Below, in pieces: positions 1-27,042 of a stretch of DNA of 27,042 nucleotides (positions within the stretch are counted from its first letter, which is position 1; the number at the start of each line of letters is the position of its first letter). The notes under the pieces were generated by a model, which saw only the letters and a program-made list of their open reading frames with translations, made no database searches and was not told where the DNA came from. A program made the translations under genes and the position numbers. The DNA comes from a virus (lineage: Duplodnaviria; Heunggongvirae; Uroviricota; Caudoviricetes): IMG/VR virus record IMGVR_UViG_2751185961_000011. The stretch is one strand, 5' to 3'.

Positions 1-339
1 ATGAAGCAACAACGAAATGCACGCATCAATAACAACACCGAACGCCACGTTGCACGCCAGCACTTCCGTAAAAATAGTGCGACCGTAACCACTGAAATCC
101 ACGCAACACCAGACGGTCACCCGGTAAAACAAACCGGCAAACACACCTGGGCGATTGGCGACACTGCCATCGTTATTCACAAAAGTTTTCGCAGTCCTGT
201 TACTGGCAGATTTAATTTCACCCTGACTCGCGGGGATGATTACTTCGGACAGGATTTCACATTTTTTGAAGCCTTAAGAACGGCAGACAGATTAATCAAC
301 GGCCTGTGTTTTCAATATCCGGGAAGTAAGTACCGATAA
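1..339 (+). CDS. Hypothetical early-region protein, possibly 5'-truncated by the window edge
   Basis: Open frame from base 1 to a stop at 339 (112 aa). Same strand and tight spacing with downstream early genes. No recognisable motif. The ATG at position 1 may be internal. Confidence 0.4.
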   Translation: MKQQRNARINNNTERHVARQHFRKNSATVTTEIHATPDGHPVKQTGKHTWAIGDTAIVIHKSFRSPVTGRFNFTLTRGDDYFGQDFTFFEALRTADRLINGLCFQYPGSKYR

Positions 340-354
340 ATAAAGGATTCAGTC

Positions 355-597
355 ATGATCGAAGCCTACAAAATACTTATTAATAACGCGTTGCAGCGTT
401 ACCACTTTGAACTCGCAAACAGGGGCGTAACTAAGGATGAAAGCCTTCGTAACTCACTGCGCGGCGCAATTATGGGACTGTATAACTGCGCGCTGGGCAG
501 CGATGACCGTGAAGCGCTGGAAGAATTAAAGTCGATTATGACAGAACTGTTTGAAGGTGAAATTGTCGAGCCTTACTTCACAGGAGTGGCAGCATGA
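355..597 (+). CDS. Hypothetical small early protein (80 aa)
   Basis: ORF with AAGGA-type RBS about 8 nt upstream of the ATG. Stop overlaps the next small ORF start (ATGA). Confidence 0.5.
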   Translation: MIEAYKILINNALQRYHFELANRGVTKDESLRNSLRGAIMGLYNCALGSDDREALEELKSIMTELFEGEIVEPYFTGVAA

Positions 598-719
598 GCA
601 TATTCCTTTCATGGGTAATTCTGATTATCTCCGTGCTTATGGTAATCGGCATTATGCGAATTATCCACACACTGAAGGATATCGAATTATTCTTTACCGG
701 CGATAAACGCCGTAAATAA
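594..719 (+). CDS. Small hydrophobic peptide (41 aa), putative single-pass membrane peptide
   Basis: Own translation: MSIFLSWVILIISVLMVIGIMRIIHTLKDIELFFTGDKRRK. ATGA overlap with the upstream ORF suggests translational coupling. Below the cutoff of the supplied ORF track, which instead shows an antisense ORF here. Confidence 0.3.
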   Translation: MSIFLSWVILIISVLMVIGIMRIIHTLKDIELFFTGDKRRK

Positions 720-933
720 AGCGAAAACCTTATGAAGAATGTAAAAGCAATACACACCATCGCCACTGTATGGGTGATATTTCAGGTGAGTGCGCTTATC
801 TGGTTAGCCCTGAAGATCTGGGAATAACCTGAAGCCGAAAGCAGGCGCGGAATAACACCAGAAAACACACGAGCAATTAATTAAGGCATTCATGCCTTCG
901 GGTTCCCTTTGTCTTTTTTTCAGGAGTCAACAA

Positions 934-1164
934 ATGAGAACAGCCGAATCACCCGGCAGAGAAATAACCGCCAGACCAGCTAACCATCATGCGCATATCA
1001 GCATGGCCGCAAGAAAAGCCGAGCGTGCACATATCTGCGAATTACTGCGCGAGCTGACTGAGACAGCGAAAGAGACACACACCTGTCCACAGGAAACCTG
1101 CGCAGCCATTGAACGACTGATTGCAATACTCGCCAACCCAGACGAACTGAAGGGGTGCGCATAA
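934..1164 (+). CDS. Hypothetical protein (about 76 aa)
   Basis: In-frame ATG at 934 inside the 892-1164 ORF, preceded by CAGGAG. Cys/His-containing but no recognisable motif. Confidence 0.45.
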   Translation: MRTAESPGREITARPANHHAHISMAARKAERAHICELLRELTETAKETHTCPQETCAAIERLIAILANPDELKGCA

Positions 1165-1745
1165 TGAACCATCTCATGATTGACACCGAAACACTGGGTA
1201 ACGGACCGGGCGCAGCCATATTCGCGATTGGGGCGGTGTTTTTCGACCCGTTCACCGGAAAGCTGGGCAAGCAGTTTGAGAAATTCATCGACCCGGTGGA
1301 TTCAGAACGCAACGGCGGAACCGTCAATGCAGCCACCGCTGTATGGTGGGCCGGACAATCCGTGGAGGCCAGATCCTGCCTGCGCAACGCAGAGGGAACA
1401 GAGCTTGCGGCAGTAACCGAATTTCTGGCGTTCATTTCACGCAATATGCATGACGAAAGCCCGGGCAATTCACTGACCATATGGTGCAAAGGCGCATCCT
1501 TCGATTTCCCGATCCTGAAATCCGCCATAACACGCACAGCCGGAGAAAAAAGCATCCCCTGGTGCTACTGGAACGAGCGCTGTATGCGCCCGCTTATCGC
1601 CATGGCTGAATCAACTGGATGGAAAATGCCAGGCAGATCAGGAAAGGAGGCTATTGCTCACACTGCACTGGGCGATGCCGTTTACCAGGCAAAGGTCGTG
1701 TCAGAAATCTGGCAGCGCTTCACAACACCATTCCTGAACATATGA
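1164..1745 (+). CDS. DnaQ-like (DEDD family) 3'-5' exonuclease
   Basis: N-terminal MIDTETLG matches the Exo I D-x-E motif. C-terminal HTALGDAV matches the Exo III H-x4-D motif. Size about 193 aa, placed upstream of dam as in P2/186-like early operons. Confidence 0.7.
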   Translation: MNHLMIDTETLGNGPGAAIFAIGAVFFDPFTGKLGKQFEKFIDPVDSERNGGTVNAATAVWWAGQSVEARSCLRNAEGTELAAVTEFLAFISRNMHDESPGNSLTIWCKGASFDFPILKSAITRTAGEKSIPWCYWNERCMRPLIAMAESTGWKMPGRSGKEAIAHTALGDAVYQAKVVSEIWQRFTTPFLNI

Positions 1746-1977
1746 GGTGAAGCCATGGTCGCCATCCTGAATGTGTGTTGCTGCCCCCCCTGAACGTGGA
1801 AAGAAAAGCCCGCGCATCGCTGCGTTTATTCCGCGACGGCGTGCGGAATTTTTCACGCATAAAACCCCACGACTACCTGGTAATAAGAATCGGTTTTCGC
1901 TGGCGATTGCTGAGCAAAAACAACGGGGCGTCATGGGATTTATTAACGCACGAAACCTATAACAAAGAGGCCGCGTT

Positions 1978-2958
1978 ATGAGCAAAGAACTGTTATCCGG
2001 CACGCCGCTTAAATGGGTGGGCGGAAAAAGTCGCATCATGAACACACTGAAGGCGCATCTGCCAGAAGCAGACTGCCTGGTTGAGCCGTTTGTGGGTGGC
2101 GCATCGGTATTCATGAACACCAGTTACAAGCGTTACATCCTGGGTGATTCCAATGGTGCGCTGATTAATTTCTACCGGCAAGCCAGGGACAACACCGACA
2201 GCCTGATCGACGAGGCGAAAACCCTGTTCCTGAACCACAACAACAGGGGTGACTATCTCATCATTCGCGAAACCTTTAACGCAGAGAATCATGCCTTCCT
2301 GAACAGCAGAACGGGAATAAGCGACCGCCGTGAACTGCGACTGGCCGCCATGTTTTTGTACCTGAACCGACACAGCTTTAACGGTTTGTTCCGCGTGAAC
2401 GGAAAAGGCGATTTTAACGTGCCTTTCGGCTGCTACCGCAAGCCCTACTTCCCTGAGCGTGAAATCCGCGCATTTGCAGACAAGGCAAACAGCACCCGAA
2501 CGCTGCTTATCCACGCAGATTTTAAGGATACGCTGAACTCTGCCAGTCACCTGTTCGGCATGGGCAACACGCTTTGCGTGTACTGCGATCCCCCTTACCT
2601 GCAATTCAGTGGCCGGGACAATTTTACCGCCTACGGAAAACCATTCGATGAAGACGAGCACGTTCGTCTGAGGGCAGCGCTTGACCGCCTTTCACAGGAA
2701 ACGGGCAGCATGACCAGCATCACCATCTCCAATTCCGACACACCGGAAACACGACGCATTTATCGGGGTTACCGGATGAACTGCATACAGGCACCACGAA
2801 GCGTTGGCGCAAGAACCCGGGAATCAGCACCGGAGGTTATCGCCACCCTGAGACAGTGCGACGCCTGCGGTCACCATGGCGGTGGCTACTGCCCGGACTG
2901 CGGACCTGTAACGGGAGATGCAACTTACAGCGTGATGTTTACCCCTGCCAGTACGTGA
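1978..2958 (+). CDS. dam: DNA adenine methyltransferase, Dam/D12-class N6-adenine MTase, with a C-terminal Cys-rich tail
   Basis: N-terminal WVGGKS and EPFVGGASVF (SAM-binding motif I-like). DPPY catalytic motif at 2587-2598. C-terminal CDACGHHGGGYCPDCG resembles a zinc ribbon. Good RBS (AAAGAGG). Confidence 0.85.
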   Translation: MSKELLSGTPLKWVGGKSRIMNTLKAHLPEADCLVEPFVGGASVFMNTSYKRYILGDSNGALINFYRQARDNTDSLIDEAKTLFLNHNNRGDYLIIRETFNAENHAFLNSRTGISDRRELRLAAMFLYLNRHSFNGLFRVNGKGDFNVPFGCYRKPYFPEREIRAFADKANSTRTLLIHADFKDTLNSASHLFGMGNTLCVYCDPPYLQFSGRDNFTAYGKPFDEDEHVRLRAALDRLSQETGSMTSITISNSDTPETRRIYRGYRMNCIQAPRSVGARTRESAPEVIATLRQCDACGHHGGGYCPDCGPVTGDATYSVMFTPAST

Positions 2959-2993
2959 ATAAACAGATGAATCAGTAACACCGGAGTCAGGAA

Positions 2994-3230
2994 ATGAATA
3001 GCGAAAACAACAAAGAGCTTTTGCGGGAATTGCGTCTCATCGCCCGTGCACATGAGGAAGCAGCAAAAGTTATCGCAGCTGCTGGAAGACCAGAGCTCGT
3101 TATCGCTTCAGCAATCTCACTGAGGATCACCATGGAAGCAATCCGGGTGATTCAGGATCAGGAAAGTGAAATCGCCACCCTTAAAAAGCAGCTCAACGAG
3201 AAATCTGCCGGGCAAAGGAGTCAGCAATGA
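2994..3230 (+). CDS. Hypothetical protein (78 aa), predicted helical
   Basis: ORF with RBS-like GGAGTCAGGAA upstream. No motif recognised. Confidence 0.5.
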   Translation: MNSENNKELLRELRLIARAHEEAAKVIAAAGRPELVIASAISLRITMEAIRVIQDQESEIATLKKQLNEKSAGQRSQQ

Positions 3231-3445
3231 TCCAGGAATCAACCGTTATCCGGTTCACAGCCAACGGCCGTCAGTACGAGGTAGACGAAAGCCTGATTGA
3301 CCAGGGCATGACACGCCAGGACTCACGCAATTCTGAGATGCATCACATCCGCCTTATCAACGGTTCGCACTTCTGCGCCACGAACATGGAAGAAGTACGC
3401 GTGCTGACAGCAACACGCAATACGGGAGGTAAAGCATGGCAGTGA
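3227..3445 (+). CDS. Hypothetical protein (72 aa)
   Basis: ATGA start/stop overlap with the upstream ORF (translational coupling). No motif recognised. Confidence 0.5.
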   Translation: MIQESTVIRFTANGRQYEVDESLIDQGMTRQDSRNSEMHHIRLINGSHFCATNMEEVRVLTATRNTGGKAWQ

Positions 3446-3786
3446 TTTATATCGCCGGTCCAATGACCGGATACAAAGATCACAACAGAACGGCGTTTTT
3501 CACAGAGGCGATGAGGCTCGCGGCAGACGGGCACGTTGTGCTGAACCCTGCCACGTTGCCGGAAGGATTAAGCCAGCAGCAGTACATGAGCATTTGTATT
3601 CCGATGCTCATGTGTGCCGATGCCATTTACTTACTGGAAGGCTGGGTGGATTCAGCTGGCGCGCGGGCGGAGTACGTAATGGCACTCAAACTGAACATGC
3701 CAGTGTCATTCCCGGAAAACCGGGCAGCCGGCGAAACCGTCGCGCAGCTGCTTCACAAATCAAAAGCCACACAGGCGACTGAGTAA
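3436..3786 (+). CDS. DUF4406-like / nucleoside 2-deoxyribosyltransferase-like small protein
   Basis: N-terminal MAVIYIAGPMTG... pattern is typical of the deoxyribosyltransferase-like fold proteins common in P2-like early regions. 116 aa. Confidence 0.5.
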   Translation: MAVIYIAGPMTGYKDHNRTAFFTEAMRLAADGHVVLNPATLPEGLSQQQYMSICIPMLMCADAIYLLEGWVDSAGARAEYVMALKLNMPVSFPENRAAGETVAQLLHKSKATQATE

Positions 3787-4224
3787 CCGACCGGAGATCG
3801 AAACATGATTGCGCGAAGAGCTACCAACCGTCTCACAGGCTTTATTCCAGGCAAGGTTGATCATGCACTCCATCACGGGGCTGTCACTTTCCTCAACAAA
3901 GGAGAGGCGCGCAATCATGCATTCCGGGGTGAGCACGTGGCGCTGGCTAATCAGTCTTTGATAGCTAAGCGCCTGCCATTCAGCCTTTTCAGCTCTGATA
4001 GAAAGAGAGGAAGCCATGACCTGCCACACCAGAAAGAGCACCACACTGGCGAAAACAAACGTTGCGCTGTCGCAAAAAATGAATGCGGCAACAATCGCAA
4101 GGAAAGCGCTAATCCTCAGAACCAAGGAAGCGCGACGGTGGAGAAGGCTTGTCATGTGTTCAAGCCAGTAGCTGTACCACAGGTCAAAAAGAATTTCGTA
4201 ATCAGAAGGGAGCTTATCACTCAT
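3760..4224 (-). CDS. Putative small membrane protein encoded antisense to the early operon (start uncertain; alternative in-frame start at 4284)
   Basis: Minus-strand ORF with two clear hydrophobic segments (LVLRISAFLAIVAAFIFC and FVFASVVLFLVWQVMASSL). The competing + strand ORF 3805-4911 translates to low-complexity sequence. Confidence 0.4.
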   Translation of the reverse strand: MSDKLPSDYEILFDLWYSYWLEHMTSLLHRRASLVLRISAFLAIVAAFIFCDSATFVFASVVLFLVWQVMASSLSIRAEKAEWQALSYQRLISQRHVLTPECMIARLSFVEESDSPVMECMINLAWNKACETVGSSSRNHVSISGRLLSRLCGF

Positions 4225-4607
4225 CAGAAACACCCCGCGTATGCAGACAATCACCAGTTGCCAGGTGATATTAATTCGCAACATTCTAACCACATCAGCA
4301 CGCAACACAAAAACCGCTTGCCAGCGCTCGTCGTGTCGGGTTACATTTCCGCTGCACCTCATAAAACGGGTGCCGGGTTTCGCAGCCTGCTGACAACCAA
4401 AGCGCACAACCGCGCCAGCGGTTTTTTTGTGCGTACTGTATTGCCACGTCTTTTTCGCGTCAGAATTATGGCGGGGCGTACGGGGCCGACTTCGGTCGGG
4501 CCGGGTTCTTTGGTTGCCGGTACTGCGAACCTCGTACGCCTCGCCACCCACAGTTTCGCAGCTCTGGATGGTGAGTTTTCAAAACTTACAACCAAAGAGG
4601 CCACACC

Positions 4608-4829
4608 ATGGCAAACCGCAAGCAACAGCGCGCCCGCGCTGAGCGTCTTCACATCCGCAGCGAAATCAACCGCAGACTCCATCGGGCTGCATCTGTCGCC
4701 TTTATCATGCAGTCAAACGTATTACACCGACTTAACGACGGTATCGCTGCCGGGTATTACGCGGCAGTCTTCAGCTATCTCGCCGAAGATCTGGCAGAAC
4801 TACAAAGCCTCATCAACCAGCACCGATAA
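4608..4829 (+). CDS. Hypothetical basic protein (73 aa)
   Basis: Strong RBS (AAAGAGG) 7 nt upstream of the ATG. Arg-rich N-terminus. Confidence 0.45.
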   Translation: MANRKQQRARAERLHIRSEINRRLHRAASVAFIMQSNVLHRLNDGIAAGYYAAVFSYLAEDLAELQSLINQHR

Positions 4830-4897
4830 ACCACATCCTGAAGCCATCCCGCACCCGTGCGCGGGAGGCTTCCGCACGTCTGTTACCGGAGGTTCTC

Positions 4898-5089
4898 ATG
4901 AAGAGCGTTAAGGGACTTTCAGATATTCAGGACTTTTTTAACTGGATGTGGGCGGTGGATCCCCTGCTGGCTTCCCGCCTGAACAACTGGCACGACTACT
5001 ACCGCCGCGCTGTAAACAGGCCGCCCGCAGCATCACCACATACGGGGATTTCTCCTTCACCGTTGACGGTCGTTACCGCGTGGACGTGA
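4898..5089 (+). CDS. Hypothetical protein (63 aa); may be the 5' part of a frameshifted gene continuing in 4948-5313
   Basis: GGAGG RBS 5 nt upstream of the ATG. Overlaps the next ORF in a different frame. Confidence 0.35.
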   Translation: MKSVKGLSDIQDFFNWMWAVDPLLASRLNNWHDYYRRAVNRPPAASPHTGISPSPLTVVTAWT

Positions 5090-5313
5090 AAGGTGACGGT
5101 GATGGCTTTGGTTTATTTCACATCAACGGCACCGACAGTACCGCCATCAGCTGGTCATCGTCAGAGATGGCACTGGTTCTGGAAATGACAACCCACAGCG
5201 TGGCCGTGAAAGGCATATACACCGCAGAAGACTTTATCGGTGAATACCAGCGCCTTCTCGTGCTGTACCGCGCGGCGTTTCAGGAGGTCACTGGCGGGGA
5301 GTACGACGCATGA
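4948..5313 (+). CDS. Hypothetical protein immediately upstream of and coupled to gene A (start uncertain; GTG at 4948)
   Basis: ORF ends with an ATGA overlap onto the gpA start at 5310. No canonical ATG near its 5' end. Confidence 0.4.
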   Translation: MGGGSPAGFPPEQLARLLPPRCKQAARSITTYGDFSFTVDGRYRVDVKGDGDGFGLFHINGTDSTAISWSSSEMALVLEMTTHSVAVKGIYTAEDFIGEYQRLLVLYRAAFQEVTGGEYDA

Positions 5314-8093
5314 GTGACCGCAATGCACAGCTGGCGTACCCGTGGAACGCACCGCTACCGGTTATCGATCCTGAAACGTTCGGCAGAGCACAACCAACCG
5401 CATTACGCCAGGCCATTCAGAGCTACATCAACGAGGACATTCGCATTGATGCCAGACTGGATGAAGAAACCGTCTCCTTCCTGACAAACACAGACGAAGG
5501 CAAGCGAATTAATTCGCACCTTCACCACGACGAAGAGCGTCGGATCAGACTGGAAAAACTGGCGCGGCACAAACGCGAAAATCCGCCAACGCTGGTATCG
5601 GAAGCCATGGCAGAACTTCGCGCCCTGCCCTCGTTTCTTGGTAACGCGCTCATTCGTGATCTGGCGCGTTTAAACCGCAAACAACAAAGCGCCCGCAATG
5701 AAGGCGTGAAAAACAACAACACTCACGTGGCCGATAACTTCGTTCGCCGTGGACTGCGCACACGCCTGAAACGCATCGAACAGGTGAATGAATGCTTCGC
5801 CACGACAGCATTCAAAGCCACCGCAGCACGCCATCGCCTTGATGAATTACTCATGCTGCCACAACTCAACCGTAATCAAATTCAGCGCCTTGCCACACTA
5901 ACGGCGGCGGCATTTTCCACCGAACTGGAACGCATATGTGATGAAGTTACTGAGCGGACAGGAAAAGGCGACGATAACCTGTTTACCTGGTTGCTGACTT
6001 ACCAGCAGCTGGCGCGCATGGCAATAAAACTGGGCGTGAACCCACCATACTGGCCGTCACTCGAGATCAGACGTGACCGCCGCACGGCACCAGACCCTGA
6101 ACTGGTACCGGGCGCGGTAATGCGTATCACCTGCGCCACCTGGTGGAACAACCAGCTGCGCCACCTCGCTGATCTCTGGCGGGAGGAATTACTGCGTGCC
6201 GCCGGAAGAGTATCGCGCAAGGCATCCCCCTACATCAGCCATGAGTCACTCCAGGAATTCCGGGAGAAACGCCAGCGCACCCGTGATTTTCTCAAAAGCT
6301 GGGACATTGAAAACGAAGACGGTGAACGCCTGAGTCTGGAGGACGTGTACTGGTCAGGGCTGGGGAATCCGCGCAACCGCCGCAACGAGATGATGGCCTG
6401 CGTCAGAGGGATGGAACAGGTCGCCGAATCGCGTGGTGACTCCGCGTTCTTCGTGACAGTAACCTGCCCTTCCCGCTTTCACAGCGTGAACGAGGACGGC
6501 AGCCTGAACCCGAAATACAACGGTGCCACCGTGCGCGATGCCAGTGATTATCTGGTTTACGACGTCTTTGCAGCTGCAAGAAAAAAACTCAACAAAGAAG
6601 GCCTGAGCTGGTACGGGGTGCGCACCGTTGAGCCACACCATGACGGCACACCGCACTGGCACATGCTGGTATTCACCGCCCCGGACAATGAAGAACGCAT
6701 CATTGAAATCATGCGTGACGCAGCAATCAAATCAGATCGCGCAGAACTGGGGGATGATATTTCTCCGCGCTTCAAATGCGAAAAAATCGACCCGGCAAAA
6801 GGCACACCGGCAAGTTACATTGCAACCTATATCGGCAAGAACCTGGACGCCAGCGCCTTCCATAACAATGACCCGAAAACCGGCAAACCTTACGCTGATG
6901 AGGAATCCGGAAAAACCATGGCGGAAACTGTGGAAAATGCCATTGCCTGGGCGAGCCTCCACCGCATCCGCCAGTTCCAGTTTTTCGGTATCCCGCCCCG
7001 CCAGGTATGGCGTGAACTGCGCCGTCTTGCCGGACAGATGGAGCGAAACCCGGCATCGCCAAAGCGCATCGACAATGACGACATTGATGCCATTCTGGCC
7101 GCCGCAGATGTGGGGTGTTTTGCCACCTACATGACTCGCCAGGGTGGTGTGAATATTCCGCGCAACCTGTATCTGATCCGCACCGCATACGAAACCGCAG
7201 ATGAGGCCAATGATTACGGGGAATTTCCTCAACGTATCTGGGGAATATGCGCCCCGTCGCTCGGCGAGCGCTACACCATCTGTACCCATCCGGACGAATG
7301 GAAACTGGTCAGAAAAGAAGCGAAATCCGACAACAGCACGGACGAGGGTTTTGACGTTGGGGGCGGCTTCGCCGCACCTTGGACTCGTGGCAATAACTGT
7401 CCCCGTGTACAGGAAACAGGCAACAGCGGGACAGAACAGTCGGAAGAGCAACCAACACCGTGGACGCAGATCCCTGACGGCGTTGATGTGGATGAGTGGA
7501 TGCGCTCACTGAAACGGCACGAACGCCGGGCGCTGATGCGTTCGCTGCGTGACAAACAGGCAAAAAACAGCAGTGATGAAATGCAGAACTGGACACAGAG
7601 CCGCAAACAGCCACGGCCTTTGCCTGATAACCACGAGTTACTCGCTAAAGAATGGCGGGAGTCTGCCGAATCTCTCGGCCTGCATATCGGTGAACAGCAG
7701 ATGCAGTACCTGTTACGGGGCGGCACTCTGTACGTTGACGGCAGCATCATTGCACCGCAGGGATTTGAAATTGTACGCAAACCGGATACCCGCCCGGACA
7801 GCCGAATCACGCAGCTCTGGCAGCGCCTGAGCCGTAATCACGGCGTAAGCAGCACGGAGATCCGCCATAACCCGGTCGCCAGCTATCTGGAGCAGCTCGG
7901 GGCATCAGACCCCGAAGCCGCCGCACGCCTGGCATCCACAATTCAGCAGGACCAGAACACCATGAAAACTCCCGTTACCGTGCTTTCTGACATGCTGCGC
8001 GCCATCCGTGACACAGAGCACGCACAAAGAATCAATGAAACCACTGAACGCGCCCGCCGCAAGGCTACTTTGCTCCAAAAGAGAGGCAAATAG
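5310..8093 (+). CDS. A: Rolling-circle replication initiator endonuclease (P2 gpA-like)
   Basis: 927-aa ORF. HUH motif HWHMLVF (His codons 6654-6662). Paired catalytic tyrosines Y-IAT-Y in SYIATYIGKNLD (Tyr codons 6816-6818 and 6828-6830), matching the phiX174 A / P2 A RCR motif 3. Position between the early genes and the hotspot matches P2. Confidence 0.9.
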   Translation: MSDRNAQLAYPWNAPLPVIDPETFGRAQPTALRQAIQSYINEDIRIDARLDEETVSFLTNTDEGKRINSHLHHDEERRIRLEKLARHKRENPPTLVSEAMAELRALPSFLGNALIRDLARLNRKQQSARNEGVKNNNTHVADNFVRRGLRTRLKRIEQVNECFATTAFKATAARHRLDELLMLPQLNRNQIQRLATLTAAAFSTELERICDEVTERTGKGDDNLFTWLLTYQQLARMAIKLGVNPPYWPSLEIRRDRRTAPDPELVPGAVMRITCATWWNNQLRHLADLWREELLRAAGRVSRKASPYISHESLQEFREKRQRTRDFLKSWDIENEDGERLSLEDVYWSGLGNPRNRRNEMMACVRGMEQVAESRGDSAFFVTVTCPSRFHSVNEDGSLNPKYNGATVRDASDYLVYDVFAAARKKLNKEGLSWYGVRTVEPHHDGTPHWHMLVFTAPDNEERIIEIMRDAAIKSDRAELGDDISPRFKCEKIDPAKGTPASYIATYIGKNLDASAFHNNDPKTGKPYADEESGKTMAETVENAIAWASLHRIRQFQFFGIPPRQVWRELRRLAGQMERNPASPKRIDNDDIDAILAAADVGCFATYMTRQGGVNIPRNLYLIRTAYETADEANDYGEFPQRIWGICAPSLGERYTICTHPDEWKLVRKEAKSDNSTDEGFDVGGGFAAPWTRGNNCPRVQETGNSGTEQSEEQPTPWTQIPDGVDVDEWMRSLKRHERRALMRSLRDKQAKNSSDEMQNWTQSRKQPRPLPDNHELLAKEWRESAESLGLHIGEQQMQYLLRGGTLYVDGSIIAPQGFEIVRKPDTRPDSRITQLWQRLSRNHGVSSTEIRHNPVASYLEQLGASDPEAAARLASTIQQDQNTMKTPVTVLSDMLRAIRDTEHAQRINETTERARRKATLLQKRGK

Positions 8094-8190
8094 CACTTTA
8101 GTAATCAAAATGATGATGAGAAAAAACAATTACAAAGTTGGATATGCCTTTTCCATCATGAGGGATGAGATGTGAATCGCTAACCGAATA

Positions 8191-8220
8191 TTGTGTTGAA
8201 TAGAATGCAATTGATATAAT
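8191..8220 (+). promoter_or_regulatory. Candidate sigma70 promoter for the island operon
   Basis: TTGTGT (8191-8196), 18-nt spacer, TATAAT (8215-8220) in the AT-rich region upstream of the island methyltransferase. Found by eye only. Confidence 0.3.
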
Positions 8221-8353
8221 TCCCCTTAATTCATTGAAAACTGGATTTTTTGCATAACTATGCAAATATCTATGGACGGCGACGATGTTTTTTATCGGGA
8301 AAACTCAAGTGCCATGTTAAGATTATGTTTATTTTTTACTGAGAAAATCGTGG

Positions 8354-9199
8354 ATGACAAAGCCTTCTCATTTTAGAACCCCTCTTCGTTATCCGGGAGG
8401 TAAGGCAAAATTCTTGCCACATATTGAACAAATACTCCGCAACAATGATCTCATTGGTGGATGTTATGCTGAACCTTATGCAGGTGGAGCCGGTGTAGCA
8501 TTAGGTTTGCTCCTTAACGGTCTTGTTGAAAATATCTTCATAAATGATATTGATCCTGCCCTTTATTCTTTTTGGTTTGCAGTGGTTAATCATAACGATC
8601 TGTTATGTGAAATGATTGATGAAGTTCCTGTGACTATTGAAAATTGGCATACTCAAAAGGAGATACTCCTAAACAATGATAAATATAGTATGCTTGAAGT
8701 CGCATTATCTACTTTCTTTTTAAATAGAACAAACCGTTCAGGAATACTTAAGGCTGGCGTTATTGGAGGGAAAGAACAAAAAGGACCATGGAAGTTAGAT
8801 GCAAGATTCAACAAAAAAGAGTTAATTAAAAGGATTGAACTAATTGGTGCATATAAGGAGAAAATTTACGTATCGAATTTTGATGCTGCAGATTTTCTGC
8901 TACACCAAAAAGCATTACTACCCCAAAATAGTCTAATATATCTTGATCCACCTTATTATGTTAAAGGAGCAGAGTTATATAGAAATTTTTATAAACATGA
9001 TGATCATGTAAAAATCGCTAATACACTACGTGAAATTCAACTACCTTGGGTTGTGTCTTATGACAATGTGCCTGAAATAAAAAGCATATATCATGAATTC
9101 AACATGACTGATTATACGCTTAATTATACTGCACAAGATAAGAAAAAAGGTCTAGAAATTATCATTTATAATCATGGTATAAAAATCCCTGACATTTAA
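8354..9199 (+). CDS. Dam-family (D12-class) N6-adenine DNA methyltransferase, island copy
   Basis: N-terminal PLRYPGGKAKF and AEPYAGGAGVALG (SAM-binding motif I). DPPY catalytic motif at 8945-8956. 281 aa. AT-rich codon usage unlike the rest of the prophage. Confidence 0.85.
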   Translation: MTKPSHFRTPLRYPGGKAKFLPHIEQILRNNDLIGGCYAEPYAGGAGVALGLLLNGLVENIFINDIDPALYSFWFAVVNHNDLLCEMIDEVPVTIENWHTQKEILLNNDKYSMLEVALSTFFLNRTNRSGILKAGVIGGKEQKGPWKLDARFNKKELIKRIELIGAYKEKIYVSNFDAADFLLHQKALLPQNSLIYLDPPYYVKGAELYRNFYKHDDHVKIANTLREIQLPWVVSYDNVPEIKSIYHEFNMTDYTLNYTAQDKKKGLEIIIYNHGIKIPDI

Positions 9200-9216
9200 A
9201 TTTAAGGATGATATAG

Positions 9217-10914
9217 ATGATTAAAGAAATTAGTTTTAAAAAATTTAAGAAACTGATAGATATTGACTTCTCATTCAATGAAGACATCAATATAATATCA
9301 GGAACCAATGGGACATGTAAGACAACATTGCTTCATTTAATTAGCAATGGTTTCCAAATACCACCATCTAGATCACAAAATTATTCAAATAGTAATTGTG
9401 TTAGAGTTATAAAATCTATAAACAAAATAGCCAACCCAAAAATGGAAGCAATTGTTAGGGAATCAAAAAATTACACCGATCCGGCAGAGGGAACAAAAGG
9501 TGTGTTATTTTCTATTAACTATTTGGATCATAGCACACTAGACTTCAGAAAGCACAACTCAAAAAATCCAGACGAAGCGCAACGGTATGCTATCAAACCA
9601 GTATACCCACGCGGAAAAGAAAAACAATCACTTCCAGCTAAACCAGTTTTATATCTTGGATTATCGCGACTATTCCCGATTGGTGAAACTAAAGACGACG
9701 CCCTTACAAAAATTCCGTTAAACCTACCAGAAGAGTATGTTGGTTATATATCGAAAATATATAATGAACTTTTGGGCATTAATATTATAAATATAGAATC
9801 AAACAATATCGGAGATTTTAAAGCTGGCCCATTATTTGATACCGATAACCCAGCAATTGATTCTAATACCATATCATCCGGGGAAGACAATATATTCATT
9901 ATAATCAAGGCATTAGTTAGCCTTAGGTATTATTTTGAATCACTTATTCAATCCACTGATCAAAAAGAAAGCATTCTGTTAATAGATGAATTTGATGCCA
10001 CTTTACATCCTTCTTTACAGATAAGATTATTAGATAAAATTTATCAATACGCAAAAGATTATAAGATTCAAGTATTTTTCACAACGCACAGTCTGACATT
10101 GCTAGAATATGCTTTTCATAAAAAATACCATGTTGTCTATCTAATTAACAATATTACAAAGGCTCTGCTTTTGGATAATCCTGATATATTAAAAATAACA
10201 ATGTATCTGAAAACACAAACAAAGGATGAGATATACACAAGGAACAAGATACCAGTTTTCACGGAAGATGAAGAAGCTCGCTTTTTATTTAATGAAATAC
10301 TTGGTTATTGGATAAGCAAATATCCAAATTTTGCTATAGTTAGTAATTCATTTCACTTAATTGATTGTTTCATTGGTGCAGACAATTTAAAAACTATTTT
10401 TAATGATTCTCATCTTAAGGAAACCTCGTTAAAATCAATTTGTATTCTTGATGGAGATCACAGCCCTGAGGATCAGAGAGGAATTATATCACTGCCGGGT
10501 GAAAAAGCTCCAGAACAATTGATATTTGAGCATTGTGAGCACCTTTATAATACCGACGACTCTTCCTTCTGGGAAAATCAGGATATAATTAACAATGGTT
10601 TTTCGAAAGAGTTATACTTACTCAAGATACGTCCTCAATTACAATCAATTGAAACTGAAATTCAGAAAAGAAAAGACAACCATGAGTCTACATCCGGTTT
10701 AAGAAGAAAATTAAATAAGAAAATATTCAATCAGCATATTGAATTCTTTAGAATGATTACAAGAAACTGGTTAAACAAACCAGAAAATCAGAAATCTCTC
10801 CAGTATTTTTACAATGGATTACGATCCTTATTCTACCGGGTTACACCAACAAACGGCATTGACAGAAAAATTTGGGATTTTGACTATAACAAAATCATTA
10901 AAGAGGATAAATAA
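9217..10914 (+). CDS. OLD-family-like ABC-type ATPase with putative C-terminal TOPRIM nuclease domain
   Basis: Walker A GTNGTCKTT (9301-9327). Walker B LLIDEFD (D-E codons 9985-9990). H-loop-like VFFTTHS. C-terminal acidic motifs VFTEDEE (10255-10275) and ILDGDHS (DGD at 10450-10458) fit the TOPRIM glutamate plus DxD pattern. 565 aa, close to P2 Old in size and in the P2 old locus. AAGGA RBS 7 nt upstream and 17 nt after the methyltransferase stop. Confidence 0.75.
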   Translation: MIKEISFKKFKKLIDIDFSFNEDINIISGTNGTCKTTLLHLISNGFQIPPSRSQNYSNSNCVRVIKSINKIANPKMEAIVRESKNYTDPAEGTKGVLFSINYLDHSTLDFRKHNSKNPDEAQRYAIKPVYPRGKEKQSLPAKPVLYLGLSRLFPIGETKDDALTKIPLNLPEEYVGYISKIYNELLGINIINIESNNIGDFKAGPLFDTDNPAIDSNTISSGEDNIFIIIKALVSLRYYFESLIQSTDQKESILLIDEFDATLHPSLQIRLLDKIYQYAKDYKIQVFFTTHSLTLLEYAFHKKYHVVYLINNITKALLLDNPDILKITMYLKTQTKDEIYTRNKIPVFTEDEEARFLFNEILGYWISKYPNFAIVSNSFHLIDCFIGADNLKTIFNDSHLKETSLKSICILDGDHSPEDQRGIISLPGEKAPEQLIFEHCEHLYNTDDSSFWENQDIINNGFSKELYLLKIRPQLQSIETEIQKRKDNHESTSGLRRKLNKKIFNQHIEFFRMITRNWLNKPENQKSLQYFYNGLRSLFYRVTPTNGIDRKIWDFDYNKIIKEDK

Positions 10915-10990
10915 TGTATTCTAATAGAATATAAACATCAAAGCTATATTTTTTACACATATCAAGAGTAAAAAATAATTTAACTTTTAC

Positions 10991-11030
10991 ATAACGACCT
11001 CTTTTACAAATAAGTAGAAAAGGTCGTTAT
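10991..11030. repeat. Imperfect 17-nt inverted repeat (hairpin) downstream of the island operon
   Basis: ATAACGACCTCTTTTAC (10991-11007), loop AAATAA, GTAGAAAAGGTCGTTAT (11014-11030); 15 of 17 positions complementary. Possible terminator or operator. Confidence 0.4.
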
Positions 11031-11153
11031 AACTCTCATCTCCATAGCATGTAATTTTCTTTGCATATTTTCACATAACAGTCAGGGATGTATTTATAAG
11101 CAACGTCGTATACATAGGCTCAATTTTTCTATAAATAAGCACTCCGTTCGGTT

Positions 11154-11180
11154 TGCACAATAATGCACAAATTTGCACAA
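11154..11180. repeat. Three direct TGCACAA heptamers phased at exactly 10 bp
   Basis: TGCACAA at 11154-11160, 11164-11170 and 11174-11180, followed by a T7 run, at the AT-rich to GC-rich transition before the cos-proximal region. Confidence 0.45.
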
Positions 11181-11471
11181 TTTTTTTGAACGACTTTTTG
11201 CCCTTTCGGCCCGCATGGCGGCTGGATCCGTCAAGGATCGTGCGTGCACAAAAAAAACGCGTTTTCTGCGCGCAGGCGACGAGGGAAGGGCGCCCGAATT
11301 GAGGGGTGGAAGGCAGGTTGCTTTATTTGGGGTCGTATTGCGCGTGATACGCCAGCAGTGAAGCCTGTTTTAAAAAACCACATCAAAACATGGTCAGGGA
11401 AACAGGCCGTCAGAATGCGTCTGGCGAGGTCGGAGATCGGGAGGGAAACGGACGTCAGGAGCTGGAGAGTC

Positions 11472-11494
11472 GGGGCATAAATTTTTTATGCCCC
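11472..11494. repeat. Perfect 10-bp-stem palindrome just downstream of the portal gene stop
   Basis: GGGGCATAAA (11472-11481) and TTTATGCCCC (11485-11494) with a 3-nt loop. Could be the Q-P operon terminator or a cos-associated element. Confidence 0.5.
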
Positions 11495-11521
11495 GGCGAA
11501 GCAGCCGACAAGCGAAGCGCG

Positions 11522-12565
11522 TCAGCTGGCGCCATCCTGAAGCAGCGAATAGGGATTAAAGCGCATCACTTCAACCCCAAGCCATTCATTGACATGCTTC
11601 ATCGCTTCCATGACCGGTTGCAACTCGTTGATGAAAAATACCCTCGCCGCCTTCTCAACGTCACCGAACGCCGCGTTCCCGTCAGGCATTGCCCCCATCA
11701 GCTGAGGCGGTACACGGTGAGCCGCAAGGATATCGTCGCGGGCACTCCCCTTGATGTTAAGGAATTCGTCCTTCGCGGTGATTTGCTGGAACGGCAGTAT
11801 TTGCACACCATCCTTGCCGCCACCTGGCGCGTGCAGAAGGATATTGCGGAACGCCCCCTTGCCACGGGATTCCGTGAGTGTTTTCTTGATGGCTTCCACG
11901 CTTTCAGCGTTTGCCTGGGCGGCACCAACATAGACAATGCACCCGGCATGTGAACCGTTGTCATAGTAGAGCTTGCGGAACGTATCCGCTGAGTTCGACA
12001 GACTCACCGACAGCACCCCACCGATATACTCCGGCATCCCGTAGATTTCCTGGTTGATATCGGGGTTCAGAACGTGGCACACAGCCCCCTTACGGAAAGC
12101 AAATTCAGAACCATCATCATTGAGGTACCAGTACGTATCGAGATCACTGCCCCGCCGCGTGTATTTCGCCAGCGCAGGACGAAGCGCAATGGGTTCACCG
12201 AACTTGTTGCGGCGGACTTCAAGATAGGCATTACCGAACACGAACCAGTCCAGCGCAAACGCGGAAAACGCCTGGCGGGACAGTAGCAGATGAGGAACAA
12301 AGCAGCCGTTCAGGGCATTACGCTTAAAATACAGGGCCGACTGGTGCCATGATGCACGACGTGAGGCGCGAGCAATGGCATTCCAGTCCATGGGGGTGTC
12401 ATAGTAGCGGCCATTATCGGCGCACGACATGTTATCAAGAAGATCAAGACGGCTTGCTTCATAAGGACCGTCAAACGTGAAAGCACTGAGTGACGGCGCT
12501 GATTTCAGTGCATCAGCCAGTGAGCCCGTGCCGCGCTTTCCGGTGTATTTTTTACGTTTACTCAT
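11522..12565 (-). CDS. Q: Portal protein (P2 gpQ-like)
   Basis: 347 aa on the minus strand, immediately downstream of the large terminase gene; size and position match P2 Q (about 344 aa). Basic N-terminus MSKRKKYTGKRG. Confidence 0.88.
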   Translation of the reverse strand: MSKRKKYTGKRGTGSLADALKSAPSLSAFTFDGPYEASRLDLLDNMSCADNGRYYDTPMDWNAIARASRRASWHQSALYFKRNALNGCFVPHLLLSRQAFSAFALDWFVFGNAYLEVRRNKFGEPIALRPALAKYTRRGSDLDTYWYLNDDGSEFAFRKGAVCHVLNPDINQEIYGMPEYIGGVLSVSLSNSADTFRKLYYDNGSHAGCIVYVGAAQANAESVEAIKKTLTESRGKGAFRNILLHAPGGGKDGVQILPFQQITAKDEFLNIKGSARDDILAAHRVPPQLMGAMPDGNAAFGDVEKAARVFFINELQPVMEAMKHVNEWLGVEVMRFNPYSLLQDGAS

Positions 12566-12570
12566 TGTGT

Positions 12571-14304
12571 TCAGAACTCCATTGCAAAGCCACGATTATC
12601 CTCACGCTCTGCGCCGATTGGCTCATTGATAACAGCAAGCATGGTTGCCCAGGCGAGATCACCATGACTGACACTGCGTGAGCGGTCAGTGTCATAGGTG
12701 ATATAGCCGCCGGGCGTCTGTATTTTTCGCACCGATGCAAAGGCCTGTACCAGGTCGCGCTCGCTGCGGTCATACTCCCAGCGTCCGGCACGGACCACCT
12801 GAAGCATCTTCATGACCAGCGCCCGCTTTGAAGCGATATTAAAGTTATACGGAACAGCCAGGGGGAAGAATTTTTTCACTATCTGATAAACCCCTTCCCC
12901 GTTCCCGCCGGTCACATCAATCCCGATATGCTTCACATTGTATTTTTGGGTGTACTCCTCAATCAGGGCCGCCTGCTGTTCAAACTCCATGCCCTGAACC
13001 CTGACGGTTTCCACCGTACGAAAACGCCCACCGGCAACAAGGGGTGGCACGCACACCGACAGCGCCCCGCAGTCCCCCTTCCCGCTGCTGCCGTTGGCGT
13101 CATACCCGAGCCAGACTTCCCTCACCCCCATAGGGCGGACAGCAAAAGGCTTCCAGTCCGGCCATTCGTCATAGCCATCAACACCGCACCCGACGAGCGT
13201 ATTCAGACTGAAGGCTGCCTCACCATCACGGACAAATTCGCACATGTACAGATTGCGAAATTCACTTTCTGTATTTTCGCCGCGAATATCATCAATACTG
13301 GTGAACTGCCATCCGTTAGCGACAGCATCCTCAATGGTGACAATCTGCCGCCACGTTTTATCGGGAAAGAGCACGCCCCCCTTCAGGTGGGCATGTGAAA
13401 CATCAAATTCATTGCGTTTTGAGCGCGGCCGCTCGCTGTTCCAGCGGTCCCCTGTCCAGAACTGATACGCCTCATGCGTCTCACCTGACGGCGTAGAGAA
13501 GTAAGTGCGCGTAAGCCCTTTCAGCGTCGCCATTGCCCCGGCAACCTTCCTGAGGTTCACAAAGTTACTGACCCAGAAAAATTCGTCGAATTTCAGATGA
13601 CCGGTATAGGACTGCGCGGTGGCAGCTGACGTACCGAGGAAGTGCAGCTCCGCGCCGTTGGACAGCACGATCTTGTCGCCCCCTTTCAACTCAACATCCA
13701 CTTCCAGCGCCGCCTGCTGAATAAAATGCTTGAACTGATACGCCTGACGACGGGAGGCGGATAAAAATATCTGGTTGCGCTGATACCCGGCGGAGACATC
13801 ATCACGCAGTGCATCAAGGAGCGCCTCGCGCGCAAAATACCAGGTCGCACCAATCTGACGCGACTTCAGGATCATGCGGTTGCGGTGGTGGCGGTTTTCG
13901 TACCATTCACGTTGATGCCACGCCAGCGTCGGGAGGATTTTTTCACGAAGCGCGACAATCTGTTCTTCGGTGAAGTGATTTTTCAGTCTGCGTTTACGGG
14001 GCTTTTTACCGGAAACGGCCTGTTCTCCCTGACCGTCATTCAGTTTTTTCAGCTGGCGCGTGAGAAGGTCAATTTCCTTAAAATCGCTGCCGCTTTTCTC
14101 TGTTTTTGTGGTGAGCTGGATCAGGCGCGCATCAATGGACTGGGTGACCCGCTGGATCGGAGGTGTGGCATCCCACTCATCGCGTTTTTTCCATGAGTAA
14201 ATCGTGTTCTGGCTGATCCCCATCAGTTGCGAGATTTCCGCAGGTGTGTACCCTTGCCAGTAAAGTTGTCTTGCCCTTATGCGGACAAGTGCATCCTGAA
14301 TCAT
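12571..14304 (-). CDS. P: Terminase large (ATPase) subunit (P2 gpP-like)
   Basis: 577 aa. N-terminal HTH-like YTPAEISQLMGISQNTIYSWKK. Transcribed divergently from O, as in P2. Confidence 0.88.
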   Translation of the reverse strand: MIQDALVRIRARQLYWQGYTPAEISQLMGISQNTIYSWKKRDEWDATPPIQRVTQSIDARLIQLTTKTEKSGSDFKEIDLLTRQLKKLNDGQGEQAVSGKKPRKRRLKNHFTEEQIVALREKILPTLAWHQREWYENRHHRNRMILKSRQIGATWYFAREALLDALRDDVSAGYQRNQIFLSASRRQAYQFKHFIQQAALEVDVELKGGDKIVLSNGAELHFLGTSAATAQSYTGHLKFDEFFWVSNFVNLRKVAGAMATLKGLTRTYFSTPSGETHEAYQFWTGDRWNSERPRSKRNEFDVSHAHLKGGVLFPDKTWRQIVTIEDAVANGWQFTSIDDIRGENTESEFRNLYMCEFVRDGEAAFSLNTLVGCGVDGYDEWPDWKPFAVRPMGVREVWLGYDANGSSGKGDCGALSVCVPPLVAGGRFRTVETVRVQGMEFEQQAALIEEYTQKYNVKHIGIDVTGGNGEGVYQIVKKFFPLAVPYNFNIASKRALVMKMLQVVRAGRWEYDRSERDLVQAFASVRKIQTPGGYITYDTDRSRSVSHGDLAWATMLAVINEPIGAEREDNRGFAMEF

Positions 14305-14370
14305 GCGCCCCCCTTCATTAGCTGAAACAAAGAGTAAACGCCCCGCCCTTTACCGGATATTCAGCGCCGT

Positions 14371-14388
14371 TGTAGCGGTGTTCTTACA
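14371..14388 (+). promoter_or_regulatory. Candidate Ogr/Delta-type late activator site (TGT-N12-ACA) in the divergent P/O intergenic region
   Basis: TGTAGCGGTGTTCTTACA: TGT 14371-14373, 12-nt spacer, ACA 14386-14388, about 73 bp upstream of the O start codon. Confidence 0.35.
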
Positions 14389-14460
14389 ACAACCCCGCCT
14401 TGAGATGCCATCCCCTCCCCCCGCATGATGGAATACACCATTCCGGAAAGGAGATTTTTC

Positions 14461-15297
14461 ATGGCATCCAAAAACGCGCCAGTACGAAAAAAATTCCGCG
14501 TCGCCGTCTCGGGCACAACCATCGACGGACGTGAAATTTCAGGCCAGATGTTGCGTCAGGCCGCAGAGAACTACGACCCGGACGTGTGGGGATCACGGGT
14601 GAACGTGGAGCATATGCTTTCACGAATGCCGTCCAGTGAATTCAGTGCTGTGGGGGATGTGATTTCACTCTCCACCGAAGAAATCACGGAAGGCAAGCTG
14701 GCCGGTCGCACCGCACTGTATGCCGAAATAGAGCCAACCCACCGTATGACGGAGATGTTGCGAGACGGCAAGAAAATCTACTCAAGCATCGAGCTTGAAC
14801 CCAACATTGATGCCGTTGGCGGACCTTACGTAACCGGCCTGGCAATGACCGACACCCCGGCAAGTCTCGGCACTGAACGACTGAAATTTGCCGCTCAACA
14901 GCGCGCCAGCATCATGCAGTTCAGCAACCGCGCCGGTGAAGTTGCCATGTTCACCGAATGCATGGAAGCGGAACTGGTGGCATCCGTCCAGGACAGCAGC
15001 GAAGAAAGCCGGAAGTGGTTTTCGCGCGTCATGGCGCTCATCAGCAAAACCCGTGACACGGACAGCGAGCAGTTCGCTCACGTGCGCGAAGCCGTCGAGA
15101 GCATTGCCACGGAACAGGCCGGCCTTCTGGATCGCTTCCATGCGATGGAAGAGCAACAGCGCAGTGATAAGGCATCAATGGAAGCCCTGACCCGCGAACT
15201 GACTGAACTGAAGGCGCAGCTGAAAACCGAAGACGCAGACAAGGAACAGCGCTTTGCTTCAACCGGTGGCAACAGCCACGCCCTGGCTGATTTTTAA
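14461..15297 (+). CDS. O: Capsid scaffolding protein (P2 gpO-like)
   Basis: Start chosen at the ATG preceded by AAGGAG (inside the 14425 ORF). 278 aa. Position between P and N. Coiled-coil-like acidic C-terminal half. Confidence 0.85.
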   Translation: MASKNAPVRKKFRVAVSGTTIDGREISGQMLRQAAENYDPDVWGSRVNVEHMLSRMPSSEFSAVGDVISLSTEEITEGKLAGRTALYAEIEPTHRMTEMLRDGKKIYSSIELEPNIDAVGGPYVTGLAMTDTPASLGTERLKFAAQQRASIMQFSNRAGEVAMFTECMEAELVASVQDSSEESRKWFSRVMALISKTRDTDSEQFAHVREAVESIATEQAGLLDRFHAMEEQQRSDKASMEALTRELTELKAQLKTEDADKEQRFASTGGNSHALADF

Positions 15298-15312
15298 CAG
15301 AGGAACAAAATC

Positions 15313-16407
15313 ATGGGAAACCGCTTAACGCTTTCTCGCGAAGGCCGCAGCAATCTTGAGGCCTATCTTGCACGCCAGGCAGAACTGGCCGAAACCACCG
15401 TAGAACGACTGGGGAAAACCTTCAGCGTTGATCCGGCTGTTCATCAGAAGATGGAAAACGCCATCAAAGAGAGCGACGAGCTGCTGAAAAGAATCAACAG
15501 CATCGGCGTTGACGATCAGGAGGGTGAAAAAGTCCTGGTGAATACCAGCGGCCCCATCGCCAGCACCAACTCAACCAGTGACGGCGTGAAGCGACGCAAT
15601 CCCGCTGACGTCTCTGATCTGGCATCGCGTCGTTATCGCTGCGAACAGGTGAACTACGACACTTTCATCAGCTACGCACAGATTGACGCGTGGAGCAACC
15701 AGAAAAACTTCCAGCAACTGCTGAGTGCACAAATCACCCGACAGATTGCACTGGACCGTATCATGATTGGCTTTAACGGTGAGTCGCACGCCATCATCTC
15801 CGATCGTTCTGCCAACCCGAAACTTCAGGACGTTAACACCGGGTGGCTGAAACACATCCGTGAACACGCCACGACGCGTGTCGTGAAGGCAATGACGCTG
15901 ACCCGTCGCGATCATGAAAACAAACTGGTTGCAAAAGGTGACTACGGCAACGCTGACGCGATGGTTAACGACATTCGTTCTTCCGTACTGGATGAGTGGC
16001 ACAAGGACGCCCCGGATCTGGTTGTTGTCATGGGCCGCAACCTGTTCAACACGCTGCGTCTGCCTATGATTAACGCCATCAGCACCACCAACCCGAACAC
16101 GGAGCTGGTCGCCGGACAGCTGATTACAGCCTCCCGCACCATTGGCGCGCTGCCGACCTTCTTTGCGCCGTACTTCCCGGACGATGCCATGCTGATCACG
16201 TCGTTCAGCAACCTTTCGGTGTACTTCCAGAAAGGGTCACTGCGTCGCTTCATCCGTGAAGAGCCGGAGTACAACCGTATCGCCACCTACCAGTCCATGA
16301 ACGACTGCTACGTGGTGGAAGACTACGGCAAGTGCGCACTGATTGAGGGCATTTCTTTCGCCGGTGAAGATCCGGAAGACAAGAAAGAGGCAGAAGCACA
16401 GGCGTAA
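15313..16407 (+). CDS. N: Major capsid protein (P2 gpN-like)
   Basis: 364 aa (P2 N is about 357 aa) directly after the scaffold gene. Confidence 0.88.
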   Translation: MGNRLTLSREGRSNLEAYLARQAELAETTVERLGKTFSVDPAVHQKMENAIKESDELLKRINSIGVDDQEGEKVLVNTSGPIASTNSTSDGVKRRNPADVSDLASRRYRCEQVNYDTFISYAQIDAWSNQKNFQQLLSAQITRQIALDRIMIGFNGESHAIISDRSANPKLQDVNTGWLKHIREHATTRVVKAMTLTRRDHENKLVAKGDYGNADAMVNDIRSSVLDEWHKDAPDLVVVMGRNLFNTLRLPMINAISTTNPNTELVAGQLITASRTIGALPTFFAPYFPDDAMLITSFSNLSVYFQKGSLRRFIREEPEYNRIATYQSMNDCYVVEDYGKCALIEGISFAGEDPEDKKEAEAQA

Positions 16408-16415
16408 CGCATCAT

Positions 16416-16435
16416 GGCGGGCACATGTGCCCGCC
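16416..16435 (+). other. Perfect 20-nt palindrome (stem-loop) immediately after the capsid gene stop
   Basis: GGCGGGCACATGTGCCCGCC with no following T-run. Likely an RNA structure affecting capsid transcript stability or read-through. Confidence 0.5.
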
Positions 16436-16456
16436 GGTTAATCAGGAGTCGAATAC

Positions 16457-17266
16457 ATGCTGACACCGGCACAACGATACCTTCAGCGCGCGATGGCGCA
16501 TCATCGGGCTGATCCATTCAATCGCGAAGAGCAGCGAACACGAACGGCACATGAACAGGTTCTTCACCAGTTACGCCTCGCACAGTTGCAGCTGAATGGC
16601 GTGCAGTCAAACATCGCGAAAGCGGAGCTGAAGAAGCACCTGATACCGAATTTTGAAGGCTGGATCGACGGCACACTGGCAGGCGACAGCGGACGCCAGG
16701 ACGAAGTCATTACCACCATGATGGTGTGGGCCATTGACTGCCGGGATTATCCGCTGGCGCTGCGTATCGGTGAGTACGTTATTCGTCACCGGCTGGCACT
16801 GCCGGACAACTTCGGGCGCGATGCGGCGACCGTACTCACCGAAGAAATTGCCGAAGTTGTGCTGACAGAAGCCGCCACCAACAGCGAAACCGACTTATCC
16901 GGCTATATCCGTATGCTGGACGAGCTGGATGCACTGGTTCACGACCAGGACATGCCGGATCAGGTTCGTGCAAAACTACATAAGGCGCGGGCATTTTCAC
17001 GGCGCGCATCAGGCAGTACGGAAGACATGACTGTGTCACTTGGTCTGCTGCGTGAAGCCATGCGCATTAATCCGGCAGCGGGCGTGAAGCGTGAAATCGC
17101 CACGCTGGCCAGAAAGGTATCAAAGGTTCAGCCGGAACCGGAAAAACCGGCAGAAGAGAAAAGTAAATCGAAAGCAACATCAGGGCGCAAAAAGCCGACT
17201 ACAAAAGCGACGGCCAGAAAAGCCACGAAAAAAACCGCCGCAAAACCGGCGCGCAAGGCGACCTGA
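16457..17266 (+). CDS. M: Terminase small (endonuclease) subunit (P2 gpM-like)
   Basis: 269 aa at the gpM position, with a Lys/Ala/Thr-rich basic C-terminal tail (KKPTTKATARKATKKTAAKPARKAT). Confidence 0.8.
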   Translation: MLTPAQRYLQRAMAHHRADPFNREEQRTRTAHEQVLHQLRLAQLQLNGVQSNIAKAELKKHLIPNFEGWIDGTLAGDSGRQDEVITTMMVWAIDCRDYPLALRIGEYVIRHRLALPDNFGRDAATVLTEEIAEVVLTEAATNSETDLSGYIRMLDELDALVHDQDMPDQVRAKLHKARAFSRRASGSTEDMTVSLGLLREAMRINPAAGVKREIATLARKVSKVQPEPEKPAEEKSKSKATSGRKKPTTKATARKATKKTAAKPARKAT

Positions 17267-17374
17267 TAACACCGGACCCGACCTCGTCGGCAGGCGGCGC
17301 GACCGGTGATCTGATCGCTGACTCCCGGTTATTTTCACCGGTCGCCCACCGCCTGATCTACAGGAGAAGACATC

Positions 17375-17869
17375 ATGAGCATGGTAGCCAGACCCCGTGT
17401 GAACGACGCCACGGATGACGCGACAGACACCGACGACGGAGAAGCGCGCATCAGTACAGACGCGTTCTGGCCGGATATCGTGCTGAAAGAGCTGCGCCTT
17501 GCCATGCGCATTCCCGGGCGCACCACCACCTCACGTCTGCTGCATTCGGCCACCGAAGCTGTGGCACATGTAACGGCAGAGCTTGACGCCTGGAAACAGA
17601 AACAGGAGGCGGCGGGACGGTCGACACTGGCGGACGTTCCGGCAGCACACATCAACGGTGAGAGCGTGAACGTGCACCGGTATCGACGCGCGGTGTATGC
17701 ACTGACCCGCGCGGGCGTTCTTGAGCGTTCGCGGGATGTGGACACCACCGACAAAGGTGATCGCCGGGCCGATGCGCTGGACATGCAGATTGAAGATATG
17801 TGGCGCGATGCACGCTGGGCAATATCCGATATTCGCGGCGTCAGACGGATTTATGCGGAGCTGATTTAA
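17375..17869 (+). CDS. L: Head completion/stabilisation protein (P2 gpL-like)
   Basis: 164 aa at the gpL position (P2 L is about 169 aa). Confidence 0.78.
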   Translation: MSMVARPRVNDATDDATDTDDGEARISTDAFWPDIVLKELRLAMRIPGRTTTSRLLHSATEAVAHVTAELDAWKQKQEAAGRSTLADVPAAHINGESVNVHRYRRAVYALTRAGVLERSRDVDTTDKGDRRADALDMQIEDMWRDARWAISDIRGVRRIYAELI

Positions 17870-18069
17870 TGAAGGTAACCGCGCATGACGGCGACACCGT
17901 TGACTTACTCTGCCAGCGTCATTACGGCATGACAAAGGGCGTGACAGAGCGCGTTCTGGCTGCCAATCCGGGGCTGAGTAACACGGTATTCCTCACTGCC
18001 GGGCAGGAAGTTGAATTACCGGAAATCACACAGGAAAAACAGCGCGAAACCGTTCAGTTGTGGGATTGA
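17869..18069 (+). CDS. X: Tail protein X (LysM-like small protein)
   Basis: 66 aa. ATG overlaps the L stop (TAATG). Size and position match P2 gpX (67 aa). Confidence 0.7.
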   Translation: MKVTAHDGDTVDLLCQRHYGMTKGVTERVLAANPGLSNTVFLTAGQEVELPEITQEKQRETVQLWD

Positions 18070-18071
18070 TT

Positions 18072-18362
18072 ATGTTTCAGAGAATTTACGACCACATTAC
18101 GTTTTTCACATCCGTCATGGTCACCGGTATAGGGGTTATGACGCTGAGCGAGAAGATGGCGCTGGCAGGACTGATTCTGGGGGCGCTTTCACTGCTGCGC
18201 GGATGGATGCACAGAACACGTATGGAGCAGGCACAGGAGCGGCGCAATGAGCTTATTGCACGCATTGCCGACCAGATGCAGCACCGACCACTAAAAGGCA
18301 GCGAGAAGCGCGCTCTGGAAGCCCTGAATGCAGACGGGGAATCACATGCCAGGACAGATTAA
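18072..18362 (+). CDS. Y: Holin (P2 gpY-like)
   Basis: About 96 aa with hydrophobic segments (FFTSVMVTGIGVM, LAGLILGALSLL) and a charged C-terminus, directly upstream of the endolysin. Confidence 0.65.
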   Translation: MFQRIYDHITFFTSVMVTGIGVMTLSEKMALAGLILGALSLLRGWMHRTRMEQAQERRNELIARIADQMQHRPLKGSEKRALEALNADGESHARTD

Positions 18363-18885
18363 ACGCTATGCCGTTGCCGCCATCGTGGCGCTGGGTTTTT
18401 CGCTGGCCCCCGGGGAGCTGAGAACCTCACAGGAGGCACAGGAAAAAATTGCCACCTGGGAAGAGTGTCGGGCATTCCCGTACAGGGATATCGCTGGCGT
18501 GAAAACAGTGGGTTGTGGCTCAACGGGAAACGTCCCCGACCGCCACCATACCAAACAGGAAGTTGCCGGTCGATGGGTGAACGATTTACGACGGGCGGAG
18601 AACTGCATCAATCAGAATTTCAATGGCCGCGACATGCCACAGCGCCACTTTGAGGCAATGACGGATGCTGCCTTTAATCTGGGGTGCAAAGGCCTGATGT
18701 GGTTTAAGGGGCGTGACGGGCGGATGCACAGAACAACCATCTGGAAGTACGCACAGAAGCGGAACTGGCACGCGATGTGTGGCAGGCTGACGGATTTTGT
18801 GAACAGCGACGGACGCTATTCACAGGGGCTGTTTAACCGACGCAATGACTTCAGAAACTGGTGTATGAACGGAGTGAAACAATGA
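18346..18885 (+). CDS. K: Endolysin, T4-lysozyme-like (GH24) with N-terminal SAR-like hydrophobic segment
   Basis: E-x8-D-x5-T catalytic spacing in WEECRAFPYRDIAGVKTVGCG. N-terminal YAVAAIVALGFSLAPG hydrophobic stretch. Start chosen at MPGQ (18346) rather than the ORF-track start at 18328. Confidence 0.8.
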   Translation: MPGQIKRYAVAAIVALGFSLAPGELRTSQEAQEKIATWEECRAFPYRDIAGVKTVGCGSTGNVPDRHHTKQEVAGRWVNDLRRAENCINQNFNGRDMPQRHFEAMTDAAFNLGCKGLMWFKGRDGRMHRTTIWKYAQKRNWHAMCGRLTDFVNSDGRYSQGLFNRRNDFRNWCMNGVKQ

Positions 18886-19316
18886 AAACGCCTGCCATGT
18901 TGCTCTGGTTTCTTGCCACCCTGGTGCTTTGTGGTCTGACAGGCTGGGAGGCATACCGCAAAGGGAAGGAAAGTCTCGGACGGGAACAGATGATGGACGT
19001 CATCGAGGACAACCGCGCCGCCATGCAGGAAGTTCGCCATGCATACACAGACTTTTCCAGGGTGATAAACGTGATCCGCATTCTGGACCAGCAACGGATC
19101 ACAGAAGGAGAGCAACGACGTGAAGAAATGCAAAAAGCCGTGCAGGGCGACACGTGTGCCAGCGCTTATCCTCCCGCTGCTGTTACTGAGCGGTTGCAGC
19201 AACACGCCGCACACGTTGAAAACCAGACTCGTTTACGAGCCGGTACCGGAAGCTCTGACGAGACAGACTCCCGTCCCCTTTCTGGAGCCCCCGGTGACCT
19301 GGTACCGAATCACTGA
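18882..19316 (+). CDS. lysB: Rz-like inner-membrane spanin (LysB-like)
   Basis: N-terminal TM segment MKTPAMLLWFLATLVLCGL, then a charged helical region. ATGA overlap with the endolysin stop. Contains the Rz1-like gene in another frame. Confidence 0.65.
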   Translation: MKTPAMLLWFLATLVLCGLTGWEAYRKGKESLGREQMMDVIEDNRAAMQEVRHAYTDFSRVINVIRILDQQRITEGEQRREEMQKAVQGDTCASAYPPAAVTERLQQHAAHVENQTRLRAGTGSSDETDSRPLSGAPGDLVPNH

Positions 19317-19431
19317 ATGGAGTGATCGGTTGCTGAATGCGCTGGATACGTGCAACACAGACAAAGCCGCAATCGCCTGGCTGGACAAACAAAGAGCAGA
19401 ACGGGCGCAAGATGCGCCCCATCAGGAGTAA
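19120..19431 (+). CDS. lysC: Rz1-like outer-membrane lipoprotein spanin (LysC-like)
   Basis: Signal peptide plus lipobox LLLSGC. Proline-rich mature part. Starts in the +1 frame inside lysB and extends beyond it. Confidence 0.7.
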   Translation: MKKCKKPCRATRVPALILPLLLLSGCSNTPHTLKTRLVYEPVPEALTRQTPVPFLEPPVTWYRITEWSDRLLNALDTCNTDKAAIAWLDKQRAERAQDAPHQE

Positions 19432-19434
19432 ACG

Positions 19435-21414
19435 ATGAGCAAAAAACACTTTGAACTGATTACTGCCACCAACCGCGCAGAATTCGCTGAAAAAGTTAAC
19501 AAGCGATTACAGGAAGGCTGGGAACTTCTCGGTAATGCCGGTATTGCATCAGAGCCGGGAGTCCCCTGGTATCTCATGCAGGCTATGGTTTCAGGCAGTG
19601 ATGACCAGGGAGGCACCATTATCACCCCGACATCCGACAGAGAACCGGAGTGGTATTACGTTGTGGTGAGCGCTGGTCAGTCCAACTCTATGGCATACGG
19701 TGAGGGGTTACCTCTCCCGGACAGTTACGATAAACCCGATTCGCGCATTCGCCAGCTGGCACGCCGCAGCACCGTAACCCCGGGCGGAAAAGCCTGTGCC
19801 TATAACGACATCATTCTGGCGGATCACTGCCTGCATGACGTGCAGAATATGAGCCAGTACAACCACCCGAAAGCCGACCTGAACAAAGGTCAGTATGGCT
19901 GTGTGAGTCAGGGATTGCACATTGCGAAGCGCCTGCTGCCATTTATCCCGGCAAATGCGGGGATCCTTCTGGTCCCATGCAGCCGTGGCGGTTCCGGCTT
20001 TACAACCGGTGATGCGGGGCAATTCAGCGAAATCGGCGGCGCAACTGAAAAATCCTGCCGCTGGGGAACGAACACGCCGCTGTACAAGGATTTAATCAGC
20101 CGCACAAAAGCAGCGCTGGCGAAAAATCCGAAAAACGTCCTGCTGGCCGTCTGCTGGACACAGGGCGAGGCAGATCTTGAGAAAGAACAAAACGCCGCAC
20201 AGCATAAAGATCTTTTCACAGCCATGGTGAAGCAGTTCCGGGCTGACCTGGTCGATGTTGCGAAGCAGTGCAACCAGGGCAACCAGGGCAACCCTGAAAG
20301 CGTGCCGTGGATTTGTGGAGATACCACCTACCACTGGAAAAAAACCTACGAAGCACAGTACGCAACCGTGTATGGCGGATACAAAAACAGCACTGAGAAA
20401 AATATTGTTTTTGTGCCTTTTGTTACGGATGAGTACGGGAAAAACACCCCAACAAACGAGCCGACAGAAGATCCGGATATTGCGGAAGCGGGTTATTACG
20501 GTGCCGCATCCCGCAGTAGCGGAAACTGGGTAAGCCATCTGCGTGGAACGCACTTCAGCTCATGGGCCCGCCGGGGCATTATTGCCGATCGCATGGCGTC
20601 AGCAATCCTGCTTAACGTCGGCCGCACGCTGCCATTTATTGCGGGTACAGAGCCGGAACGCGTGGCAAAACCATCACAGGATGCACCGGGCGGCATCAGT
20701 AAGCCATCTTCACCGGAAGCAGAACAACCGGCAGTCAGACCGGGGCCGGTCACGCTCATGAGTCTGCTGGCATCATCTCCTGAACTGGAAAGCCAGGGCT
20801 GGACGCTGAGCGAAGGCAAAAACGGGGCCAACACACCAAAACAACTGAAAGACACGCTGATCGGTGATGAGGAAGCAACAGGGAAAAAAGCCCTGAAACT
20901 GACCAAACAGGAAGGCAATACCTGGTATCTGGAGCATAAGGCCGGTAATGGTGCTGACCTTCTGAAAAATGGCGGGACTGTAAGTTGCCGATTCAAAATC
21001 GAGGGTGAGCTGAAAAAAGACCAGTACGCAATGGCGATGTACTGGAAAACATCAGCATTACCGCAGGATGTGAAATTACTGGGGGCAGATCCAAATAATT
21101 TATTGCTCTCATTCTTTCTTCAGACAGACAGCGCAAACCTGAATCTGATGTATCACAAAACGCCAAACGAACAACTGGGAACCTTTGGTCAGTTCAATAA
21201 CAACTGGCACACCATAGCGTTTCGTTTTGCGGGAAACAACAGCACCCAGGTAACACCGGTTCTGGATGGCGTGGACGGAAAACCGTTCATGCTTTCCACA
21301 TCAAAAGCCGATGTTACCAACGACACGTTACGCGTGACCGATATCACGTATCGGCCGACCTATACCGTACTGATTGACAGCCTGAGCGTTGTCGTAAATC
21401 AGCCACCGGCATAA
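19435..21414 (+). CDS. NanS-p-like protein: N-terminal DUF1737-like domain, SGNH-type sialate O-acetylesterase domain, C-terminal putative carbohydrate-binding domain
   Basis: 659 aa. SGNH block I motif in YYVVVSAGQSNSMAYGEG. N-terminal MSKKHFELITATNRAEFAEKVNKRLQEGWELLG resembles the DUF1737 leader of prophage NanS-p esterases. AGGAG RBS. Confidence 0.65.
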   Translation: MSKKHFELITATNRAEFAEKVNKRLQEGWELLGNAGIASEPGVPWYLMQAMVSGSDDQGGTIITPTSDREPEWYYVVVSAGQSNSMAYGEGLPLPDSYDKPDSRIRQLARRSTVTPGGKACAYNDIILADHCLHDVQNMSQYNHPKADLNKGQYGCVSQGLHIAKRLLPFIPANAGILLVPCSRGGSGFTTGDAGQFSEIGGATEKSCRWGTNTPLYKDLISRTKAALAKNPKNVLLAVCWTQGEADLEKEQNAAQHKDLFTAMVKQFRADLVDVAKQCNQGNQGNPESVPWICGDTTYHWKKTYEAQYATVYGGYKNSTEKNIVFVPFVTDEYGKNTPTNEPTEDPDIAEAGYYGAASRSSGNWVSHLRGTHFSSWARRGIIADRMASAILLNVGRTLPFIAGTEPERVAKPSQDAPGGISKPSSPEAEQPAVRPGPVTLMSLLASSPELESQGWTLSEGKNGANTPKQLKDTLIGDEEATGKKALKLTKQEGNTWYLEHKAGNGADLLKNGGTVSCRFKIEGELKKDQYAMAMYWKTSALPQDVKLLGADPNNLLLSFFLQTDSANLNLMYHKTPNEQLGTFGQFNNNWHTIAFRFAGNNSTQVTPVLDGVDGKPFMLSTSKADVTNDTLRVTDITYRPTYTVLIDSLSVVVNQPPA

Positions 21415-21419
21415 CAATG

Positions 21420-21443
21420 CTTCCCCGCCATCCGGCGGGGAAG
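21420..21443 (+). other. Hairpin immediately after the esterase stop
   Basis: CTTCCCCGCC (21420-21429), loop ATCC, GGCGGGGAAG (21434-21443). No T-run follows. Confidence 0.4.
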
Positions 21444-21479
21444 CTCGCTGACAACCGGGAAAATAAAAGGAGCAAGCCA

Positions 21480-21644
21480 TGGGATTTATTCATCAGATAA
21501 TGTTGTATTTCAGTACCGCCGTATCCCTTCTGTATCTGATCTCAGGGGGATATAAAGCCGTCCGCAATTTCTGGAACAAAAAGATAGATGAAGCAGCCGC
21601 CAGGAAATCAGCTGGCGGAGCGGTCAACGGGGTATTGCCATAAC
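21480..21644 (+). CDS. Small hydrophobic protein (54 aa)
   Basis: Own translation: MGFIHQIMLYFSTAVSLLYLISGGYKAVRNFWNKKIDEAAARKSAGGAVNGVLP. Strong RBS AAAGGAG 7 nt upstream. Below the cutoff of the supplied ORF track. Confidence 0.4.
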
Positions 21645-21685
21645 AACAGGCACAGCGCATCAGAACGGCACCACTGTCCACAGCA

Positions 21686-21718
21686 AAAGAAACAAAAAAC
21701 CCTCCGGTATACGGAGGG
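21686..21718 (-). terminator. Intrinsic-terminator-like hairpin with U-tract when read on the minus strand
   Basis: Stem CCCTCCG (21700-21706) / CGGAGGG (21712-21718), loop GTATA, flanked on the + strand by an A-rich run (21686-21699) that becomes a U-tract on the minus-strand transcript. Confidence 0.4.
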
Positions 21719-21815
21719 TGCAAGAGGGGAAAGGTGAGCAAGAAAGAACCCGAATTAAAAGCCATTTAATTTTGAGATTTTTAATTGCCACACGCAACAC
21801 GTTCTACGGTGTTTT

Positions 21816-22286
21816 ATGCTGAAACTGAATTCATTACGCGAAGCTCTGACCAGCAACTGCCGGTGGTGTAAGGCCAGCCCGGAAAAATTCACGGTATTCA
21901 TTGAATCGGGTGGCATTGAAACCACCGGTGAATCCCCCTCATTCCTGTACCGCTACAACCTGGTGTTGTTCGTCATGGACTTCACAGAAAGTATCGACAA
22001 CATCATGCTGCCGGTCATGGCGTGGCTCTACAGGAATCAGCCGGATCTTCTTCTCAATCCGGAGAAGAACAAAAGCATCAAATTTTCGACGGCCATCAAC
22101 GATGACGACAGTGCCGATATCCTGCTGGAAATCCCGGTATGGGAGCGCGTGATTGTGCGCCGTAATGACGACGGCACGGTGACGGCAGAGCACATCGGTG
22201 AGCCCCCGATAAGCCGGGCACTGGAAGCATGGCGCGTAGTGTTTGAAGACATGACGTGGCGAACCGGAACGGAGACCAGCACATGA
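21816..22286 (+). CDS. R: Tail completion protein (P2 gpR-like)
   Basis: 156 aa (P2 R is about 155 aa). Position before S and V. Confidence 0.72.
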   Translation: MLKLNSLREALTSNCRWCKASPEKFTVFIESGGIETTGESPSFLYRYNLVLFVMDFTESIDNIMLPVMAWLYRNQPDLLLNPEKNKSIKFSTAINDDDSADILLEIPVWERVIVRRNDDGTVTAEHIGEPPISRALEAWRVVFEDMTWRTGTETST

Positions 22287-22918
22287 GAGCGGACCGCGAA
22301 CTGGATGTCATCTTTCAGGATATTCTTTCCGGCCTGTCGGCAGCCGGAATTCAGCGCACGGCAATGAGCGTGGGTAAGGTCGTCCGACAGCTACAGACAA
22401 AACGCATCAGAAGCCAGGTATCCCCGGAAGGCCAGCCATGGGAGAAACGAAAACGCCGCATCATGCGCATACAAAAAGGCGTGAAGTTTATCTGGAAGGA
22501 CGGCCAGGTAAGAAACCTGAAAAACTGGAGCACGTCACAGGGATGTTTCGGGCAGAAAATCACCGGCTACGATACAGACGCCGGGGGGATCAGGACGTTT
22601 TACAAGGCAGACATCGGGGACTACCTGGAAATTAACACACAGCGCGTCGCAGCAAGAGCATCACGTCGCTCACCTATGTTCGAAAAGCTGAGAACAGCAC
22701 GCTTTCTGAGAATCATCCCCGACACAAACGGCGTAAGTGTCGGCTTTCAGGGCCGGGCCGCGCGTATTGCCAGAGTGCACCAGTTCGGTGAGGTGGGCCT
22801 GGTATCACCCGGGAACGCCACGAAATACCCCGTGCGCGAGCTGCTGGGCCTGAACGAAAAAGACAAACAGCAAATCACAGAAACCGTGATTGCCGGACTG
22901 GGGAAAGCAGCGAAATGA
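22283..22918 (+). CDS. S: Tail completion / virion morphogenesis protein (P2 gpS-like)
   Basis: ATG at 22283 overlaps the R stop (ATGA). 211 aa. Position between R and V. Confidence 0.72.
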   Translation: MRADRELDVIFQDILSGLSAAGIQRTAMSVGKVVRQLQTKRIRSQVSPEGQPWEKRKRRIMRIQKGVKFIWKDGQVRNLKNWSTSQGCFGQKITGYDTDAGGIRTFYKADIGDYLEINTQRVAARASRRSPMFEKLRTARFLRIIPDTNGVSVGFQGRAARIARVHQFGEVGLVSPGNATKYPVRELLGLNEKDKQQITETVIAGLGKAAK

Positions 22919-23496
22919 ACATCGAGCTTATGCGTCTGCTGGAAAACATTGTGCGGATTGGTGTGGTTACGGAAATCAACACCGACACCTGGGAGGTGCG
23001 TGTGCAGACCGGCGGCCTGACCACAAACTGGATCCGATGGAACAGCGGGCGGGCCGGAAAATTTAAAATCTGGATCCCCCCATCACCGGACGAACAGGTG
23101 TTTCTCCTATGCCCGGGCGGCAATCCGGAAACCGCAGTCAGCGCAGGAAGTCTGTACAGCAACGACAACCCGCCACCGGGATCGCTGGAAAACGAAATGG
23201 TCATTACCGCGCCGGACGGTGCGGAATTTCGCTATAACGCACAGGAAAGCAGCCTGACGGCCAGAGGTATAAAAACCGCAACCATTACGGCTGAAACCAG
23301 TATCACGCTGGACGCGCCAAAGGTGGAATGTACGCAGTTGCTGAAGACAAAGACATTCGAGCTGACCAGCGGCGGAACAATGAAAGGCAACGTGAAACAC
23401 AGTGGCGGCAGCCTCGAATCAAACGGCATCACCGTACACACCCACGTACACAGCGGAGTGAAGAGCGGTAGCGATACGAGCGGAGGCCCACAATGA
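22915..23496 (+). CDS. V: Baseplate spike / assembly protein V
   Basis: 193 aa at the gpV position. ATGA coupling to S. Confidence 0.82.
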   Translation: MNIELMRLLENIVRIGVVTEINTDTWEVRVQTGGLTTNWIRWNSGRAGKFKIWIPPSPDEQVFLLCPGGNPETAVSAGSLYSNDNPPPGSLENEMVITAPDGAEFRYNAQESSLTARGIKTATITAETSITLDAPKVECTQLLKTKTFELTSGGTMKGNVKHSGGSLESNGITVHTHVHSGVKSGSDTSGGPQ

Positions 23497-23861
23497 GTAC
23501 CGGCTACACAGGCATGAATCACGCAGGCTACGGAACGCTGACAGACATCGACCATCTGAACCAGTCAATCACGGATATTATCCTGACACCGGAAGGTTCG
23601 CGTGTTATGCGGCGCGAGTATGGCAGCAACCTGCCCGCTCTTCTTGACAGTCCGGCAAATGAAATAACCAGACTGCGCTGTATGAGTGCCGCCGTGATCG
23701 CCATTACACGATGGGAGCCACGCGTTGCCATAAACAGCGTGGACCTGACGTGGAGAAACAATGGCAGCGCAGTGTTATCCATGAGCTATCTGATTGTAAG
23801 CACCATGCAGAGCGCCAGTATTTCCGTTGATATACAGGGAGGGAAGGATGCCGACAATTGA
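23493..23861 (+). CDS. W: Baseplate assembly protein W (gp25-like)
   Basis: 122 aa (P2 W is about 115 aa). ATGA overlap with V. Confidence 0.8.
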   Translation: MSTGYTGMNHAGYGTLTDIDHLNQSITDIILTPEGSRVMRREYGSNLPALLDSPANEITRLRCMSAAVIAITRWEPRVAINSVDLTWRNNGSAVLSMSYLIVSTMQSASISVDIQGGKDADN

Positions 23862-24744
23862 TTTATCCCAGCTGCCGCAACCGGCGATCATTGAATCGCT
23901 GGATTATGAAGTGATTCTGGCACAGACAAAGACATTCATGATTAGCGTCTTTCCGGAAGCCATGCGCGATGAAGTGGCGGCAGCCCTTGAACTGGAGTCC
24001 GAACCACTGAACATCATCGCTCAGGCTATGGCATGGCGGGAGCTGTTACTGCGGCAGCGTATCAATGATGGCGCAGCGGCCTGTATGCTGAGTCATTCAT
24101 CAGGAAGCGATCTTGACAATCTGGGTGTAAACATGAATGTGCAGCGCCTGGTTATCACCGAAGCAACGGAGACCACACCGGCGGTAATGGAAAGTGACGC
24201 CGCGTTCCGGATGCGCATACAGAGCGCCTTTGAAGGGATGAGTGTTGCCGGGCCTTCCGGCTCATATGAGTATTTTGCACGCAGCGCAAGCGGAAAAGTG
24301 GCAGATGCCAGAGCAACCAGCCCGGCACCGGCGGAAGTTGTGGTTGCGCTCCTTTCAGCCGACGGAGACGGAACGGCGAACGAAGCACTGATTAACGAAG
24401 TGAAAGCCGTACTGAACGACGAAACAGTTCGCCCCGTGGCGGACAGACTGACGGTGAAAAGCGCGGAAATCATCAGCTACAAGATTGATGCGACACTCTA
24501 TTTTTACCCGGGGCCGGAATCAGAACCCATACTTCAGGCCGCACGGGCACAACTGGAGGCGTGGCTGGCAGAGCAGCGAAGAATTGGTCGTGACGTTGCC
24601 CGTTCAGCCATCATGGCGGCCCTGCATGTGCCCGGAGTTCAGCGGGTGGAGTTAACACAACCAGCGAAGGATCTGGTGATCAGCGAAACACAGGCGGCGC
24701 GATGCTCCGCCACAGAGATTCGCGCCGGGGGGACCGATGAGTAA
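23848..24744 (+). CDS. J: Baseplate assembly protein J
   Basis: Start chosen at MPTIDLSQLP, preceded by GGGAGGGAAGG. 298 aa (P2 J is about 302 aa). Confidence 0.85.
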   Translation: MPTIDLSQLPQPAIIESLDYEVILAQTKTFMISVFPEAMRDEVAAALELESEPLNIIAQAMAWRELLLRQRINDGAAACMLSHSSGSDLDNLGVNMNVQRLVITEATETTPAVMESDAAFRMRIQSAFEGMSVAGPSGSYEYFARSASGKVADARATSPAPAEVVVALLSADGDGTANEALINEVKAVLNDETVRPVADRLTVKSAEIISYKIDATLYFYPGPESEPILQAARAQLEAWLAEQRRIGRDVARSAIMAALHVPGVQRVELTQPAKDLVISETQAARCSATEIRAGGTDE

Positions 24745-25456
24745 AACGGTGCTTCCGCCGTCTGCCAGTGTTTTTCTGAAAACCGTTGATCGCTCCGGGG
24801 AAAAAATCAGCCAGCTGCCGGTGAAACTTAACACCCTGTGGAATGCGGACGAATGCCCTGAAGTACTGCTGCCATGGCTCGCATGGACGCTTTCAGTGGA
24901 CAGATGGGATAAGGCATGGACGGAAGAGACTCGCCGGGACGTTATACGCGAGTCGTGGATGGTTCACCGTCATAAGGGGACCATCAGCGCCATGAGAAGA
25001 GCTATTGCCCCGTTCGGCGCGCTGCTGAGCATTACAGAGTGGTGGGAAAACGGCGACCCTCCAGGCAGTTTTCGTCTCAACATCGATGTTACACATGCAG
25101 CCCTGACAGAGGCGACCTATCAGGAAATGGAGCGCATGATTGCGCTGGCGAAGCCGGTAAGCCGTCACCTGAAAGCACTGAGGCTGACATACATTGCAAA
25201 AGGGGAAGTCTTTACCGGGGCAGTGAGTCATAGCGGAGACATCATACAGGTATATCCGGACGCAACACTGCCGAACCCCTGCATTACCGGAGGAGAAATT
25301 TATTGTGCTGGCGCGATTTACGACAGTGACACAACCCGGGTTAAACCGGATACGGAGATACCGTCACCGTGCGCCGCACAAGCCGCTATCTGTATAGCCG
25401 GAACAACATACGACGGCACAACGACCATCGTAAAACCGGCACCGGAGGAACCATGA
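24737..25456 (+). CDS. I: Tail protein I (baseplate) with C-terminal Cys-containing tandem motif extension
   Basis: 239 aa at the gpI position. Overlaps the J stop. C-terminal extension beyond the roughly 176 aa recalled for P2 I. Confidence 0.78.
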   Translation: MSKTVLPPSASVFLKTVDRSGEKISQLPVKLNTLWNADECPEVLLPWLAWTLSVDRWDKAWTEETRRDVIRESWMVHRHKGTISAMRRAIAPFGALLSITEWWENGDPPGSFRLNIDVTHAALTEATYQEMERMIALAKPVSRHLKALRLTYIAKGEVFTGAVSHSGDIIQVYPDATLPNPCITGGEIYCAGAIYDSDTTRVKPDTEIPSPCAAQAAICIAGTTYDGTTTIVKPAPEEP

Positions 25457-27042
25457 CACAGAAATACAAAACCATTATCACCACTGAGGGCCGCCGGAAG
25501 CTGGCCGAAGCCCTGAAGCCCGGTGGAAAAAAAGTCACCCTGGCAAAGATGCAGGTGGGCGACGGCAACGGCCAGGAAGTGGAGCCATCAGAAGGGCAAA
25601 AACAACTGGTGAAAAAAGTCTGGGAAGGGAATATCTCCAGCATCACACAGGATGCGGAGAATGAAAGCTTTGTCACCGCAGAGCTGGTTATTCCTGCTGA
25701 CCAGGGCGGCTTCTGGGTGAGGGAGATTGGGTTATTCGATGATGAAGGTGCCCTGATTGCTGTTGGCAACGTAGCAGAAGGTTACAAACCGAAGCTGGAG
25801 GAAGGTTCAGGTCGGGAGCAGGTATTCAGGATGGTTATTCTCCTGAGTAATATTTCTGCGCTGAATATTAAACTGGATCAGTCAGTTGTCATGGTCACAA
25901 AAGCCGCTCTGGATCAGGCCATCAAAGAACATGAAAAAAGCGGCACCCACCAGTCTGCATCCACAAGCACAAAGGGATTTGTGCAACTGAGCAGTGCCAC
26001 CGACAGTGACAGCGAAGAAACAGCCGCAACCTCTAAGGCCATCAAAACGCTGAAAGGAATGATTAATGAAAAATCTTCAGTCACTGACGCCACGACCAGC
26101 CAGAAAGGCATCGTCCGGCTGAGCAGCGAAACGGGCAGCGCCGCCGAAAACGCCGCTGCAACACCAAAGGCAGTCCAGCTCACCATGCAGAAAGCCACTG
26201 AAGCCGAAAAACTGGCTGAACAGGCTAAACAGAGTGCACAGGCAGCAAGTGAGAAAGCCTCAACACTGGAGCAACAAATCAATGCCACAAACCAGACCGT
26301 ACAACAACTTCAACAGTCAACACAAAGCGGAGCACAGAAGGCGAAATATACCGCGCTGACCGTTGATCTCAATACACTGGGAAAACCAGAACACCACGGG
26401 GATTACTATCAGTCGGCCAATAAAGATGCAACCACCGCCATGCACTACCCCGTTGAACAGGCGGGATACCTGTCCGTGAAAATGGGAGCCTGGGGTTTCT
26501 GTCAACAGGAATACACTACATGGAACCCCATCAGGAAGTTTGTCAGGGCTGTCAACGGTAATTTCACCGGAAATGGTCCATGGACGGACTGGAAGGAACT
26601 GGGGGCCGAGGGGCCAGCGGGTCGACAAGGACCTGCCGGGCCGACGGGGCCGCAGGGGAACACCGGACCACGAGGTTTGCAGGGAGAAACAGGAAGACAG
26701 GGCCCGACAGGTCCACAGGGCCCGACAGGTGAAACCGGACCACAAGGGCCAACCGGAAGGCTGGTACCCGGGGAAATTTACAGCATCGGAACATACATTA
26801 TTGCCGCACTAGGCCCGTATATAACCGACCTCAACAAAACCTATCAGCCAGGAGAAACTGTATCGGGTTCACGCCTTAAGCGATGCGCCCTAATCAAAGA
26901 CGAAAACGGGAACTATATGAAAGCTAACACCGATGGCATTGACGGCAGACTATCCTCAGTTCCGGGCTCATGGATGGTGTGTAATGAAATTACGTCGACA
27001 AATGACAATGAAGGCATCGGGCTGTTCCAGCGCGCATACTGA
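25453..27042 (+). CDS. H: Tail fibre protein (P2 gpH-like) with collagen-like Gly-X-Y region
   Basis: Start [21 protein letters not shown] resembles the conserved gpH N-terminus. Two roughly 30-aa tandem repeats. Collagen-like run of about 17 Gly-X-Y triplets (about 26590-26760). Stop at 27040-27042, the window end. Confidence 0.85.

What the first reader, a model, noticed from the sequence alone, without database searches (positions are those of the whole stretch)
1978..9199. Two Dam-family methyltransferases of different origin in one prophage
The early-operon Dam (1978-2958, GC-rich, C-terminal Cys-rich tail) and the island methyltransferase (8354-9199, AT-rich, no tail) both carry DPPY and SAM-binding motifs but differ sharply in composition and sequence, so they were acquired independently. 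They may have different target specificities, one acting as general anti-restriction and the other as the self-protection partner of the adjacent nuclease.
Basis: partly seen in the sequence, partly recalled or inferred. Interest (0 to 1): 0.55.

Follow-up and report, generated by a model that had tools for sequence, protein, structure and literature searches.

The report
Backbone Dam plus RM-like hotspot cassette
This P2-like E. coli prophage carries an ordinary phage Dam methylase in its early genes and, at the well-known P2 cargo hotspot, a separately acquired methylase paired with an ATPase-nuclease, a candidate defence cassette that is already catalogued but has never been tested.

Summary
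Both ORFs are D12-class DNA methyltransferases with motif I and DPPY. They are 23% identical, with 54% versus 34% GC.

They are separate modules:
- **Dam1 (1978-2958)** is a backbone early-operon gene of Peduoviridae. It passes the NCBIfam Dam cutoff and keeps E. coli Dam's GATC-contact residues. Its Cys4 tail is conserved in the two other Peduoviridae Dams I aligned.
- **MT2 (8354-9199)** fails the Dam cutoff. It matches the PD-lambda-5 methylase model (E 1e-121), and its nearest solved relative is an N4-cytosine methylase.
- **The neighbour of MT2 (9217-10914)** is an ABC ATPase with a probable Toprim nuclease domain.

The ATPase sits beside an MT2-type methylase in 70 of 72 informative loci from many bacterial phyla and one archaeon. 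About a quarter of these loci add a PD-lambda-5_A gene.

The cassette swaps between prophage backbones together with the 3' end of gpA. Rousset et al. 2022 already list it as P2-hotspot system #18, "RM-like system", with 166 occurrences. I found no evidence it was tested.

Independent acquisition is well supported. MT2 as the self-marking partner of the effector is plausible but unproven, and an abortive tRNase effector is a live alternative. Overall the finding is ordinary, with a moderately interesting uncharacterised cassette.

The parts
1978..2958 (+). Dam1: backbone early-operon orphan Dam-family N6-adenine methyltransferase, predicted to target GATC. Its start overlaps the stop of the upstream ParE-like ORF.
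   Evidence: Pfam D12 E 4e-52. TIGR00571 226 bits against a cutoff of 114.85. E. coli Dam 2G1P E 7.5e-52, with K9, N120, L122, R124, P134 and Y138 conserved. Best PADLOC hit is 'orphan methyltransferase'. The same gene position is seen in Peduoviridae SW3 and ST16-OXA48phi5.4.
2857..2901 (+). Cys4 (CxxC-x7-CxxC) zinc-ribbon-like tail of Dam1, residues 294-308. E. coli Dam has no such tail.
   Evidence: Cys positions. The motif is invariant in the alignment with the SW3 and Klebsiella phage Dams. There is a weak match to RecE model NF007259, positions 526-556. Pfam zinc-ribbon hits are all sub-threshold.
5310..8093 (+). gpA replication endonuclease, the left border of the P2 hotspot. Its 3' part (about 6387/7407 to 8093) travels with the island.
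   Evidence: Pfam Phage_GPA E 2.6e-108. blastn breakpoints against the EC2 and AR_0013 prophages.
8094..11130 (.). AT-rich cargo island at the P2 tin/old hotspot, between gpA and cos/gpQ.
   Evidence: GC 31.9% against 54.3% for the backbone. 99.3-99.6% identical in 14 complete E. coli genomes and 98.1% in a fifteenth, always next to gpA. Listed as system #18 in Rousset 2022 Table S5B.
8212..8220 (+). Candidate extended -10 promoter (TGATATAAT) for the island operon. This is an inference.
   Evidence: Read directly from the sequence. The consensus scan did not list it because the -35 hexamer is poor.
8354..9199 (+). MT2: D12-class methyltransferase of the PD-lambda-5_B family. The target motif and the modified base (m6A or m4C) are unknown; the target is probably not GATC.
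   Evidence: PADLOC PD-Lambda-5_B E 1.2e-121 and MTase_II PDLC03358 E 2e-107. TIGR00571 below cutoff. The only PDB sequence hit is M.CbeI 7M6B, an alpha-class N4-cytosine MTase with DPPY.
9217..10176 (+). ABC-type ATPase domain of the 565-aa partner protein, residues 1 to about 320.
10234..10506 (+). Probable Toprim nuclease core of the partner protein, residues about 340-430.
10507..10914 (+). C-terminal helical domain of the partner protein. Function unknown.
   Evidence: AF2 model with mean pLDDT 89 over the modelled residues 320-565; this part is all-helical. No convincing fold match.
10991..11030 (+). Strong hairpin downstream of the ATPase gene, likely the end of the island transcript. 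It has no U-tract.
   Evidence: -18.7 kcal/mol, z-score -8.3 against shuffles.
11522..12565 (-). gpQ portal gene, the right border of the hotspot.
   Evidence: ORF. Called as Phage_portal in the identical prophage in other assemblies.

Best explanation
The two methyltransferases are unrelated modules with different roles.

**Dam1** is a backbone gene of this Peduoviridae lineage.
- It is transcribed with the early lytic operon (exonuclease, ParE-like ORF, Dam, DUF4406, gpA).
- It most likely methylates GATC on replicating phage DNA, so that progeny stay fully Dam-methylated.

**MT2** is the modification half of a mobile two-gene, RM-like defence cassette.
- The cassette sits in the P2 tin/old hotspot and is probably expressed from its own promoter in the lysogen.
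- MT2 marks host and prophage DNA at a short motif that is not GATC.
- The adjacent ABC ATPase with a Toprim domain is the effector. It uses ATP to sense or act on incoming DNA that lacks the mark, and it cuts nucleic acid.

**Shown here:**
- domain identities;
- modular exchange between prophage backbones;
- ATPase-methylase linkage across phyla;
- kinship with PD-lambda-5.

**Inferred:**
- the timing of expression;
- the target motifs;
- that methylation protects self;
- that the Toprim domain is catalytically active, and what it cuts.
For: **Dam1**
- TIGR00571 above its cutoff, and GATC-contact residues conserved.
- Same position in the early operon of other Peduoviridae.
- Best PADLOC hit is the orphan-MTase model.

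**Cassette**
- GC 32% against 54% for the backbone.
- The backbone matches the EC2 prophage at 95-98% but has no match over 7407-11154. The island matches the AR_0013 prophage, which has a divergent backbone and no early Dam.
- Among the complete E. coli genomes listed, none carries both modules in one prophage.
- An MT2-type methylase lies within 2 kb of the ATPase in 70 of 80 loci. Eight of the other ten are cut by contig ends.
- These loci span Bacillota, Pseudomonadota, Actinomycetota, Spirochaetota, Planctomycetota, Kiritimatiellia and one archaeon.
- Gene order varies but the adjacency is kept. Divergence of the two proteins is correlated: Spearman 0.36, with 0 of 500 permutations reaching it.
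- MT2 matches PD-Lambda-5_B at E 1e-121. PD-lambda-5 is a validated broad-range defence that needed an mrr-deleted host.
- 17 of 69 loci also carry PD-Lambda-5_A at E<1e-5, and up to 20 at looser thresholds.
- Walker A, Walker B and the E...DxD motif are invariant in the ATPase family.
- A defence protein with the same architecture, HEC-04, needs both its Walker A lysine and its Toprim acidic residues.
- Rousset et al. annotated this exact gene pair as an 'RM-like system'.
Against: - No experiment bears on this cassette, and the methylation motif is unknown.
- Two Rhizobiaceae homologues with complete flanks have no MT2-type methylase within the 4-kb flanks held for each locus. So the effector is not always lethal without its methylase.
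- The closest structural relatives of the Toprim domain (AriB, P2 Old) are reported to be tRNases triggered by phage cues, not methylation-sensitive DNases.
- The nearest solved relative of MT2 is an N4-cytosine enzyme, so even the modified base is unsettled.
Confidence: 0.55

Rival explanations
1. A methylation-linked abortive-infection sentinel rather than a restriction enzyme. The ABC ATPase-Toprim protein works like PARIS or P2 Old: it is held inactive, it is triggered by a phage cue, and it then cleaves tRNA or other RNA to arrest the cell. The cue could be unmodified replicating DNA, an anti-restriction protein, or interference with MT2. MT2 supplies or gates the signal rather than shielding DNA from cutting. 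This matches Vassallo's reading of PD-lambda-5 as 'RM+Abi'.
For: - The best structural match of the C-terminal domain is AriB, followed by the retron Eco2 Toprim.
- P2 Old, the native occupant of this same hotspot, is reported to be an abortive tRNase that senses DNA structures.
- PARIS AriB cleaves tRNA.
- Vassallo describes PD-lambda-5 as a compacted RM+Abi system, and its A protein carries a HEPN RNase-type domain.
- ATPase homologues exist without a methylase inside defence islands.
Against: - Near-obligate linkage to a methylase (70 of 72 loci) is not seen for PARIS, OLD or HEC-04, and is most simply explained by self-marking.
- The DUF4435 and OLD Toprim Pfam profiles do not match.
- No trigger is known.
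Confidence: 0.27
2. The two island genes work independently. MT2 is an orphan methylase that protects the phage and host DNA from foreign restriction enzymes. The ATPase-Toprim protein is a stand-alone defence like HEC-04/IbfA or Class 1 OLD. They merely share a hotspot.
For: - HEC-04/IbfA and P2 Old act as single genes.
- MT2-family methylases occur without the ATPase, for example in a Pseudomonas ICE and in several phages.
- P2 hotspots often hold more than one system.
Against: - Adjacency is kept across phyla despite changes in gene order, usually with gaps of 0-70 bp.
- The divergence of the two proteins is correlated.
- In the Pseudomonas ICE the methylase sits beside PD-lambda-5_A, so it is not an orphan there either.
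Confidence: 0.1
3. The two methylases are redundant. Both methylate GATC, and MT2 simply boosts Dam activity in the lysogen.
For: Both are D12-class with DPPY. PGAP names both of them 'DNA adenine methylase'.
Against: - MT2 lacks Dam's GATC-contact residues and fails the Dam family cutoff.
- PD-lambda-5 could only be cloned in an mrr-deleted K-12 host, which is already GATC-methylated.
- E. coli already has Dam.
Confidence: 0.05

Closest known systems
E. coli Dam and phage-encoded orphan Dam methylases (TIGR00571); the early-operon Dams of Peduoviridae such as Salmonella phage SW3 and Klebsiella phage ST16-OXA48phi5.4
   Same: Dam1 has the alpha-class D12 fold, motif I, DPPY and the GATC-contact residues. 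It has no cognate nuclease and lies in the early operon between cox and gpA.
   Different: Dam1 has a roughly 40-residue C-terminal Cys4 tail that E. coli Dam lacks but that is conserved in the two other Peduoviridae Dams I aligned. It is about 50% identical to the deposited phage Dams.
PD-lambda-5 (Vassallo et al. 2022, PMC9519451): a ParB/HEPN protein plus a methyltransferase
   Same: MT2 matches the PD-Lambda-5_B model at E 1e-121. It is prophage or mobile-element cargo. About a quarter of related ATPase+MT2 loci also encode PD-Lambda-5_A.
   Different: The window has no PD-Lambda-5_A gene. The partner here is an unrelated ABC ATPase-Toprim protein, so tools that require both A and B would probably not call the system (my inference; I ran no such tool).
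Rousset et al. 2022 (PMC9122126), P2 hotspot system #18 'MethyltransfD12 | AAA_15/AAA_21', annotated 'RM-like system'
   Same: The same two proteins at the same locus. In the portion of the table shown, I saw one substitution in each protein. The accessions in Table S5A, WP_001581117 and WP_001581118, are those annotated in E. coli AR_0013. 166 occurrences are recorded.
   Different: It is only a catalogue entry. In what I read I found no phage assay, no domain analysis of the C-terminus, no link to PD-lambda-5 and no distribution outside E. coli.
OLD-family and related ABC ATPase-Toprim defence proteins: P2 Old, GajA, retron Eco8 OLD, PARIS AriA/AriB, HEC-04/IbfA
   Same: An N-terminal ABC ATPase followed by a C-terminal Toprim-like domain with conserved E and DxD. 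It occupies the very locus where P2 carries old.
   Different: Sequence similarity is remote and mostly confined to the ATPase motifs. There is no Pfam Toprim or DUF4435 match. None of the described OLD classes is defined by a linked methyltransferase.
Type II restriction-modification systems
   Same: A small methylase sits next to a putative nuclease. The methylase matches a model that PADLOC labels Type II methyltransferase (PDLC03358, E 2e-107). The pair moves as a unit.
   Different: The putative nuclease is an ATP-binding ABC-Toprim protein, not a PD-(D/E)XK, HNH or GIY-YIG endonuclease. Sequence-specific cleavage has not been demonstrated.

Membership tests
Dam family (NCBIfam TIGR00571, GATC N6-adenine MTase): Dam1 | Scores above the curated family cutoff | tested here: met
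   226.3 bits against a cutoff of 114.85. E. coli Dam structures match at E 7.5e-52.
Dam family: Dam1 | GATC-contact residues of E. coli Dam (K9, Y119, N120, L122, R124, P134). The list of contacts is recalled from the Dam-DNA structure literature, not checked here. | tested here: met
   The alignment shows K, N, L, R and P identical, with Y119 replaced by F. The same residues are conserved in the SW3 and Klebsiella phage Dams.
Dam family: Dam1 | Methylates GATC in vivo | not testable with these tools
   Needs DpnI/MboI digestion or a methylome after expression in a dam-negative host.
Dam family: MT2 | Scores above the curated family cutoff | tested here: not met
   71.2 bits against a cutoff of 114.85. 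No Dam structure is found at E<=0.01; the only hit is M.CbeI.
D12-class alpha methyltransferases (Pfam PF02086): both proteins | Pfam gathering score, with motif I before DPPY | tested here: met
   177.8 and 74.2 bits against a cutoff of 22.
PD-lambda-5 | B component (methyltransferase) | tested here: met
   PDLC04018 E 1.2e-121, full length.
PD-lambda-5 | A component (ParB/HEPN protein) adjacent | tested here: not met
   The neighbour's best 25 PADLOC hits contain no PD-Lambda-5_A model. True A homologues score E 5e-30 to 3e-254. Only 260 bp lie between gpA and MT2.
PD-lambda-5 | Anti-phage activity | not testable with these tools
   Needs plaque assays.
OLD-family nucleases / PARIS (fused AriAB) | ABC ATPase domain with Walker A, Walker B and signature motifs | tested here: met
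OLD-family nucleases / PARIS (fused AriAB) | C-terminal Toprim or DUF4435 domain recognisable by profile | tested here: inconclusive
OLD-family nucleases | Genetic context of a described class: alone, with a UvrD-type helicase, or with a retron | tested here: not met
   Linked to a D12 methylase in 70 of 72 informative loci. The classes are as described in PMC10568477.
HEC-04 / IbfA | Match to the family model over the full length, and acting as a stand-alone gene | tested here: not met
   PDLC04149 E 1.2e-16, but only over residues 249-445. tblastn against plasmids returned nine records, none annotated as ibfA and none from the enterobacterial IncI plasmids that carry it. The gene is not stand-alone.
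Type II restriction-modification | A cognate endonuclease that cuts the unmethylated recognition site | not testable with these tools
   The partner has no known restriction-endonuclease fold. Its activity is unknown.

The most novel reading that the evidence does not exclude
The island encodes a methylation-gated sentinel of the OLD/PARIS type. The idea is that an ABC ATPase-Toprim protein reads the presence or absence of the MT2 mark on DNA and then cuts nucleic acid, possibly tRNA rather than DNA. This would give a two-gene 'RM-triggered abortive infection' system. It would be modular with the ParB/HEPN effector of PD-lambda-5, and it is spread across many bacterial phyla and at least one archaeon. 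It would be the first OLD-like effector coupled to an epigenetic self-mark.
Probability: 0.25. Interest if true: 0.65.

Novelty: new variant of a known kind. Interest (0 to 1): 0.32.

Why it matters
The headline observation, two methylases in one prophage, is routine for P2-like phages and needs no new biology.

The useful by-product is a sharper description of a common but untested hotspot cassette:
- It shares its methylase with the validated PD-lambda-5 system.
- It replaces or supplements the ParB/HEPN partner with an OLD-like ABC ATPase-Toprim protein.
- It is conserved from enterobacterial prophages to Firmicutes and one archaeon.

If methylation really gates an OLD/PARIS-type effector, that would connect two large classes of immunity: restriction-modification and the ABC-Toprim sentinels. 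It would also give a compact model for studying how such sentinels are triggered.

Tried and rejected
**Searches that gave nothing or could not be run**
- Pfam on the isolated C-terminal 246 residues gave no hit at E<=10.
- Foldseek against the PDB gave no significant hit.
- The afdb50 fold library was not available.
- Krishnan et al. 2020 on ABC ATPases (PMC7544218), which may describe ABC-anchored RM-like systems, is not held.
- A full-text search for WP_001581117 and WP_001581118 found nothing.
- A literature search for methylase-linked OLD or Toprim systems found no specific description.
- The promoter scan listed no plus-strand site upstream of MT2. I propose an extended -10 read by eye instead.
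- tblastn of the ATPase against plasmids returned nothing annotated as ibfA, so that relationship is seen at HMM level only.

**Readings considered and rejected**
- Fused PARIS: the DUF4435 profile is not matched, and the methylase linkage does not fit.
- Class 1 OLD, the native P2 gene at this locus: the PDB sequence match to TsOLD is limited to residues 1-42, E 1e-4.
- A complete PD-lambda-5 system: there is no A gene.
- Redundant GATC methylation by both enzymes: contradicted.
Full report
**What the window is.** The window is a P2-like (Peduoviridae) prophage of E. coli.
- The plus strand carries the early operon: an Rv2179c-like 3'-5' exonuclease (1155-1745), a ParE-like ORF (1775-1981), Dam1 (1978-2958), a DUF4406 protein (3436-3786) and the gpA replication endonuclease (5310-8093).
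- The portal gene gpQ lies on the minus strand at 11522-12565, followed by the structural genes.
- Between gpA and gpQ lies a 3-kb AT-rich island, 8094-11130. This is the cos-proximal tin/old locus of P2. Rousset et al. (PMC9122126) and Vassallo et al. (PMC9519451) describe it as a hotspot for defence cargo.
- The same prophage, with identical Dam1, occurs in several draft assemblies and metagenomes. There it is integrated next to ppa, a PemK/MazE pair and a sugar ABC transporter.

**Checking the observation.**
- Both ORFs are real, and both are D12-class methyltransferases: Pfam PF02086 at E 4e-52 and 1.7e-20.
- Dam1 has motif I at residue 36, DPPY at residue 204 and a CxxC-x7-CxxC tail at residues 294-308. 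MT2 has motif I at residue 40, DPPY at residue 198 and no tail.
- They share 23% identity, E 5e-11.
- Dam1 has 54.3% GC (GC3 63.6%), like the backbone. MT2 has 33.7% (GC3 22.7%), and its neighbour has 31.5%.
One caveat: only Dam1 passes the curated Dam-family model TIGR00571 (226 bits against a cutoff of 114.85). MT2 scores 71 bits.

**Dam1.**
- It is clearly related to E. coli Dam (E 7.5e-52). In the printed alignment it keeps K9, N120, L122, R124, P134 and Y138, with Y119 replaced by F. That these are the GATC contacts is my recollection of the Dam-DNA structure work.
- Its best PADLOC match is the orphan-methyltransferase model.
- Dams about 50% identical, covering the query to residue 320-326 and so including the tail, lie in the early operon of other Peduoviridae. 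Salmonella phage SW3 has one between cox and gpA. Klebsiella phage ST16-OXA48phi5.4 has one in the same order as here: exonuclease, small ORF, Dam.
- The Cys4 tail is invariant in the three-way alignment.
- SW3 carries three methylases, so several methylases in one such phage is not unusual.
- Dam1 is therefore a backbone gene. By analogy with P2, whose early operon is repressed in lysogens (established knowledge), it should act during lytic replication. The idea that it keeps progeny DNA fully GATC-methylated is an inference.

**MT2.**
- It matches the PADLOC PD-Lambda-5_B model at E 1.2e-121 and a model that PADLOC labels Type II methyltransferase at E 2e-107.
- Vassallo et al. found that PD-lambda-5 (a ParB/HEPN protein plus a methyltransferase) protects broadly. 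They called it a compacted RM+Abi system and had to clone it in an mrr-deleted MG1655.
- MG1655 is already Dam-methylated, so that requirement argues the family writes something other than GATC methylation.
- In the pairwise alignment, Dam's contact residues are not kept in MT2.
- The only solved relative found by sequence is M.CbeI (7M6B). It is an alpha-class N4-cytosine methyltransferase that also has DPPY. The motif therefore does not settle whether MT2 makes m6A or m4C.

**The neighbour (9217-10914, 565 aa).**
- Pfam sees AAA_15 and AAA_21.
- In an alignment of 41 homologues (45-77% identity), the Walker A, signature, Walker B and H-loop motifs are invariant. In the C-terminal third, E350, D351, E353, R355, D412-G-D414 and L426-P-G...P432-E433 are also invariant.
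- Foldseek gave nothing significant, although AriB had the highest TM-scores in its list. Pfam gave nothing.
- The PADLOC models for HEC-04 (an ABC ATPase fused to Toprim) and ATPase-Toprim_I-B align through residues 445 and 420, at E about 1e-16.
- HEC-04 needs both its Walker A lysine and its Toprim E/D/D residues for defence.
- I conclude that the protein is an ABC ATPase with a probable Toprim nuclease domain, remotely related to the OLD, PARIS and HEC-04 proteins. It is not PD-Lambda-5_A.

**Is the pair a unit?**
- A scan of one genome per species returned 80 loci encoding the ATPase. They come from Bacillota, Pseudomonadota, Actinomycetota, Spirochaetota, Planctomycetota, Kiritimatiellia and one archaeon.
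- An MT2-type methylase (phmmer E 1e-43 to 1e-103) lies within 2 kb in 70 of them. Eight of the other ten are cut by contig ends.
- Two Rhizobiaceae loci with full flanks have none. One of them was checked and carries HerA-like and AbiTii genes instead.
- The commonest order is ATPase then methylase. The window's order, methylase first, is the minority (7 of 69). Gaps between the genes are usually 0-70 bp.
- Pairwise divergence of the two proteins is correlated: Spearman 0.36, with 0 of 500 permutations reaching it. Relatedness among the loci inflates such tests, so this counts as support only.
- 17 of 69 loci, or up to 20 at looser thresholds, also encode a PD-Lambda-5_A homologue in various positions.
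- A Pseudomonas ICE has the canonical A+B pair without the ATPase.
- The MT2 family thus anchors a modular set: A+B, B+ATPase, and A+B+ATPase.

**Independent acquisition.**
- The window matches an E. coli EC2 prophage at 97.6% over 588-7407 and at 95.5% over 11459-15251. There is no match across 7407-11154, where EC2 carries other genes.
- It matches the AR_0013 prophage at 92.6% over 6387-11287, with the island itself at 99.6%. The structural genes are only 66-70% identical, and AR_0013 has no early Dam.
- Among 5,426 complete E. coli genomes, the island is in 15 and the Dam module is in 31. No listed genome has both in one prophage.
- The cassette, together with the 3' end of gpA, has therefore been exchanged between backbones. 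This is the behaviour described for this hotspot.

**Prior knowledge.**
- The protein sequences there are essentially those of the window. Table S5A gives the accessions WP_001581117 and WP_001581118, which are the ones annotated in AR_0013.
- I found no evidence that it was tested, and no paper linking it to PD-lambda-5 or to Toprim.

**Mechanism.**
- The best-supported reading (about 0.55) has two parts. Dam1 is a lytic-phase orphan GATC methylase. MT2 plus the ATPase-Toprim protein is an RM-like defence cassette expressed in the lysogen, in which MT2 marks self DNA and the ATPase-Toprim protein attacks unmarked invaders.
- A candidate extended -10 promoter (TGATATAAT, 8212-8220) and a strong hairpin after the ATPase gene (-18.7 kcal/mol, z -8.3) fit an autonomous transcription unit.
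- The main rival (about 0.27) is that the effector is an abortive sentinel like PARIS or P2 Old, which are reported tRNases, with methylation gating its trigger rather than shielding a cleavage site.
- Independent functions (about 0.1) and redundant GATC methylation (about 0.05) fit the data poorly.

**Verdict.** The functional split is reasonable but unproven. The two-methylase situation is ordinary for this phage family. The cassette is already catalogued though uncharacterised, and its kinship with PD-lambda-5 and with OLD-like proteins gives it moderate interest.

Noticed in passing
window 1775-1981 (+): A 68-aa ParE-like toxin-domain ORF (Pfam PF24732, E 8e-18) whose stop overlaps the Dam1 start (ATGA). 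The same order, exonuclease then small ORF then Dam, is seen in Klebsiella phage ST16-OXA48phi5.4. No antitoxin partner is evident.
   Followed up: partly
window 2857-2901 (Dam1 residues 294-308): The Cys4 zinc-ribbon-like tail is conserved in the three Peduoviridae Dams aligned, which are about 50% identical overall. It gives a weak hit to positions 526-556 of the RecE (exodeoxyribonuclease VIII) model. Its function is unknown.
   Followed up: partly
window 3760-4551 (-): A 263-aa ORF on the opposite strand inside the early operon, with a hydrophobic stretch that may span the membrane. It has no Pfam or PADLOC hit, and it is called as 200 or 263 aa in otherwise identical prophages. It may be a moron or an exclusion gene.
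   Followed up: partly
window 19435-21414 (+): A 659-aa DUF1737-SASA-DUF6645 protein (SASA is a sialate O-acetylesterase domain), lying after the ORFs at 18328-19316 in a local GC dip. A DUF6645 protein follows the lysis genes (holin to LysC) in the AR_0013 prophage.
   Followed up: partly
window 1-8093 and 11131-27042: CTGCAG (the PstI site) is absent from the 24-kb backbone: 0 found against 6.6 expected from base composition. TCGA is also depleted, 41 found against 90 expected.
   Followed up: no
window about 6387-8093 (3' part of gpA): The recombination breakpoints of the hotspot cassette lie inside gpA, so the C-terminal part of the replication protein is exchanged together with the cargo.
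   Followed up: yes
L023 (= L002) 1005-1814; also L031 1018-1941 and L041 1358-2215: Some Firmicute loci with the ATPase+MT2 pair also carry a second D12 methylase more like Dam1, a few kb away. In Desulfosporosinus the locus also holds phage holin and tail-fibre genes. This is the same 'two D12 methylases' pattern as in the window.
   Followed up: no
L065 3971-5737 and L067: The Rhizobium and Pseudorhizobium homologues of the ATPase-Toprim protein have no MT2-type methylase within the 4-kb flanks held. In L065 the neighbours are a HerA-like ATPase and an AbiTii protein; L067 was not examined further.
   Followed up: partly
L098 (Salmonella phage SW3) 3392-9238: This P2-like phage encodes three methyltransferases: an early-operon Dam, a C5-cytosine MTase just before gpA, and another 'DNA methylase' after gpA.
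   Followed up: no
window 10991-11030: A 16-bp interrupted hairpin directly after the island operon (-18.7 kcal/mol, z -8.3), with no U-tract.
   Followed up: yes

Follow-up and report, generated by a model that had tools for sequence, protein, structure and literature searches.

An IsrK/C4 RNA module and a candidate effector gene on opposite strands of a P88-like prophage early operon

Why does a gene for a small membrane protein face backward in the early region of a phage, and does it belong with the structured sequence next to it? The locus lies in a window of 27,042 nucleotides (IMG/VR record IMGVR_UViG_2751185961_000011; the window is the whole stretch of DNA analyzed), and its host element is a P88-like (Xuanwuvirus, P2-family) prophage. 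A sequence-only reading had grouped the gene with the hairpins beside it and had taken the gene as a typical sign of a moron. We favor, with a probability of roughly 0.6 for the explanation as a whole, two independent things on common DNA: an RNA anti-immunity module on the plus strand, placed within the early operon, and an accessory membrane-protein gene on the minus strand.

The plus-strand RNA module

The region opens with an early gene for a DUF4406 protein (3436..3786, plus strand; nucleoside 2-deoxyribosyltransferase-like; Pfam DUF4406 at 115.5 bits; phrog_355), the last 27 nt of which overlap the 3' end of the membrane gene (3760..4224, minus strand). The sequence between the membrane gene and the next plus-strand gene had been described as about 380 bp of non-coding DNA. 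Its length is right, at 383 bp from 4224 to the ATG at 4608, but it holds IsrK, C4, promoter-like sites, and C4 target sites, and it lies inside an open plus-strand frame that matches Pfam Phage_ASH above cut-off. IsrK (4354..4428, plus strand) matched Rfam RF01394 with 65.9 bits against a gathering score of 50 over model positions 1-77 of 77, and C4 (4464..4551, plus strand) matched RF01695 with 85.7 bits against a gathering score of 45 over model positions 1-87 of 87, with a fold of -49.5 kcal/mol; the Rfam c4-a1b1 model also gave a weak match overlapping IsrK. A promoter scan placed a promoter-like site (TTGCCA, 18 nt, TACATT; 4318..4347, plus strand) so that it ends 7 nt 5' of the Rfam IsrK start. 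The stem and T7 run that had been called weak (4410-4428) is present at 4408-4428, but it is not weak in function, since a terminator scan identified it as the IsrK terminator. The UUCG hairpin at 4486-4499 (plus strand) was correctly seen and is part of C4. No tRNA or tmRNA was found when the whole window was scanned.

We then considered how C4 could meet its targets, all of which lie on the plus strand. The C4 recognition loop a' (4507-4516) is complementary to a1 within IsrK (4394-4402) and to a2 downstream (CAACCAAAGA, 4589-4598, 10 nt exact), and the C4 junction b' (4523-4529) is complementary to b1 within IsrK (4379-4385) and to b2 downstream (UUCGCAG, 4555-4561, 7 nt exact). Pairing was exact at all four sites, over 9-10 nt for the loop and 7 nt for the junction, and a2 overlaps the Shine-Dalgarno sequence AAGAGG (4595-4600) of the next gene. 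Across 126 related loci, C4 and its upstream and downstream targets showed three-way covariation: 21 loop alleles (among them CUUUGGUUG and CUUUGCUAG) and 10 junction alleles were found, with a matching 9-nt target upstream in 107 loci and a matching 9-10 nt target downstream in 112, whereas cross-allele matches were mostly 0-5 nt long. In C4 antisense RNAs, the mature RNA is processed by RNase P from a longer transcript. The IsrK/C4 module itself is known biology: published work has equated IsrK with seqA and C4 with CI RNA and has reported control of an anti-repressor, while Hfq binding by IsrK and trans-activation of the downstream anti-repressor are known for Gifsy-1 only.

The gene whose ribosome-binding site is covered by a2 (4608..4829, plus strand) encodes 73 amino acids and matched Pfam PF25738 marginally (27.9 bits against a cut-off of 27) and phrog_3688 at 1e-31; PGAP names its product "derepression protein." A tblastn comparison with P4 epsilon gave 34% identity over 50 aa (E 0.06), a weak similarity that suggests a distant epsilon homologue and a predicted anti-repressor. 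Derepression proteins bind and inactivate the C-type immunity repressor. Further downstream lie two more early genes on the plus strand, a phrog_3237 ORF that is frameshifted in the window (4898-5313) and the replication endonuclease gene gpA (5310-8093).

The minus-strand membrane protein and its relatives

On the other strand, the mechanical ORF extends over 3760-4551, and the likely gene is 3760-4224, with its ATG at 4224 and a product of 154 aa. The two transmembrane-like segments noticed earlier were borne out by hydropathy, with hydrophobic helices at about residues 33-52 and 55-76, and by an AlphaFold (AF2) model, a long helical hairpin with a mean pLDDT of 79.6 and helices at 8-50, 54-93, 100-112, 116-133, and 143-152. 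The protein thus has an N-terminal helix carrying a conserved LWYSYWLE motif, two transmembrane helices, and a C-terminal domain that is also helical. In a 96%-identical prophage annotated with PGAP, it is likewise the sole credible minus-strand gene of the early region, in agreement with the sequence-only reading. A candidate promoter read from the sequence (TTGTGT, 16 nt, TAGAAT; 4283..4310, minus strand) has 8/12 consensus matches and stands back to back with the IsrK promoter; its TAGAAT aligns with a TATAAT in one homologous locus. It fell below the threshold of a promoter scan, above which no promoter for the minus-strand gene was found, and it may serve as the membrane-gene promoter.

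Homology searching, which the earlier reading had proposed, placed the protein in phrog_6315 (1.3e-65) and in a family of 229 clusters at 50% identity (representative search) with conserved motifs, while Pfam, NCBIfam, and PADLOC searches with the window protein returned no family. A match to DUF6239 (E 0.003) was below its cut-off, was not reproduced in relatives, and was rejected; a literature search for STM2734 found nothing. Homologues occur in P2-like, lambdoid, and Mu-like prophages, including Fels-2 and prophages of Yersinia, Salmonella, Enterobacter, and Brenneria. The gene was present in only 25 of 5,426 complete E. coli genomes, and in related phages the slot 5' of IsrK that it fills has at least six different occupants. 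It therefore behaves as an accessory gene, which the label of moron fits. In the P2-family prophages examined in which the repressor (C) and integrase (int) genes are visible, its orientation is the same as theirs, which fits expression in the lysogen.

What the protein does was approached through its resemblance to SLATT two-transmembrane (2TM) effectors of the kind associated with CBASS, retrons, and DRT systems. The likeness lies in a length of about 150-180 aa, in the SLATT architecture of two transmembrane helices with flanking cytoplasmic helices, which was seen by hydropathy and in the AF2 model, and in a similarity of sequence and fold that is weak but extends to many family members. 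Thus, SLATT_4 was weakly matched by 34 of 88 family members (best E 2.2e-5), although the two scores seen, 14.1 and 14.6 bits, were far under the 55-bit cut-off; PADLOC 2TM/RTasSLATT models weakly matched 13 of the 88, Pfam SLATT_3 gave E 0.64 for one member, and SLATT proteins appeared among weak BFVD matches. For the window protein itself, there was no SLATT match (Pfam PF18181 and related models; NCBIfam NF033632 and NF033634), no match among the PADLOC-DB 2.0 defence models, nothing below E 0.1 in a PDB sequence profile search, and no BFVD Foldseek match at E ≤0.001. The family also differs from SLATT effectors in staying under the curated threshold, in having no linked SMODS, SLOG, RT, or cyclase gene (its neighbors vary by context), and in standing alone or, in relatives, pairing with a peptide of 26-45 aa. 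DUF4406 was considered as a conserved SLOG-type partner and rejected because the adjacency is confined to E. coli lineages.

The peptide is encoded in many family members by a small conserved ORF upstream (26-45 aa, with the motif FHV..RKPAP..acidic), which was sought in the window and its close relatives and found absent, so the window copy might be incomplete. An unnamed membrane family sited in or beside immunity and early regions is a reasonable candidate for a new exclusion or abortive-infection factor, either as a single gene or as a peptide with a 2TM protein. Our best guess is that the protein would be a membrane-acting effector in phage–phage conflict, by exclusion or abortive infection. 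A competing view, that it is instead a toxin of a TA pair, a regulator of the lysis or holin type, or a factor acting on host physiology (conversion), we consider somewhat unlikely: the tightly linked small ORF of many relatives gives a TA-like two-gene layout, the window protein matches no defence model, and the fold search was uninformative, but the small ORF is missing from the window copy, and the recurrent siting together with the weak similarity to SLATT/2TM effectors points to conflict systems.

An open plus-strand frame across both elements

We also examined the plus strand as a reading frame. A through-ORF of 368 codons (3805..4911, plus strand), with GGAG located 8 nt 5' of its ATG at 3805, shares its frame with the DUF4406 gene, whose stop codon is the sole stop in the through-frame. 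It runs antisense over the whole membrane gene, then over the IsrK promoter, IsrK, C4, and the derepression gene, which is nested inside it in another frame, and its end overlaps the ATG of the following ORF (4898). Residues 180-271 (nt 4342-4617) matched Pfam Phage_ASH (PF10554) marginally, at 27.9 bits against a cut-off of 26, compared with 27.1 bits for P88 and 82.2 for a 214-aa ORF of P4. Because the Ash "domain" consists of translated conserved RNA genes, the match may reflect conservation of the RNA rather than of a protein, and BLASTP of the through-ORF against P4 Eta showed no similarity. The geometry is nonetheless that of the Eta family: the ORF contains 4318-4551 and starts 5' of the internal promoter beside the preceding gene, much as the P4 ORF at 4169-4813 contains isrK (4616-4693) and C4 (4421-4508). 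From its layout, the through-ORF would correspond to P4 Eta of the Ash family, with an extension on its 5' side. The sequence-only reading had supposed that genuine homologues of this ORF would tell against the minus-strand gene; such homologues formally exist (Phage_ASH, the P4 Eta family), but they do not remove that gene.

The through-frame was open in 97 of 126 loci, beginning just past the stop of the upstream gene, while its amino acids are unconstrained (dN/dS 1.1-1.3). The openness is mirrored in the codons of the membrane gene. In ten diverged homologues of the antisense membrane gene, TCA made up 0 of 60 TCN codons, compared with 41% of TCN codons in other genes of the window phage (P about 1e-14, or 7e-7 if usage is taken as 0.21) and with 20% A-ending codons in other four-fold families. 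In contrast, no such avoidance was seen in lambdoid homologues, in which the opposite frame carries 11-17 stops, and one homologue, L128, has three mirror stops. The start and end junctions are operon-like and are kept in two lineages whose proteins share only 38% identity. Within the derepression gene, the through-frame was open in 57 of 70 sequences, which is suggestive, but in synonymous shuffles the median P was 0.29, not significant per sequence. The membrane gene avoids codons that would make stops in the plus frame, the plus strand across the region is probably kept ribosome-readable so that lytic transcripts can pass, and both strands appear to be used.

A different view of the same frame is that it is an untranslated by-product of codon bias and that early transcripts cross the region in some other way. 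This we regard as unlikely, although shadow ORFs in such an antisense frame are common at a genome GC of ≥50%, A-ending codons are scarce throughout the window gene (8% in four-fold families), and the plus-frame amino acids are, as noted, free to vary. The loss of TCA well beyond that of other A-ending codons, its confinement to the homologues outside the lambdoid group, and the conserved junctions in two divergent lineages argue against it.

Could the hairpins instead serve an independent moron as the promoter region, terminator, or antisense control of the membrane gene? In favor of this, the gene is an accessory one whose promoter must fall in 4225-4350. Both structures, however, lie on the plus strand as full-length IsrK and C4 matches, and the RNA module occurs in about 1,282 of the 5,426 complete E. 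coli genomes against the 25 that carry the membrane gene. Conversely, neither IsrK nor C4 was found in the three homologous loci that were scanned (L127, L128, and L130). The differing distributions contradict this explanation, which we find very improbable, and for the same reason a functional tie between the membrane gene and IsrK/C4 was rejected: the coupling implied by the earlier reading gives way to a separate RNA immunity module on the other strand, each found without the other.

Least credible of all is that only the plus-strand ORF is real and the membrane protein a shadow of it, for despite its good Shine-Dalgarno sequence, operon-like junctions, Pfam match, and depositor-annotated mirror ORFs in Fels-2 (STM2733.1) and Yersinia phage 42.18, dN/dS across identical bases was 0.19-0.24 in the minus frame against 1.1-1.3 in the plus frame, synonymous to non-synonymous changes were 30:32 against 5:56, the lambdoid homologues persist opposite a frame full of stops, and the protein has 229 clusters, conserved motifs, and a confident helical model. 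Substitutions per codon position of the membrane gene were 26/16/49, and the minus-strand membrane gene is a real gene.

How the locus may work, and its known parallels

A working model can be drawn for the locus. The promoter at about 4318-4347 would make IsrK, ending at the T7 terminator, and read-through would yield C4 RNA. The C4 loop and junction would then pair with the two sites in IsrK and the two downstream, one of which covers the ribosome-binding site of the anti-repressor gene, so that in a lysogen, by analogy with P1 c4 and P4 CI, the anti-repressor would be silent, as would gpA by polarity. The membrane gene would most likely be made in the lysogen from its own promoter, back to back with that of IsrK. 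With this insert, about 0.8 kb of the early mRNA would go untranslated; the phage instead holds the plus frame open, and ribosomes leaving the DUF4406 gene could restart at ATG 3805 and continue as far as the next ORF, crossing the antisense gene, the IsrK terminator, and C4 with its targets. For P4, a published summary (PMC10111431) describes translation of Eta as preventing immunity-dependent transcription termination. By the same logic, translation here would keep early-promoter transcripts from being ended by Rho-dependent or C4-dependent termination, and convergent transcription would turn the membrane gene off in lytic growth.

Taken jointly, these steps would make the locus a lysogeny/lysis toggle coded on both strands, a tentative reading that we hold more loosely than the two-element explanation. 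A SLATT-like effector gene would lie entirely within an Eta-like "anti-polarity" ORF of the other strand, and its synonymous codons (with TCA absent and CTA and TTA nearly so) would be selected purely for translatability of the early strand. Transcription and translation from the early promoter would carry RNA polymerase past the IsrK/C4 block to gpA and at the same time silence an effector made only in the lysogen. The arrangement would be expected to recur wherever the family lies antisense in a lytic operon, as in E. coli, Salmonella Fels-2, Yersinia, Brenneria, and Mu-like prophages.

Among the closest known systems is the immunity region of P4 (PLE, seqA, CI RNA, seqC, nested eta/kil, epsilon, alpha). 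In both, an Ash-family ORF encloses an IsrK/seqA-like leader and a C4/CI RNA; this ORF begins 5' of the internal promoter beside the preceding gene and stops at the next gene, and an epsilon-like derepression gene and a replication gene lie downstream. P4, however, is a satellite, whereas the window element is a P2-like helper-type phage; its epsilon-like gene follows the eta ORF, whereas here it is nested in another frame of the through-ORF; and its C4 target lies on the ribosome-binding site of kil rather than that of the derepression gene. The window through-ORF is also longer by 146 codons, over the antisense gene, and resembles P4 Eta as a protein at profile level only. With the immI region of P1/P7 (c4 RNA, a1/b1, a2/b2, icd, ant), the window shares a bipartite antisense element with targets on both sides of the RNA, a downstream target on the ribosome-binding site of a (predicted) anti-repressor gene, and immunity types set by allele-specific pairing; it differs in having no icd or ant homologue, in an upstream target region with its own terminator (IsrK), and in its placement inside an early replication operon. 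Finally, the IsrK-orf45(STnc1160)-AnrP region of Salmonella Gifsy-1 likewise has IsrK with a leaky terminator followed by a C4-like RNA (processed in Gifsy-1) and an anti-repressor gene, but the anti-repressor family and phage type are different, and the window has no AntQ link.

About one in four complete E. coli genomes carries a P88-like P2-family prophage, and naming the RNA module explains how the anti-repressor, and probably the replication gene, are gated in these prophages, namely, by an antisense RNA of the P4/P1 type whose many specificity alleles are exchangeable. The codon avoidance offers a clean example, open to testing, in which selection acts on translatability rather than protein sequence, and it shows how phages can tolerate backward-facing cargo within polarity-sensitive operons. 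For annotation, the region is a warning that neither strand taken by itself tells the full story. Standard pipelines do not annotate the RNA part, and PGAP places a spurious 62-aa ORF over IsrK/C4.

Phage setting and early gene order

The window covers the early region and a portion of the late region of a P88-type (Xuanwuvirus) prophage in the P2 family. Among annotated relatives, E. coli prophages are the closest across 3400-5300, at 96% identity, and phage P88 for the segment 4287-4792. On the plus strand, the early genes run in the order DUF4761, DUF4754, 3'-5' exonuclease, ParE-like, Dam methylase, and two small ORFs, followed by a DUF4406 gene (3436-3786) directly before the interval under study; after the interval come a derepression gene (4608-4829), a phrog_3237 ORF (4898-5313), and the gene for the replication endonuclease gpA (5310-8093). 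The small ORF directly upstream of the Dam methylase gene (1775-1981) carries the PGAP name "ParE family toxin-like protein" in relatives, and no adjoining antitoxin partner is annotated. Directly after gpA lie a D12-class adenine methyltransferase gene, the second in the window (8354-9199), and a gene for a 565-aa AAA_15/AAA_21 (OLD/AbiEii-like) ATPase (9217-10914). Both have AT-rich codon usage clearly unlike that of the remaining phage genes, at the position of the P2 tin/old hotspot, and 8354-10914 is probably a defence cargo locus.

A sequence-only reading had placed an antisense membrane-protein gene and a structured noncoding stretch at 3760-4600. The features it described are real, but the stretch is not noncoding, and the interval is best read as two overlapping modules.

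The minus-strand membrane gene

The minus-strand ORF extends mechanically over 3760-4551, with a conserved start at ATG 4224, preceded by GGGGTG. This start gives 154 aa, the PGAP length in several relatives and also the length of diverged homologues. Using an allele with 80% DNA identity to the window gene (L003) as reference, dN/dS was 0.19-0.24 in the minus frame, compared to 1.1-1.3 for the same bases in the plus frame, and substitutions at minus-frame codon positions 1/2/3 numbered 26/16/49. Kyte-Doolittle windows gave two hydrophobic helices (residues ~33-52 and ~55-76), confirming the transmembrane-like segments noticed earlier, and an AlphaFold model (23 homologues, mean pLDDT 79.6) is a hairpin of two long helices with three short C-terminal helices. 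The minus-strand membrane gene is thus real.

A word-indexed search with the protein retrieved E. coli relatives only, a profile including diverged copies from viral contigs reached Enterobacter, Salmonella, Brenneria, and Cedecea, and an exhaustive HMMER search yielded 229 clusters at 50% identity, nearly all of 150-180 aa. Conserved motifs are LW(Y/N)SYWLE before the first transmembrane helix, RAE..A..Q...Y..LI after the second, and E..DS....NKA further on. The family is uncharacterised: no Pfam or NCBIfam family covers the homologues, and PHROGs lists the protein as phrog_6315, function unknown. No SLATT model reached its curated threshold. Weak matches were found to NCBIfam SLATT_4 in 34 of 88 members (best E 2.2e-5), to SLATT_1 in 9, and to PADLOC 2TM-effector or RT-associated SLATT models in 13 of 88, and the weak top BFVD fold matches include five SLATT proteins. 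Since these matches are all subthreshold, we term the family SLATT-like rather than SLATT. Our preferred guess for its role, a tentative one, is exclusion or abortive infection.

Among 5,426 complete E. coli genomes, 25 carry the membrane gene and 25 cover at least 80% of the 1,901-bp stretch 3400-5300, while the IsrK-C4-derepression segment occurs in ~1,282. Across 112 related loci, at least six different genes occupy the slot directly upstream of IsrK, among them a 99-aa ORF (57 loci), the gene for an SPFH protein, which P88 also has (24), and the membrane gene (11). Diverged homologues (34-39% identity) occupy the same place and orientation beside IsrK in other phages. Other homologues, in Brenneria and Enterobacter, lie between cox and the C repressor gene; a Salmonella homologue is antisense within an early operon, at a locus where neither IsrK nor C4 was found; those of Fels-2 and Yersinia phage 42.18 are, from annotation, antisense in early operons; and in lambdoid prophages the gene neighbours the S24 repressor, with a further homologue in a Mu-like prophage. 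In P2-family cases with C and int visible, the gene points in the same direction as both. From this distribution and these varied contexts, the membrane gene and the RNA module are independent. The earlier term "moron" is a fair description of an accessory gene, but the hairpins that had been tied to it are part of an RNA immunity module that is distinct from the gene and already known.

In many relatives, a small conserved ORF (26-45 aa, e.g., MSDTDKFHVPRKPAPSPEKGKGGDDDED) lies 5-11 nt upstream of the membrane gene, with the motif D.FHV..(R/H)KPAP.PE and then an acidic tail. Neither the window nor its E. coli relatives have this ORF, which accompanies most homologues across P2-like, lambdoid, and Mu-like prophages (L128, at 4914-5000, and loci L130, L067, L127, L137, L138, L132, L135, and L136), which suggests a two-gene cassette. 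The deposited annotations of Fels-2 (L137) and Yersinia phage vB_YenM_42.18 (L138) miss the membrane-protein homologue and call a mirror ORF on the early strand instead (STM2733.1 and gene 008, respectively), likely misannotations arising from frames open on both strands.

The IsrK-C4 module and its targets

The supposed 380 bp of noncoding sequence contains full-length plus-strand Rfam matches to IsrK (4354-4428; 65.9 bits, gathering score 50) and the C4 antisense RNA (4464-4551; 85.7 bits, gathering score 45). The stem plus T7 run and the UUCG hairpin seen earlier are both present, the former being the IsrK terminator (4408-4428) and the latter the first inner helix of C4 (4486-4499). IsrK is preceded, at a distance of 7 nt, by a plus-strand promoter-like site (TTGCCA, 18 nt, TACATT). 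A second promoter-like site (4441-4469; TTGCCA, 17 nt, AATTAT) separates the IsrK terminator from C4; since its -10 element coincides with the opening six bases of the Rfam C4 model, transcription initiated from it would leave the C4 closing stem truncated. PGAP places a 62-aa minus-strand ORF over IsrK and C4 in a related locus (L001, 6960-7148), likely another misannotation caused by two-strand open frames.

The 73-aa product of the derepression gene narrowly passes the Pfam Derepression cut-off (27.9 bits against 27) and shows distant similarity to P4 epsilon (34% identity over 50 aa, E 0.06). The literature equates IsrK with P4 seqA and C4 with the P4 CI RNA, and reports that the same RNA arrangement controls anti-repressors in Gifsy-1, P1/P7, and N15. 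The module is known biology missed by ordinary annotation, and the window adds to it a member from a P2-type phage.

The 12-nt C4 loop (4507-4516) has exact complements at CAACCAAAG within IsrK (4394-4402) and at CAACCAAAGA (4589-4598), the latter overlapping the AAGAGG Shine-Dalgarno sequence of ATG 4608, and two copies of UUCGCAG, at 4379-4385 and 4555-4561, complement the C4 junction CUGCGAA (4523-4529). This arrangement is the a1/b1 plus a2/b2 layout of phage P1 c4. The literature describes c4 as an antisense RNA, citing Citron and Schuster (1990).

We compared 126 modules, comprising 120 viral contigs with an invariant C4 hairpin, E. coli loci, and the window. Among them were 21 distinct loops and 10 distinct junctions, paired in 29 ways. 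An exact 9-nt complement to the module's own loop was present in IsrK in 107 of 126, and a 9-10 nt complement downstream in 112 of 126, while loops matched targets of other alleles mostly over 0-5 nt. Given this covariation of loops and targets, the C4-target pairing is functional. Loop and junction alleles are shuffled independently of each other (window, L001-L126), and they look like immunity specificities that recombine; from such diversity, P88-like prophages and P4-like elements should comprise many heteroimmune types. In E. coli G1/2 (L006, NZ_CP060083.1; 3900-5200), the IsrK-C4-derepression segment is tandemly duplicated, with differing loop alleles in the two C4 copies and a truncated first derepression gene.

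An Eta-like frame through both modules

The plus-strand ORF 3805-4911 runs antisense through the membrane gene and onward across IsrK, C4, and the derepression gene. It shares its frame with the DUF4406 gene, whose TAA (3784-3786) is the frame's only stop; ATG 3805 follows that stop by 18 nt, with GGAG 8 nt upstream, and the end at 4911 overlaps ATG 4898 of the next ORF, whose counterpart in intact relatives overlaps gpA. This geometry looks like part of an operon. In loci lacking the membrane gene, the frame opens at an ATG directly after the upstream gene's stop, ~57 nt before IsrK, and stays open up to the equivalent end; this holds for 97 of 126 loci. Tested sequence by sequence within the derepression gene, its openness falls short of significance.

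Residues 180-271 (nt 4342-4617) match Pfam Phage_ASH marginally (27.9 bits against 26), as translation of the conserved RNA genes, and the P88 version likewise exceeds the cut-off. In P4, the corresponding 214-aa ORF is Eta (82 bits to Phage_ASH), which starts inside the upstream alpA-like ORF88, spans the matches to isrK and C4, and overlaps the start of epsilon at its 3' end. Pairwise BLASTP of the window ORF against Eta was negative. According to a 2023 summary of the P4 experiments (PMC10111431, citing Forti et al. 1999), Eta is translatable only from an upstream promoter and in coupling with the gene before it, and translating it prevents immunity-dependent termination.

Over the membrane gene, the amino acids of the plus frame are unconstrained (dN/dS 1.1-1.3), and the gene avoids exactly those codons that would place stops there. 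Ten diverged homologues antisense to lytic operons use TCA in 0 of 60 TCN, CTA in 2 of 144, and TTA in 6 of 35 cases, the window's lone TTA being the stop codon of the upstream gene read from the opposite strand. In other genes of the window phage, TCA makes up 41% of TCN and TTA 62% of TTR, and in the other four-fold families of the same genes A-ending codons reach 20%. The probability of TCA 0/60 is ~1e-14 at 41% usage and 7e-7 at a usage of 0.21, and that of its absence is 0.002 with four deep lineages only. The two lambdoid homologues, which do not lie opposite an operon, make free use of TCA, CTA, and TTA, and their mirror frames hold 11-17 stops. As a point against the pattern, one homologue, L128, has three mirror stops. 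Two E. coli lineages that share just 38% identity in the membrane protein both keep the frame open.

Because of the operon-like geometry, the Phage_ASH match, and the avoidance of stop-making codons, the plus-strand ORF is not noise. Genuine homologues of this ORF had been named as a refutation of the earlier reading; the Phage_ASH match exists, but the minus-strand gene stands, and the ORF is a meaningful Eta-like frame. Held open across an antisense gene, it varies the P4 Eta theme in a new way.

For promoter use, translation, and anti-termination, we infer the following. In the lysogen, the internal promoter would yield IsrK and C4; C4 would block the anti-repressor ribosome-binding site and, by the P1 and P4 precedents, limit transcription into gpA. 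A minus-strand promoter would make the membrane protein, the candidate being a weak site (TTGTGT, 16 nt, TAGAAT; 4310-4283, minus strand) that aligns with TATAAT in a related locus (L023). After derepression, early-promoter transcripts would arrive already translated, and ribosomes restarting at 3805 would continue across the antisense gene, the terminator, and C4 with its targets. The transcript would then avoid termination dependent on Rho or on C4, as shown for P4 Eta, and the membrane gene would be silenced by convergent transcription.

Near 5010, a 1-base deletion splits the phrog_3237 ORF: compared with L001, where the counterpart has 138 aa and is otherwise identical, the window lacks one C following ...CGCCGCG. 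This is either a real frameshift or a sequencing error; if real, it would break translational coupling into gpA.

Follow-up and report, generated by a model that had tools for sequence, protein, structure and literature searches.

A mobile two-gene cassette in the P2 gpA/portal hotspot looks like a restriction-modification-type defence related to PD-lambda-5

PD-lambda-5 is an experimentally validated defence system described as restriction-modification-like (R-M-like), and its cloning required an mrr-deleted host (Vassallo et al. 2022, PMC9519451), which shows the methylase to be active in vivo. The methylase is a required part of this two-gene defence, and the system is most protective against T-even phages, a group that most classical R-M systems fail to restrict (PMC9519451). 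Phage P2 carries tin and old between gpA and the portal gene (PMC9519451). OLD proteins are divided into class 1, which are solitary, class 2, which are encoded with a UvrD-like helicase, and class 3, which are encoded with a retron reverse transcriptase (PMC10568477). Defence by HEC-04 depends on its Walker A motif and on the E/D/D metal site of its TOPRIM domain (Payne et al. 2024 preprint; PMC12111858), and AriB is a tRNA nuclease (PMC12409363).

The window, i.e. the whole 27,042-nucleotide stretch of Caudoviricetes DNA analysed here (IMG/VR record IMGVR_UViG_2751185961_000011), contains an AT-rich cargo island at 8094..11170 (no strand assigned) in the P2 gpA/portal (tin-old) hotspot, as delimited by GC content and homology breakpoints. 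The GC content of the island is 31.9% versus 54.3% in the rest of the window, close to the ~30% and ~50-55% of the original prediction; 179 other segments of 3077 nt have a mean of 54.5% (sd 1.4%, minimum 50.9%), and the island is the sole AT-rich block within the 27 kb. It holds exactly two long open reading frames, both on the + strand, at 8354-9199 (281 aa; 33.7% GC) and 9217-10914 (565 aa; 31.5% GC), in agreement with the two co-oriented genes 17 nt apart that had been predicted. Upstream lies a gene for a Phage_GPA replication endonuclease (5310-8093; 2.6e-108) and downstream lie the genes for the portal (11522-12565, - strand) and then the large terminase (12571-14304, - strand). These are the flanks of the tin and old site in P2, to which the island had been assigned. 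In the backbone comparison, most P2-like gpA genes of E. coli cease to be homologous at 8062-8066, and homology to a prophage with the same backbone picks up again at 11154. An Rfam scan of 7900-11700 found no RNA families, and a repeat scan found one hairpin and otherwise only short repeats at chance level.

The first gene (8354..9199, + strand) encodes a D12-class N6-adenine DNA methyltransferase of 281 aa that belongs to the PD-lambda-5_B family based on Pfam and PADLOC. The protein matches Pfam PF02086 MethyltransfD12 (1.7e-20, 74.2 bits, cut-off 22), contains the AdoMet-binding motif I EPYAGGAG and a DPPY motif at aa 198-201, and matches the PADLOC models PD-Lambda-5_B over its full length (1.2e-121, 403.5 bits) and MTase_II (2.1e-107); it shares 52% identity with the PD-lambda-5 methylase of another P2 hotspot locus (L007). 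The profile searches proposed with the original prediction support a D12 enzyme with a DPPY motif. The Dam part of that label did not survive: the score against the Dam family proper (NCBIfam TIGR00571) is 71.2 bits, below the curated cut-off of 114.85, and a true Dam-family methylase is encoded at 1978-2955 (226 bits on TIGR00571), so that we reject Dam as the identity of the first gene. While component B of PD-lambda-5 is present in the cassette, component A is not; tblastn and HMM searches gave no match to it anywhere in the window, and true PD-lambda-5_A proteins reach up to 843 bits on the PADLOC PD-Lambda-5_A models. Given that component A is missing, we also reject the idea that the cassette is PD-lambda-5 itself.

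The 565-aa protein resembles an OLD-like ABC ATPase fused to a predicted TOPRIM nuclease, with a modelled whole fold closest to OLD-family nucleases. Residues 1-335 (9217..10221, + strand) correspond to an ABC (OLD/SMC-type) ATPase head with a large insert, based on Pfam and invariant residues, residues 336-449 (10222..10563, + strand) to a TOPRIM-like nuclease domain, and residues 450-565 plus the stop codon (10564..10914, + strand) to a C-terminal helical domain recognized by structure prediction and conserved residues. In Pfam, the protein matches AAA_15 (4.5e-12), AAA_21 (1.4e-10) and also SMC_N. It has the four motifs by which OLD-family ATPases are recognized, i.e. Walker A, Walker B, signature and H-loop, and these motifs together with an E...DxD motif are invariant in 35 homologues (45-83% identity); the residues concerned are G29/N31/G32/K35, S220-G222-E223, D257-E258 and H291 in the ATPase and E350 and D412-G-D414 in the TOPRIM-like domain. 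The AAA_15/AAA_21 matches and the conserved acidic residues fit the predicted combination of an ABC-type ATPase with TOPRIM-consistent C-terminal acidic motifs. A Pfam search with the isolated C-terminal domain of 22 homologues (E up to 10) returned only noise and none of the TOPRIM, DUF4435 and OLD profiles that had also been named for searching.

Structural comparisons place the whole protein near the retron Eco8 effector, GajA and TsOLD (Foldseek, E 3.5e-10 to 2.7e-9), and the nuclease domain has AriB as one of its best structural matches. The C-terminal helical domain is confidently predicted to be all-helical (pLDDT > 90) and contains the conserved residues F451-W452, G494, R497, K501, W518 and W553. 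A Foldseek search of the PDB with the confident C-terminal model gave a best E no lower than 0.4, with OLD and AriB chains within the noise, and matches of the family profile to PDB sequences were confined to the ATPase motifs. The protein matches none of the restriction-enzyme families in Pfam and NCBIfam, and no sequence-reading domain was identified in it.

The two genes are separated by a spacer of 17 nt (9200..9216, + strand) in which a Shine-Dalgarno sequence, AAGGA (9204-9208), lies 8 nt upstream of the ATG of the second gene, and a spacing of 17-18 nt is likewise found in L092-L099. This operon-like arrangement with its ribosome-binding site argues for an R-M-like module. The sequence TGATATAAT (8212..8220, + strand) is a possible extended -10 element that may function as a promoter, based on a consensus match only; a generic promoter scan found no enrichment over shuffles. 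A hairpin at 10991..11030 (+ strand), 77 nt past the stop codon of the 565-aa gene, has arms of 17 nt that are 88% complementary and a loop of 6 nt, and since it lacks a T-run we regard it only as a possible transcription terminator.

To what extent the two genes belong together is evident from 80 loci, each from a different GTDB species. A full methylase of the same family lies within 500 nt in 63 of these loci (on the same strand in 59) and at a distance of 1.6-3.9 kb in five others, nine loci are cut by contig ends and are uninformative, and L064 is the one possible exception to the linkage. The loci are from Proteobacteria, Firmicutes, Actinobacteria, Spirochaetes, Fusobacteria, Deferribacteres, Planctomycetes, Kiritimatiellae and Bipolaricaulota, and include one archaeon; the module comprises ~120 clusters at 50% identity, from Enterobacteria to Firmicutes. 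Gene order differs between loci, adjacency is kept, and the pairwise identity of one protein tracks that of the other (r=0.70; Mantel 0/2000 permutations). The pair is a unit of inheritance across many phyla, and the prospect that the two genes would never co-occur in other genomes, raised with the original prediction as fatal to it, did not materialize. In 19 of the 80 loci the PD-lambda-5 effector is also present, giving three-gene modules as in Pantoea coffeiphila (L009; PD-lambda-5_A, methylase and ATPase), and methylase relatives (52-60% identity) have the PD-lambda-5 ParB/HEPN effector as their sole partner in L007, L008, L089, L102, L103, L106 and L107. The effector almost never occurs without the methylase, whereas the methylase does occur without the effector; this asymmetry is expected if the effector requires the methylase and not vice versa.

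The original prediction left two readings side by side, a linked R-M-like module and a nuclease beside an independent anti-restriction methylase. The synteny in 63/80 loci and the co-divergence favour the former. In the latter, a single-gene OLD/HEC-04-like nuclease would happen to neighbour an orphan methylase that counters host restriction or alters host expression. Single-gene ABC-TOPRIM defences such as P2 Old, HEC-04 and IbfA are known, orphan phage methylases are common, and several unrelated genes often share a hotspot (PMC9519451), and yet we consider two unconnected neighbours improbable: the genes stay together across phyla and outside phages, the proteins co-diverge, the prophage has its own true Dam-family methylase elsewhere (1978-2955), and the family of the island methylase is a required component of a validated two-gene defence.

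Comparisons between prophages identify 7408..11290 (no strand assigned), i.e. the island together with the 3' end of gpA, as a segment exchanged by recombination. Positions 7500-11290 are 94-100% identical to the AR_0013 prophage, the structural genes of which are just 66-70% identical, and the island itself is 99-100% identical between prophages with structural genes at this level of identity. L108, a prophage with the same backbone, loses homology over 7408-11153 and has different cargo in its place. Among E. coli genomes, 15 contain the island. The same type of cassette is also found in integrase islands beside smpB, and all contexts found are mobile elements (P2-like prophages, integrase islands and ICE-like elements). 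The cassette travels from one P2-like backbone, integrase island or defence hotspot to another. Among deposited phages and plasmids there are few homologues, all distant, and a megablast with the structural genes found no matching deposited phage. R-M pairs can behave as addiction modules, and the cassette might accordingly be selfish, stabilizing the prophage or island by post-segregational killing with phage exclusion as a side effect. Its restriction to mobile elements and its near-identity across diverged backbones fit such a role. However, addiction is compatible with defence and would use the mechanism that we propose below, and the known occupants of the hotspot are anti-phage genes; as the primary function, we give it little credence.

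Combining these data, we suggest that the island is a mobile two-gene R-M-like anti-phage cassette in which the methylase shields self DNA from an ATP-dependent TOPRIM nuclease, a model that we rate as evenly balanced between right and wrong. To judge from their sequences, the catalytic motifs are intact in both proteins. In this model, the D12 methyltransferase would set N6-methyladenine on the DNA of the lysogen, including the prophage, and the 565-aa protein would be an ATP-dependent effector that attacks DNA without the methyl mark. It may exploit the methylase or the methylation status to discriminate targets, as Type III Res does with Mod. The TOPRIM domain would then cut DNA, methylation would guard against it, and the cassette would give protection against phages. 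The location in the tin/old hotspot and the homology of the methylase to that of the validated PD-lambda-5 system argue for defence, as does the defence function of HEC-04, a distant ABC-TOPRIM relative. Against the R-M-like reading, P2 Old, GajA, HEC-04 and PARIS operate with no methylase, under the control of nucleotides or phage proteins, the nuclease has no recognizable sequence-reading domain, the methylase is shared with a second effector, PD-lambda-5_A, in 19/80 loci and might serve either of the two, and PD-lambda-5 prefers T-even phages.

The structural match of the nuclease domain to the tRNA nuclease AriB argues against DNA as the target. Alternatively, the ABC-TOPRIM protein could be a PARIS/PrrC-like sensor-effector restrained by the methylase or by normal methylation, which, once freed by the interference of a phage product, be it a DNA mimic, an anti-restriction protein or an anti-methylase, would cleave tRNA or other host nucleic acids and stop growth. 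Most loci, including that in the window, consist of methylase and ATPase only and thus lack a separate restriction enzyme to guard, a methylase alone provides no defence and would have to be purely bait or antitoxin, and the protein has no Pfam DUF4435 (AriB) match. We consider such an abortive-infection guard unlikely, if still worth serious consideration. Returning to the R-M-like model, we propose tentatively, and at somewhat less than even confidence, that the 565-aa protein is a TOPRIM-fold restriction endonuclease driven by an ABC ATPase, that its pairing with the D12 enzyme represents a new ATP-dependent R-M type and a fifth, methylase-linked OLD class, and that together with the ParB/HEPN effector it forms a modular family built around a single methylase, with effectors that are interchangeable or stacked.

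The idea of a candidate defence cassette in this hotspot has held up together with the domain calls, that of the TOPRIM nuclease as a putative one. The accompanying claim that the system is undescribed needs qualification. The pair of methylase and ABC-TOPRIM protein was found neither in PADLOC v2 nor in a separate 132-system survey, no description of it turned up in the literature searched, which stops short of Krishnan et al. 2020, and methylases go unmentioned in Rousset et al. 2022. However, a PADLOC search, as had been advised, matches the methylase to PD-Lambda-5_B, a family known from the same P2 hotspot, and the single-gene ABC-TOPRIM defences HEC-04/IbfA and Old are known. The cassette thus looks like an unnamed R-M-type defence related to PD-lambda-5. 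If correct, a widespread two-gene module, present in at least one archaeon, has been overlooked by current defence-system finders, which would report just an orphan PD-Lambda-5_B methylase. It would also extend the OLD nuclease family to a methylase-linked context, be the first case of a TOPRIM fold in a restriction-type nuclease, and help to explain PD-lambda-5 by one methylase family that serves two alternative, sometimes co-occurring effectors. We know of no TOPRIM restriction endonuclease.

Among known systems, PD-lambda-5 shares with the cassette the methylase family, the P2 gpA/portal hotspot and the layout of a two-gene AT-rich cassette, and some genomes unite all three genes at one locus; it differs in its effector, a ~500-aa ParB/HEPN protein in place of the ABC ATPase-TOPRIM protein, and in gene order, the methylase being first in the window. 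HEC-04/IbfA has the ABC ATPase and a C-terminal TOPRIM domain on one polypeptide, and among the PADLOC models HEC-04 alone matches the C-terminal domain of the 565-aa protein (3.1e-7); the match is weak and partial (58.4 bits, aa 249-445 versus profile positions 230-409 of 494). By sequence, the 565-aa protein looks like a distant relative of HEC-04 rather than a member, and HEC-04 acts as a single gene and is found embedded in Hma systems rather than beside a D12 methylase. P2 Old and class 1 OLD proteins share the P2-like hotspot and the ATPase-TOPRIM layout, and one of the best whole-protein fold matches is TsOLD, whereas class 1 genes are solitary and the 565-aa family is almost always methylase-linked. 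The Hhalign alignment with P2 Old spans just 61 columns near Walker B and leaves the nuclease part uncovered, and because it is blank elsewhere we reject the reading as a diverged P2 old gene; the original point that P2 Old has no methylase partner holds, and Old is not detectably homologous beyond the ATPase core. By gene context the pair belongs to none of OLD classes 1-3: no helicase or reverse transcriptase gene adjoins the 565-aa gene in the window, and the partner is a D12 methylase in 63/80 loci.

PARIS (AriA/AriB and fused AriAB), Gabija GajA and retron Eco8 likewise couple an OLD-type ABC ATPase to a TOPRIM nuclease, and both domains are structurally similar. The PADLOC AriAB, AriA and GajA models match the ATPase at ~1e-15, with the AriAB match confined to aa 239-311; of the two Pfam hallmarks of PARIS, AAA_15/21 is matched and DUF4435 (PF14491) gave no match to the C-terminal domain at E up to 10. 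The pair in the window is without a helicase or reverse transcriptase, and none of these systems has a DNA methylase partner. With Type III R-M systems the likeness is a functional analogy, i.e. a methylase and an NTP-dependent nuclease as a two-gene unit. Type III Res is an SF2 helicase motor with a PD-(D/E)XK nuclease, Mod is not of the D12 class, and no homology of the pair to Type III R-M was detected. Finally, R-M loci with embedded Abi genes (PrrC, RloC, AbiL) are paralleled by the three-gene variants, which put an extra nuclease beside a methylase-containing system, and if our model is correct the natural two-gene and three-gene variants make this combination of R-M and Abi directly testable.

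The segment at 8094-11170 has a GC content of 31.9% versus 54.3% in the remaining window; same-length windows elsewhere average 54.5% (sd 1.4%, minimum 50.9%), and no second AT-rich part was found across the 27 kb. It carries two long ORFs on the plus strand, encoding a methylase of 281 aa (8354-9199) and an ABC ATPase-TOPRIM-like protein of 565 aa (9217-10914), which are separated by 17 nt with AAGGA 8 nt ahead of the second start. Possible transcription signals are a perfect extended -10 element, TGATATAAT, at 8212-8220, ~135 nt before the methylase start, and a hairpin with a 17-bp stem and no T-run at 10991-11030, 77 nt past the ATPase stop codon. The upstream neighbour is the Phage_GPA replication endonuclease (5310-8093, plus strand), which is 927 aa long versus 761 aa in P2 and has the Phage_GPA domain only at residues 190-514; the portal and large terminase genes lie downstream on the opposite strand. 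Tin and old occupy the matching interval in phage P2, and in two studies the P2 gpA/portal interval is described as an anti-phage gene hotspot (PMC9519451; PMC9122126). The original prediction of an AT-rich island with two co-oriented genes in the P2 tin/old hotspot is thus borne out.

The first gene encodes a D12-class adenine methyltransferase (Pfam, 1.7e-20) with intact AdoMet and DPPY motifs. The predicted Dam-family assignment holds at the level of the D12 class; as a Dam orthologue the protein was rejected (71 bits versus a curated cut-off of 114.85). Its top library match is PADLOC PD-Lambda-5_B (1.2e-121, 403 bits, full length), and it is 52% identical to the methylase of a PD-lambda-5 locus in the E. 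coli P2 hotspot. PD-lambda-5, which has been validated by experiment, comes from an E. coli isolate and consists of two genes, for a 'ParB/HEPN' protein (component A) and a methyltransferase (component B); it blocked nearly all tested phages, and its cloning required a host lacking the mrr region (PMC9519451). In complete E. coli genomes, PD-lambda-5 loci are found in the same P2 hotspot as a 501-aa gene ahead of a 294-aa methylase gene (2460 bp in total); the 501-aa protein reaches 557 bits with the PD-Lambda-5_A model. A second D12 methylase of 326 aa is encoded in the early operon of the window (1978-2955, plus strand; normal GC). With 226 bits on TIGR00571 (cut-off 114.85) it belongs to the Dam family proper, and it shares just 23% identity with the island methylase, so the prophage encodes two adenine methylases from different families.

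The N-terminal two thirds of the 565-aa protein are an ABC-type ATPase (matches to AAA_15, AAA_21 and SMC_N), in which Walker A K35, signature S220-G-E223, Walker B D257-E258 and H-loop H291 are invariant among 35 homologues of 45-83% identity. By whole-model Foldseek with the AlphaFold model (pLDDT 79), OLD-family nucleases are most similar, including the retron Eco8 effector, Gabija GajA and Thermus OLD (E 3.5e-10 to 2.7e-9). In the C-terminal part, invariant E350/D351/E353 lie immediately past one beta strand and D412-G-D414 immediately past another, a placement that is the TOPRIM signature. Residues 343-445 match the PADLOC model of HEC-04 (3.1e-7), a validated single-gene ABC ATPase-TOPRIM defence for which Walker A and the E/D/D residues are required (Payne et al. 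2024 preprint; PMC12111858), and the alignment to the PADLOC retron 'ATPase-Toprim_I-B' model runs through residue 420. Pfam detected no TOPRIM or DUF4435 domain in this part, the isolated C-terminal domain gave no significant Foldseek match, and when profiles were compared with P2 Old, the alignment was confined to the Walker B region. Of the proposed ATPase-TOPRIM nuclease, the ATPase motifs and the TOPRIM-type acidic residues stand, and these three negative results speak against the nuclease domain; we regard a C-terminal TOPRIM domain as likely rather than proven. The protein has no close relationship to any named family.

When one genome per GTDB species was scanned, relatives of the 565-aa protein turned up at 80 loci, in Enterobacterales, Vibrio-like and Neisseria lineages, Rhizobium, Desulfovibrio, many Clostridia/Bacilli, Actinobacteria, Spirochaetes, Fusobacteria, Mucispirillum, a planctomycete, Kiritimatiellae, Bipolaricaulota and one methanogen-related archaeon. 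A full-length methylase of the same family lies at most 500 nt away at 63 of these loci (59 on the same strand) and 1.6-3.9 kb away, with other genes in between, at five; two have the methylase only as a fragment. Nine loci are uninformative, as the contig ends where the methylase is expected, and at the last (L064) the ATPase gene is cut at the contig start and the 5 kb downstream contain no methylase. The commonest order is nuclease then methylase; the methylase-first order seen in the window is also that of Pantoea, Pluralibacter and four other loci. The two proteins correlate in pairwise identity (r=0.70, 59 loci; reached by 0 of 2000 permutations), also for pairs below 60% identity (0.45). 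At 50% identity, the 565-aa family falls into 123 clusters (E up to 1e-30; 1.84 billion representatives). That the two genes, which co-occur well beyond the window, form a conserved unit is well supported. It is unlikely that they are merely independent neighbours, given the synteny of the pair and the true Dam-family methylase that the prophage already encodes at 1978-2955.

A search with the PD-lambda-5_A profile placed an A gene beside the ATPase-methylase pair at 19 of the 80 loci, with gene order and orientation varying: A, methylase, ATPase in Pantoea coffeiphila; A, ATPase, methylase in several Clostridia; and an ATPase convergent with A and methylase in Psychromonas and Vibrio (three-gene loci include L009, L048, L023, L024, L029, L031, L041, L055, L065, L081, L090 and L104). 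Among sampled relatives of the window methylase at 56-60% identity, those in a Pseudomonas ICE and in Pectobacterium and Yersinia islands have A only, and the others have A and a convergent ATPase. In total, A-only, ATPase-only and three-gene loci show one methylase family that is combined with a ParB/HEPN effector (the PD-lambda-5 arrangement), an ABC-TOPRIM effector, or both, the ABC-TOPRIM effector alone being the arrangement in the window and at most of the 80 loci. This effector essentially never occurs without the methylase, which often occurs without it. At two loci (L044 and L045, Rhizobium and Pseudorhizobium; 222-7670), a HerA-like (DUF87) gene of 710 aa and a 532-aa gene without Pfam match lie between methylase and ABC-TOPRIM gene, and an AbiTii-domain gene then follows.

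From the tight, ancient linkage, the asymmetric dependence, active sites that are intact, the location in a defence hotspot and a sister system that has been validated, we suggest that the pair is probably a defence system and infer a restriction-modification-like unit, in which the methylase would mark resident DNA and the ATP-dependent ABC-TOPRIM protein would attack unmarked incoming DNA. Taking its DNA target, methylation protection and defensive role together, we give this reading about an even chance. The main alternative is an abortive guard of the PARIS or PrrC type that is coupled to the methylase. It draws support from an AriB-like fold and from the existence of three-gene loci but is weakened by the lack of anything else to guard at most loci, and we consider it possible but clearly less probable. 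A purely selfish addiction role is improbable; it would involve the same mechanism as the restriction-modification-like unit and still be compatible with defence.

The island is present at ≥98% identity in 15 of 5426 complete E. coli genomes, always beside a replication endonuclease. The prophage of E. coli AR_0013 (L001) is 94-100% identical to the window over 7500-11290, which takes in the island and ~600 nt at the end of gpA, and only 66-70% identical in structural genes, so that the region is a mosaic. Conversely, a prophage with the backbone of the window (L108; 97.9% identity over 11 kb) loses homology over 7408-11153, and its hotspot cargo consists of unrelated small genes (hypotheticals, MarR-family, SSB). 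Because backbone homology in most E. coli relatives stops ~30 nt before the gpA stop, cargo cassettes apparently come with a gpA 3' end of their own. The AR_0013 copy is probably a defective prophage; its portal gene (15513-16559) has an internal stop and a pseudogene annotation, and the cassette is intact. Both prophages also share with the window a gene between lysis and tail genes (19435-21411, plus strand) for a 659-aa protein with DUF1737, a SASA-type carbohydrate esterase domain and DUF6645. The methylase-first cassette with 17-18 nt spacing also lies just inside tyrosine-integrase islands at smpB/ssrA in Klebsiella, Salmonella and E. coli (L092-L099); some of these cassettes are preceded by a conserved 237-aa gene without Pfam match, and the methylase call of Salmonella L096 is shortened (195 aa). 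A distant version is found in the P2-like Vibrio phage ValB1MD-2 (L100, Peduoviridae; 3108-7126), where a gene for a 517-aa ATPase relative is convergent with a DNA adenine methylase gene, followed by two hypothetical genes, and the cluster adjoins the repressor/cox immunity region, not the gpA/portal slot.

No description of the methylase/ABC-TOPRIM pair was found in the literature searched. A review that classes OLD nucleases by context as solitary, with helicase or with retron includes no methylase-linked form (PMC10568477), and the same holds for a survey covering 132 defence systems, eight of which it lists with OLD-type domains. In PADLOC v2 the 565-aa family lacks a model of its own (best match 58 bits); with component A missing, PADLOC would presumably call no complete PD-lambda-5 in the window. 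The original prediction of an undescribed pair thus survives for the combination, but the methylase family is that of validated PD-lambda-5. The pair represents a conserved unit, probably for defence, that is easily testable. PD-lambda-5 has the methylase and the hotspot in common with the window and differs in the effector; HEC-04/IbfA and P2 Old show the same effector architecture without a methylase; and PARIS, Gabija and retron Eco8 share the ABC-TOPRIM logic with different partners. The pair is made of familiar parts and follows a familiar logic.

Follow-up and report, generated by a model that had tools for sequence, protein, structure and literature searches.

A methylase-paired ATPase-TOPRIM protein of the OLD superfamily in a P2-like prophage, a candidate restriction-like module

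ATPase-TOPRIM proteins of the OLD type are among the commonest effectors of prokaryotic defence, and their means of discriminating self from non-self is poorly understood. The OLD classes now recognised are represented by the lone gene, Gabija, the retron and PARIS, and none of them is linked to a methylase. P2 Old and other Class 1 proteins, such as Thermus scotoductus OLD (PDB 6P74), carry an ABC ATPase followed by a TOPRIM domain in one chain. The same one-chain architecture, at a similar size to the protein studied here, is found in HEC-04/IbfA (Payne et al. 2024 preprint; IbfA of IncI plasmids), which was described as a single-gene system whose defence needs the Walker A lysine and an E/D/D triad (bioRxiv 10.1101/2024.01.29.577857). 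Defence by P2 Old, retron Eco8 and HEC-04/IbfA is of the abortive or exclusion type, and AriB of PARIS cleaves tRNA once an anti-restriction protein has been sensed. PD-lambda-5 (Vassallo et al. 2022), which consists of a ParB/HEPN protein and a D12 methylase, is a validated broad anti-phage system that was cloned in a host lacking mrr (PMC9519451); the need for such a host indicates that its methylase is active in vivo. It was termed 'RM+Abi', not plain restriction-modification, by Vassallo and co-authors (PMC9519451). The region between the P2 gpA and portal genes is a validated store of defence systems (PMC9122126; PMC9519451).

The locus analysed here lies in a P2-like prophage represented by IMG/VR record IMGVR_UViG_2751185961_000011 (Caudoviricetes), the whole stretch of 27,042 nucleotides being referred to as the window. 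The composition profile of the window revealed an island with a GC content of 30-32%, compared to about 55% in the flanking DNA. The features of the island and its borders are as follows.

5310-8093: gpA-like replication gene with a Phage_GPA domain, left flank of the island
8100..11100 (~8.1-11.1 kb), no strand: low-GC cargo island, from composition profile and ORFs
8354..9199, plus strand: D12-class (Dam-like) N6-adenine DNA methyltransferase of the PD-lambda-5_B family, 281 aa (Pfam, PADLOC)
9204-9208, plus strand: ribosome-binding site AAGGA, read from the sequence, 8 nt before the ATPase ATG and 5 nt after the methylase stop
9217..10914, plus strand: ABC ATPase-TOPRIM gene, 565 aa (ORF list)
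10991..11030, plus strand: strong hairpin, 77 nt past the ATPase stop (RNA fold -18.7 kcal/mol, z = -7.3)
11522-12565, minus strand: portal gene, forming with a cos-like site the right flank of the island

The same position is occupied in P2 by old and tin, and the island is thus located in the P2 old/tin defence hotspot. It was found in 15 of 5426 complete E. coli genomes, with 98-99.6% identity and always beside a 'replication endonuclease'. No helicase or reverse transcriptase genes are present in the ORF list of the window.

The 565-aa protein has 1349 full-length homologues distributed over many phyla. Its N-terminal part is an ABC ATPase with the following elements.

9217..10206, plus strand: ABC ATPase domain of OLD/PtuA/AriA type, ~aa 1-330 (Pfam, profile matches, hhalign)
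9301..9327, plus strand: Walker A GTNGTCKTT, aa 29-37, including K35; G29, N31, G32, C34 and K35 invariant
9874..9885, plus strand: ABC signature SSGE, aa 220-223, inside the invariant block DSNTISxGEDN
9976..9996, plus strand: Walker B and D-loop LLIDEFD, aa 254-260, including D257 and E258; invariant
10072..10092, plus strand: H-loop VFFTTHS, aa 286-292, including H291; invariant

Walker A, signature, Walker B, D-loop and the H-loop histidine are all present in the order of an ABC ATPase, and a conserved insert separates Walker A from the signature motif. Pfam families AAA_15 (46.7 bits, cut-off 32.1) and AAA_21 (42.2 bits, cut-off 27) were matched above their gathering thresholds, and the PDB profile matches of the ATPase part were PtuA, AriA, Thermus OLD and Rad50. 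With the full-length profile, matches to PDB sequences were confined to the ATPase motifs. In a Foldseek search with the full-length model the top ranks were taken by the retron Eco8 effector, GajA and Thermus OLD (500-650 columns each), and a probability of 1.00 was reached by these three as well as by PtuA, Rad50 and SMC heads. An alignment of 30 family members (45-77% identity) showed K35, S220, G222, E223, D257, E258, H291, E350, D351, E353, D412, G413 and D414 to be invariant; conservation across this alignment and a wider one of 62 sequences places the motifs far beyond chance.

A preliminary description, made from the sequence before these searches, had read the protein as a Walker A/B ATPase with a TOPRIM nuclease domain of the OLD or PARIS kind. 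The positions that it gave for GTNGTCKTT (29-37), LLIDEFD (254-260), VFFTTHS (286-292), VFTEDEE (347-353) and ILDGDHS (410-416) proved exact. The SSGE signature at 220-223 was absent from its list of motifs. A transporter ATPase, the contrary identity that it considered, was rejected, since NCBIfam transporter models scored about 20 bits where more than 200 is required, and a membrane partner is absent. NCBIfam otherwise gave only sub-threshold ATPase matches for this protein, and its PHROGs match, phrog_3940, is of 'unknown function'.

The catalytic assignment of the protein depends on the region that follows the ATPase domain.

10243..10509, plus strand: divergent TOPRIM domain as supported below, ~aa 343-431 (AlphaFold model)
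10264..10275, plus strand: glutamate cluster E350-D351-E352-E353, directly after strand 1; E350, D351 and E353 invariant
10450..10458, plus strand: DxD motif D412-G413-D414, directly after strand 3; invariant

A TOPRIM domain is defined as a four-stranded parallel sheet with flanking helices, in which a glutamate follows strand 1, a glycine strand 2 and a DxD motif strand 3 (PMC6755086). In the AlphaFold model of the 565-aa protein the strands are predicted at residues 345-349, 379-382, 408-411 and 423-425, with helices between them, so that E350, G387 after strand 2, and D412/D414 conform to this definition on the predicted fold. Across the 62 sequences, which include relatives at 25-30% identity, E350, D351, E353 and the D-G-D triplet are conserved in at least 95%, and G387 in at least 90%. 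By this reading E350 would be a metal ligand and E353 a helper acid. The two aspartates had been numbered D411 and D413 in the preliminary description, one position too low: position 411 is Leu and position 413 Gly.

Comparison with known proteins points in the same direction. The HEC-04 ATPase-TOPRIM model matched the C-terminal fragment alone with E = 4e-7, covering aa 343-445, and a BLASTP alignment with a HEC-04-type plasmid protein (E = 2e-13) spans both motifs, pairing FTEDEEAR with FVEDELAR and ILDGD with VLDGD. The glutamate pattern agrees with E398/E402 of P2 Old, the Burkholderia OLD counterparts being E400/E404 (PMC6755086); the spacing from E350 to the DxD motif is 62 residues, compared to 55 in P2 Old and Burkholderia OLD. 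Several other searches failed. No match to the Pfam TOPRIM families, to PF20469 (OLD-like_TOPRIM) or to DUF4435 was obtained with the whole protein or, at E <= 10, with its C-terminal 268 aa, and no Pfam TOPRIM match with the C-termini of five divergent relatives. Foldseek with the isolated C-terminal model found nothing significant in the PDB, and the C-terminal profile gave only chance globin matches among PDB sequences. Hhalign of the C-terminal regions against P2 Old was not significant (E = 0.03-0.38) and its register was inconsistent. With three approaches negative (Pfam, Foldseek of the isolated domain, and comparison of profiles with P2 Old), the evidence for TOPRIM is good, not overwhelming.

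These failures would be expected if the C-terminal region were not a catalytic TOPRIM, its acidic motifs serving in protein or nucleotide binding and the whole being a non-nucleolytic ABC ATPase, for example one that clamps DNA or regulates the methylase. Such a protein is considered very unlikely in view of the HEC-04 match of the fragment, the BLASTP alignment over both motifs, the order of E, G and DxD along the first three strands, which is precisely that of a canonical TOPRIM, and the invariance of the acidic residues over very large distances. The data therefore support residues 343-431 as a divergent TOPRIM domain, and the ATPase-TOPRIM reading of the preliminary description is borne out by the AAA_15/AAA_21 matches, the full-length Foldseek result, the HEC-04 fragment match and the strand positions. 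Of the two comparisons that it proposed, the alignment with P2 Old held for the ATPase but not for the C-terminal region, and the structure search placed ATPase-TOPRIM proteins at the top with the full-length model but not with the isolated domain.

Beyond the TOPRIM region the protein continues into one further domain.

10510..10911, plus strand: family-specific helical domain, aa 432-565 (conservation, high-confidence helices)

The last 150 residues had been described as having no recognisable motif, which was wrong in substance: the helical domain is predicted with pLDDT of about 90-96 in the AlphaFold model, and E433, F451, W452, G494, R497, K501, F504, F511, W518, F539 and W553 are invariant in the 30-sequence alignment. 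When the C-terminal module was searched as a single sequence against 1.84 billion representatives, only its own family was retrieved, with no bridge to OLD or AriB; in full-length proteins the TOPRIM and helical module was in every case preceded by an ATPase of about 320 aa (159 clusters). In Burkholderia OLD, E508 and K562 of the helical domain provide a second metal site and a catalytic lysine (PMC6755086). By analogy, the helical domain of the 565-aa protein is a candidate for DNA binding and for completion of the active site, with E433, R497 and K501 as candidate counterparts of E508/K562.

Although each of the described ATPase-TOPRIM systems shares features with the 565-aa protein, none coincides with it. 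HEC-04 was the best PADLOC match of the whole protein (E = 1e-16), but the two are only about 22% identical, the match to the model is limited to aa 249-445, with 58 bits (109 for a closer HEC-04-type relative), and the C-terminal helical domain is not common to both at the sequence level. P2 Old occupies the same P2 locus and has its E...E, G and DxD motifs in the same order, and hhalign of the full-length profiles gave 94.5% probability (E = 8e-8), the ATPase domain alone being aligned with high confidence. By BLASTP, however, only the Walker B region of P2 Old could be aligned. PF20469 is present in nearly all of 120 listed Old homologues and in none of 120 listed members of the 565-aa family, and the PADLOC Old model, which scores 712 bits with P2 Old, is not among the best models of the 565-aa protein. 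On these sequence comparisons the protein is placed outside the P2 Old family proper. The best full-length structural match was the retron Eco8 effector, a Class 3 OLD (9lpa_B, E = 1.4e-11, 544 columns), and the corresponding PADLOC model, ATPase-Toprim_I-B, spans aa 14-420 including both TOPRIM motifs (E = 1e-15). Identity with that effector is nevertheless at most 15%, and the locus has a methylase instead of a reverse transcriptase or an msr/msd RNA gene. PARIS is likewise found in P2/P4-related hotspots, and AriA-type ATPases are among the matches of the 565-aa protein. It differs in that DUF4435 is absent, the two parts are combined in one chain, and a methylase is the partner; there was no sign of an Ocr trigger or a tRNA target. 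The contexts of OLD Classes 1-3 of Schiltz and Dot are a lone gene, a UvrD-like helicase (Gabija) and a retron reverse transcriptase with ncRNA, and the methylase context fits none of them.

The methylase matches Pfam MethyltransfD12 with 74 bits and PADLOC PD-Lambda-5_B with E = 1e-121, residues 6-280 aligning with positions 3-277 of 291, and it shares 52% identity with its counterpart from a PD-lambda-5 locus that another E. coli carries in the same P2 hotspot. EPYAGGAG (AdoMet motif) and DPPY (catalytic motif) are conserved in 62 homologues; the most conserved stretch is LNRTNRSG..G.IGG, which suggests one shared methylase specificity. The methylase family, the two-gene layout and the location in prophage hotspots are thus common to PD-lambda-5 and the locus of the window, whereas the ParB/HEPN effector of PD-lambda-5 is unrelated to the ABC ATPase-TOPRIM effector; the PD-Lambda-5_A model, which reaches E = 5e-168 at PD-lambda-5 loci elsewhere, was absent among the best 25 PADLOC matches of the 565-aa protein. 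The methylase had gone unmentioned in the preliminary description.

The methylase stop and the ATPase start are separated by a 17-nt spacer that holds nothing but the ribosome-binding site AAGGA, indicating a single operon. The hairpin at 10991..11030, for which none of 200 shuffled sequences was as good, has no U-run and was not listed by a consensus terminator scan; it is probably the terminator of the two-gene operon.

Pairing of the two genes was examined in 67 loci with a full-length ATPase ORF, comprising the window, 65 species genomes and one further E. coli locus. A D12 methylase ORF of the same subfamily is present in 66 of them, and the 67th is a 2.6-kb contig ending inside a partial methylase gene. 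The pair is adjacent on the same strand in 57 loci and on opposite strands in four. Both gene orders occur, the usual one being nuclease before methylase and that of the window the reverse, and spacers within the operons are 12-90 nt long. The hosts belong to Enterobacterales, Clostridia, Bacilli, Actinomycetota, Spirochaetota, Fusobacteriota, Neisseria and Rhizobiales and include a methanogen, and the pair is also carried by temperate phages of Vibrio (P2-like) and Streptococcus. Both the pairing and the motifs are retained in relatives at 25-32% identity (L080-L084, L088). Pairwise identities of nuclease and methylase are correlated (r = 0.56, Mantel p <= 0.001), which could stem from joint horizontal transfer and not from functional interaction. 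Decay was seen in one locus with a frameshifted nuclease and an intact methylase, and in another where deletion has left only a remnant of the two genes; an intact nuclease without a methylase was not seen in any of the loci surveyed. In the one neighbourhood of a HEC-04-type plasmid relative that was examined, no methylase is adjacent. The ATPase-TOPRIM/methylase pairing is obligate and co-evolving.

This obligate partner changes the most likely identity of the system. Orphan Dam-like methylases are frequent on phages, and Class 1 OLD proteins, like HEC-04, function as single genes; the locus could on these grounds be a chance assembly of an orphan phage methylase, protecting the phage from host restriction or tuning expression, and a stand-alone exclusion protein of the Class 1 OLD or HEC-04 kind. 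Two such independent cargo genes are, however, rejected: the genes occur together in all 67 loci, whatever the phylum, gene order or setting (prophage or not), their divergence is correlated, and in the window the spacer is taken up by a ribosome-binding site. This explanation is strongly disfavoured and has almost no probability left.

On balance, the 565-aa protein is probably an OLD-superfamily nuclease with ABC ATPase and TOPRIM domains in a single chain, representing a clade of its own and serving as the effector of a two-gene methylase operon that constitutes a restriction-like module. The gene content by which restriction-modification loci are recognised, a methyltransferase with intact motifs adjacent to a nuclease gene, is found here, and as in Type II and Type III systems a methylase and a putative nuclease share one operon, are inherited together, and the nuclease decays first. 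The motor of Type I and Type III enzymes is an SF2 helicase, while that of the 565-aa protein is an ABC ATPase. To our knowledge, the folds of characterised restriction enzymes are PD-(D/E)xK, HNH, GIY-YIG, PLD and half-pipe, and TOPRIM is not among them; no described system of a methylase with an ATPase-TOPRIM protein was found in the literature. The two genes most likely form a small anti-phage system resembling restriction-modification, in a variant not yet described.

In such a system the methylase would mark the DNA of the lysogen and its prophage at target sites, and the ATPase-TOPRIM protein, probably in the form of an ATP-engaged dimer or complexed with the methylase, would load on DNA. 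DNA without the mark would be nicked or cut by two-metal TOPRIM catalysis, and incoming unmethylated phage DNA would be restricted as a result. Nuclease activity, DNA as substrate, protection by methylation and a defence phenotype are all supposed in this scheme. Against it stands the behaviour of the best-understood relatives, which do not read methylation, as well as the 'RM+Abi' character of PD-lambda-5. Further, the protein has no obvious variable target-recognition domain and its family is unusually uniform, which is atypical for Type II.

Uniformity is what would be expected of a sensor for a conserved trigger. The main rival is an abortive-infection guard of the PARIS, PrrC or HEC-04 type, a reading to which the 'RM+Abi' label of the compact PD-lambda-5 system also lends support. 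Here the ATPase would respond to something made by the phage, for instance a replication intermediate, a DNA mimic, or a protein that counters restriction or the methylase, and would free the TOPRIM domain to act on host tRNA or DNA, so that growth of the infected cell stops. The methylase would then be a guarded component, a regulator or an antidote, and not a self-marker read by the nuclease. OLD-type ABC-TOPRIM modules are known as 'backup suicidal effectors' on methylase-based BREX systems (PMC12839542), and in three loci the ATPase-TOPRIM gene stands together with PD-lambda-5_A and the methylase, that is, beside a complete PD-lambda-5 pair, in the manner of an add-on. In 61 of the 67 loci, however, the methylase is the only neighbouring partner, and a methylase alone is no first line of defence to be backed up; the pairing is also stricter than usual for accessory effectors. 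Loss of the nuclease with retention of the methylase, never the reverse, fits dependence of the cell on the methylase, and fits a toxin-antidote relation as well. Taken together, a guard function appears rather unlikely, though it deserves the most serious consideration among the rivals.

The lack of a variable recognition domain in a uniform nuclease family could also be accommodated within the restriction-like reading, as a sub-variant similar to a Type III holoenzyme, in which the methylase would give target recognition to a nuclease without specificity of its own, and ATP binding or hydrolysis would clamp the nuclease or let it slide between unmethylated sites before TOPRIM cleavage. The co-variation of the two proteins and the tight operon are consistent with this, as is the use of one methylase family with alternative effectors (ParB/HEPN, ATPase-TOPRIM or both), in the manner of a shared recognition hub. 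D12 methylases are normally monomeric and act without partners, and the genes of the pair lie on opposite strands in four loci, both of which speak against a holoenzyme; it is judged unlikely, and somewhat more so than a guard.

A broader proposal, offered tentatively as a possibility that falls short of being probable, is that the locus represents a new type of restriction-modification, with a TOPRIM endonuclease powered by an ABC ATPase, built around a 'hub' adenine methylase that has interchangeable effectors and may serve as the DNA-recognition subunit. The effectors would be ParB/HEPN in PD-lambda-5, ABC-TOPRIM in the window, both in some Firmicutes, and HerA-containing versions in Rhizobiales.

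The clade is compact: clustering at 50% identity yields about 160 groups, spread over many phyla and temperate phages, always with one methylase family. PADLOC version 2.0.0 has no dedicated model for the nuclease, and the locus would consequently be left as an orphan methylase ('B' component) and an 'AAA family ATPase'. With the methylase taken into account, PD-lambda-5 is recast as one member of a set of modular systems that share its methylase. If the nuclease is sensitive to methylation, TOPRIM would be a new catalytic fold for restriction enzymes. For at least the branch of the 565-aa protein, the methylase link would give a simple answer to the question of how OLD-type effectors discriminate self from non-self, namely by an epigenetic mark.

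The window is a P2-like prophage in which a gpA-type replication gene is followed by an island of 3 kb with a GC content of 30-32%, against a surrounding background of about 55% in the composition profile. The island contains two co-directional genes, coding for a methylase and for the 565-aa protein, with a gap of 17 nt between them that holds an AAGGA ribosome-binding site. Beyond the island comes a cos-like sequence, and after it, on the minus strand, the portal and terminase genes.

5310-8093: gpA-type replication gene with a Phage_GPA domain, followed by the island
8354-9199, plus strand: D12 adenine methylase, 281 aa
9217-10914, plus strand: 565-aa protein, the second island gene
10991-11030: strong hairpin, 77 nt past the ATPase stop codon (-18.7 kcal/mol, z = -7.3)

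The sequence GGCGACGAGGGAAGGGCGCCC at 11276-11300 resembles the P2 cohesive end GGCGAGGCGGGGAAAGCAC, which puts the island in the gpA-cos interval, the position taken by old and tin in P2. Two independent studies identified this position as a hotspot for anti-phage systems (PMC9122126; PMC9519451). The hairpin lacks a U-run and was not listed by the consensus terminator scan. The gpA-like protein comprises 927 aa versus 761 aa in P2; its Phage_GPA match is confined to residues 190-514, and for its long C-terminal extension no family was matched. The island is present in 15 of 5426 complete E. coli genomes at 98-99.6% identity, annotated merely as 'DNA adenine methylase' and 'AAA family ATPase'.

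In the 565-aa protein, the Pfam families AAA_15 and AAA_21 scored above threshold, and in PDB sequence searches its Walker and signature regions matched PtuA, AriA, Thermus OLD and Rad50. A structure search with the full-length AlphaFold model (pLDDT 80) ranked ATPase-TOPRIM proteins first, in agreement with the OLD-type architecture proposed in the preliminary description: the top match was the retron Eco8 effector (E = 1.4e-11, 544 columns), followed by GajA and then Thermus OLD (E = 1.2e-9, 553 columns), while the ATPase-only PtuA, Rad50 and SMC ranked lower. Profile-profile comparison with P2 Old gave a probability of 94.5%, but with high confidence in the ATPase part only, the C-terminal comparisons being not significant. 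A transporter ATPase was rejected, since transporter models scored far under their cut-offs.

The five motifs read earlier from the translation all lie at the residues assigned to them, and an ABC signature motif absent from that list, SSGE, was found at residues 220-223. The aspartates numbered D411 and D413 are actually D412 and D414, and the mutants suggested on that basis, D411A/D413A, were therefore misnumbered. The protein has 1349 detectable homologues, mostly full length, with 45-50% identity even in Clostridia. The catalytic residues (K35, S220/G222/E223, D257/E258, H291, E350/D351/E353 and D412/G413/D414) are all invariant in a 30-sequence alignment and at least 95% conserved in a 62-sequence set that takes in relatives at 25-30% identity. 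Between Walker A and the signature motif lies an insert that holds some of the family's most conserved blocks (NPKxE, FRxHNS, RYxxKPxY, YLGLSRLxPxGE), yet three of its segments are modelled at pLDDT below 50 (aa 74-91, 151-166 and 196-203; within 9217-10206) and could be interaction or DNA-contact loops ordering only in a complex.

A TOPRIM catalytic core, as first suggested from its acidic residues, is very likely present. The PADLOC HEC-04 model matched the C-terminal 268 aa alone (E = 4e-7, spanning aa 343-445), and the PADLOC retron I-B ATPase-Toprim model covers aa 14-420. In a BLASTP alignment with a plasmid protein of the HEC-04 type, 521 aa long (E = 2e-13), IPVFTEDEEAR pairs with VSVFVEDELAR and ICILDGD with MCVLDGD. 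HEC-04 defence needs an E319/D375/D377 triad and the Walker A lysine, and its domain superposes on Burkholderia OLD (bioRxiv 10.1101/2024.01.29.577857). A separate model of aa 325-565 (pLDDT 89, pTM 0.86) displays the canonical strand-helix alternation, with E350 right after strand 1, G387 after strand 2 and D412-G-D414 after strand 3, in the E / G / DxD placement that defines TOPRIM (PMC6755086). P2 Old has the same motif order (E398, E402, VDGKG, D453-C-D455), with a spacing of 55 residues versus 62 in the 565-aa protein. Pfam TOPRIM, PF20469 and DUF4435 matched neither this protein nor five divergent relatives, PF20469 being present in nearly all Old homologues among the matches listed, and Foldseek with the isolated C-terminal domain returned nothing significant. 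It is concluded that the family forms a separate divergent branch outside the Old family proper.

The last 130-150 residues, previously regarded as a motif-less tail rich in Lys, Glu and Asn, hold invariant W452, R497, K501, W518 and W553 and, in the model, fold into a helical domain that packs after the TOPRIM core (pLDDT >90). When the C-terminal module was searched against 1.84 billion cluster representatives, just 159 clusters matched, and an ATPase of about 320 aa precedes the module in every full-length match.

The assignment to 'OLD-family and PARIS-type' proteins stands as regards architecture, but the protein does not qualify as a member of either group. It lacks PF20469, a match to the Old model and the gene context of the Old family proper, and it lacks the DUF4435 of PARIS. 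The nearest known system is HEC-04/IbfA, from which the family differs in low identity, its own C-terminal domain and an obligate methylase. The protein, a putative nuclease, is predicted to work like those of the OLD family.

The upstream methylase, overlooked in the preliminary description, matched PADLOC PD-Lambda-5_B (E = 1e-121). PD-lambda-5 comes from a P2-like prophage and has been validated as a system of broad range. Its other component is a ParB/HEPN protein, and its cloning required a host without mrr (PMC9519451), showing its methylase to modify DNA in vivo. A PD-lambda-5 locus occupies the same gpA-portal hotspot in E. coli EC6622 (L087, 2106-4565), with a 501-aa PD-Lambda-5_A (E = 5e-168) and a 294-aa methylase 52% identical to that of the window. 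This pair spans 2460 bp, equal to the length reported for the ECOR7 system. The two loci therefore have a methylase family in common, whereas the window lacks the A component and carries a different effector. In strain GN4143 (L088, 1848-4561), a distant second E. coli version is flanked by two integrase genes; its methylase has 299 aa, and its ATPase-TOPRIM protein of 577 aa retains both motifs and shows 25% identity along the whole length. Among the 119 E. coli genomes whose methylase matches were weak, many may have either PD-lambda-5 or this version.

The strictness of the pairing was assessed in 80 loci, one genome per species, together with the window and one further E. coli locus. Of the 67 loci with a full-length ATPase-TOPRIM ORF, 66 also contain an ORF for a methylase of the same subfamily; in the other, a short contig, the sequence ends within a partial methylase gene. 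The genes are adjacent on the same strand in 57 cases and on opposite strands in four, with intervening genes in five, and both gene orders were seen. Hosts include Enterobacterales, Clostridia, Bacilli, Actinomycetota, Spirochaetota, Fusobacteriota, Neisseria, Rhizobiales, Planctomycetota and one methanogen; the pair is also present in a Vibrio phage of P2 type and in a prophage of Streptococcus. Partner and motifs are retained in relatives at 25-32% identity. The two proteins diverge in step, their pairwise identities being correlated (r = 0.56, Mantel p ≤ 0.001). No methylase adjoins the one HEC-04-type plasmid gene examined for its neighbours. Decay is one-sided, with no locus having an intact nuclease without methylase. 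In Streptococcus ratti (L053, 5001-7496) the nuclease is frameshifted near aa 470-495 and the methylase intact, and L079 (5001-5872) is a deletion remnant of both genes, with ATPase aa 1-234 fused to methylase aa 207-274.

Several loci contain extra genes:

L037 5001-9527, L061 1895-6065 and L077 5001-9165 (Firmicutes/Tenericutes): ATPase-TOPRIM, PD-Lambda-5_A ParB/HEPN homologue, methylase
L040 222-6737 and L041 174-6695 (Rhizobium and Pseudorhizobium): operon of D12 methylase, HerA-like ATPase (DUF87), 532-aa protein without family match, ATPase-TOPRIM

The position of the PD-Lambda-5_A homologues (E = 2e-269, 7e-32 and 7e-31) between nuclease and methylase indicates that both effector types share one methylase. 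Fontibacillus has, directly upstream of its three-gene module (L037, at 1493-4636), a methyl-directed restriction enzyme of Type IV (PADLOC mREase_IV, E = 2e-214); a methylation-dependent enzyme adjoining a methylase-based system raises a question of compatibility.

Read most economically, the pair is a two-gene module resembling restriction-modification, in which the methylase would mark resident DNA and the ABC ATPase-TOPRIM protein would attack DNA without the mark, its ABC heads engaging in an ATP-dependent manner and its TOPRIM core working by two-metal catalysis. Metal site A would comprise E350 and D412/D414; the site would be completed by E353 and possibly by E433 and K501 of the helical domain, on the model of E404, E508 and K562 in Burkholderia OLD (PMC6755086). 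The methylase LNRTNRSG region is strongly conserved and the nuclease is uniform, without a variable recognition region, which points either to one methylation motif across the family or to a complex of the Type III kind in which the methylase supplies recognition. The principal alternative is an abortive-infection guard, which is how the nearest relatives (PARIS, HEC-04/IbfA, retron Eco8 and P2 Old) behave; OLD-type modules are described as backup effectors of methylase-based BREX (PMC12839542), and PD-lambda-5 is labelled 'RM+Abi' (PMC9519451). However, the methylase is the sole neighbouring partner in 61 of the 67 loci, leaving no first line for a guard to back up.

The nuclease has no model of its own in PADLOC 2.0.0, its PHROGs entry is of unknown function, a methylase-linked class is absent from the OLD class schemes consulted, and literature searches gave no description of a methylase plus ATPase-TOPRIM system. 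The domain call alone is unsurprising, since this locus gave OLD its name; the value of the finding lies in the strict coupling to a methylase and in the methylase-sharing modularity with PD-lambda-5.

Follow-up and report, generated by a model that had tools for sequence, protein, structure and literature searches.

What is the role of three exact copies of TGCACAA, set 10 bp apart, at the edge of the hotspot island of a P2-family prophage? The stretch of DNA analysed here (the window, 27,042 nt in full) is a P2-family (Peduoviridae) prophage with the gene order island, repeats, Q, P, O, N, M. Its island encodes a D12-class adenine methyltransferase (PADLOC PD-Lambda-5_B match, 1e-121) and a partner ATPase of 565 aa with generic AAA_15/21 matches only (PtuA, GajA, AriA-like, about 1e-15); it is transcribed rightward and is closed by its own hairpin before the repeats. 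The same methyltransferase and ATPase pair is also present in several E. coli prophages, for example RM14723. From the letters of the window, the original prediction had proposed that the repeats bind the terminase small subunit or a host factor, or that they regulate the island, and had located them between the island and a GC-rich region thought to contain cos. The GC profile agrees with this placement, as the array sits at the boundary between the AT-rich island (GC 0.25-0.32) and the backbone (GC about 0.56). P2-family cos sites, their 55-bp core and hotspots abutting cos are already known, and the hotspot-cos-Q arrangement has been described for P2-like phages (Rousset et al. 2022, PMC9122126). 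The coordinates of all features are collected in Table 1.

All three heptamers are perfect matches on the plus strand, with start-to-start distances of 10 and 10 bp, and the array reads TTTGCACAATAATGCACAAATTTGCACAATTTTTTTG. TGCACAA is not over-represented in the whole window (7 copies vs 7.05 expected), but 4 of the 7 copies are clustered inside 98 bp. Triple exact 7-mers at a period of 9-11 bp were obtained in 0/1000 windows simulated under a first-order Markov model of the window, and TGCACAA is the only 7-mer of the window to occur in triplicate at any period of 8-15 bp. Given the simulations and the clustering, a chance origin of the phased repeats is excluded. The count of three proved incomplete, as a fourth direct TGCACAA (R4, 11245-11251, TGCACAAAAAAAA) had been missed; it is followed by an A8 run.

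Table 1 Features of the window around the repeat array. Positions refer to the whole window.
Feature	Position	Strand	Remarks
Hotspot island, two genes	8354-10914	+	Left neighbour of cos; AT-rich; outside the function of the repeats
R1 TGCACAA	11154-11160	+	Begins with the first base of the conserved cos module
R2 TGCACAA	11164-11170	+	
R3 TGCACAA	11174-11180	+	R4 lies 71 bp and predicted cosN 101 bp downstream
T7 run directly after R3	11181-11187	+	At least 90% conserved in 26 non-redundant modules
GC-rich R3-R4 spacer	11200-11240	+	Lineage-variable; CCGCCC...GGCG / CCAGnnCTGGCGCGG-like element kept
R4 TGCACAA and A-run	11245-11257	+	At least 90% conserved; positional counterpart of TGCATTAAAA
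GC-rich imperfect inverted repeat CGCGTTTTCTGCGCGCA (I1)	11258-11274	+	17 bp, between R4 and cosN
Predicted cosN, 19-nt cohesive-end segment GGCGACGAGGGAAGGGCGC	11275-11293	+	Placed purely by collinearity
Whole cos module	11154-11287	+	Extent is the window portion common to a satellite-like element
Terminator tQ of Q	11471-11495		Inverted repeat I3
gpQ portal gene	11522-12565	-	Right neighbour of cos
gpP terminase large subunit	12571-14304	-	Pfam PF06056 (5e-26), PF03237, PF17289
gpM terminase small subunit	16457-17266	+	Pfam PF05944 (3e-38)

The elements follow one another in the order R1-R2-R3, T7 run, spacer of ~55 bp, R4 with its A-run, 17-bp GC-rich inverted repeat and predicted cosN, which would start 95 bp to the right of the end of R3. 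The T7 run is the inverted counterpart of the A-run after R4, with which it forms inverted repeat I5 (TTTTTTTG/CAAAAAAA). Between R4 and predicted cosN, the minus strand carries a terminator-like hairpin, GCGCGCAGAAAACGCGT followed by T8 (11273-11257), which could stop read-through of the Q/P operon into the hotspot, or could be a structural element of cos. The inverted repeat at this place is the positional analogue of the P2 palindrome CCGCCCCGTGAAGCGGGCG. On the minus strand the P2 palindrome, CCGCCCCGTGAAGCGGGCGG, likewise precedes TTTT. An Rfam scan of 10800-11600 gave no match.

If the repeats belonged to the island, they would not be expected beside unrelated cargo. BLAST against phage genomes revealed that homology to the window starts at 11151-11154 (query 252-255) in phages with other upstream cargo: P88-like phages (Xuanwuvirus), 503458, Shae_phiSM and the Enterobacter phage phiT5282H (Novemvirus) all share this start at R1, whilst upstream of it they carry ParM and partition genes, a peptidase or a membrane protein. 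Directly left of R1 these phages have an unrelated terminator-like hairpin that is part of the cargo. The phiT5282H block is only 73% identical to the window, yet it retains both TGCACGATAGTGCACAAATTTGCACAATTTTTTTGA and, as the fourth copy, TGCACAAAAAA. Pattern scans of IMG/VR and GTDB representative genomes located the array beside a Q/P pair in many Enterobacterales, spanning Escherichia, Salmonella, Citrobacter, Enterobacter, Kluyvera, Pantoea, Erwinia, Mixta, Izhakiella, Trabulsiella, Kosakonia, Symbiopectobacterium and Arsenophonus, and the window region matches 1130 of 5426 complete E. coli genomes.

The original prediction had suggested comparison with related P2-like prophages as a check. 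We aligned 26 diverged modules with a pairwise identity of at most 93%. Columns conserved at 90% or above comprise the three heptamers, the T-run, the fourth TGCAC(A/G)AAAA, and GCGCGCAGG followed by a GGYGACGGGGGAACAGCC-type segment, the conserved 19-mer being of the GGYGACGGGGG type; the 3-bp spacers between the repeats and the centre of ~55 bp are variable. As these first scans had required the repeats, a second search was anchored on the cosN side (GCGCAGGTGACGGGGGAACAGCC). This recovered the full array in 113/132 modules, most of the others having a one-base CGCACAA variant at R1 or R2, and the offsets of the array from the anchor were fixed at -123, -113 and -103. Among the 98 distinct modules, 81 have TGCAC(A/G)A and 4 have CGCACAA at R1, whilst 90 have TGCACAA at R2 and 90 at R3. 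The heptamers thus behave as expected of a cosB-like array, with multiple copies of a short motif beside cosN that are conserved as sites while the spacers vary. The array is retained regardless of the identity and orientation of the cargo and of the presence of par genes, and the repeats appear to be part of the backbone, in the cos module, and not of the island.

The strongest evidence that R1-R3 lie within cos comes from satellites, which have only this module in common with helper phages. In P2/P4, the packaging signal is the one sequence that a satellite must have in common with its helper (PMC9122126). Six loci carry the module with neither portal nor terminase nearby (L160, L153, L149, L132, L131 and L138). 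Their satellite-like gene content consists of AlpA, a toprim primase (889 aa), a tyrosine recombinase, the module, a 264-aa protein, a capsid gene and a P4-type integrase; the capsid gene encodes a P2-family major capsid protein (PF05125, 1e-81), and the elements have two tyrosine recombinases and are without tail genes. The E. coli JP538 satellite (L160, about 378-12900) is integrated beside hpt and has Icd-like and ogr/delta-like zinc finger genes; BLAST aligns it to the window at 11154-11287 only (134 bp). Izhakiella australiensis D4N98 harbours a satellite-like element and a P2-like prophage in one genome, and over the 1 kb surrounding the module the pair have only 153 bp in common, at 84% identity, starting from the first T of R1. 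We detected neither psu nor sid in the satellite-like elements, whose layout differs from that of classical P4, and among the loci examined no classical P4-like satellite (psu/sid) carries the P88-type module. As in the hotspots of Rousset et al. 2022 (PMC9122126), an anti-phage island adjoins cos and cos is the only homology between helper and satellite; that study is without the repeat array or the P88-type module, and the satellites found here differ from P4 in having their own capsid gene.

Where within the module would the DNA be cut? The cos site of P2, P4 and 186 has a conserved 55-bp core with 19-nt 5' cohesive ends, according to Ziermann & Calendar 1990 as related in PMC9122126, PMC3931495 and PMC5694545, and this core is given as the required region in PMC3931495, PMC5694545 and PMC9594776. 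In P2/P4 this core runs TGCATTAAAA, then CCGCCCCGTGAAGCGGGCG, then cosN GGCGAGGCGGGGAAAGCAC; in P88-type modules the order is TGCACAAAAAAA, then CGCGCTTTTTCTGCGCGCA, then GGTGACGGGGGAACAGCCC. The 19-mers of the P88 type (GGTGACGGGGGAACAGCCC) and of the window (GGCGACGAGGGAAGGGCGC) are each identical to P2 cosN at 13/19 positions, and 101 bp separate R3 from the 19-mer in P2 (72 + 29) as in the window (71 + 30). Because of this 19-mer likeness and equal spacing, we predict cosN at 11275-11293. The original prediction had placed cos only vaguely, in the GC-rich region, and the interval given here narrows that placing. Three sister lineages with TGCACAA repeats (L015, L080 and L081) have at the cosN position GGCGAGGCGGGGG, which agrees with P2 cosN over its first 12 nt (12/12), and the ends of Ralstonia phage phiRSA1 are GGTGAGGCGGGG (PMC5694545).

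Other placements of the ends were considered and set aside. The start of the linear P88_4B11 record NC_049391 (window 11198/11199) is not a measured end, its nt 1 having been set relative to reference genomes (PMC6969025). An alignment of P2 TGCGCGC, right of cosN, to window CTGCGCGC, which puts cosN over R4, was dropped because the collinear alignment gives both the 13/19 19-mers and the 101-bp distance from R3 to cosN. Contig ends inside the module are no guide to termini, since only one MAG contig ends there (L157) and the other apparent ends are storage-chunk boundaries.

The comparison with P2, P4 and 186 reveals a common plan written in different letters. As in these phages, the site in the window lies between the gpA-side hotspot and the portal gene Q, shows the same element order (a TGCA-type site with an A-run, a GC inverted repeat and a GGYGA-type 19-mer) and is common to helper and satellite. 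The CCGCCC...GGCG / CCAGnnCTGGCGCGG-like element of the spacer also occurs in P2-type and 186 cos spacers, with CCAGnnCTGGCGCGG itself present in many P2-type and several P88-type spacers. P2 differs from the window in its motif (TGCAT vs TGCACAA), in the sequence of its GC inverted repeat and at 6/19 positions of the 19-mer. P88-type sites are conserved as sequence over all 134-153 bp, R1-R3 included, whereas P2-type homology begins only at the core. Blastn with the window region did not recover P2, P4 or 186; with the architecture alone conserved, the P88-type cos is a distinct type within the P2 family.

This comparison raises the question of whether P2-type sites, too, have an array upstream of the core. 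P2-type homology was found in 2153/5426 complete E. coli genomes; in P4-like elements as well as in prophages carrying other cargo, it begins at TGCATTAAAA. Relative to TGCATTAAAA, TGCA sites stand at -94, -82 and -72 in P2 (L005, 2942-2970), at -95, -82 and -72 in P4 (right end of L130) and at -95/-91, -82 and -72 in 186 (L289, 602-629); in the window, the TGCACAA copies stand at -91, -81 and -71 relative to R4. Across 51 P2-type contexts with mutually non-homologous upstream sequences (loci L161-L286), TGCA(T) occurs at -72±1 in 43, at -82±1 in 39 and at -90 to -95 in about 35, as against 1-3 of the 51 at other upstream positions. These results suggest that three phased sites, some seven turns upstream of the core site, are common to the whole family, the P88 type having the sharpest form of this array. 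Since a few P2-type contexts, such as L161, are without the upstream array, it may be a packaging enhancer and not a strict requirement. An extra TGCA is also seen at -6 from TGCATTAAAA in P2-type loci.

We then considered which protein might read the repeats. Two phage proteins are candidates: gpM, and the N-terminal Terminase_5/homeodomain-like helix-turn-helix (HTH) of gpP (aa 7-63; PF06056 5e-26, HTH_23 8e-8). Both differ between the P2 and P88 types, including the putative recognition helix of gpP (RPTVQSWKQR vs NTIY[A/S]WKKR). Covariation of gpM or of the gpP HTH with motif type was uninformative as a way of choosing between them, as the differences extend throughout both proteins. Within one host species, phage lineages differ in having TGCAT or TGCACAA at all four sites at once, and for this reason we infer a single phage-encoded reader, either gpM or the gpP HTH, in place of a host factor. 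Of the three options first suggested, the terminase array has the best support, though in general form: the comparative evidence places the repeats in the packaging (cos) module, and the gpP HTH is a candidate besides gpM.

The window itself provides a natural swap. Its Q and P show 91-97% identity to their L021/L126 counterparts (95-97% for gpP) and about 72-73% to those of P88. In the left arm of the module (11154-11274), identity is 93% with P88 and 75% with L126; rightward of it (11275-11455) the balance is reversed, with 91% for L126 and 65% for P88. The breakpoint of this chimera thus coincides with the left edge of predicted cosN. Since the window combines L126-like Q/P with a P88-like left arm, an L126-type terminase is apparently compatible with a P88-type left arm, and all that P88-type and L126 left arms have in common are the R motifs, the T-run and R4. 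Recombination at cos has been proposed as a driver of hotspot exchange (Rousset et al. 2022, PMC9122126), and a breakpoint at predicted cosN is consistent with exchange of the adjacent hotspot promoted by cos ends.

Taken together, the position of the repeats, the selective conservation of the heptamers, their sharing with satellites and the collinearity with P2, 186 and P4 suggest that R1-R3 and R4 are the elements by which the cos packaging site of a P88-type phage (P2 family) is recognised, forming a cosB-like array to which terminase would bind; we put the probability of this reading at roughly 0.75. The repeats are most likely the conserved left edge of a cos signal of ~140 bp common to helpers and satellites, serving as a docking array for terminase. 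An oligomeric terminase component (gpM, the small subunit, or else the N-terminal HTH domain of gpP) would bind R1-R3 side by side on one helix face, and the same assembly would touch R4, seven helical turns away, through bending or wrapping of the spacer. The gpP nuclease would thereby be set on cosN, about 30 bp beyond R4, where staggered nicks would generate 19-nt cohesive ends. After cutting, the repeats would lie within the last roughly 120 bp at the right end of virion DNA. As the island abuts the cos signal, the first base of R1 would be the limit for cargo swapping.

In phage lambda, cosB consists of the gpNu1 sites R3/R2/R1 and an IHF site beside cosN. Lambda cosB and the window array are alike in having several short-site copies beside the nicking site, which suggests an oligomeric terminase assembly, and A/T tracts, which suggest DNA bending. 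The window differs in having gpM (PF05944) and the Terminase_5 HTH of gpP instead of gpNu1, direct heptamers with strict 10-bp phasing, an array on the future right genome end and no evident IHF site. P2 terminase, unlike that of lambda, uses monomeric circles.

An alternative is that the heptamers are the site of a host DNA-bending or nucleoid protein, an IHF-like accessory to terminase, and are not read by a phage protein. Lambda cosB uses IHF, and the 10-bp phasing and the flanking A/T tracts (T7 after R3, A8 after R4) would suit bent DNA. However, TGCACAA is, by inspection only, unlike the IHF, Fis and CRP consensus sequences, and the motif spans many Enterobacterales genera in which it always travels with the phage module; the joint switch of four sites between P2-type TGCAT and P88-type TGCACAA in the same species, E. 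coli, is likewise not expected of a site read by a host protein. We consider this host-factor reading, which the original prediction had included, improbable. Equally, the repeats might have no function as sites and be conserved merely as a homology arm for cargo exchange, or by hitch-hiking beside cos. That phages with different cargo share a boundary exactly at R1, that recombination at cos has been proposed (Rousset et al. 2022, PMC9122126) and that the window is chimeric, with its breakpoint inside the module, would all fit such an explanation. It does not account for heptamers whose conservation far exceeds that of the 3-bp spacers and the centre, for a P2-type motif kept with its positions amid non-homologous surrounding sequence, or for satellites that retain the array though their hotspot is on the other side of cos, and we regard it as decidedly improbable.

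The remaining alternative, also raised at the outset, makes the repeats operators or a promoter element that controls or insulates the island, bound by Ogr, Cox, a repressor, or ParR at a P88 centromere. P2 TGCAT repeats do overlap the region upstream of the leftward old-tin transcript starts, and P88 has parM and a partition gene just upstream. Against this, the island of the window points rightward and has its own closing hairpin, 11154-11190 contains no promoter-like site, the minus-strand hairpin at 11273-11257 is the only terminator-like site, and the motif is unlike the TGT-N12-ACA Ogr site. The array is, moreover, kept in satellites and beside unrelated cargos, irrespective of cargo orientation and of par genes; a parC/iteron function fares no better, as the window is without par genes and the array persists with unrelated cargos and in satellites. 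We consider regulation of the island very improbable, and return to terminase docking as the preferred reading.

In the literature searched, in which Ziermann & Calendar 1990 is represented by later papers, we found no extended cos architecture, neither a P88-type module nor a phased array upstream of the core, and nothing relevant on TGCACAA, P88 cos or Xuanwuvirus cos. We propose tentatively, at somewhat less than even odds, that the phased array ~70-90 bp upstream of the 55-bp core is a general and previously unremarked second recognition element, that the TGCAT or TGCACAA motif defines packaging-specificity groups setting the matches between helpers and satellites, and that the array is the inner limit of the hotspot, deciding the partners for cargo exchange. 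An extended cos signal would account for the sharp boundary of the hotspot, and predicts that P2-like prophages of E. coli fall into two or more packaging-specificity classes, with matching satellites. Cosmids and phage-like particles for DNA delivery are built with P2/P4 cos cassettes, and in one such study longer cos flanks improved transduction for a reason left unexplained (PMC9594776). An extended signal of about 140 bp, once defined as R1-R3, R4 and cosN, would offer a rational minimal cassette. Finally, enterobacterial P2-like or satellite modules were also seen in assemblies labelled as Firmicutes (L142/L146, a Bacillota MAG; L136, Vagococcus sp.; L157, a Planococcaceae MAG), which most likely reflect contamination or mis-binning and not true host range.

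Follow-up and report, generated by a model that had tools for sequence, protein, structure and literature searches.

The packaging site of a P2-like prophage is predicted to adjoin the variable hotspot, upstream of the hairpin that follows the portal gene

RESULTS

A predicted cos region lies next to the hotspot

We found that the packaging site of this prophage probably lies at about 11154 to 11309, and that the interval from 11400 to 11500, in which a preliminary description had placed cos, consists instead of the end of a spacer and a hairpin that likely marks the 3' end of an operon. The likely cut site is about 150 bases upstream of the candidate that had been picked there. Throughout, the window is the whole stretch of DNA analyzed (27,042 nucleotides), and all positions refer to it. 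The window is a P2-like prophage, and the genes that frame the site are the following.

5310-8093: replication protein gpA (Pfam)
11522-12565, minus strand: portal gene (gpQ homologue; Pfam Phage_portal, E = 6.6e-19)
12571-14304, minus strand: large terminase gene (gpP homologue; Pfam Terminase_6N, Terminase_6C, and Terminase_5)
16457-17266, plus strand: small terminase gene (gpM homologue; Pfam Phage_term_smal, E = 3.1e-38)

By analogy, the large terminase is the enzyme expected to nick cos and the small terminase is the expected cos-recognition subunit. The portal protein is about 72% identical to the portals of P88-like phages (Xuanwuvirus), 51% identical to the SEN5 portal, and 45% identical to P2 gpQ. 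In the P2 record, cosR/cosL lies between old and Q, and the terminator tQ comes just after Q. The general placement of cos between the hotspot cargo and the portal gene, which the preliminary description had taken from P2 synteny, fits this layout and is correct. The interval within it was wrong: the similarity to the SEN5 cos junction and the flanking boxes are found at 11154 to 11309, in a block that sits between cargo and portal gene in the P2 orientation. Similarity searches divided the intergenic region 3' of the hotspot into three parts, which are conserved (11154 to 11287), variable (about 11288 to 11455), and again conserved (about 11459 to the portal stop).

The hotspot cargo that adjoins cos, between gpA and the portal gene, comprises a D12 methyltransferase (8354 to 9199), which matches PADLOC PD-Lambda-5_B (E = 1e-121), and an AAA ATPase of 565 amino acids (9217 to 10914), which is of the AAA_15/AAA_21 type with weaker matches to AriA, PtuA, and GajA-type ATPases. 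Judged from these matches, the two genes (8354 to 10914) probably form a two-gene defence system. The DNA 3' of the ATPase gene (10915 to 11150) is AT-rich and non-coding. Two plus-strand open reading frames were set aside on position, since the one at 11244 to 11480 would cross the predicted cos and the one at 11390 to 11953 is antisense to the portal gene.

Anatomy of the predicted cos region

The region from the first box to the hairpin was read as follows.

11154, 11164, and 11174 (to 11180), plus strand: three phased TGCACAA boxes at 10-bp spacing, found by direct-repeat search
11181-11244, plus strand: a T7 run, then a GC-rich spacer with the short dyads CCGCATGGCGG and GGATCCGTCAAGGATC
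11245-11274, plus strand: left arm of the cos core, with a fourth TGCAC box, an A8 run, the palindrome AAAACGCGTTTT (11254-11265), and CTGCGCGCA
11275-11293, plus strand: predicted cohesive end, GGCGACGAGGGAAGGGCGC; in alignment, the SEN5 cohesive end begins at 11275
11294-11309, plus strand: right flank of the cos core, CCGAATTGAGGGGTGG, in which TGAGGGGTGG is a SEN5 motif at equal offset
11310-11458, no strand: variable spacer from cos to the portal-operon hairpin, with the earlier candidate (11423-11450) and a 34-nt patch (11425-11458)
11471-11495, minus strand: perfect hairpin with 11-bp arms (11471-11481 and 11485-11495; 100% complementary) and a 3-nt loop

The box array at 11154 to 11180 bounds the conserved cos block on its left and, by analogy, is a proposed binding array for the small terminase (gpM). 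It is the sole triple TGCAY array on either strand of the 27-kb window (shuffle mean, 0.01), and the full composite pattern of boxes plus cohesive-end-like sequence also occurs once in the window. The spacer that follows differs in sequence by lineage; in an anchored stack of 30 cos regions, the distance of 71 nt from the third to the fourth box is kept. We make no structural claim for the spacer dyads, because a single-stranded DNA fold of 11195 to 11300 was no better than folds of shuffled sequences (z = -0.6).

The fourth box (11245) is 30 nt from the cohesive end in the window, compared with 29 nt in P2, P4, 186, and SEN5 and 31 nt in P88-type phages, and the left arm aligns with TGCACAAAAAAGCGGGGTTTCTGCGTGCG of SEN5. 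A terminator scan called a weak terminator-like site on the minus strand of this arm. There, the dyad and A8 run at 11257 to 11273 read as a weak terminator-like hairpin followed by U8, and a comparable dyad with T's after it occupies the matching position in P2. This dyad may stop leftward transcription that crosses cos, or it may be a mere part of the terminase site.

The predicted cohesive end is G-rich, starts with GGCGA, and is homologous in position to the 19-mers annotated as cos in the P2, P4, and 186 records. Its agreement with the P2 19-mer (13 of 19 positions) does not surpass the best matches that arise by chance in the window; with the P88-type 19-mer GGTGACGGGGGAACAGCCC it agrees at 14 of 19. 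It is identical in IMG/VR locus L065, the closest relative found (99.4% identity over 8001 to 11424 and 96% over 11459 to 14998), and in the EC2 prophage (L127; 95% identity across the portal-terminase region). Assuming, by analogy, a 19-nt 5' overhang at 11275 to 11293, we infer nicks at 11274/11275 on the top strand and 11293/11294 on the bottom strand, each within 2 nt. The register is uncertain by 1 to 2 nt because the P88-type offsets differ by 2.

Box offsets and an alignment with SEN5 carry the prediction

The records of P2, P4, 186, and SEN5 all start at the cohesive end, and we read their layouts after joining the record ends. P2, P4, and 186 share a layout that starts with three TGCAT boxes and a GC-rich, variable spacer; a fourth TGCAT box, with TAAAA and a short dyad after it, then leads to the 19-nt cohesive end and GCGCGC. 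The offsets of the boxes from the first cohesive-end base are as follows.

P2: -123, -111, -101, and -29
P4 and 186: -124, -111, -101, and -29
SEN5: -121, -111, -101, and -29 (also -134 and -37)
Window (position 0 at 11275): -121, -111, -101, and -30
P88-type phages and the satellite-like element described below: -123, -113, -103, and -31

The SEN5 cos junction aligned to 11245 to 11309 with a score of 55, compared with 25.8 ± 1.8 (maximum, 32) for shuffled sequences. The SEN5 record starts at the 19-mer GGCGAGGCGGGGGAACGAG, and the sticky ends of SEN4 and SEN5 have been reported (PMC5261728). A profile search (nhmmer) with the cos regions of P2, P4, and 186 gave no significant match in the window. 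Nor did a direct search succeed: with up to three mismatches allowed, the P2 19-mer was not found in the window, and when the P2 cos junction was aligned locally to 11100 to 11525, the score was 21, which is noise against shuffles of 19.0 ± 2.4 (maximum, 26). Therefore, the link to P2 is made through architecture and the SEN5 bridge.

We then looked at how widely this layout recurs in 79 usable P2-like prophage loci from many genera, which were fetched via their portal genes. The -29 box with GGYG…GGG was found downstream of the portal gene in 53 of these diverse prophages, and the boxes at -124, -111, and -101 recur in them though they were outside the search pattern. The DNA from 11154 to 11287 is present at about 92% identity in about 1,165 of 5,426 complete E. 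coli genomes. When 112 P88-type loci were anchored upstream, column conservation rose from about 0.4 to more than 0.9 exactly at the first box; thus, the variable hotspot ends at that box. The columns of the 19-mer and their immediate neighbours were the most conserved in these loci (at least 0.99), and the 19-mer read GGTGACGGGGGAACAGCCC in 110 of the 112.

A satellite-like element shares the cos block

In E. coli 600468, an element of about 12.5 kb (L125 and L212; NZ_CP025849.1, about 553,800 to 566,400) occupies the interval from gcd to hpt. Its genes include a tyrosine integrase, an HTH regulator, an Icd-like gene, a toprim primase, and a second integrase-family gene. It also carries a P88-type cos block, Ogr/Delta, a 236-amino-acid protein of no assigned function, MazEF, and a P2-family major capsid protein of 423 amino acids whose N terminus is longer by about 120 residues; genes for a portal, a terminase, or tail proteins were not found in it. 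When window positions 8001 to 15000 were compared with the element by blastn, the sole homology was the cos block, at 77% identity over 11154 to 11287. The homology of the element to P88-type phages extends about 45 nt beyond the start of the 19-mer, and the P88-type counterpart of the right flank (…TTTCAGGGGGTAAAT) is the last part held in common.

P4 and P2 have cos alone in common (PMC9122126). The E. coli 600468 element resembles P4 in this respect. Its gene content suggests a satellite-like element of P4 size that would bring its own P2-type capsid gene.

The earlier candidate lies at the end of a variable spacer

The string that had been proposed as the cohesive end is present at 11423 to 11450 and reads GGCGAGGTCGGAGATCGGGAGGGAAACG. 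Its resemblance to the P2 cohesive end did not hold up. The P2-family 19-nt consensus used in this test is G-rich and close to GGCG(A/T)GGCGGGGAAAGCA(C/T), and the string matches the P2 19-mer at 10 of 19 positions without gaps, which is within chance: it falls outside the eight best ungapped matches on its strand, and the best in the window reach 14 of 19, all inside genes. Alignment with the P2 and 186 cos sequences showed no cos similarity in 11400 to 11500. None of the flanking elements of a P2-family cos is present upstream of 11423, where there are no YGCAY boxes at about 29, 101, 111, or 121 to 124 nt and no YGCAY at all in 11295 to 11422.

The GGCGAGG start is also not conserved in the nearest relatives. 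In L065 and EC2, 137 unrelated nucleotides stand in place of the 34-nt patch, and these prophages read TCTGGTTGAGTTTTACGGGGTCGGG where the window has TCTGGCGAGGTCGG. Between 11288 and about 11455, the window has no homology to P88-type phages. A common terminase should mean a common recognition site, and L065 and EC2 do not have this string; it is almost certainly not cos. In the overall reading, which we hold with high confidence, it is most likely a chance resemblance at the end of a fast-evolving non-coding spacer.

The position of this spacer, between cos and the portal gene, is described as a known insertion site in 186-related prophages in a passage of PMC5694545 that cites Dodd and Egan 1996. 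Some relatives have about 600 extra nucleotides within it. In about 17 of 120 IMG/VR P88-type loci (L012, L024, L037, L051, L053, and others), the portal gene lies about 1,017 nt past the anchor, where the usual distance is 410 nt, implying from these distances a putative insertion of about 600 bp between cos and portal gene. L070 has no portal gene within 7 kb downstream of the cos block. In the window itself, an imperfect direct repeat with 75% identity links 11398 to 11413 and 11443 to 11458 (GGAAACAGGCCGTCAG and GGGAAACGGACGTCAG), and its second copy falls in the 34-nt patch unique to this prophage. This suggests that a local duplication may have accompanied the loss of the roughly 137 nt seen in relatives.

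Records and contigs examined for physical ends

The sole virion-derived relative in the phage database is P88_4B11 (LR595891.1; L003 and L004), and its record starts in the middle of the cos block, not at the predicted cos. We regard this start as probably arbitrary, the record being an exact circular permutation. The predicted cos site is not the end of any of the 120 IMG/VR loci, and none of 115 metagenome contigs that contain the P88-type 19-mer starts at it. Two phage-sized metagenome contigs end shortly after the 19-mer, one by 3 nt (L298; PPYF01370356.1, 32,523 nt) and one by 22 nt (L314; ERZ1643251 NODE-1134, 31,753 nt). These ends are weakly suggestive: the DNA may physically end there, or the assemblies may have broken off where strains diverge. 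A literature search on P88_4B11 and Xuanwuvirus cos found no published mapping of P88-type ends.

Alternative readings of the packaging site

We considered three alternatives to a working cos at 11154 to 11309. We give almost no credence to the reading that the cohesive end is GGCGAGGTCGGAGATCGGGAGGGAAACG at 11423 to 11450. In its favor, the string has the GGCGAGG start and a GGGAAA motif in common with the P2 cos and falls in the interval from hotspot to portal gene. However, besides a P2 match within chance and the missing TGCAY boxes at -29, -101, and -111, it sits in a patch that is swapped for 137 nt in relatives whose terminase genes are about 95 to 96% identical, and it is common neither to P88-type phages nor to the satellite-like element of E. 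coli 600468. A cut at about 11199/11200, between GAACGACTTTT and TGCCCTTT, would agree with LR595891, whose first and last bases correspond to 11200 and 11199, respectively, and it would fall in non-coding DNA inside the conserved block. This is very improbable: the circular permutation has no terminal repeat or gap, so that its start may be arbitrary, nothing at that point resembles a P2-family cohesive end, and the box offsets and SEN5 alignment put the cut 75 nt farther right.

The remaining alternative is that 11154 to 11309 is the decayed, non-working cos of a defective prophage. Of the 19 bases of the predicted cohesive end, 5 depart from the P88-type consensus and 6 from P2, and a deletion adjoins the block in the window. 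We consider decay improbable nevertheless. L065 and EC2 carry exactly this 19-mer and right flank, while EC2 departs from the window in the left half of the block. Matches that span 80% or more of 11140 to 11320 exist in about 49 complete E. coli genomes, all box positions are intact, and the portal, terminase, scaffold, and capsid open reading frames of the window are full length. A working cos at 11154 to 11309 remains the reading that we prefer.

A hairpin follows the portal gene

The preliminary description had also pointed to a perfect palindrome just 3' of the portal stop. It is there and reads GGGGCATAAATTTTTTATGCCCC at 11472 to 11494, and the reported length was short by one pair on each side. 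The complete hairpin (11471 to 11495) starts 27 nt beyond the portal stop codon. Folded as RNA in a 67-nt context, it reached -25 kcal/mol (z = -3.0 versus shuffles), which is more than chance. The hairpin and its flanks (about 11459 to 11524, up to the portal stop codon) are almost identical in P88-type phages despite the roughly 72% identity of the portal. There is no U-tract 3' of the stem on either strand, where the sequence is ACUCUCC (minus) or GCGAAGC (plus); thus, the hairpin fails the usual definition of an intrinsic terminator. The terminator scan did not call it, and Rfam gave no match over 10900 to 11600.

The position of the hairpin is that of the annotated terminators tQ of P2 and tW of 186. 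Relatives from other genera with an equivalent cos block have unrelated strong hairpins at this place, many of them with T-runs, as in canonical terminators. The satellite-like element of E. coli 600468 has no such hairpin, and therefore the hairpin is unlikely to be needed for packaging. We moderately favor its being the 3'-end hairpin of the leftward late P-Q (terminase-portal) operon, where its role could be transcription termination, protection of the transcript end, or both. There is a small chance that it is a DNA-level site instead, either a protein-binding palindrome or an accessory packaging signal like lambda cosQ. A perfect 11-bp dyad with no U-tract would suit such a site, as would a nucleotide conservation across lineages far above that of the adjacent portal gene. 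However, the cos block occurs in the satellite-like element without the hairpin, other-genus relatives keep the block yet have unrelated hairpins, and P2 and 186 have annotated terminators there. All three observations argue against a DNA-level site.

DISCUSSION

In P2, gpM recognizes cos and gpP nicks the two strands 19 nt apart. If the window prophage follows P2, gpM would bind the phased box array on the hotspot side of cos, and gpP would then make staggered nicks at about 11274/11275 (top strand) and about 11293/11294 (bottom strand), yielding 5' cohesive ends. The left end of the virion DNA would be 11275, with 5'-GGCGACGAGGG running into the portal gene.

Overall, the region from 11154 to 11495 is ordinary P2-family anatomy, to which this analysis adds a corrected site, boxes at fixed offsets, and a satellite-like element that shares cos. 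With cos correctly placed, the P2-type defence hotspot has a fixed right border, at the first TGCAC box, and annotators of P88-like and related phages know which genome ends to expect. The pattern of boxes and cohesive end is also a short searchable signature for satellites that hijack such phages.

In 1990, Ziermann and Calendar reportedly defined a 55-bp core of the P2-family cos and a functional fragment of 125 bp. Our literature search on TGCAT boxes in cos, whose scope did not take in that paper, found no description of them. We tentatively suggest that the P2-family cos is a composite of about 150 bp, in which the core is joined by upstream YGCAY boxes at -124, -111, and -101 and by the -29 box, making up a cosB-like platform on which the small terminase would land. 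The arrangement would extend from Enterobacteriaceae to Burkholderiales and would be copied by satellites. The lineage of the window, with its TGCACAA boxes and diverged cohesive end, would in that case represent a distinct packaging-specificity group that has satellites of its own, including a P4-sized element that carries a P2-family capsid gene.

We also observed a mosaic breakpoint at the predicted cos, at about 11266 to 11290. To its left (11154 to 11287), the window is 92% identical to P88-type phages and, by eye, about 75% identical to EC2. The resemblance is reversed from GGCGACG rightwards, where the window is nearly the same as EC2 and unlike P88-type phages. It has been suggested that recombination at or near cos drives hotspot exchange (PMC9122126), and the breakpoint fits this suggestion.

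Comparison with known systems

Among known packaging sites, the cos of lambda has the order cosQ-cosN-cosB; gpNu1, the small terminase, binds its R sites, and the overhang is 12 nt long. The analogy with the window is one of working, in that a nicking site is flanked on one side by short phased repeats. There is no sequence relationship, the terminases belong to different families, and the role of the window boxes is putative.

The 19-nt 5' cohesive ends of P2, 186, and P4 are GGCGAGGCGGGGAAAGCAC and GGCGTGGCGGGGAAAGCAT. The cos of these phages resembles that of the window in its location between hotspot and portal gene, its orientation, its near-equal box offsets (-121 to -124, -111, -101, and -29/-30), and the A-run and dyad before a G-rich GGCGA sequence; each is shared with a satellite or satellite-like element. 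However, the boxes are TGCACAA in the window and TGCAT in P2, 186, and P4, the 19-mers match at 13 of 19 positions, and GCGCGC is on the left flank in the window but on the right flank in the others. Similarity does not reach the profile level, and the ends of the window are predicted whereas theirs are annotated as cos. Like tQ of P2 and tW of 186, the window has a strong hairpin a few tens of nucleotides after the portal stop, in the interval between portal gene and cos; unlike these intrinsic terminators, it has no U-tract.

A bridge to reported ends is the cos of SEN4/SEN5 (Senquatrovirus), with sticky ends ggcgaggcgggggaacgag (PMC5261728), of which -29 to +36 aligns significantly with 11245 to 11309. 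SEN5 and the window have in common TGCAC, an A-run, and TTTCTGCG.GC on the left, TGAGGGGTGG on the right, and near-equal box offsets. They differ in the cohesive end, which has diverged to GGCGACGAGGGAAGGGCGC in the window, and in the portal protein, with its 51% identity. P88-type (Xuanwuvirus) prophages, whose cos block occurs in E. coli and related genera, are about 92% identical to the window over 11154 to 11287 and have the same succession of boxes, spacer, and fourth box, then the same hairpin before the portal gene. From about 11288 rightwards, however, the window follows the EC2/L065-type lineage, with GGCGACGAGGGAAGGGCGC in place of GGTGACGGGGGAACAGCCC as its 19-mer and portal and terminase genes that are about 70% identical to those of P88-type prophages at the nucleotide level.

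Follow-up and report, generated by a model that had tools for sequence, protein, structure and literature searches.

A predicted NanS-p-family sialate O-acetylesterase gene in the late operon of a P88-like Escherichia coli prophage

So far the literature has treated the NanS-p sialate O-acetylesterases almost exclusively as cargo with which Shiga-toxin and other lambdoid phages help EHEC to feed on mucus. We analysed a stretch of 27,042 nucleotides of viral DNA (IMG/VR record IMGVR_UViG_2751185961_000011, the whole of which is called the window below) that carries a predicted gene of this family in a P2-type late operon. The question raised by this locus is what such an esterase does in a P2-like phage, i.e. 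whether it serves the lysogen, the virion, or both. The same question has just been raised by the 2026 structure of phage phi24B (bioRxiv 10.64898/2026.04.10.717836), and the P2-like phage provides a small and genetically tractable background for asking it. We estimate at roughly 80% the probability that the gene, as judged from its sequence, encodes a functional NanS-p-family 9-O-acetyl-sialate esterase, which together with its DUF1378 partner would be accessory late-operon cargo of a P88-like (Peduoviridae) E. coli prophage. By analogy with the characterised members of the family, its function is most likely the de-O-acetylation of mucin sialic acids after lysis.

The esterase gene and its neighbours

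The features of the locus are collected in Table 1. A sequence-only reading of this DNA had placed a gene of 659 codons with a GQSN motif between lysC and R, and the Pfam matches of the two neighbouring genes bear this out. The ORF is uninterrupted, starts with ATG and matches PHROG 143 from end to end (E=1e-293). Its AGGAG ribosome-binding site lies 8 nt upstream of the ATG, which follows the lysC stop codon at 19431 by 3 nt. The lysC coordinates were mapped from the RefSeq annotation of a near-identical prophage in E. coli G1/2, accession NZ_CP060083, and in the window the Pfam LysC match falls on the ORF 19120..19431. The inserted segment between lysC and R is 2,384 bp long (19432-21815), and the gene next to R is S. 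Since S and V overlap in the window, the genes run on continuously from O through the tail fibre gene.

Table 1. Features of the esterase locus in the window, with the evidence for each
Feature	Coordinates	Strand	Evidence
Perfect TGT-N12-ACA box, candidate Ogr-type element	14371..14388	+	Only intergenic perfect match
lysC (Rz1-like o-spanin), final gene of the lysis cassette	19216..19431	+	Pfam LysC
NanS-p-family sialate O-acetylesterase gene (predicted)	19435..21414	+	Pfam, PHROG, PDB, junction sequence
DUF1737 domain, subtype F, aa 3-52	19441..19590	+	Pfam; subtype comparison; AF2 domain model
NanS-type SGNH (type II) catalytic domain, aa 70-392	19642..20610	+	Alignment to 3PT5
Linker 2, Pro/Ser-rich, aa 396-436, with P424-S-S-P427 motif	20620..20742	+	pLDDT; motif position
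Lectin-like jelly-roll domain (DUF6645), aa 437-655	20743..21399	+	6YP6 match; Pfam
Hairpin 1, 11-bp GC-rich stem	21419-21444		-24.9 kcal/mol, z=-6.6
DUF1378 gene, 54 aa, own AGGAG site	21479..21643	+	Pfam 74.8 bits; PHROG 494
Hairpin 2, 8-bp stem	21699-21719		-16.4 kcal/mol, z=-4.5
Tail completion gene R, right edge of the insert	21816..22286	+	Pfam P2_Phage_GpR; P88/P2 junctions

The esterase cassette is absent from the otherwise syntenic P2 and P88, in which lysC or lysB is followed directly by R. In P2 (NC_001895) lysC overlaps R and orf30 is placed after S, in agreement with the earlier statement that the P2 late operon runs through lysC, R and S without interruption. In P88, the nearest isolated relative, lysB and R are separated by 137 bp with no gene annotated between them. 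None of the ORF, its domain matches, the hairpins and the placement between lysC and R can be due to chance.

The domain matches confirm the ORF as a predicted full three-domain sialate O-acetylesterase of the NanS-p family, as the sequence-only reading had suspected. The name 'sialate O-acetylesterase [E. coli]' is already attached to a 98%-identical database cluster, P0001, with 277 member sequences, while the identity of the window allele to every other allele is just 55-63% overall and 77% at best in the catalytic domain. The maximal Kyte-Doolittle mean over 19 residues is 1.26, so the protein is expected to have neither a transmembrane segment nor a signal peptide.

The DUF1737-like N-terminus that had been noticed before scores 34.7 bits with Pfam DUF1737 (PF08410) in the whole protein and 39.8 bits as a separate domain, against a cut-off of 24. 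An AF2 model of the lone domain (pLDDT 86.6) has strands at residues 5-11, 36-40 and 43-53 and a helix at 14-26, i.e. a predicted beta-alpha-beta-beta fold. Foldseek comparison of this model with the PDB returned only dodecin-like matches, which are non-significant (best E=0.037), and recovered no phage decoration proteins.

The catalytic domain aligns residue by residue with the chromosomal NanS structure 3PT5 (E=2.4e-113 over aa 70-392), and Pfam SASA matches aa 148-272 with 49 bits (cut-off 24.8). Four motifs are found in it, namely GQSN (aa 81-84, including Gln82-Ser83, with the Ser codon at 19681-19683), RGGS (aa 184-187), QGE (aa 243-245) and RGTH (aa 370-373, with the His373 codon at 20551-20553). 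The residues G81, Q82, S83, N84, Q243, G244, E245, R370 and H373 are invariant among 28 homologues. The SGNH motif blocks described for the NanS-p variants are GQSN, QGE and a block IV that ends in the catalytic His, and in NanS as well as in most NanS-p proteins of Stx phages block IV reads RSSH or RASH (PMC10462455). An intact Ser/His/Asp triad had been proposed as the criterion for a real esterase, which is mis-specified for this family: NanS itself is described (PMC9063846) as using a Ser19/His301 dyad, with roles for Gln18, Ser19 and His301 and with no catalytic Asp. The classical SGNH Asp two residues before the His is absent in the window protein, the same as in NanS. The alignment shows that the predicted esterase retains the nucleophile/oxyanion pair of NanS (as Gln82-Ser83) and the catalytic His (as His373). 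The AF2 model of the full protein (mean pLDDT 66.6) has a pLDDT below 50 at the active-site loops, aa 82-100 and 330-380, which is too low for judging the geometry of Ser and His.

The second linker also has a pLDDT below 50 (over aa 397-437), and its P424 is invariant in A1. The C-terminal domain matches the NanS-p C-terminal structure 6YP6 with E=1.3e-63 over aa 437-655, and Pfam DUF6645 (PF20350) covers aa 510-623 with 151 bits. Three of the four aromatic residues proposed to form the sugar-binding site (list from PMC10462455) are kept as Y531, Y536 and F561. The fourth, F611, is replaced by V627, and the substrate specificity may differ for this reason.

The small ORF and the hairpins that had been noted downstream of the esterase gene turned out to be a DUF1378 gene and two stable stems (Table 1). 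The DUF1378 protein has one hydrophobic helix at its N-terminus. Its homologues are located 3' of the esterase gene in 933W (where the gene is unannotated), in BP-4795, in Mu-like loci and in other P2-like loci, and DUF1378 is the usual downstream partner of nanS-p. It has decayed in one P2-like prophage (L002, two in-frame stops) and is missing in another (L005). Hairpin 1 begins 5 nt past the esterase stop codon and has no U-run on the sense strand; an equivalent post-stop hairpin is present in all nine alleles examined, which come from P2-like, lambdoid and Mu-like contexts. Hairpin 2 likewise has no sense-strand U-tract and is terminator-like on the minus strand only, since an A-run precedes its stem. 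Rfam gave no matches within the cassette.

Occurrence, alleles and domain exchange

The slot between lysC and R is filled in six P88-like prophages (L001, L002, L003, L005, L006 and L105), and at least six divergent intact esterase alleles occupy this same slot in the clade. Among 5,426 complete E. coli genomes, no fewer than 27 contain a prophage of this clade. Among the slot carriers the identity of the backbone protein gpR to that of the window goes from 100% down to 65%. All of the P2-borne alleles examined are intact, and their dN/dS is 0.1-0.3 in each domain with synonymous sites saturated. The cassette is a conserved feature of the P88-like prophage clade under purifying selection and not a sporadic insertion. 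Of the insertion into a P2-type operon that had been claimed, the interruption of lysC-R stands, and the comparison of this locus across P2-like prophages does not support a sporadic event. The esterase, DUF1378 and hairpin cassette is hence to be seen as a stable, selected part of a P2-like prophage clade found in commensal and clinical E. coli, and the ecological reach of phage-borne sialate esterases is now wider than STEC.

Other searches place the family mostly in lambdoid phages, whose cargo it had been said to be. It was found in 347 lambdoid or Stx phage records, assigned by organism name, at ~55% amino acid identity; by the same assignment no phage record was a P2-like esterase carrier, and none was more than 80% identical. 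A megablast search with the locus in 50,697 phage records gave no match. Scanning of genome contigs, one genome per species, gave seven loci, with all of the full-length matches in Escherichia (E. albertii and Escherichia sp.). The pair of esterase and DUF1378 genes also adjoins Mu-like tail genes. Protein searches with the 60-aa N-terminal domain returned two fragments only, and a pattern scan of IMG/VR found no single-domain genes of F-type DUF1737, the domain being fused to the esterase in nine of nine loci.

Transfer between phage families had been suggested before, and domain exchange is directly visible at the nucleotide level. When compared in 100-nt windows, the P2-borne allele L006 shares 72-99% (mostly 89-99%) of its nucleotides with that of 933W between nt 340 and 1040, and 87-99% with the lambdoid allele L063 between nt 1046 and 1900. 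In both flanks and within its first ~240 nt, L006 shows only random-level identity. The catalytic and C-terminal domains of the P2-borne alleles have thus been exchanged with lambdoid alleles.

The N-terminal domain behaves differently. Its type F is found only in the esterases of P2-like prophages (all nine IMG/VR loci and L001, L002, L003, L005 and L006), the lambdoid esterases have N-termini of types A-E, and the esterases next to Mu-like tail genes start with an unrelated region of 110 aa. We conclude that the N-terminal domain is phage-family-specific, while the other two domains cross the family borders. Recombination within the gene carries the catalytic and sugar-binding domains from one phage family to another but leaves the N-terminal domain in place. 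This domain lies at the margin of the only stretch that is homologous across families, so that double crossovers within the gene cannot transfer it. We also considered whether the N-terminal subtype is matched to the head type within the lambdoid phages, and this was unsupported, since the type A N-terminus lies upstream of at least three unrelated terminase/portal families.

Transcription and function of the cassette

P2 late promoters carry a TGT-N12-ACA dyad. The window has six perfect matches to this pattern against 6.3 expected, which is the chance level, so that only its position makes the box at 14371 suggestive: it sits between the divergent terminase gene (12571..14304, minus strand) and the scaffold gene (14425.., plus strand). 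No perfect box precedes the esterase gene or R. Boxes with one mismatch are also at the chance level (137 found, 124 expected), and one of them, at 21675-21692, lies before R. A consensus scan of positions 17000-21000 found no sigma-70-like promoter on the plus strand, though an atypical promoter could escape such a scan. Because consensus signals of a promoter of its own are absent, we infer that the esterase gene is transcribed from the candidate Ogr-type late promoter at 14371.

Our preferred explanation of a sialate esterase released by lysis can be put as follows. The gene would be transcribed during lytic growth only, by read-through from an Ogr-type late promoter that precedes the capsid genes. 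The 72-kDa protein would build up in the cytoplasm and exit when the neighbouring holin, endolysin and spanin lyse the cell. Outside the cell the lectin-like C-terminal domain would bind glycans, and the SGNH domain would remove 7/8/9-O-acetyl groups from mucin sialic acids. Sialidases could then reach the deacetylated sialic acids, and sibling lysogens that survive could use them, as has been described for the NanS-p proteins of EHEC. The characterised members of the family, which are lambdoid alleles only, act on free and mucin-bound Neu5,9Ac2 according to the literature, and the benefit to the lysogen is carried over to this locus by analogy with the EHEC lambdoid phages. With respect to evolution, an ancestor of the prophage clade may have acquired the cassette; its catalytic and C-terminal segments would have been replaced repeatedly through homologous recombination with those of lambdoid prophages residing in the same host, and the 5' part encoding the N-terminal domain would have been inherited along with the P2-like backbone.

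A benefit to the host had also been proposed from the sequence alone, and by analogy with phi24B, where DUF1737 anchors a homologous esterase on the capsid, this view has a live rival. The phi24B protein gp84 is among the most intense protein bands of the virion and has a 70-kDa form in fresh virions, its DUF1737 hexamer was resolved by cryo-EM in the capsid hexon pore, only on the flat face-centre hexons of the T=9 shell, and the protein is reportedly cleaved in a linker with an SSP-containing motif (bioRxiv 10.64898/2026.04.10.717836). The preprint suggests that the primary role of the family may be on the virion. For the window protein this would mean that copies of DUF1737 assemble into an oligomer and attach the protein to the P2-type capsid, or to some other surface of the virion, with the esterase and lectin domains exposed; the particle would bind and edit O-acetylated sialoglycans in mucus, the benefit to the lysogen would be secondary, and the enzyme may later be shed via linker cleavage. 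We regard this as a possibility to be taken seriously, albeit an unlikely one.

The DUF1737 domain of the window protein is genuine, its predicted topology is likewise beta-alpha-beta-beta, and it is under purifying selection among the P2-borne alleles (dN/dS about 0.1-0.2). The best-conserved stretch of the domain is the beta2-beta3 hairpin with the loop ASEPGxPxYLMQ, invariant in type F, and it aligns around the phi24B anchoring residue Tyr42; a PSSP motif is kept in the linker where gp84 is cleaved. These features are consistent with a virion anchor, as is an N-terminal type that tracks the phage family. The specificity of this domain also has a neutral explanation in its location at the edge of the shared homology, and among lambdoids the spread of type A indicates that the domain type is not matched to the head type. 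Tyr42, the anchoring 'tooth' of the hairpin loop, is itself unconserved and aligns to V43, in a loop (SEPGVPWY) that is one residue longer than that of phi24B, and the SISSP motif of the first linker is absent. The phi24B hexamer binds only to flat face-centre hexons of a T=9 shell, whereas P2-type capsids are T=7 and are not known to have a hexon of this kind.

One could go further and speculate that NanS-p is in general a portable, virion-displayed module for editing mucus glycans rather than a lysogenic-conversion enzyme, which lambdoid, P2-like and Mu-like-tail prophages each attach via an N-terminal adaptor of their own, here the F-type DUF1737 on a P2-type particle. We consider this generalisation doubtful. 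If true, it would give P2-like phages their first decoration protein and show in nature how enzymatic cargo can be exchanged on a virion anchor that is itself conserved.

The sequence-only reading had called the gene a moron. In the classical sense this would be a gene transcribed autonomously from the repressed prophage, giving the lysogen a continuous supply of the esterase, which we find improbable here. The cassette does resemble a moron in being absent from P2 and P88, in its strong hairpins downstream and in that its product is a metabolic enzyme and not one essential to the phage. Against this, no promoter-like site was seen on the plus strand in 17000-21000, the gap to lysC is 3 nt, and the hairpins are without sense-strand U-tracts. 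The GC content is 0.52-0.56 across 19.5-21.0 kb and 0.54-0.60 in the flanks; the esterase gene has no compositional anomaly, its GC being equal to that of the neighbouring late genes. Without an export signal the protein would stay in the cytoplasm, away from mucin, unless the cell lyses, and according to PMC10462455 lambdoid nanS-p goes up on induction. The term thus does not hold in its strict sense, and because neither an own promoter nor a compositional anomaly was found, we take the cassette to be late-operon cargo and not a classical moron.

It is also very improbable, in our view, that the enzyme really acts on a polymer of the bacterial surface, for instance a K1-type capsule of O-acetylated polysialic acid or an O-antigen bearing O-acetyl groups, and equally so that it frees progeny phage from debris or opens receptors instead of acting on host mucus. 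The linkage to lysis genes in both lambdoid and P2-like phages and the carbohydrate-binding module would fit such a role, and the polysialic acid of E. coli K1 is O-acetylated at O7/O9 (PMC8319020). Yet the characterised members act on free or mucin-bound Neu5,9Ac2, the cassette at Mu-like tail genes is not beside lysis genes, and the window and the host records examined gave no indication of a sialic-acid capsule. That the gene is an inactive relic, currently functionless, is scarcely credible: the losses of DUF1378 indicate that parts of the cassette can be lost, but the sequence evidence already contradicts this reading, with all 659 codons intact, every catalytic motif kept, and the P2-borne alleles examined all intact under the dN/dS values given above.

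Comparison with known systems

The predicted esterase shares its architecture with the lambdoid and Stx-phage NanS-p proteins (933W L0105, phi24B vb_24B_21/gp84, and the EDL933 and O104:H4 alleles), i.e. DUF1737, a NanS-like SGNH domain and a DUF6645 jelly-roll. It also shares with them GQSN, QGE and the block IV His, with RGTH here in place of RSSH/RASH, as well as a DUF1378 gene and a post-stop hairpin downstream, a location in the late operon beside lysis genes, and the lack of a signal peptide. In contrast to these likenesses, the overall amino acid identity is only 51-58%, and the N-terminal domain, at 22-47% identity, forms a subtype of its own without Tyr42 and SISSP. The described NanS-p genes are in the late region of lambdoid prophages, between Q/stx and holin S in a Q-antiterminated operon, whereas the window gene lies downstream of the lysis cassette in the Ogr-regulated operon of a P2-like myovirus. 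That lambdoid location characterises the published examples and not the protein family.

Chromosomal NanS (YjhS) is encoded in the nan/yjh sialic-acid regulon of the host and carries an export signal. The catalytic domain of the window protein aligns with its structure (3PT5) over the whole length and keeps the counterparts of Gln18, Ser19 and His301, the Asp being absent in both. The solved chain of NanS (337 residues) matches the catalytic region only, and the prophage-borne alleles add N- and C-terminal domains around the NanS-like region (PMC10462455).

As in phi24B gp84, a homologous DUF1737 (predicted helix and three-stranded sheet) is followed by a flexible linker and the esterase, and PSSP is present in the second linker. 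The differences are the other capsid type and the unconserved Tyr42 and first cleavage motif.

Within the window, the GC of the cassette is normal, unlike that of a low-GC defence island at 8.1-11.0 kb. Finally, the cassette is similar to accessory genes of P2-like phages such as P2 orf30, located between S and V, in being a non-essential insertion between conserved late genes which is absent from close relatives. Unlike these, it occupies the lysC/R junction, points in the direction of the late genes and is apparently transcribed together with them.

Gene content and identity of the esterase

Our gene calls and profile matches indicate that the window holds most of one P2-like prophage, with the features listed in the table. 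Its backbone is distant from P2 (39% and 43% amino-acid identity in R and V) and nearer to P88/Xuanwuvirus (58% in R, 70% in L and about 62% in the major capsid protein). In the P2 record lysC and R overlap, and the 137-bp gap between lysB and R of P88 has no annotated gene, hence the 2,384-bp segment at this point of the window is extra. The P2 record bears out the sequence-only reading, in which an esterase gene lies between two genes that are uninterrupted in P2.

Features of the prophage (nucleotide positions in the window)
Feature	Position	Strand	Evidence
D12-class N6-adenine DNA methyltransferase gene, early region	1978..2958
ORF with Ash-family domain	3805..4911
isrK Hfq-binding RNA	4354-4428	+	Rfam, 65.9 bits
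C4 antisense RNA	4464-4551	+	Rfam, 85.7 bits
Low-GC island	8100-11000		GC about 0.30 vs 0.55 elsewhere
D12-class N6-adenine DNA methyltransferase gene, low-GC island	8354..9199	+	PADLOC PD-Lambda-5_B, E=1e-121
AAA_15/AAA_21 ATPase ORF, 565 aa, low-GC island	9217..10914	+	weak matches to many defence ATPases
Ogr-type dyad	14371-14388
Scaffold, major capsid (P2 family), small terminase genes	first in + strand order	+
L, X, holin-like gene, lysozyme, LysB, LysC	after small terminase, before esterase ORF	+
Extra segment	19432-21815
Esterase ORF, 659 aa	19435..21414	+	Pfam and PHROG matches
Duplicated 9-bp unit	20263-20283 (aa 277-283)
Hairpin	21419-21444		-24.9 kcal/mol, z=-6.6
DUF1378 ORF, 54 aa	21479..21643	+	Pfam
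Hairpin	21699-21719		-16.4 kcal/mol, z=-4.5
R, S, V, W, J, I, tail fibre gene	downstream of 54-aa ORF	+

Two other parts of the prophage are worth recording. The low-GC island, with replication gene A on one side and the portal gene on the other, has no counterpart in the G1/2 prophage of E. coli, which is near-identical apart from this. The island looks like anti-phage defence cargo, and its methyltransferase gene is separate from the early one. The C4 RNA directly follows isrK, the two lying inside or overlapping the Ash-family ORF, and the pair may form an RNA-based module that controls immunity or an antirepressor.

The boundaries of the esterase ORF are exactly those proposed from the sequence. 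Its Pfam matches, all above the curated cut-offs, are DUF1737 (residues 3-52), SASA (148-272) and DUF6645 (510-623). [quoted passage not shown] This homology search agrees with the earlier assignment to NanS-p-like SGNH esterases with a DUF1737-like N-terminus, and the small ORF noticed after the gene encodes a DUF1378 protein. Judged by homology, the ORF is a genuine NanS-p-family sialate O-acetylesterase, very probably active as an enzyme. Its protein cluster already carries the NCBI name 'sialate O-acetylesterase', and the closest non-identical proteins in a collection of 5.8 billion have 59-63% identity.

According to PMC9063846, Ser19 and His301 are catalytic in NanS, Gln18 plus a Gly form the oxyanion hole, and the classical SGNH catalytic Asp is absent; the NanS-p proteins of Stx phages have the same variant SGNH blocks (PMC10462455). 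The 3PT5 alignment places Gln18-Ser19 on Q82-S83 (GQSN) and His301 on H373 (RGTH), and G81, Q82, S83, N84, Q243, G244, E245, R370 and H373 are invariant across 28 homologues. A Ser/His/Asp triad had been expected; Ser83 and His373 are present, while the Asp is not required and the triad should be read as a Ser/His dyad since NanS itself lacks the Asp. Three of the four proposed sugar-binding aromatics of the C-terminal domain are kept (Y531, Y536 and F561), the fourth position being V627. No hydrophobic segment able to serve as a signal peptide was found in a scan of the whole esterase. The full-length AF2 model is too weak over the active-site loops to be informative there. Tandem duplication of the unit AACCAGGGC gives the window protein N280-Q281-G282, which the G1/2 allele lacks; the three residues fall in a catalytic-domain stretch that is exposed at the surface and variable between homologues.

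A good ribosome-binding site precedes the esterase ATG, which is 3 nt past the stop codon of lysC, and a scan for promoter-like sites found no sigma-70-like one upstream. A single perfect Ogr-type dyad is intergenic, in the gap that separates the terminase gene from the scaffold gene, and S and V overlap; the esterase is therefore probably transcribed within one long late operon. The earlier term moron fits the absence of the gene from the related phages P2 and P88, but not the lack of a promoter-like site of its own or the base composition of the segment, which is not distinct from its surroundings. Both hairpins noticed after the gene are real, and neither has a sense-strand U-tract. A stable hairpin is found within about 30 nt past the esterase stop in 9/9 alleles examined (the window, L002-L007, L011 and L012), covering lambdoid, P2-like and Mu-like contexts. 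Because an A-run precedes it in most of these alleles, it reads as an intrinsic terminator of the opposite strand; that strand has no gene there, and the curated record of phage 434 annotates the equivalent hairpins as minus-strand terminators. The hairpin may serve to block transcription of the antisense strand or to stabilise the 3' end of the mRNA.

Distribution and exchange between phage families

The same region is present at about 98% identity in 14 of the 5,426 complete E. coli genomes, and the G1/2 allele differs from that of the window by five residues plus the 9-bp duplication. Another two genomes carry a divergent esterase in the lysC-R slot, and 11 more belong to a third backbone lineage, whose representative has the esterase and DUF1378 between lysC and R. 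Public assemblies and IMG/VR provided more slot alleles (P2-like loci L005, L006 and L105). The gpR proteins of the slot-carrying backbones are between 65% and 100% identical to that of the window, and all the slot alleles are intact. DUF1378 accompanies the esterase in four of six allele types; of the other two, one has a decayed copy and one has none. The esterase at lysC-R is conserved across a clade of prophages.

The per-domain identity matrix gives 47-87% among the N-terminal domains of P2-borne alleles and 22-47% between these and the lambdoid ones. In its catalytic domain the P2-borne allele P0004 (locus L006) shares 89-90% identity with 933W and BP-4795, and in its C-terminal domain 92-95% with another lambdoid allele type. 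We compared its nucleotide sequence in 100-nt windows. Against 933W the identity is at random level in the upstream flank and the first ~240 nt, and 72-99% (mostly 89-99%) over nt 340-1040; against a different lambdoid allele (L063) it is 87-99% over nt 1046-1900 and random after the stop. Hence the exchange between phage families is ongoing, by recombination within the gene. The transfer proposed from the sequence is thus supported more strongly than it was put. The breakpoints are clean and of specialist interest given the phi24B result below, the enzyme itself being ordinary.

The N-terminal domain as a possible virion anchor

A 2026 preprint on phi24B reports that its homologous esterase gp84 is an abundant virion protein, whose DUF1737 hexamer plugs the face-centre hexon pore via Tyr42 and whose linkers are cleaved after release (bioRxiv 10.64898/2026.04.10.717836). 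These findings make virion anchoring a serious rival to a benefit for the lysogen. The window esterase has the DUF1737 domain with the same predicted beta-alpha-beta-beta fold (pLDDT 86.6), under purifying selection, and keeps the second-linker PSSP motif, but not Tyr42 or the first-linker motif. P2-type shells are not known to have a flat T=9 hexon, which also counts against anchoring.

The domain type is also specific to the phage family, which counts in favour of anchoring. In an unselected IMG/VR sample the F type, the DUF1737 subtype of the window, occurs only with P2 markers, a 110-aa N-terminus only beside Mu-like tail/gin genes, and types A, C and D only with lambdoid markers. However, in lambdoids one N-terminal type occurs upstream of at least three unrelated terminase/portal families, and the specificity has a neutral account: the families have a single stretch of homology in common, with the domain at its border, so intragenic double crossovers cannot move it. 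We consider it rather unlikely that the window esterase is anchored to the virion through DUF1737, and the question deserves specialist attention in a P2-like prophage given the phi24B result.

Lambdoid and Mu-like relatives

By organism name, all 347 phage records encoding homologues are Stx-converting or other lambdoid-type coliphages, with roughly 42-59% identity to the window protein. The reference record of 933W does not annotate its DUF1378 ORF (L004 6073-6234; NC_000924 25261-25422), which is 50% identical to that of the window; a hypothetical gene of 148 aa, in a different frame, is annotated there and overlaps it.

In prophages with genes for a Mu-like tail and baseplate (L007 10001-12417; also L054, L060 and L089-L098), a NanS-p homologue lies downstream of the tail-fibre and gin invertase genes, followed by DUF1378 and DUF826. 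The N-terminal ~110 residues of this homologue match no Pfam family and bear no relation to DUF1737, and its catalytic and C-terminal domains alike are 83-91% identical to lambdoid alleles. Two loci, L062 and L069, have a 933W-type DUF1378, holin S (97-99% to 933W) and lysozyme R (92-95%) downstream of the Mu-associated esterase, a hybrid in which a Mu-like tail module meets a lambdoid lysis cassette at or just past the esterase gene.

Our literature search, with subscription journals outside its scope, found no paper tying the NanS-p family to P2-like phages, a phage background previously undescribed for it. The window esterase is a family member with a distinct N-terminal subtype and a distinct regulatory context, and the conserved esterase cassette occurs in three prophage contexts: in lambdoid prophages, in P2-like ones and next to Mu-like tail genes.

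What the first reader, a model, noticed from the sequence alone, without database searches (positions are those of the whole stretch)
21415..21815. Moron boundary: hairpin, strongly initiated 54-aa hydrophobic ORF, and a minus-strand terminator-like element inside the late operon
A 10-bp-stem hairpin lies directly after the esterase (21420-21443). A small ORF with an AAAGGAG RBS (21480-21644) encodes a peptide with one hydrophobic segment. A hairpin at 21700-21718 has the U-tract on the minus strand although no minus-strand gene is annotated to its right. This could mark an unannotated antisense or small RNA transcript around 21720-21815, or a bidirectional terminator insulating the moron from R and S.
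Basis: seen in the sequence. Interest (0 to 1): 0.4.

Follow-up and report, generated by a model that had tools for sequence, protein, structure and literature searches.

The report
Candidate small-RNA gene beside prophage esterase
The backwards-facing terminator at the edge of a sialate-esterase insertion in this P2-like E. coli prophage most likely ends an unannotated ~70-nt small RNA gene of the kind known to sit next to the same esterase in lambda-like prophages; this is a modest addition to a known class, not a new kind of element.

Summary
All three features are real. Hairpin 1 is at 21419-21444. The 54-aa ORF (21479-21643, AAGGAG RBS) is a bona fide DUF1378 gene. Hairpin 2 (21699-21719) with its T-tract on the minus strand is the only canonical intrinsic terminator in the whole 27-kb window.

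The region is the right end of a 2.4-kb insertion (NanS-p-type esterase plus DUF1378) between lysC and tail gene R of a P2-like prophage.

In every related locus examined, lambdoid or P2-like, a terminator on the strand opposite the esterase abuts its stop codon and is preceded by a promoter-like site. In EPEC these units are the validated Hfq-dependent sRNAs PasA and PasC.

A profile built from three P2-like relatives, window excluded, matches 21797-21694 (minus) end to end (E=7e-7). Conserved columns cluster in a -35/-10 pair (TTGCGT-N17-CAAAAT) and the terminator.

I therefore read it as a ~70-nt convergent sRNA gene (about 21763 to 21694), displaced here to lie after DUF1378. It has no direct sequence similarity to PasA/PasC, its promoter is weak, and expression is untested.

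The "bidirectional terminator" reading fails: neither hairpin has a plus-strand U-tract, and no Ogr-type promoter site precedes R.

The parts
19435..21414 (+). 659-aa NanS-p-type sialate O-acetylesterase (DUF1737 + SASA + DUF6645). It is the main cargo of the insertion and starts 3 nt after the lysC stop (19431).
   Evidence: Pfam hits; phrog_143; RefSeq annotation. lysC abuts R in most other E. coli P2-like prophages.
21419..21444 (.). Hairpin 1: 11-bp GC-rich stem with a 4-nt loop, 4 nt after the esterase stop. No U-tract on the plus strand and only a degenerate one (AUUGUUAU) on the minus strand. Possibly the scar of a deleted sRNA unit.
   Evidence: dG -24.9, z -5.8. The stem SNP at 21426 breaks a pair in all other copies. 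Weak match to the terminator part of the L007-9 profile, E=0.079.
21449..21454 (-). TTGTCA on the minus strand, 4 nt upstream of hairpin 1 and 24 nt from the DUF1378 ATG. This is the position where relatives carry the -35 TTGACA of the convergent unit, so it is a possible promoter relic.
   Evidence: Read and compared with the promoter positions. Inference only.
21467..21472 (+). Shine-Dalgarno sequence AAGGAG, 6 nt upstream of the DUF1378 start codon.
21479..21643 (+). 54-aa DUF1378 family protein with one N-terminal hydrophobic helix and a basic tail. In lambdoid prophages the family sits between the esterase and DUF826/holin.
   Evidence: Pfam PF07125 at 74.8 bits; phrog_494; RefSeq WP_001537165.1; lambdoid context.
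21694..21719 (-). Intrinsic terminator on the minus strand: stem 21719-21712 paired with 21706-21699, loop 21711-21707. The U-tract is 21699-21694 if 21699 is read as tract rather than as the last stem pair. It is the only canonical terminator in the window.
21694..21763 (-). Predicted small RNA of about 70 nt, transcribed right to left: GGCUUUUAAUUCGGGUUCUUUCUUGCUCACCUUUCCCCUCUUGC followed by the terminator hairpin and U6. The 5' part is CU-rich and largely unpaired.
   Evidence: Coordinates and fold. End-to-end profile match from relatives (E=6.8e-7). Smith-Waterman z 7-9 to L007/L008/L009. The 5' end is inferred from the -10 element, not mapped.
21769..21774 (-). Putative -10 hexamer CAAAAT. 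Relatives have CAGAAT; PasA and PasC have CAGAAA.
   Evidence: Invariant columns C45, A46, A48, A49, T50 of alignment A5; coordinates.
21792..21797 (-). Putative -35 hexamer TTGCGT, 17 nt from the -10 element and 18 nt upstream (in plus-strand terms) of the R start codon.
   Evidence: Invariant columns T22, T23, G24, G26, T27 of A5; promoter search; coordinates.
21782..21815 (+). Leader of R, homologous to the R leader of L009/L034/L046 (ctgccatacacaacaaacagacggtgtttttATG). It marks the right edge of the insertion.
21816..22286 (+). P2 gpR tail completion protein, the first backbone gene after the insertion.
   Evidence: Pfam P2_Phage_GpR, E=9e-41.

Best explanation
The interval is the right-hand end of a 2.4-kb cargo module, a NanS-p-type sialate esterase plus DUF1378, sitting between lysC and R in the late operon of a P2-like E. 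coli prophage. The same three-part module occurs downstream of stx/Q in lambdoid prophages, so the two phage types share it.

The 54-aa ORF is a genuine, translated DUF1378 membrane peptide, read as part of the rightward late transcript.

The minus-strand terminator at 21719-21694 is the 3' end of a small, independently transcribed gene on the opposite strand. Its sigma-70-type promoter is TTGCGT (21797-21792), a 17-nt spacer, then CAAAAT (21774-21769). The start is near 21763 and the RNA is about 70 nt, with a CU-rich unpaired 5' part, a GC-rich terminator hairpin and a U-tract.

This is the P2-like counterpart of the convergent Hfq-dependent sRNAs (PasA, PasC) that accompany the same esterase gene in lambdoid prophages. 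Unlike the Ogr-dependent late genes, it would be made in the lysogen. It would act as a base-pairing RNA on host or prophage mRNAs. During lytic growth it would also be perfectly antisense to the late mRNA 58-122 nt upstream of the R start codon.

The terminator stops this RNA from running antisense into DUF1378 and the esterase. Because it has no plus-strand U-tract, rightward late transcription reaches R, S and the baseplate genes unhindered.

Shown: the anatomy, the homology to relatives, the conservation pattern and the positional equivalence to PasA/PasC. Inferred: transcription, the 5' end, Hfq dependence and targets.

Hairpin 1 is probably a leftover terminator from a second, internally deleted unit, or a neutral 3' hairpin.
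For: (1) Insertion. lysC abuts R in most of the listed E. coli P2-like prophages and in more distant relatives. A sub-lineage carries esterase with or without DUF1378 at this site.

(2) Module origin. Six lambdoid prophage loci from E. coli genomes and one Stx1c phage all show esterase, a 115-165-nt gap, then DUF1378, followed by DUF826 and (in five of the seven) a holin.

(3) General rule. In 11 of 11 distinct related loci a T-run of at least 6 on the strand opposite the esterase ends within -2 to +8 nt of the esterase stop. It is preceded 70-110 nt upstream by TTGAC(A/T/C)-N17/18-TAAAAA or TTG(T/C)GT-N17-CAGAAT, always 15-26 nt from the next gene's ATG.

(4) In EPEC E2348/69 these positions are PasA (minus strand, 743499-743415; esterase stop 743265) and PasC (1290909-1290832; esterase stop 1290830). 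Both were validated by Northern blot, RNA-seq and RIL-seq and are destabilised without Hfq. Zhu et al. 2026 describe an "esterase-PasA-holin-lysozyme" arrangement. Tree et al. 2014 describe convergent sRNAs at lambdoid moron sites.

(5) A profile HMM from L007, L008 and L009, window excluded, matches window 21797-21694 (minus) over model positions 3-101 of about 103, E=6.8e-7. Smith-Waterman z-scores are 7.2-8.6.

(6) In the 4-sequence alignment, invariant columns cluster in the two hexamers and the terminator, while the RNA body varies.

(7) It is the only canonical terminator in 27 kb, with 0 in 40 randomisations.

(8) The unit survives where DUF1378 is a frameshifted pseudogene (L009, L034, L046).
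Against: There is no expression data of any kind.

The promoter is weak (7 of 12 consensus positions) and falls below the threshold of the promoter scan.

The -35 block also lies inside an R leader that is conserved in L009 for other reasons, so its conservation is not independent evidence.

Only four diverged sequences of this sub-family exist. The terminator stem core never varies, so there is no covariation support.

A profile of lambdoid, PasA and PasC units alone does not detect the window element (best E above 1). The similarity chain to PasC passes through one weak link of z about 3.

Rfam has no match.

The U-tract is only 6 nt, which is borderline for Hfq binding.

Unlike every relative, the unit here does not abut the esterase.

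No convincing trans target exists inside the window.
Confidence: 0.55

Rival explanations
1. Decaying relic. The unit descends from an esterase-associated sRNA gene but is no longer expressed or useful in P2-like phages. The terminator and hexamers persist only because the lineage is young.
For: The promoter hexamers are much weaker than the TTGACA-N17/18-TAAAAA of lambdoid units. Hairpin 1 looks like an already deleted unit. All 14 E. coli copies and 8 contig copies are identical in this stretch, so there is no within-type evidence of selection. The unit has lost its normal position next to the esterase.
Against: Four sequences that differ at about 40% of body positions still keep both hexamers, the 17-nt spacing and a perfect GC-rich stem with at least 6 T. 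The unit is retained where the neighbouring DUF1378 has decayed.
Confidence: 0.2
2. Pure antisense insulator. The minus-strand terminator exists only to stop stray leftward transcription from entering the esterase and late operon. No discrete RNA product matters.
For: It is a strong unidirectional terminator facing leftward traffic. Its position at the edge of a horizontally acquired module fits a boundary element.
Against: All genes for at least 12 kb to the right are on the plus strand, so there is no obvious source of leftward transcription. A conserved promoter-like site lies at a fixed distance upstream. In lambdoid equivalents the terminated product is an abundant Hfq-bound sRNA.
Confidence: 0.08
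3. Plus-strand RNA element. One or both hairpins act on the late mRNA as a bidirectional or partial terminator, or as 3' stabilisers or processing sites that set esterase/DUF1378 levels apart from R and S.
For: Both hairpins are very stable on the plus strand too (-24.9 and -16.4 kcal/mol). Each sits just after or between ORFs.
Against: There is no U-tract after either stem on the plus strand (tails UCGCUGAC and GCAAGAGG). No Ogr-type promoter precedes R, so termination would be lethal for the phage. The common allele of hairpin 1 has a broken pair. The conserved A-tract upstream of hairpin 2 only makes sense on the minus strand.
Confidence: 0.07
4. Type I toxin-antitoxin-like pair. DUF1378 is a small membrane toxin and the adjacent small RNA represses it, as in tisB/istR or zorO/orzO, where the sRNA gene is divergent from the toxin gene.
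For: DUF1378 is a 54-60-aa single-helix hydrophobic peptide. In the canonical arrangement the sRNA promoter lies back to back with the DUF1378 start, and the sRNA is antisense to the mRNA just upstream of its RBS.
Against: In this window the RNA lies downstream of DUF1378 and does not overlap its 5' region, yet DUF1378 is intact with a strong RBS. Predicted pairing with its translation initiation region is unremarkable and worse than shuffled controls elsewhere. PasA and PasC loci have no DUF1378. DUF1378 decays while the RNA unit stays (L009/L034).
Confidence: 0.05

Closest known systems
PasA and PasC, Hfq-dependent sRNAs of lambdoid prophages PP2 and PP5 of EPEC E2348/69 (Pearl Mizrahi et al. 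2021, PMC8550237; Zhu, Shabalina and Storz 2026, doi 10.64898/2026.05.13.724894; EHEC homologues EcOnc51/52)
   Same: A small gene on the strand opposite a SASA/NanS-p esterase, inside the same esterase-containing cargo module. RNA of about 70-85 nt ending in a GC-rich intrinsic terminator with a U-tract. A sigma-70-type promoter with a CA(G/A)AA(A/T) -10 element at the standard distance. In the window's closest homologues (L007-L009) the terminator abuts the esterase stop exactly as in PasC.
   Different: No detectable direct sequence similarity (nhmmer E above 1, Smith-Waterman z below 1). The host phage is P2-like, not lambdoid. The unit sits inside an Ogr-dependent late operon just upstream of tail gene R, separated from the esterase by DUF1378. 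The -35 element is much weaker. Expression and Hfq binding are untested.
Convergent sRNAs at lambdoid moron insertion sites: AgvB and AsxR anti-sRNAs (Tree et al. 2014, PMC4104026; Rfam RF02702, RF02703)
   Same: Short (51-60 nt) prophage sRNAs encoded between a moron CDS and the next phage ORF, oriented against the late transcript and ending at intrinsic terminators.
   Different: They lie downstream of PR'/stx rather than next to the esterase 3' end. Rfam models give no match in 21350-21900 even at E up to 10.
Stx-phage nanS-p region: stx, nanS-p, DUF1378, DUF826, holin S (described in PMC10462455)
   Same: The same three-domain esterase, followed by the same DUF1378 small ORF, in the same order and orientation.
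   Different: Here the module is transplanted between lysC and R of a P2-like phage. DUF826 and the lambdoid holin are absent, and the order of the sRNA unit and DUF1378 is swapped.
Classical Hendrix-type moron (a gene flanked by its own promoter and terminator)
   Same: Extra DNA inserted between two genes that are adjacent in relatives, carrying lysogen-relevant cargo.
   Different: The protein-coding cargo has no plus-strand terminator and no recognisable promoter of its own. It is embedded in, and presumably read with, the late operon. The only autonomous-looking transcription unit is the small one on the opposite strand.

Membership tests
PasA/PasC esterase-associated prophage sRNAs | Encoded on the strand opposite the SASA/NanS-p esterase gene (convergent) | tested here: met
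   The esterase is on the plus strand; the terminator and promoter-like hexamers are on the minus strand. PasA and PasC have directionality '> < >'.
PasA/PasC esterase-associated prophage sRNAs | Lies in the intergenic region immediately downstream of the esterase, with the terminator next to its stop codon | tested here: not met
   In the window the unit is 280 nt beyond the esterase stop, after DUF1378. The feature is met in its homologues L007, L008 and L009, where the T-run ends 1-8 nt from the stop.
PasA/PasC esterase-associated prophage sRNAs | [quoted passage not shown] | tested here: met
   A 7-8-bp GC-rich stem plus U6; the only strict terminator in the window.
PasA/PasC esterase-associated prophage sRNAs | Sequence or profile similarity to PasA/PasC variants | tested here: not met
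   An nhmmer profile of 11 lambdoid, PasA and PasC units gives no hit at the locus (best E above 1). Smith-Waterman z is 0.2-0.8 against PasA, PasC and the PasC-like unit. The only link is an indirect chain: window to L008/9 (z 7-9), to L032 (z about 3), to L040 (z 8), and separately L037 to PasC (z 4.9).
PasA/PasC esterase-associated prophage sRNAs | Own promoter giving an RNA of about 80 nt | tested here: inconclusive
   TTGCGT-N17-CAAAAT predicts an RNA of about 70 nt. The hexamers are invariant among 4 diverged relatives but match only 7 of 12 consensus positions and are not called by the scan.
PasA/PasC esterase-associated prophage sRNAs | Expressed, and stabilised or bound by Hfq | not testable with these tools
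   Needs a Northern blot or RNA-seq with and without hfq, or RIL-seq/CLASH.
AgvB/AsxR anti-sRNAs (RF02702, RF02703) and isrJ (RF01393) | Covariance-model score at or above the gathering threshold | tested here: not met
   No AgvB or AsxR hit in 21350-21900 at E up to 10. isrJ scores 18.5 bits against a gathering score of 37 at 21393-21444.
DUF1378 (PF07125) | Pfam profile score above the gathering cut-off | tested here: met
   74.8 bits against a cut-off of 25, E=6e-21, residues 1-45; phrog_494, E=2e-23.
Rho-independent terminator acting on the plus (late-operon) strand | GC-rich hairpin immediately followed by a U-tract on that strand | tested here: not met
   The plus-strand tails are UCGCUGAC (hairpin 1) and GCAAGAGG (hairpin 2). 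There were no plus-strand hits in the strict scan.
Hendrix-type moron | Insertion between two genes that are adjacent in related phages | tested here: met
   lysC abuts R in other P2-like prophages. Here 19432 to about 21781 intervenes.
Hendrix-type moron | Cargo gene flanked by its own promoter and same-strand terminator | tested here: not met
   No plus-strand promoter-like site lies upstream of the esterase or DUF1378 (the only one called in 19500-23500 is inside the esterase gene), and there is no plus-strand terminator.
Type I toxin-antitoxin | Antitoxin RNA complementary to the toxin mRNA 5' region or RBS | tested here: not met
   The RNA does not overlap the DUF1378 mRNA 5' region in the window. 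The duplex with its translation initiation region (-20.3) is weaker than the best sites obtained with shuffled RNAs.

The most novel reading that the evidence does not exclude
The NanS-p esterase travels between unrelated temperate phage types (lambdoid and P2-like) as a three-part cassette: esterase, a convergent sRNA and DUF1378. The sRNA gene is the most persistently retained partner. It is kept when DUF1378 decays, kept when DUF1378 is reshuffled, and always held in antisense orientation. That would imply a functional coupling between the sRNA and the esterase or the host's sialic-acid physiology. It would also mean the PasA/PasC class is much broader than BLAST-based surveys show and extends into P2-like prophages of commensal and extraintestinal E. 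coli.
Probability: 0.3. Interest if true: 0.55.

Novelty: new variant of a known kind. Interest (0 to 1): 0.35.

Why it matters
If transcribed, this would be an unannotated prophage sRNA. It is carried by at least 14 of 5,426 complete E. coli genomes in exactly this form, and by further genomes in the diverged L007, L009, L010 and L032 forms.

It would extend the esterase-associated PasA/PasC class from lambdoid prophages of EPEC and EHEC to P2-like prophages. It would also show that sequence searches under-count the class, because promoter, terminator and position are conserved while the RNA body changes quickly.

For annotation, it explains an otherwise puzzling backwards terminator inside a late operon. 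It also shows that the insertion is built so as not to be polar on essential tail genes.

It does not reveal a new mechanism.

Tried and rejected
- Rfam, whole window at gathering thresholds and 21350-21900 at E up to 10: nothing relevant. There was only a sub-threshold isrJ hit on hairpin 1.
- Megablast and blastn against 50,697 phage genomes: no match for 18800-23500 by megablast. Blastn of 21415-21830 found only a 130-nt DUF1378 match.
- Minus-strand ORFs (46 aa at 21660-21800, 90 aa at 21493-21765): they run through the terminator, lack an RBS and are not conserved in L008, so they were rejected.
- A late (Ogr-type) promoter in front of R: there is no TGT-N12-ACA between 14388 and 25391.
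- A plus-strand sigma-70 promoter for DUF1378 or R in the spacer: only weak, non-conserved candidates by eye, and none in the scan.
- Trans targets of the predicted RNA within the window, including the DUF1378 and R initiation regions: no site beats shuffled controls.
- Widening the data set. An alignment of esterase C-termini was too divergent to search with. The genome-contig scan with gpR returned only three relatives, none with the insertion. The metagenome scan returned only the four types already known. IMG/VR scans with DUF1378 and the esterase C-termini added only one unexamined DUF1378-bearing locus (L022) and a near-identical copy of the L010 type (L030).
- Covariation in the terminator stem: the core CCCTCCG/CGGAGGG is invariant in all four relatives, so it is uninformative.

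Full report
**1. What the window is**

The window is a P2-like prophage of E. coli. A RefSeq chromosome that is 100% identical over 21380-21860 (strain SW070917, prophage next to serS) shows this order: capsid genes, X, holin, lysozyme, LysB, LysC, a "DUF6645 domain-containing protein", a "DUF1378 family protein", then tail and baseplate genes R, S, V, W, J. Pfam confirms LysC (19120-19431), gpR (21816-22286) and a 659-aa protein with DUF1737 + SASA + DUF6645. That is the three-domain architecture of the NanS-p sialate O-acetylesterases of Stx phages (PMC10462455).

Only 14 of 5,426 complete E. coli genomes hold 21380-21860, all at 99.6% identity or more. No deposited phage genome matches at the DNA level, apart from a short DUF1378 stretch.

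**2. The observation**

All three features are present, one base off for the ORF.

- Hairpin 1 (21419-21444) has 11 bp, dG -24.9 kcal/mol and z -5.8.
- The ORF (21479-21643) has AAGGAG 6 nt upstream of its ATG.
- Hairpin 2 (21699-21719) has 8 bp and z about -4.2. It has an A-run before it on the plus strand, which is a T-run after it on the minus strand.

The generic terminator scan is not discriminating (7 found, 6.7 expected). I therefore applied a strict definition: perfect stem of at least 7 bp with at least 5 GC, loop 3-8, T-rich tail. Hairpin 2 on the minus strand is the single hit in 27 kb on either strand, and 40 randomised sequences gave none.

Hairpin 1 carries a caveat. Every other independent copy I hold (4 IMG/VR and 4 metagenome contigs) has A at 21426, which breaks one stem pair. 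This is the only polymorphism in about 400 nt.

**3. It is a moron boundary**

In the listed rows of the E. coli search, R mostly abuts or overlaps lysC. In Citrobacter youngae, Edwardsiella piscicida and Trabulsiella, R follows lysC directly or after about 100 nt. So 19432 to about 21781 is an insertion.

The last 34 nt before R (21782-21815) align with the R leader of relatives L009, L034 and L046.

A sub-lineage of E. coli P2-like prophages carries diverged versions of the same insertion: L007, L008, L009/L034, L010/L033 and L032.

**4. Where the cargo comes from**

In a Stx1c phage and in six lambdoid prophages the order is always esterase, a 115-165-nt gap, then DUF1378 and DUF826, followed in most of them by holin and lysozyme. 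The P2-like phages therefore carry the left part of a lambdoid late-region module.

DUF1378 is a real family: PF07125 at 74.8 bits and phrog_494. Its function is unknown. It is frameshifted in L009, L034 and L046, so it is dispensable.

**5. The key comparison**

I read the gap after the esterase on the opposite strand in 11 distinct loci. In each one a T-run of at least 6, preceded by a GC-rich hairpin, ends within -2 to +8 nt of the esterase stop.

In each one a promoter-like site also lies 70-110 nt upstream. In lambdoid types, L032 and L033 it is TTGAC(A/T/C)-N17/18-TAAAAA. In L007-L009 it is TTG(T/C)GT-N17-CAGAAT. The -35 element always lies 15-26 nt from the ATG of the next gene.

This is a complete small transcription unit, convergent with the esterase.

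**6. What such units are known to be**

Table S6 of Pearl Mizrahi et al. 2021 places PasA on the minus strand of NC_011601 at 743499-743415, with a minor 236-nt form ending at 743264. It places PasC at 1290909-1290832, with the orientation "> < >".

I fetched both loci. The flanking plus-strand genes are SASA esterases ending at 743265 and 1290830. The sequences show TTGACA-N18-CAGAAA, then 5 nt to the reported 5' end, and a terminator that abuts the esterase stop. PP2 has a second, PasC-like unit that explains the minor form.

PasA and PasC were confirmed by Northern blot, are less stable without Hfq, and have many RIL-seq partners. [quoted passage not shown] Tree et al. (2014) had earlier noted convergent sRNAs at moron sites of EHEC prophages.

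**7. Is the window's element one of these units?**

A profile HMM built from L007, L008 and L009 only matches window 21797-21694 on the minus strand across the whole model, E=6.8e-7. Pairwise Smith-Waterman z-scores against shuffles are 7.2-8.6.

In the four-sequence alignment the invariant columns cluster in TTG.GT, CA.AAT and the terminator, while the body varies.

The window coordinates are: -35 at 21797-21792, -10 at 21774-21769, a start near 21763, the terminator stem at 21719-21699, and U6 ending at 21694. This gives an RNA of about 70 nt whose 5' 44 nt are CU-rich and mostly unpaired.

So the element is homologous to the esterase-adjacent units of its relatives, but it sits in a different place, after DUF1378 and directly upstream of R.

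The junction sequence gccacacgcaa|cacgttctacggtgttttATG looks like a hybrid. It resembles the DUF1378 leader of L009 (cacacgcaa) joined to its R leader (acggtgtttttATG). The window's esterase loses DNA similarity to L007 and L009 beyond 20610. I infer a mosaic history in which the esterase C-terminus, hairpin 1 and DUF1378 were swapped in to the left of a pre-existing sRNA unit. That is inference, not demonstration.

**8. Limits**

Direct similarity to PasA and PasC is absent: a profile of 11 lambdoid and Pas units does not find the locus, and z is below 1. The only link is a chain through L032, with one step at z about 3.

The promoter matches 7 of 12 consensus positions and is not called by the scan. 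Its -35 element lies inside a leader that is also conserved in L009 in front of R.

The terminator core never varies, so covariation says nothing.

Rfam has no match. No target inside the window beats shuffled controls.

Expression is untested. I put 0.55 on "a transcribed convergent sRNA gene" and 0.2 on "a relic of one".

**9. Why not a bidirectional terminator**

Neither hairpin has a plus-strand U-tract.

From established knowledge of P2, late operons start at Ogr-dependent promoters with TGT-N12-ACA near -55, and R and S belong to the operon that starts at O.

Here the only such motif near the late genes is at 14371-14388, in the divergent terminase/scaffold gap. There is none between 14388 and 25391. 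Genes from 14425 onward are packed on the plus strand.

A plus-strand terminator at 21444 or 21719 would therefore abolish R, S and baseplate expression. The one-sided design, an A-run before the stem and purines after it, is what lets late transcription through while stopping the opposite strand.

**10. Hairpin 1**

It abuts the esterase stop where relatives have the sRNA terminator. It weakly matches the terminator part of the L007-9 profile (E=0.079). Its minus-strand tail is AUUGUUAU. On the minus strand TTGTCA sits 4 nt before it, 24 nt from the DUF1378 ATG, which is the position of the -35 element in relatives.

I read it as the scar of a unit that lost its body, with low confidence. The common allele has a mismatch in the stem, which argues against strong structural selection.

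**11. Verdict**

The element is best described as a P2-like-phage variant of the known esterase-associated convergent prophage sRNA genes. It is useful for annotation and for the evolution of Pas-type sRNAs, but it is not a new kind of system.

Noticed in passing
window 4354-4551 (+): Rfam gathering-level hits to isrK (4354-4428, 65.9 bits) and C4 antisense RNA (4464-4551, 85.7 bits) in tandem. They lie inside a mechanical 368-aa ORF (3805-4911) whose residues 180-271 match the Ash family. This looks like a P1 immI / Gifsy isrK-type RNA-controlled switch in the early region.
   Followed up: partly
window 8354-10914 (+): A D12-class adenine methyltransferase (8354-9199) is followed by a 565-aa AAA_15/AAA_21 ATPase (9217-10914), between the replication gene and the portal. 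This is the classical variable (old/tin) slot of P2-like phages, so it may be a defence or anti-defence cargo.
   Followed up: partly
window 21426: This is the only polymorphic site in about 400 nt among all copies. The window and its source genome have C (perfect 11-bp stem). Eight other independent contigs have A (an A.G mismatch in hairpin 1).
   Followed up: yes
L009 3818-3880, L034 3330-3392 and L046: DUF1378 is truncated to about 20 codons in these P2-like relatives, while the adjacent convergent promoter-terminator unit is intact.
   Followed up: yes
L015 (NC_011601 743265-743415, minus strand): E2348/69 prophage PP2 has a second, PasC-like promoter-terminator unit between PasA and the esterase stop. 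This accounts for the published 236-nt minor PasA form that ends at 743264.
   Followed up: partly
L035/L036/L038 and L039/L040/L032, gap after the esterase: At least two further sequence types of esterase-convergent units (TTGACA-N17/18-TAAAAA plus a strong terminator) have little similarity to PasA or PasC (z below 4). BLAST-based Pas surveys would probably miss them.
   Followed up: partly
L009 3786-3800 and 3973-3987: Short similar blocks (ccatcacacgcaa and ccatacacaacaa) lie upstream of DUF1378 and upstream of R. They are possible recombination substrates that would explain the gain, loss or relocation of DUF1378.
   Followed up: no
L023 and L024, about 3400-3500: In the Citrobacter and Edwardsiella relatives that lack the insertion, the roughly 100-nt lysC-R gap holds a hydrophobic mini-ORF of about 31 codons (…TLFDFIAEHPFWTLIYLLIIA…).
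   Followed up: no
L001 33693-33833: A Hok/Gef family toxin gene lies at the prophage end, next to ogr, in the RefSeq record carrying this prophage.
   Followed up: no
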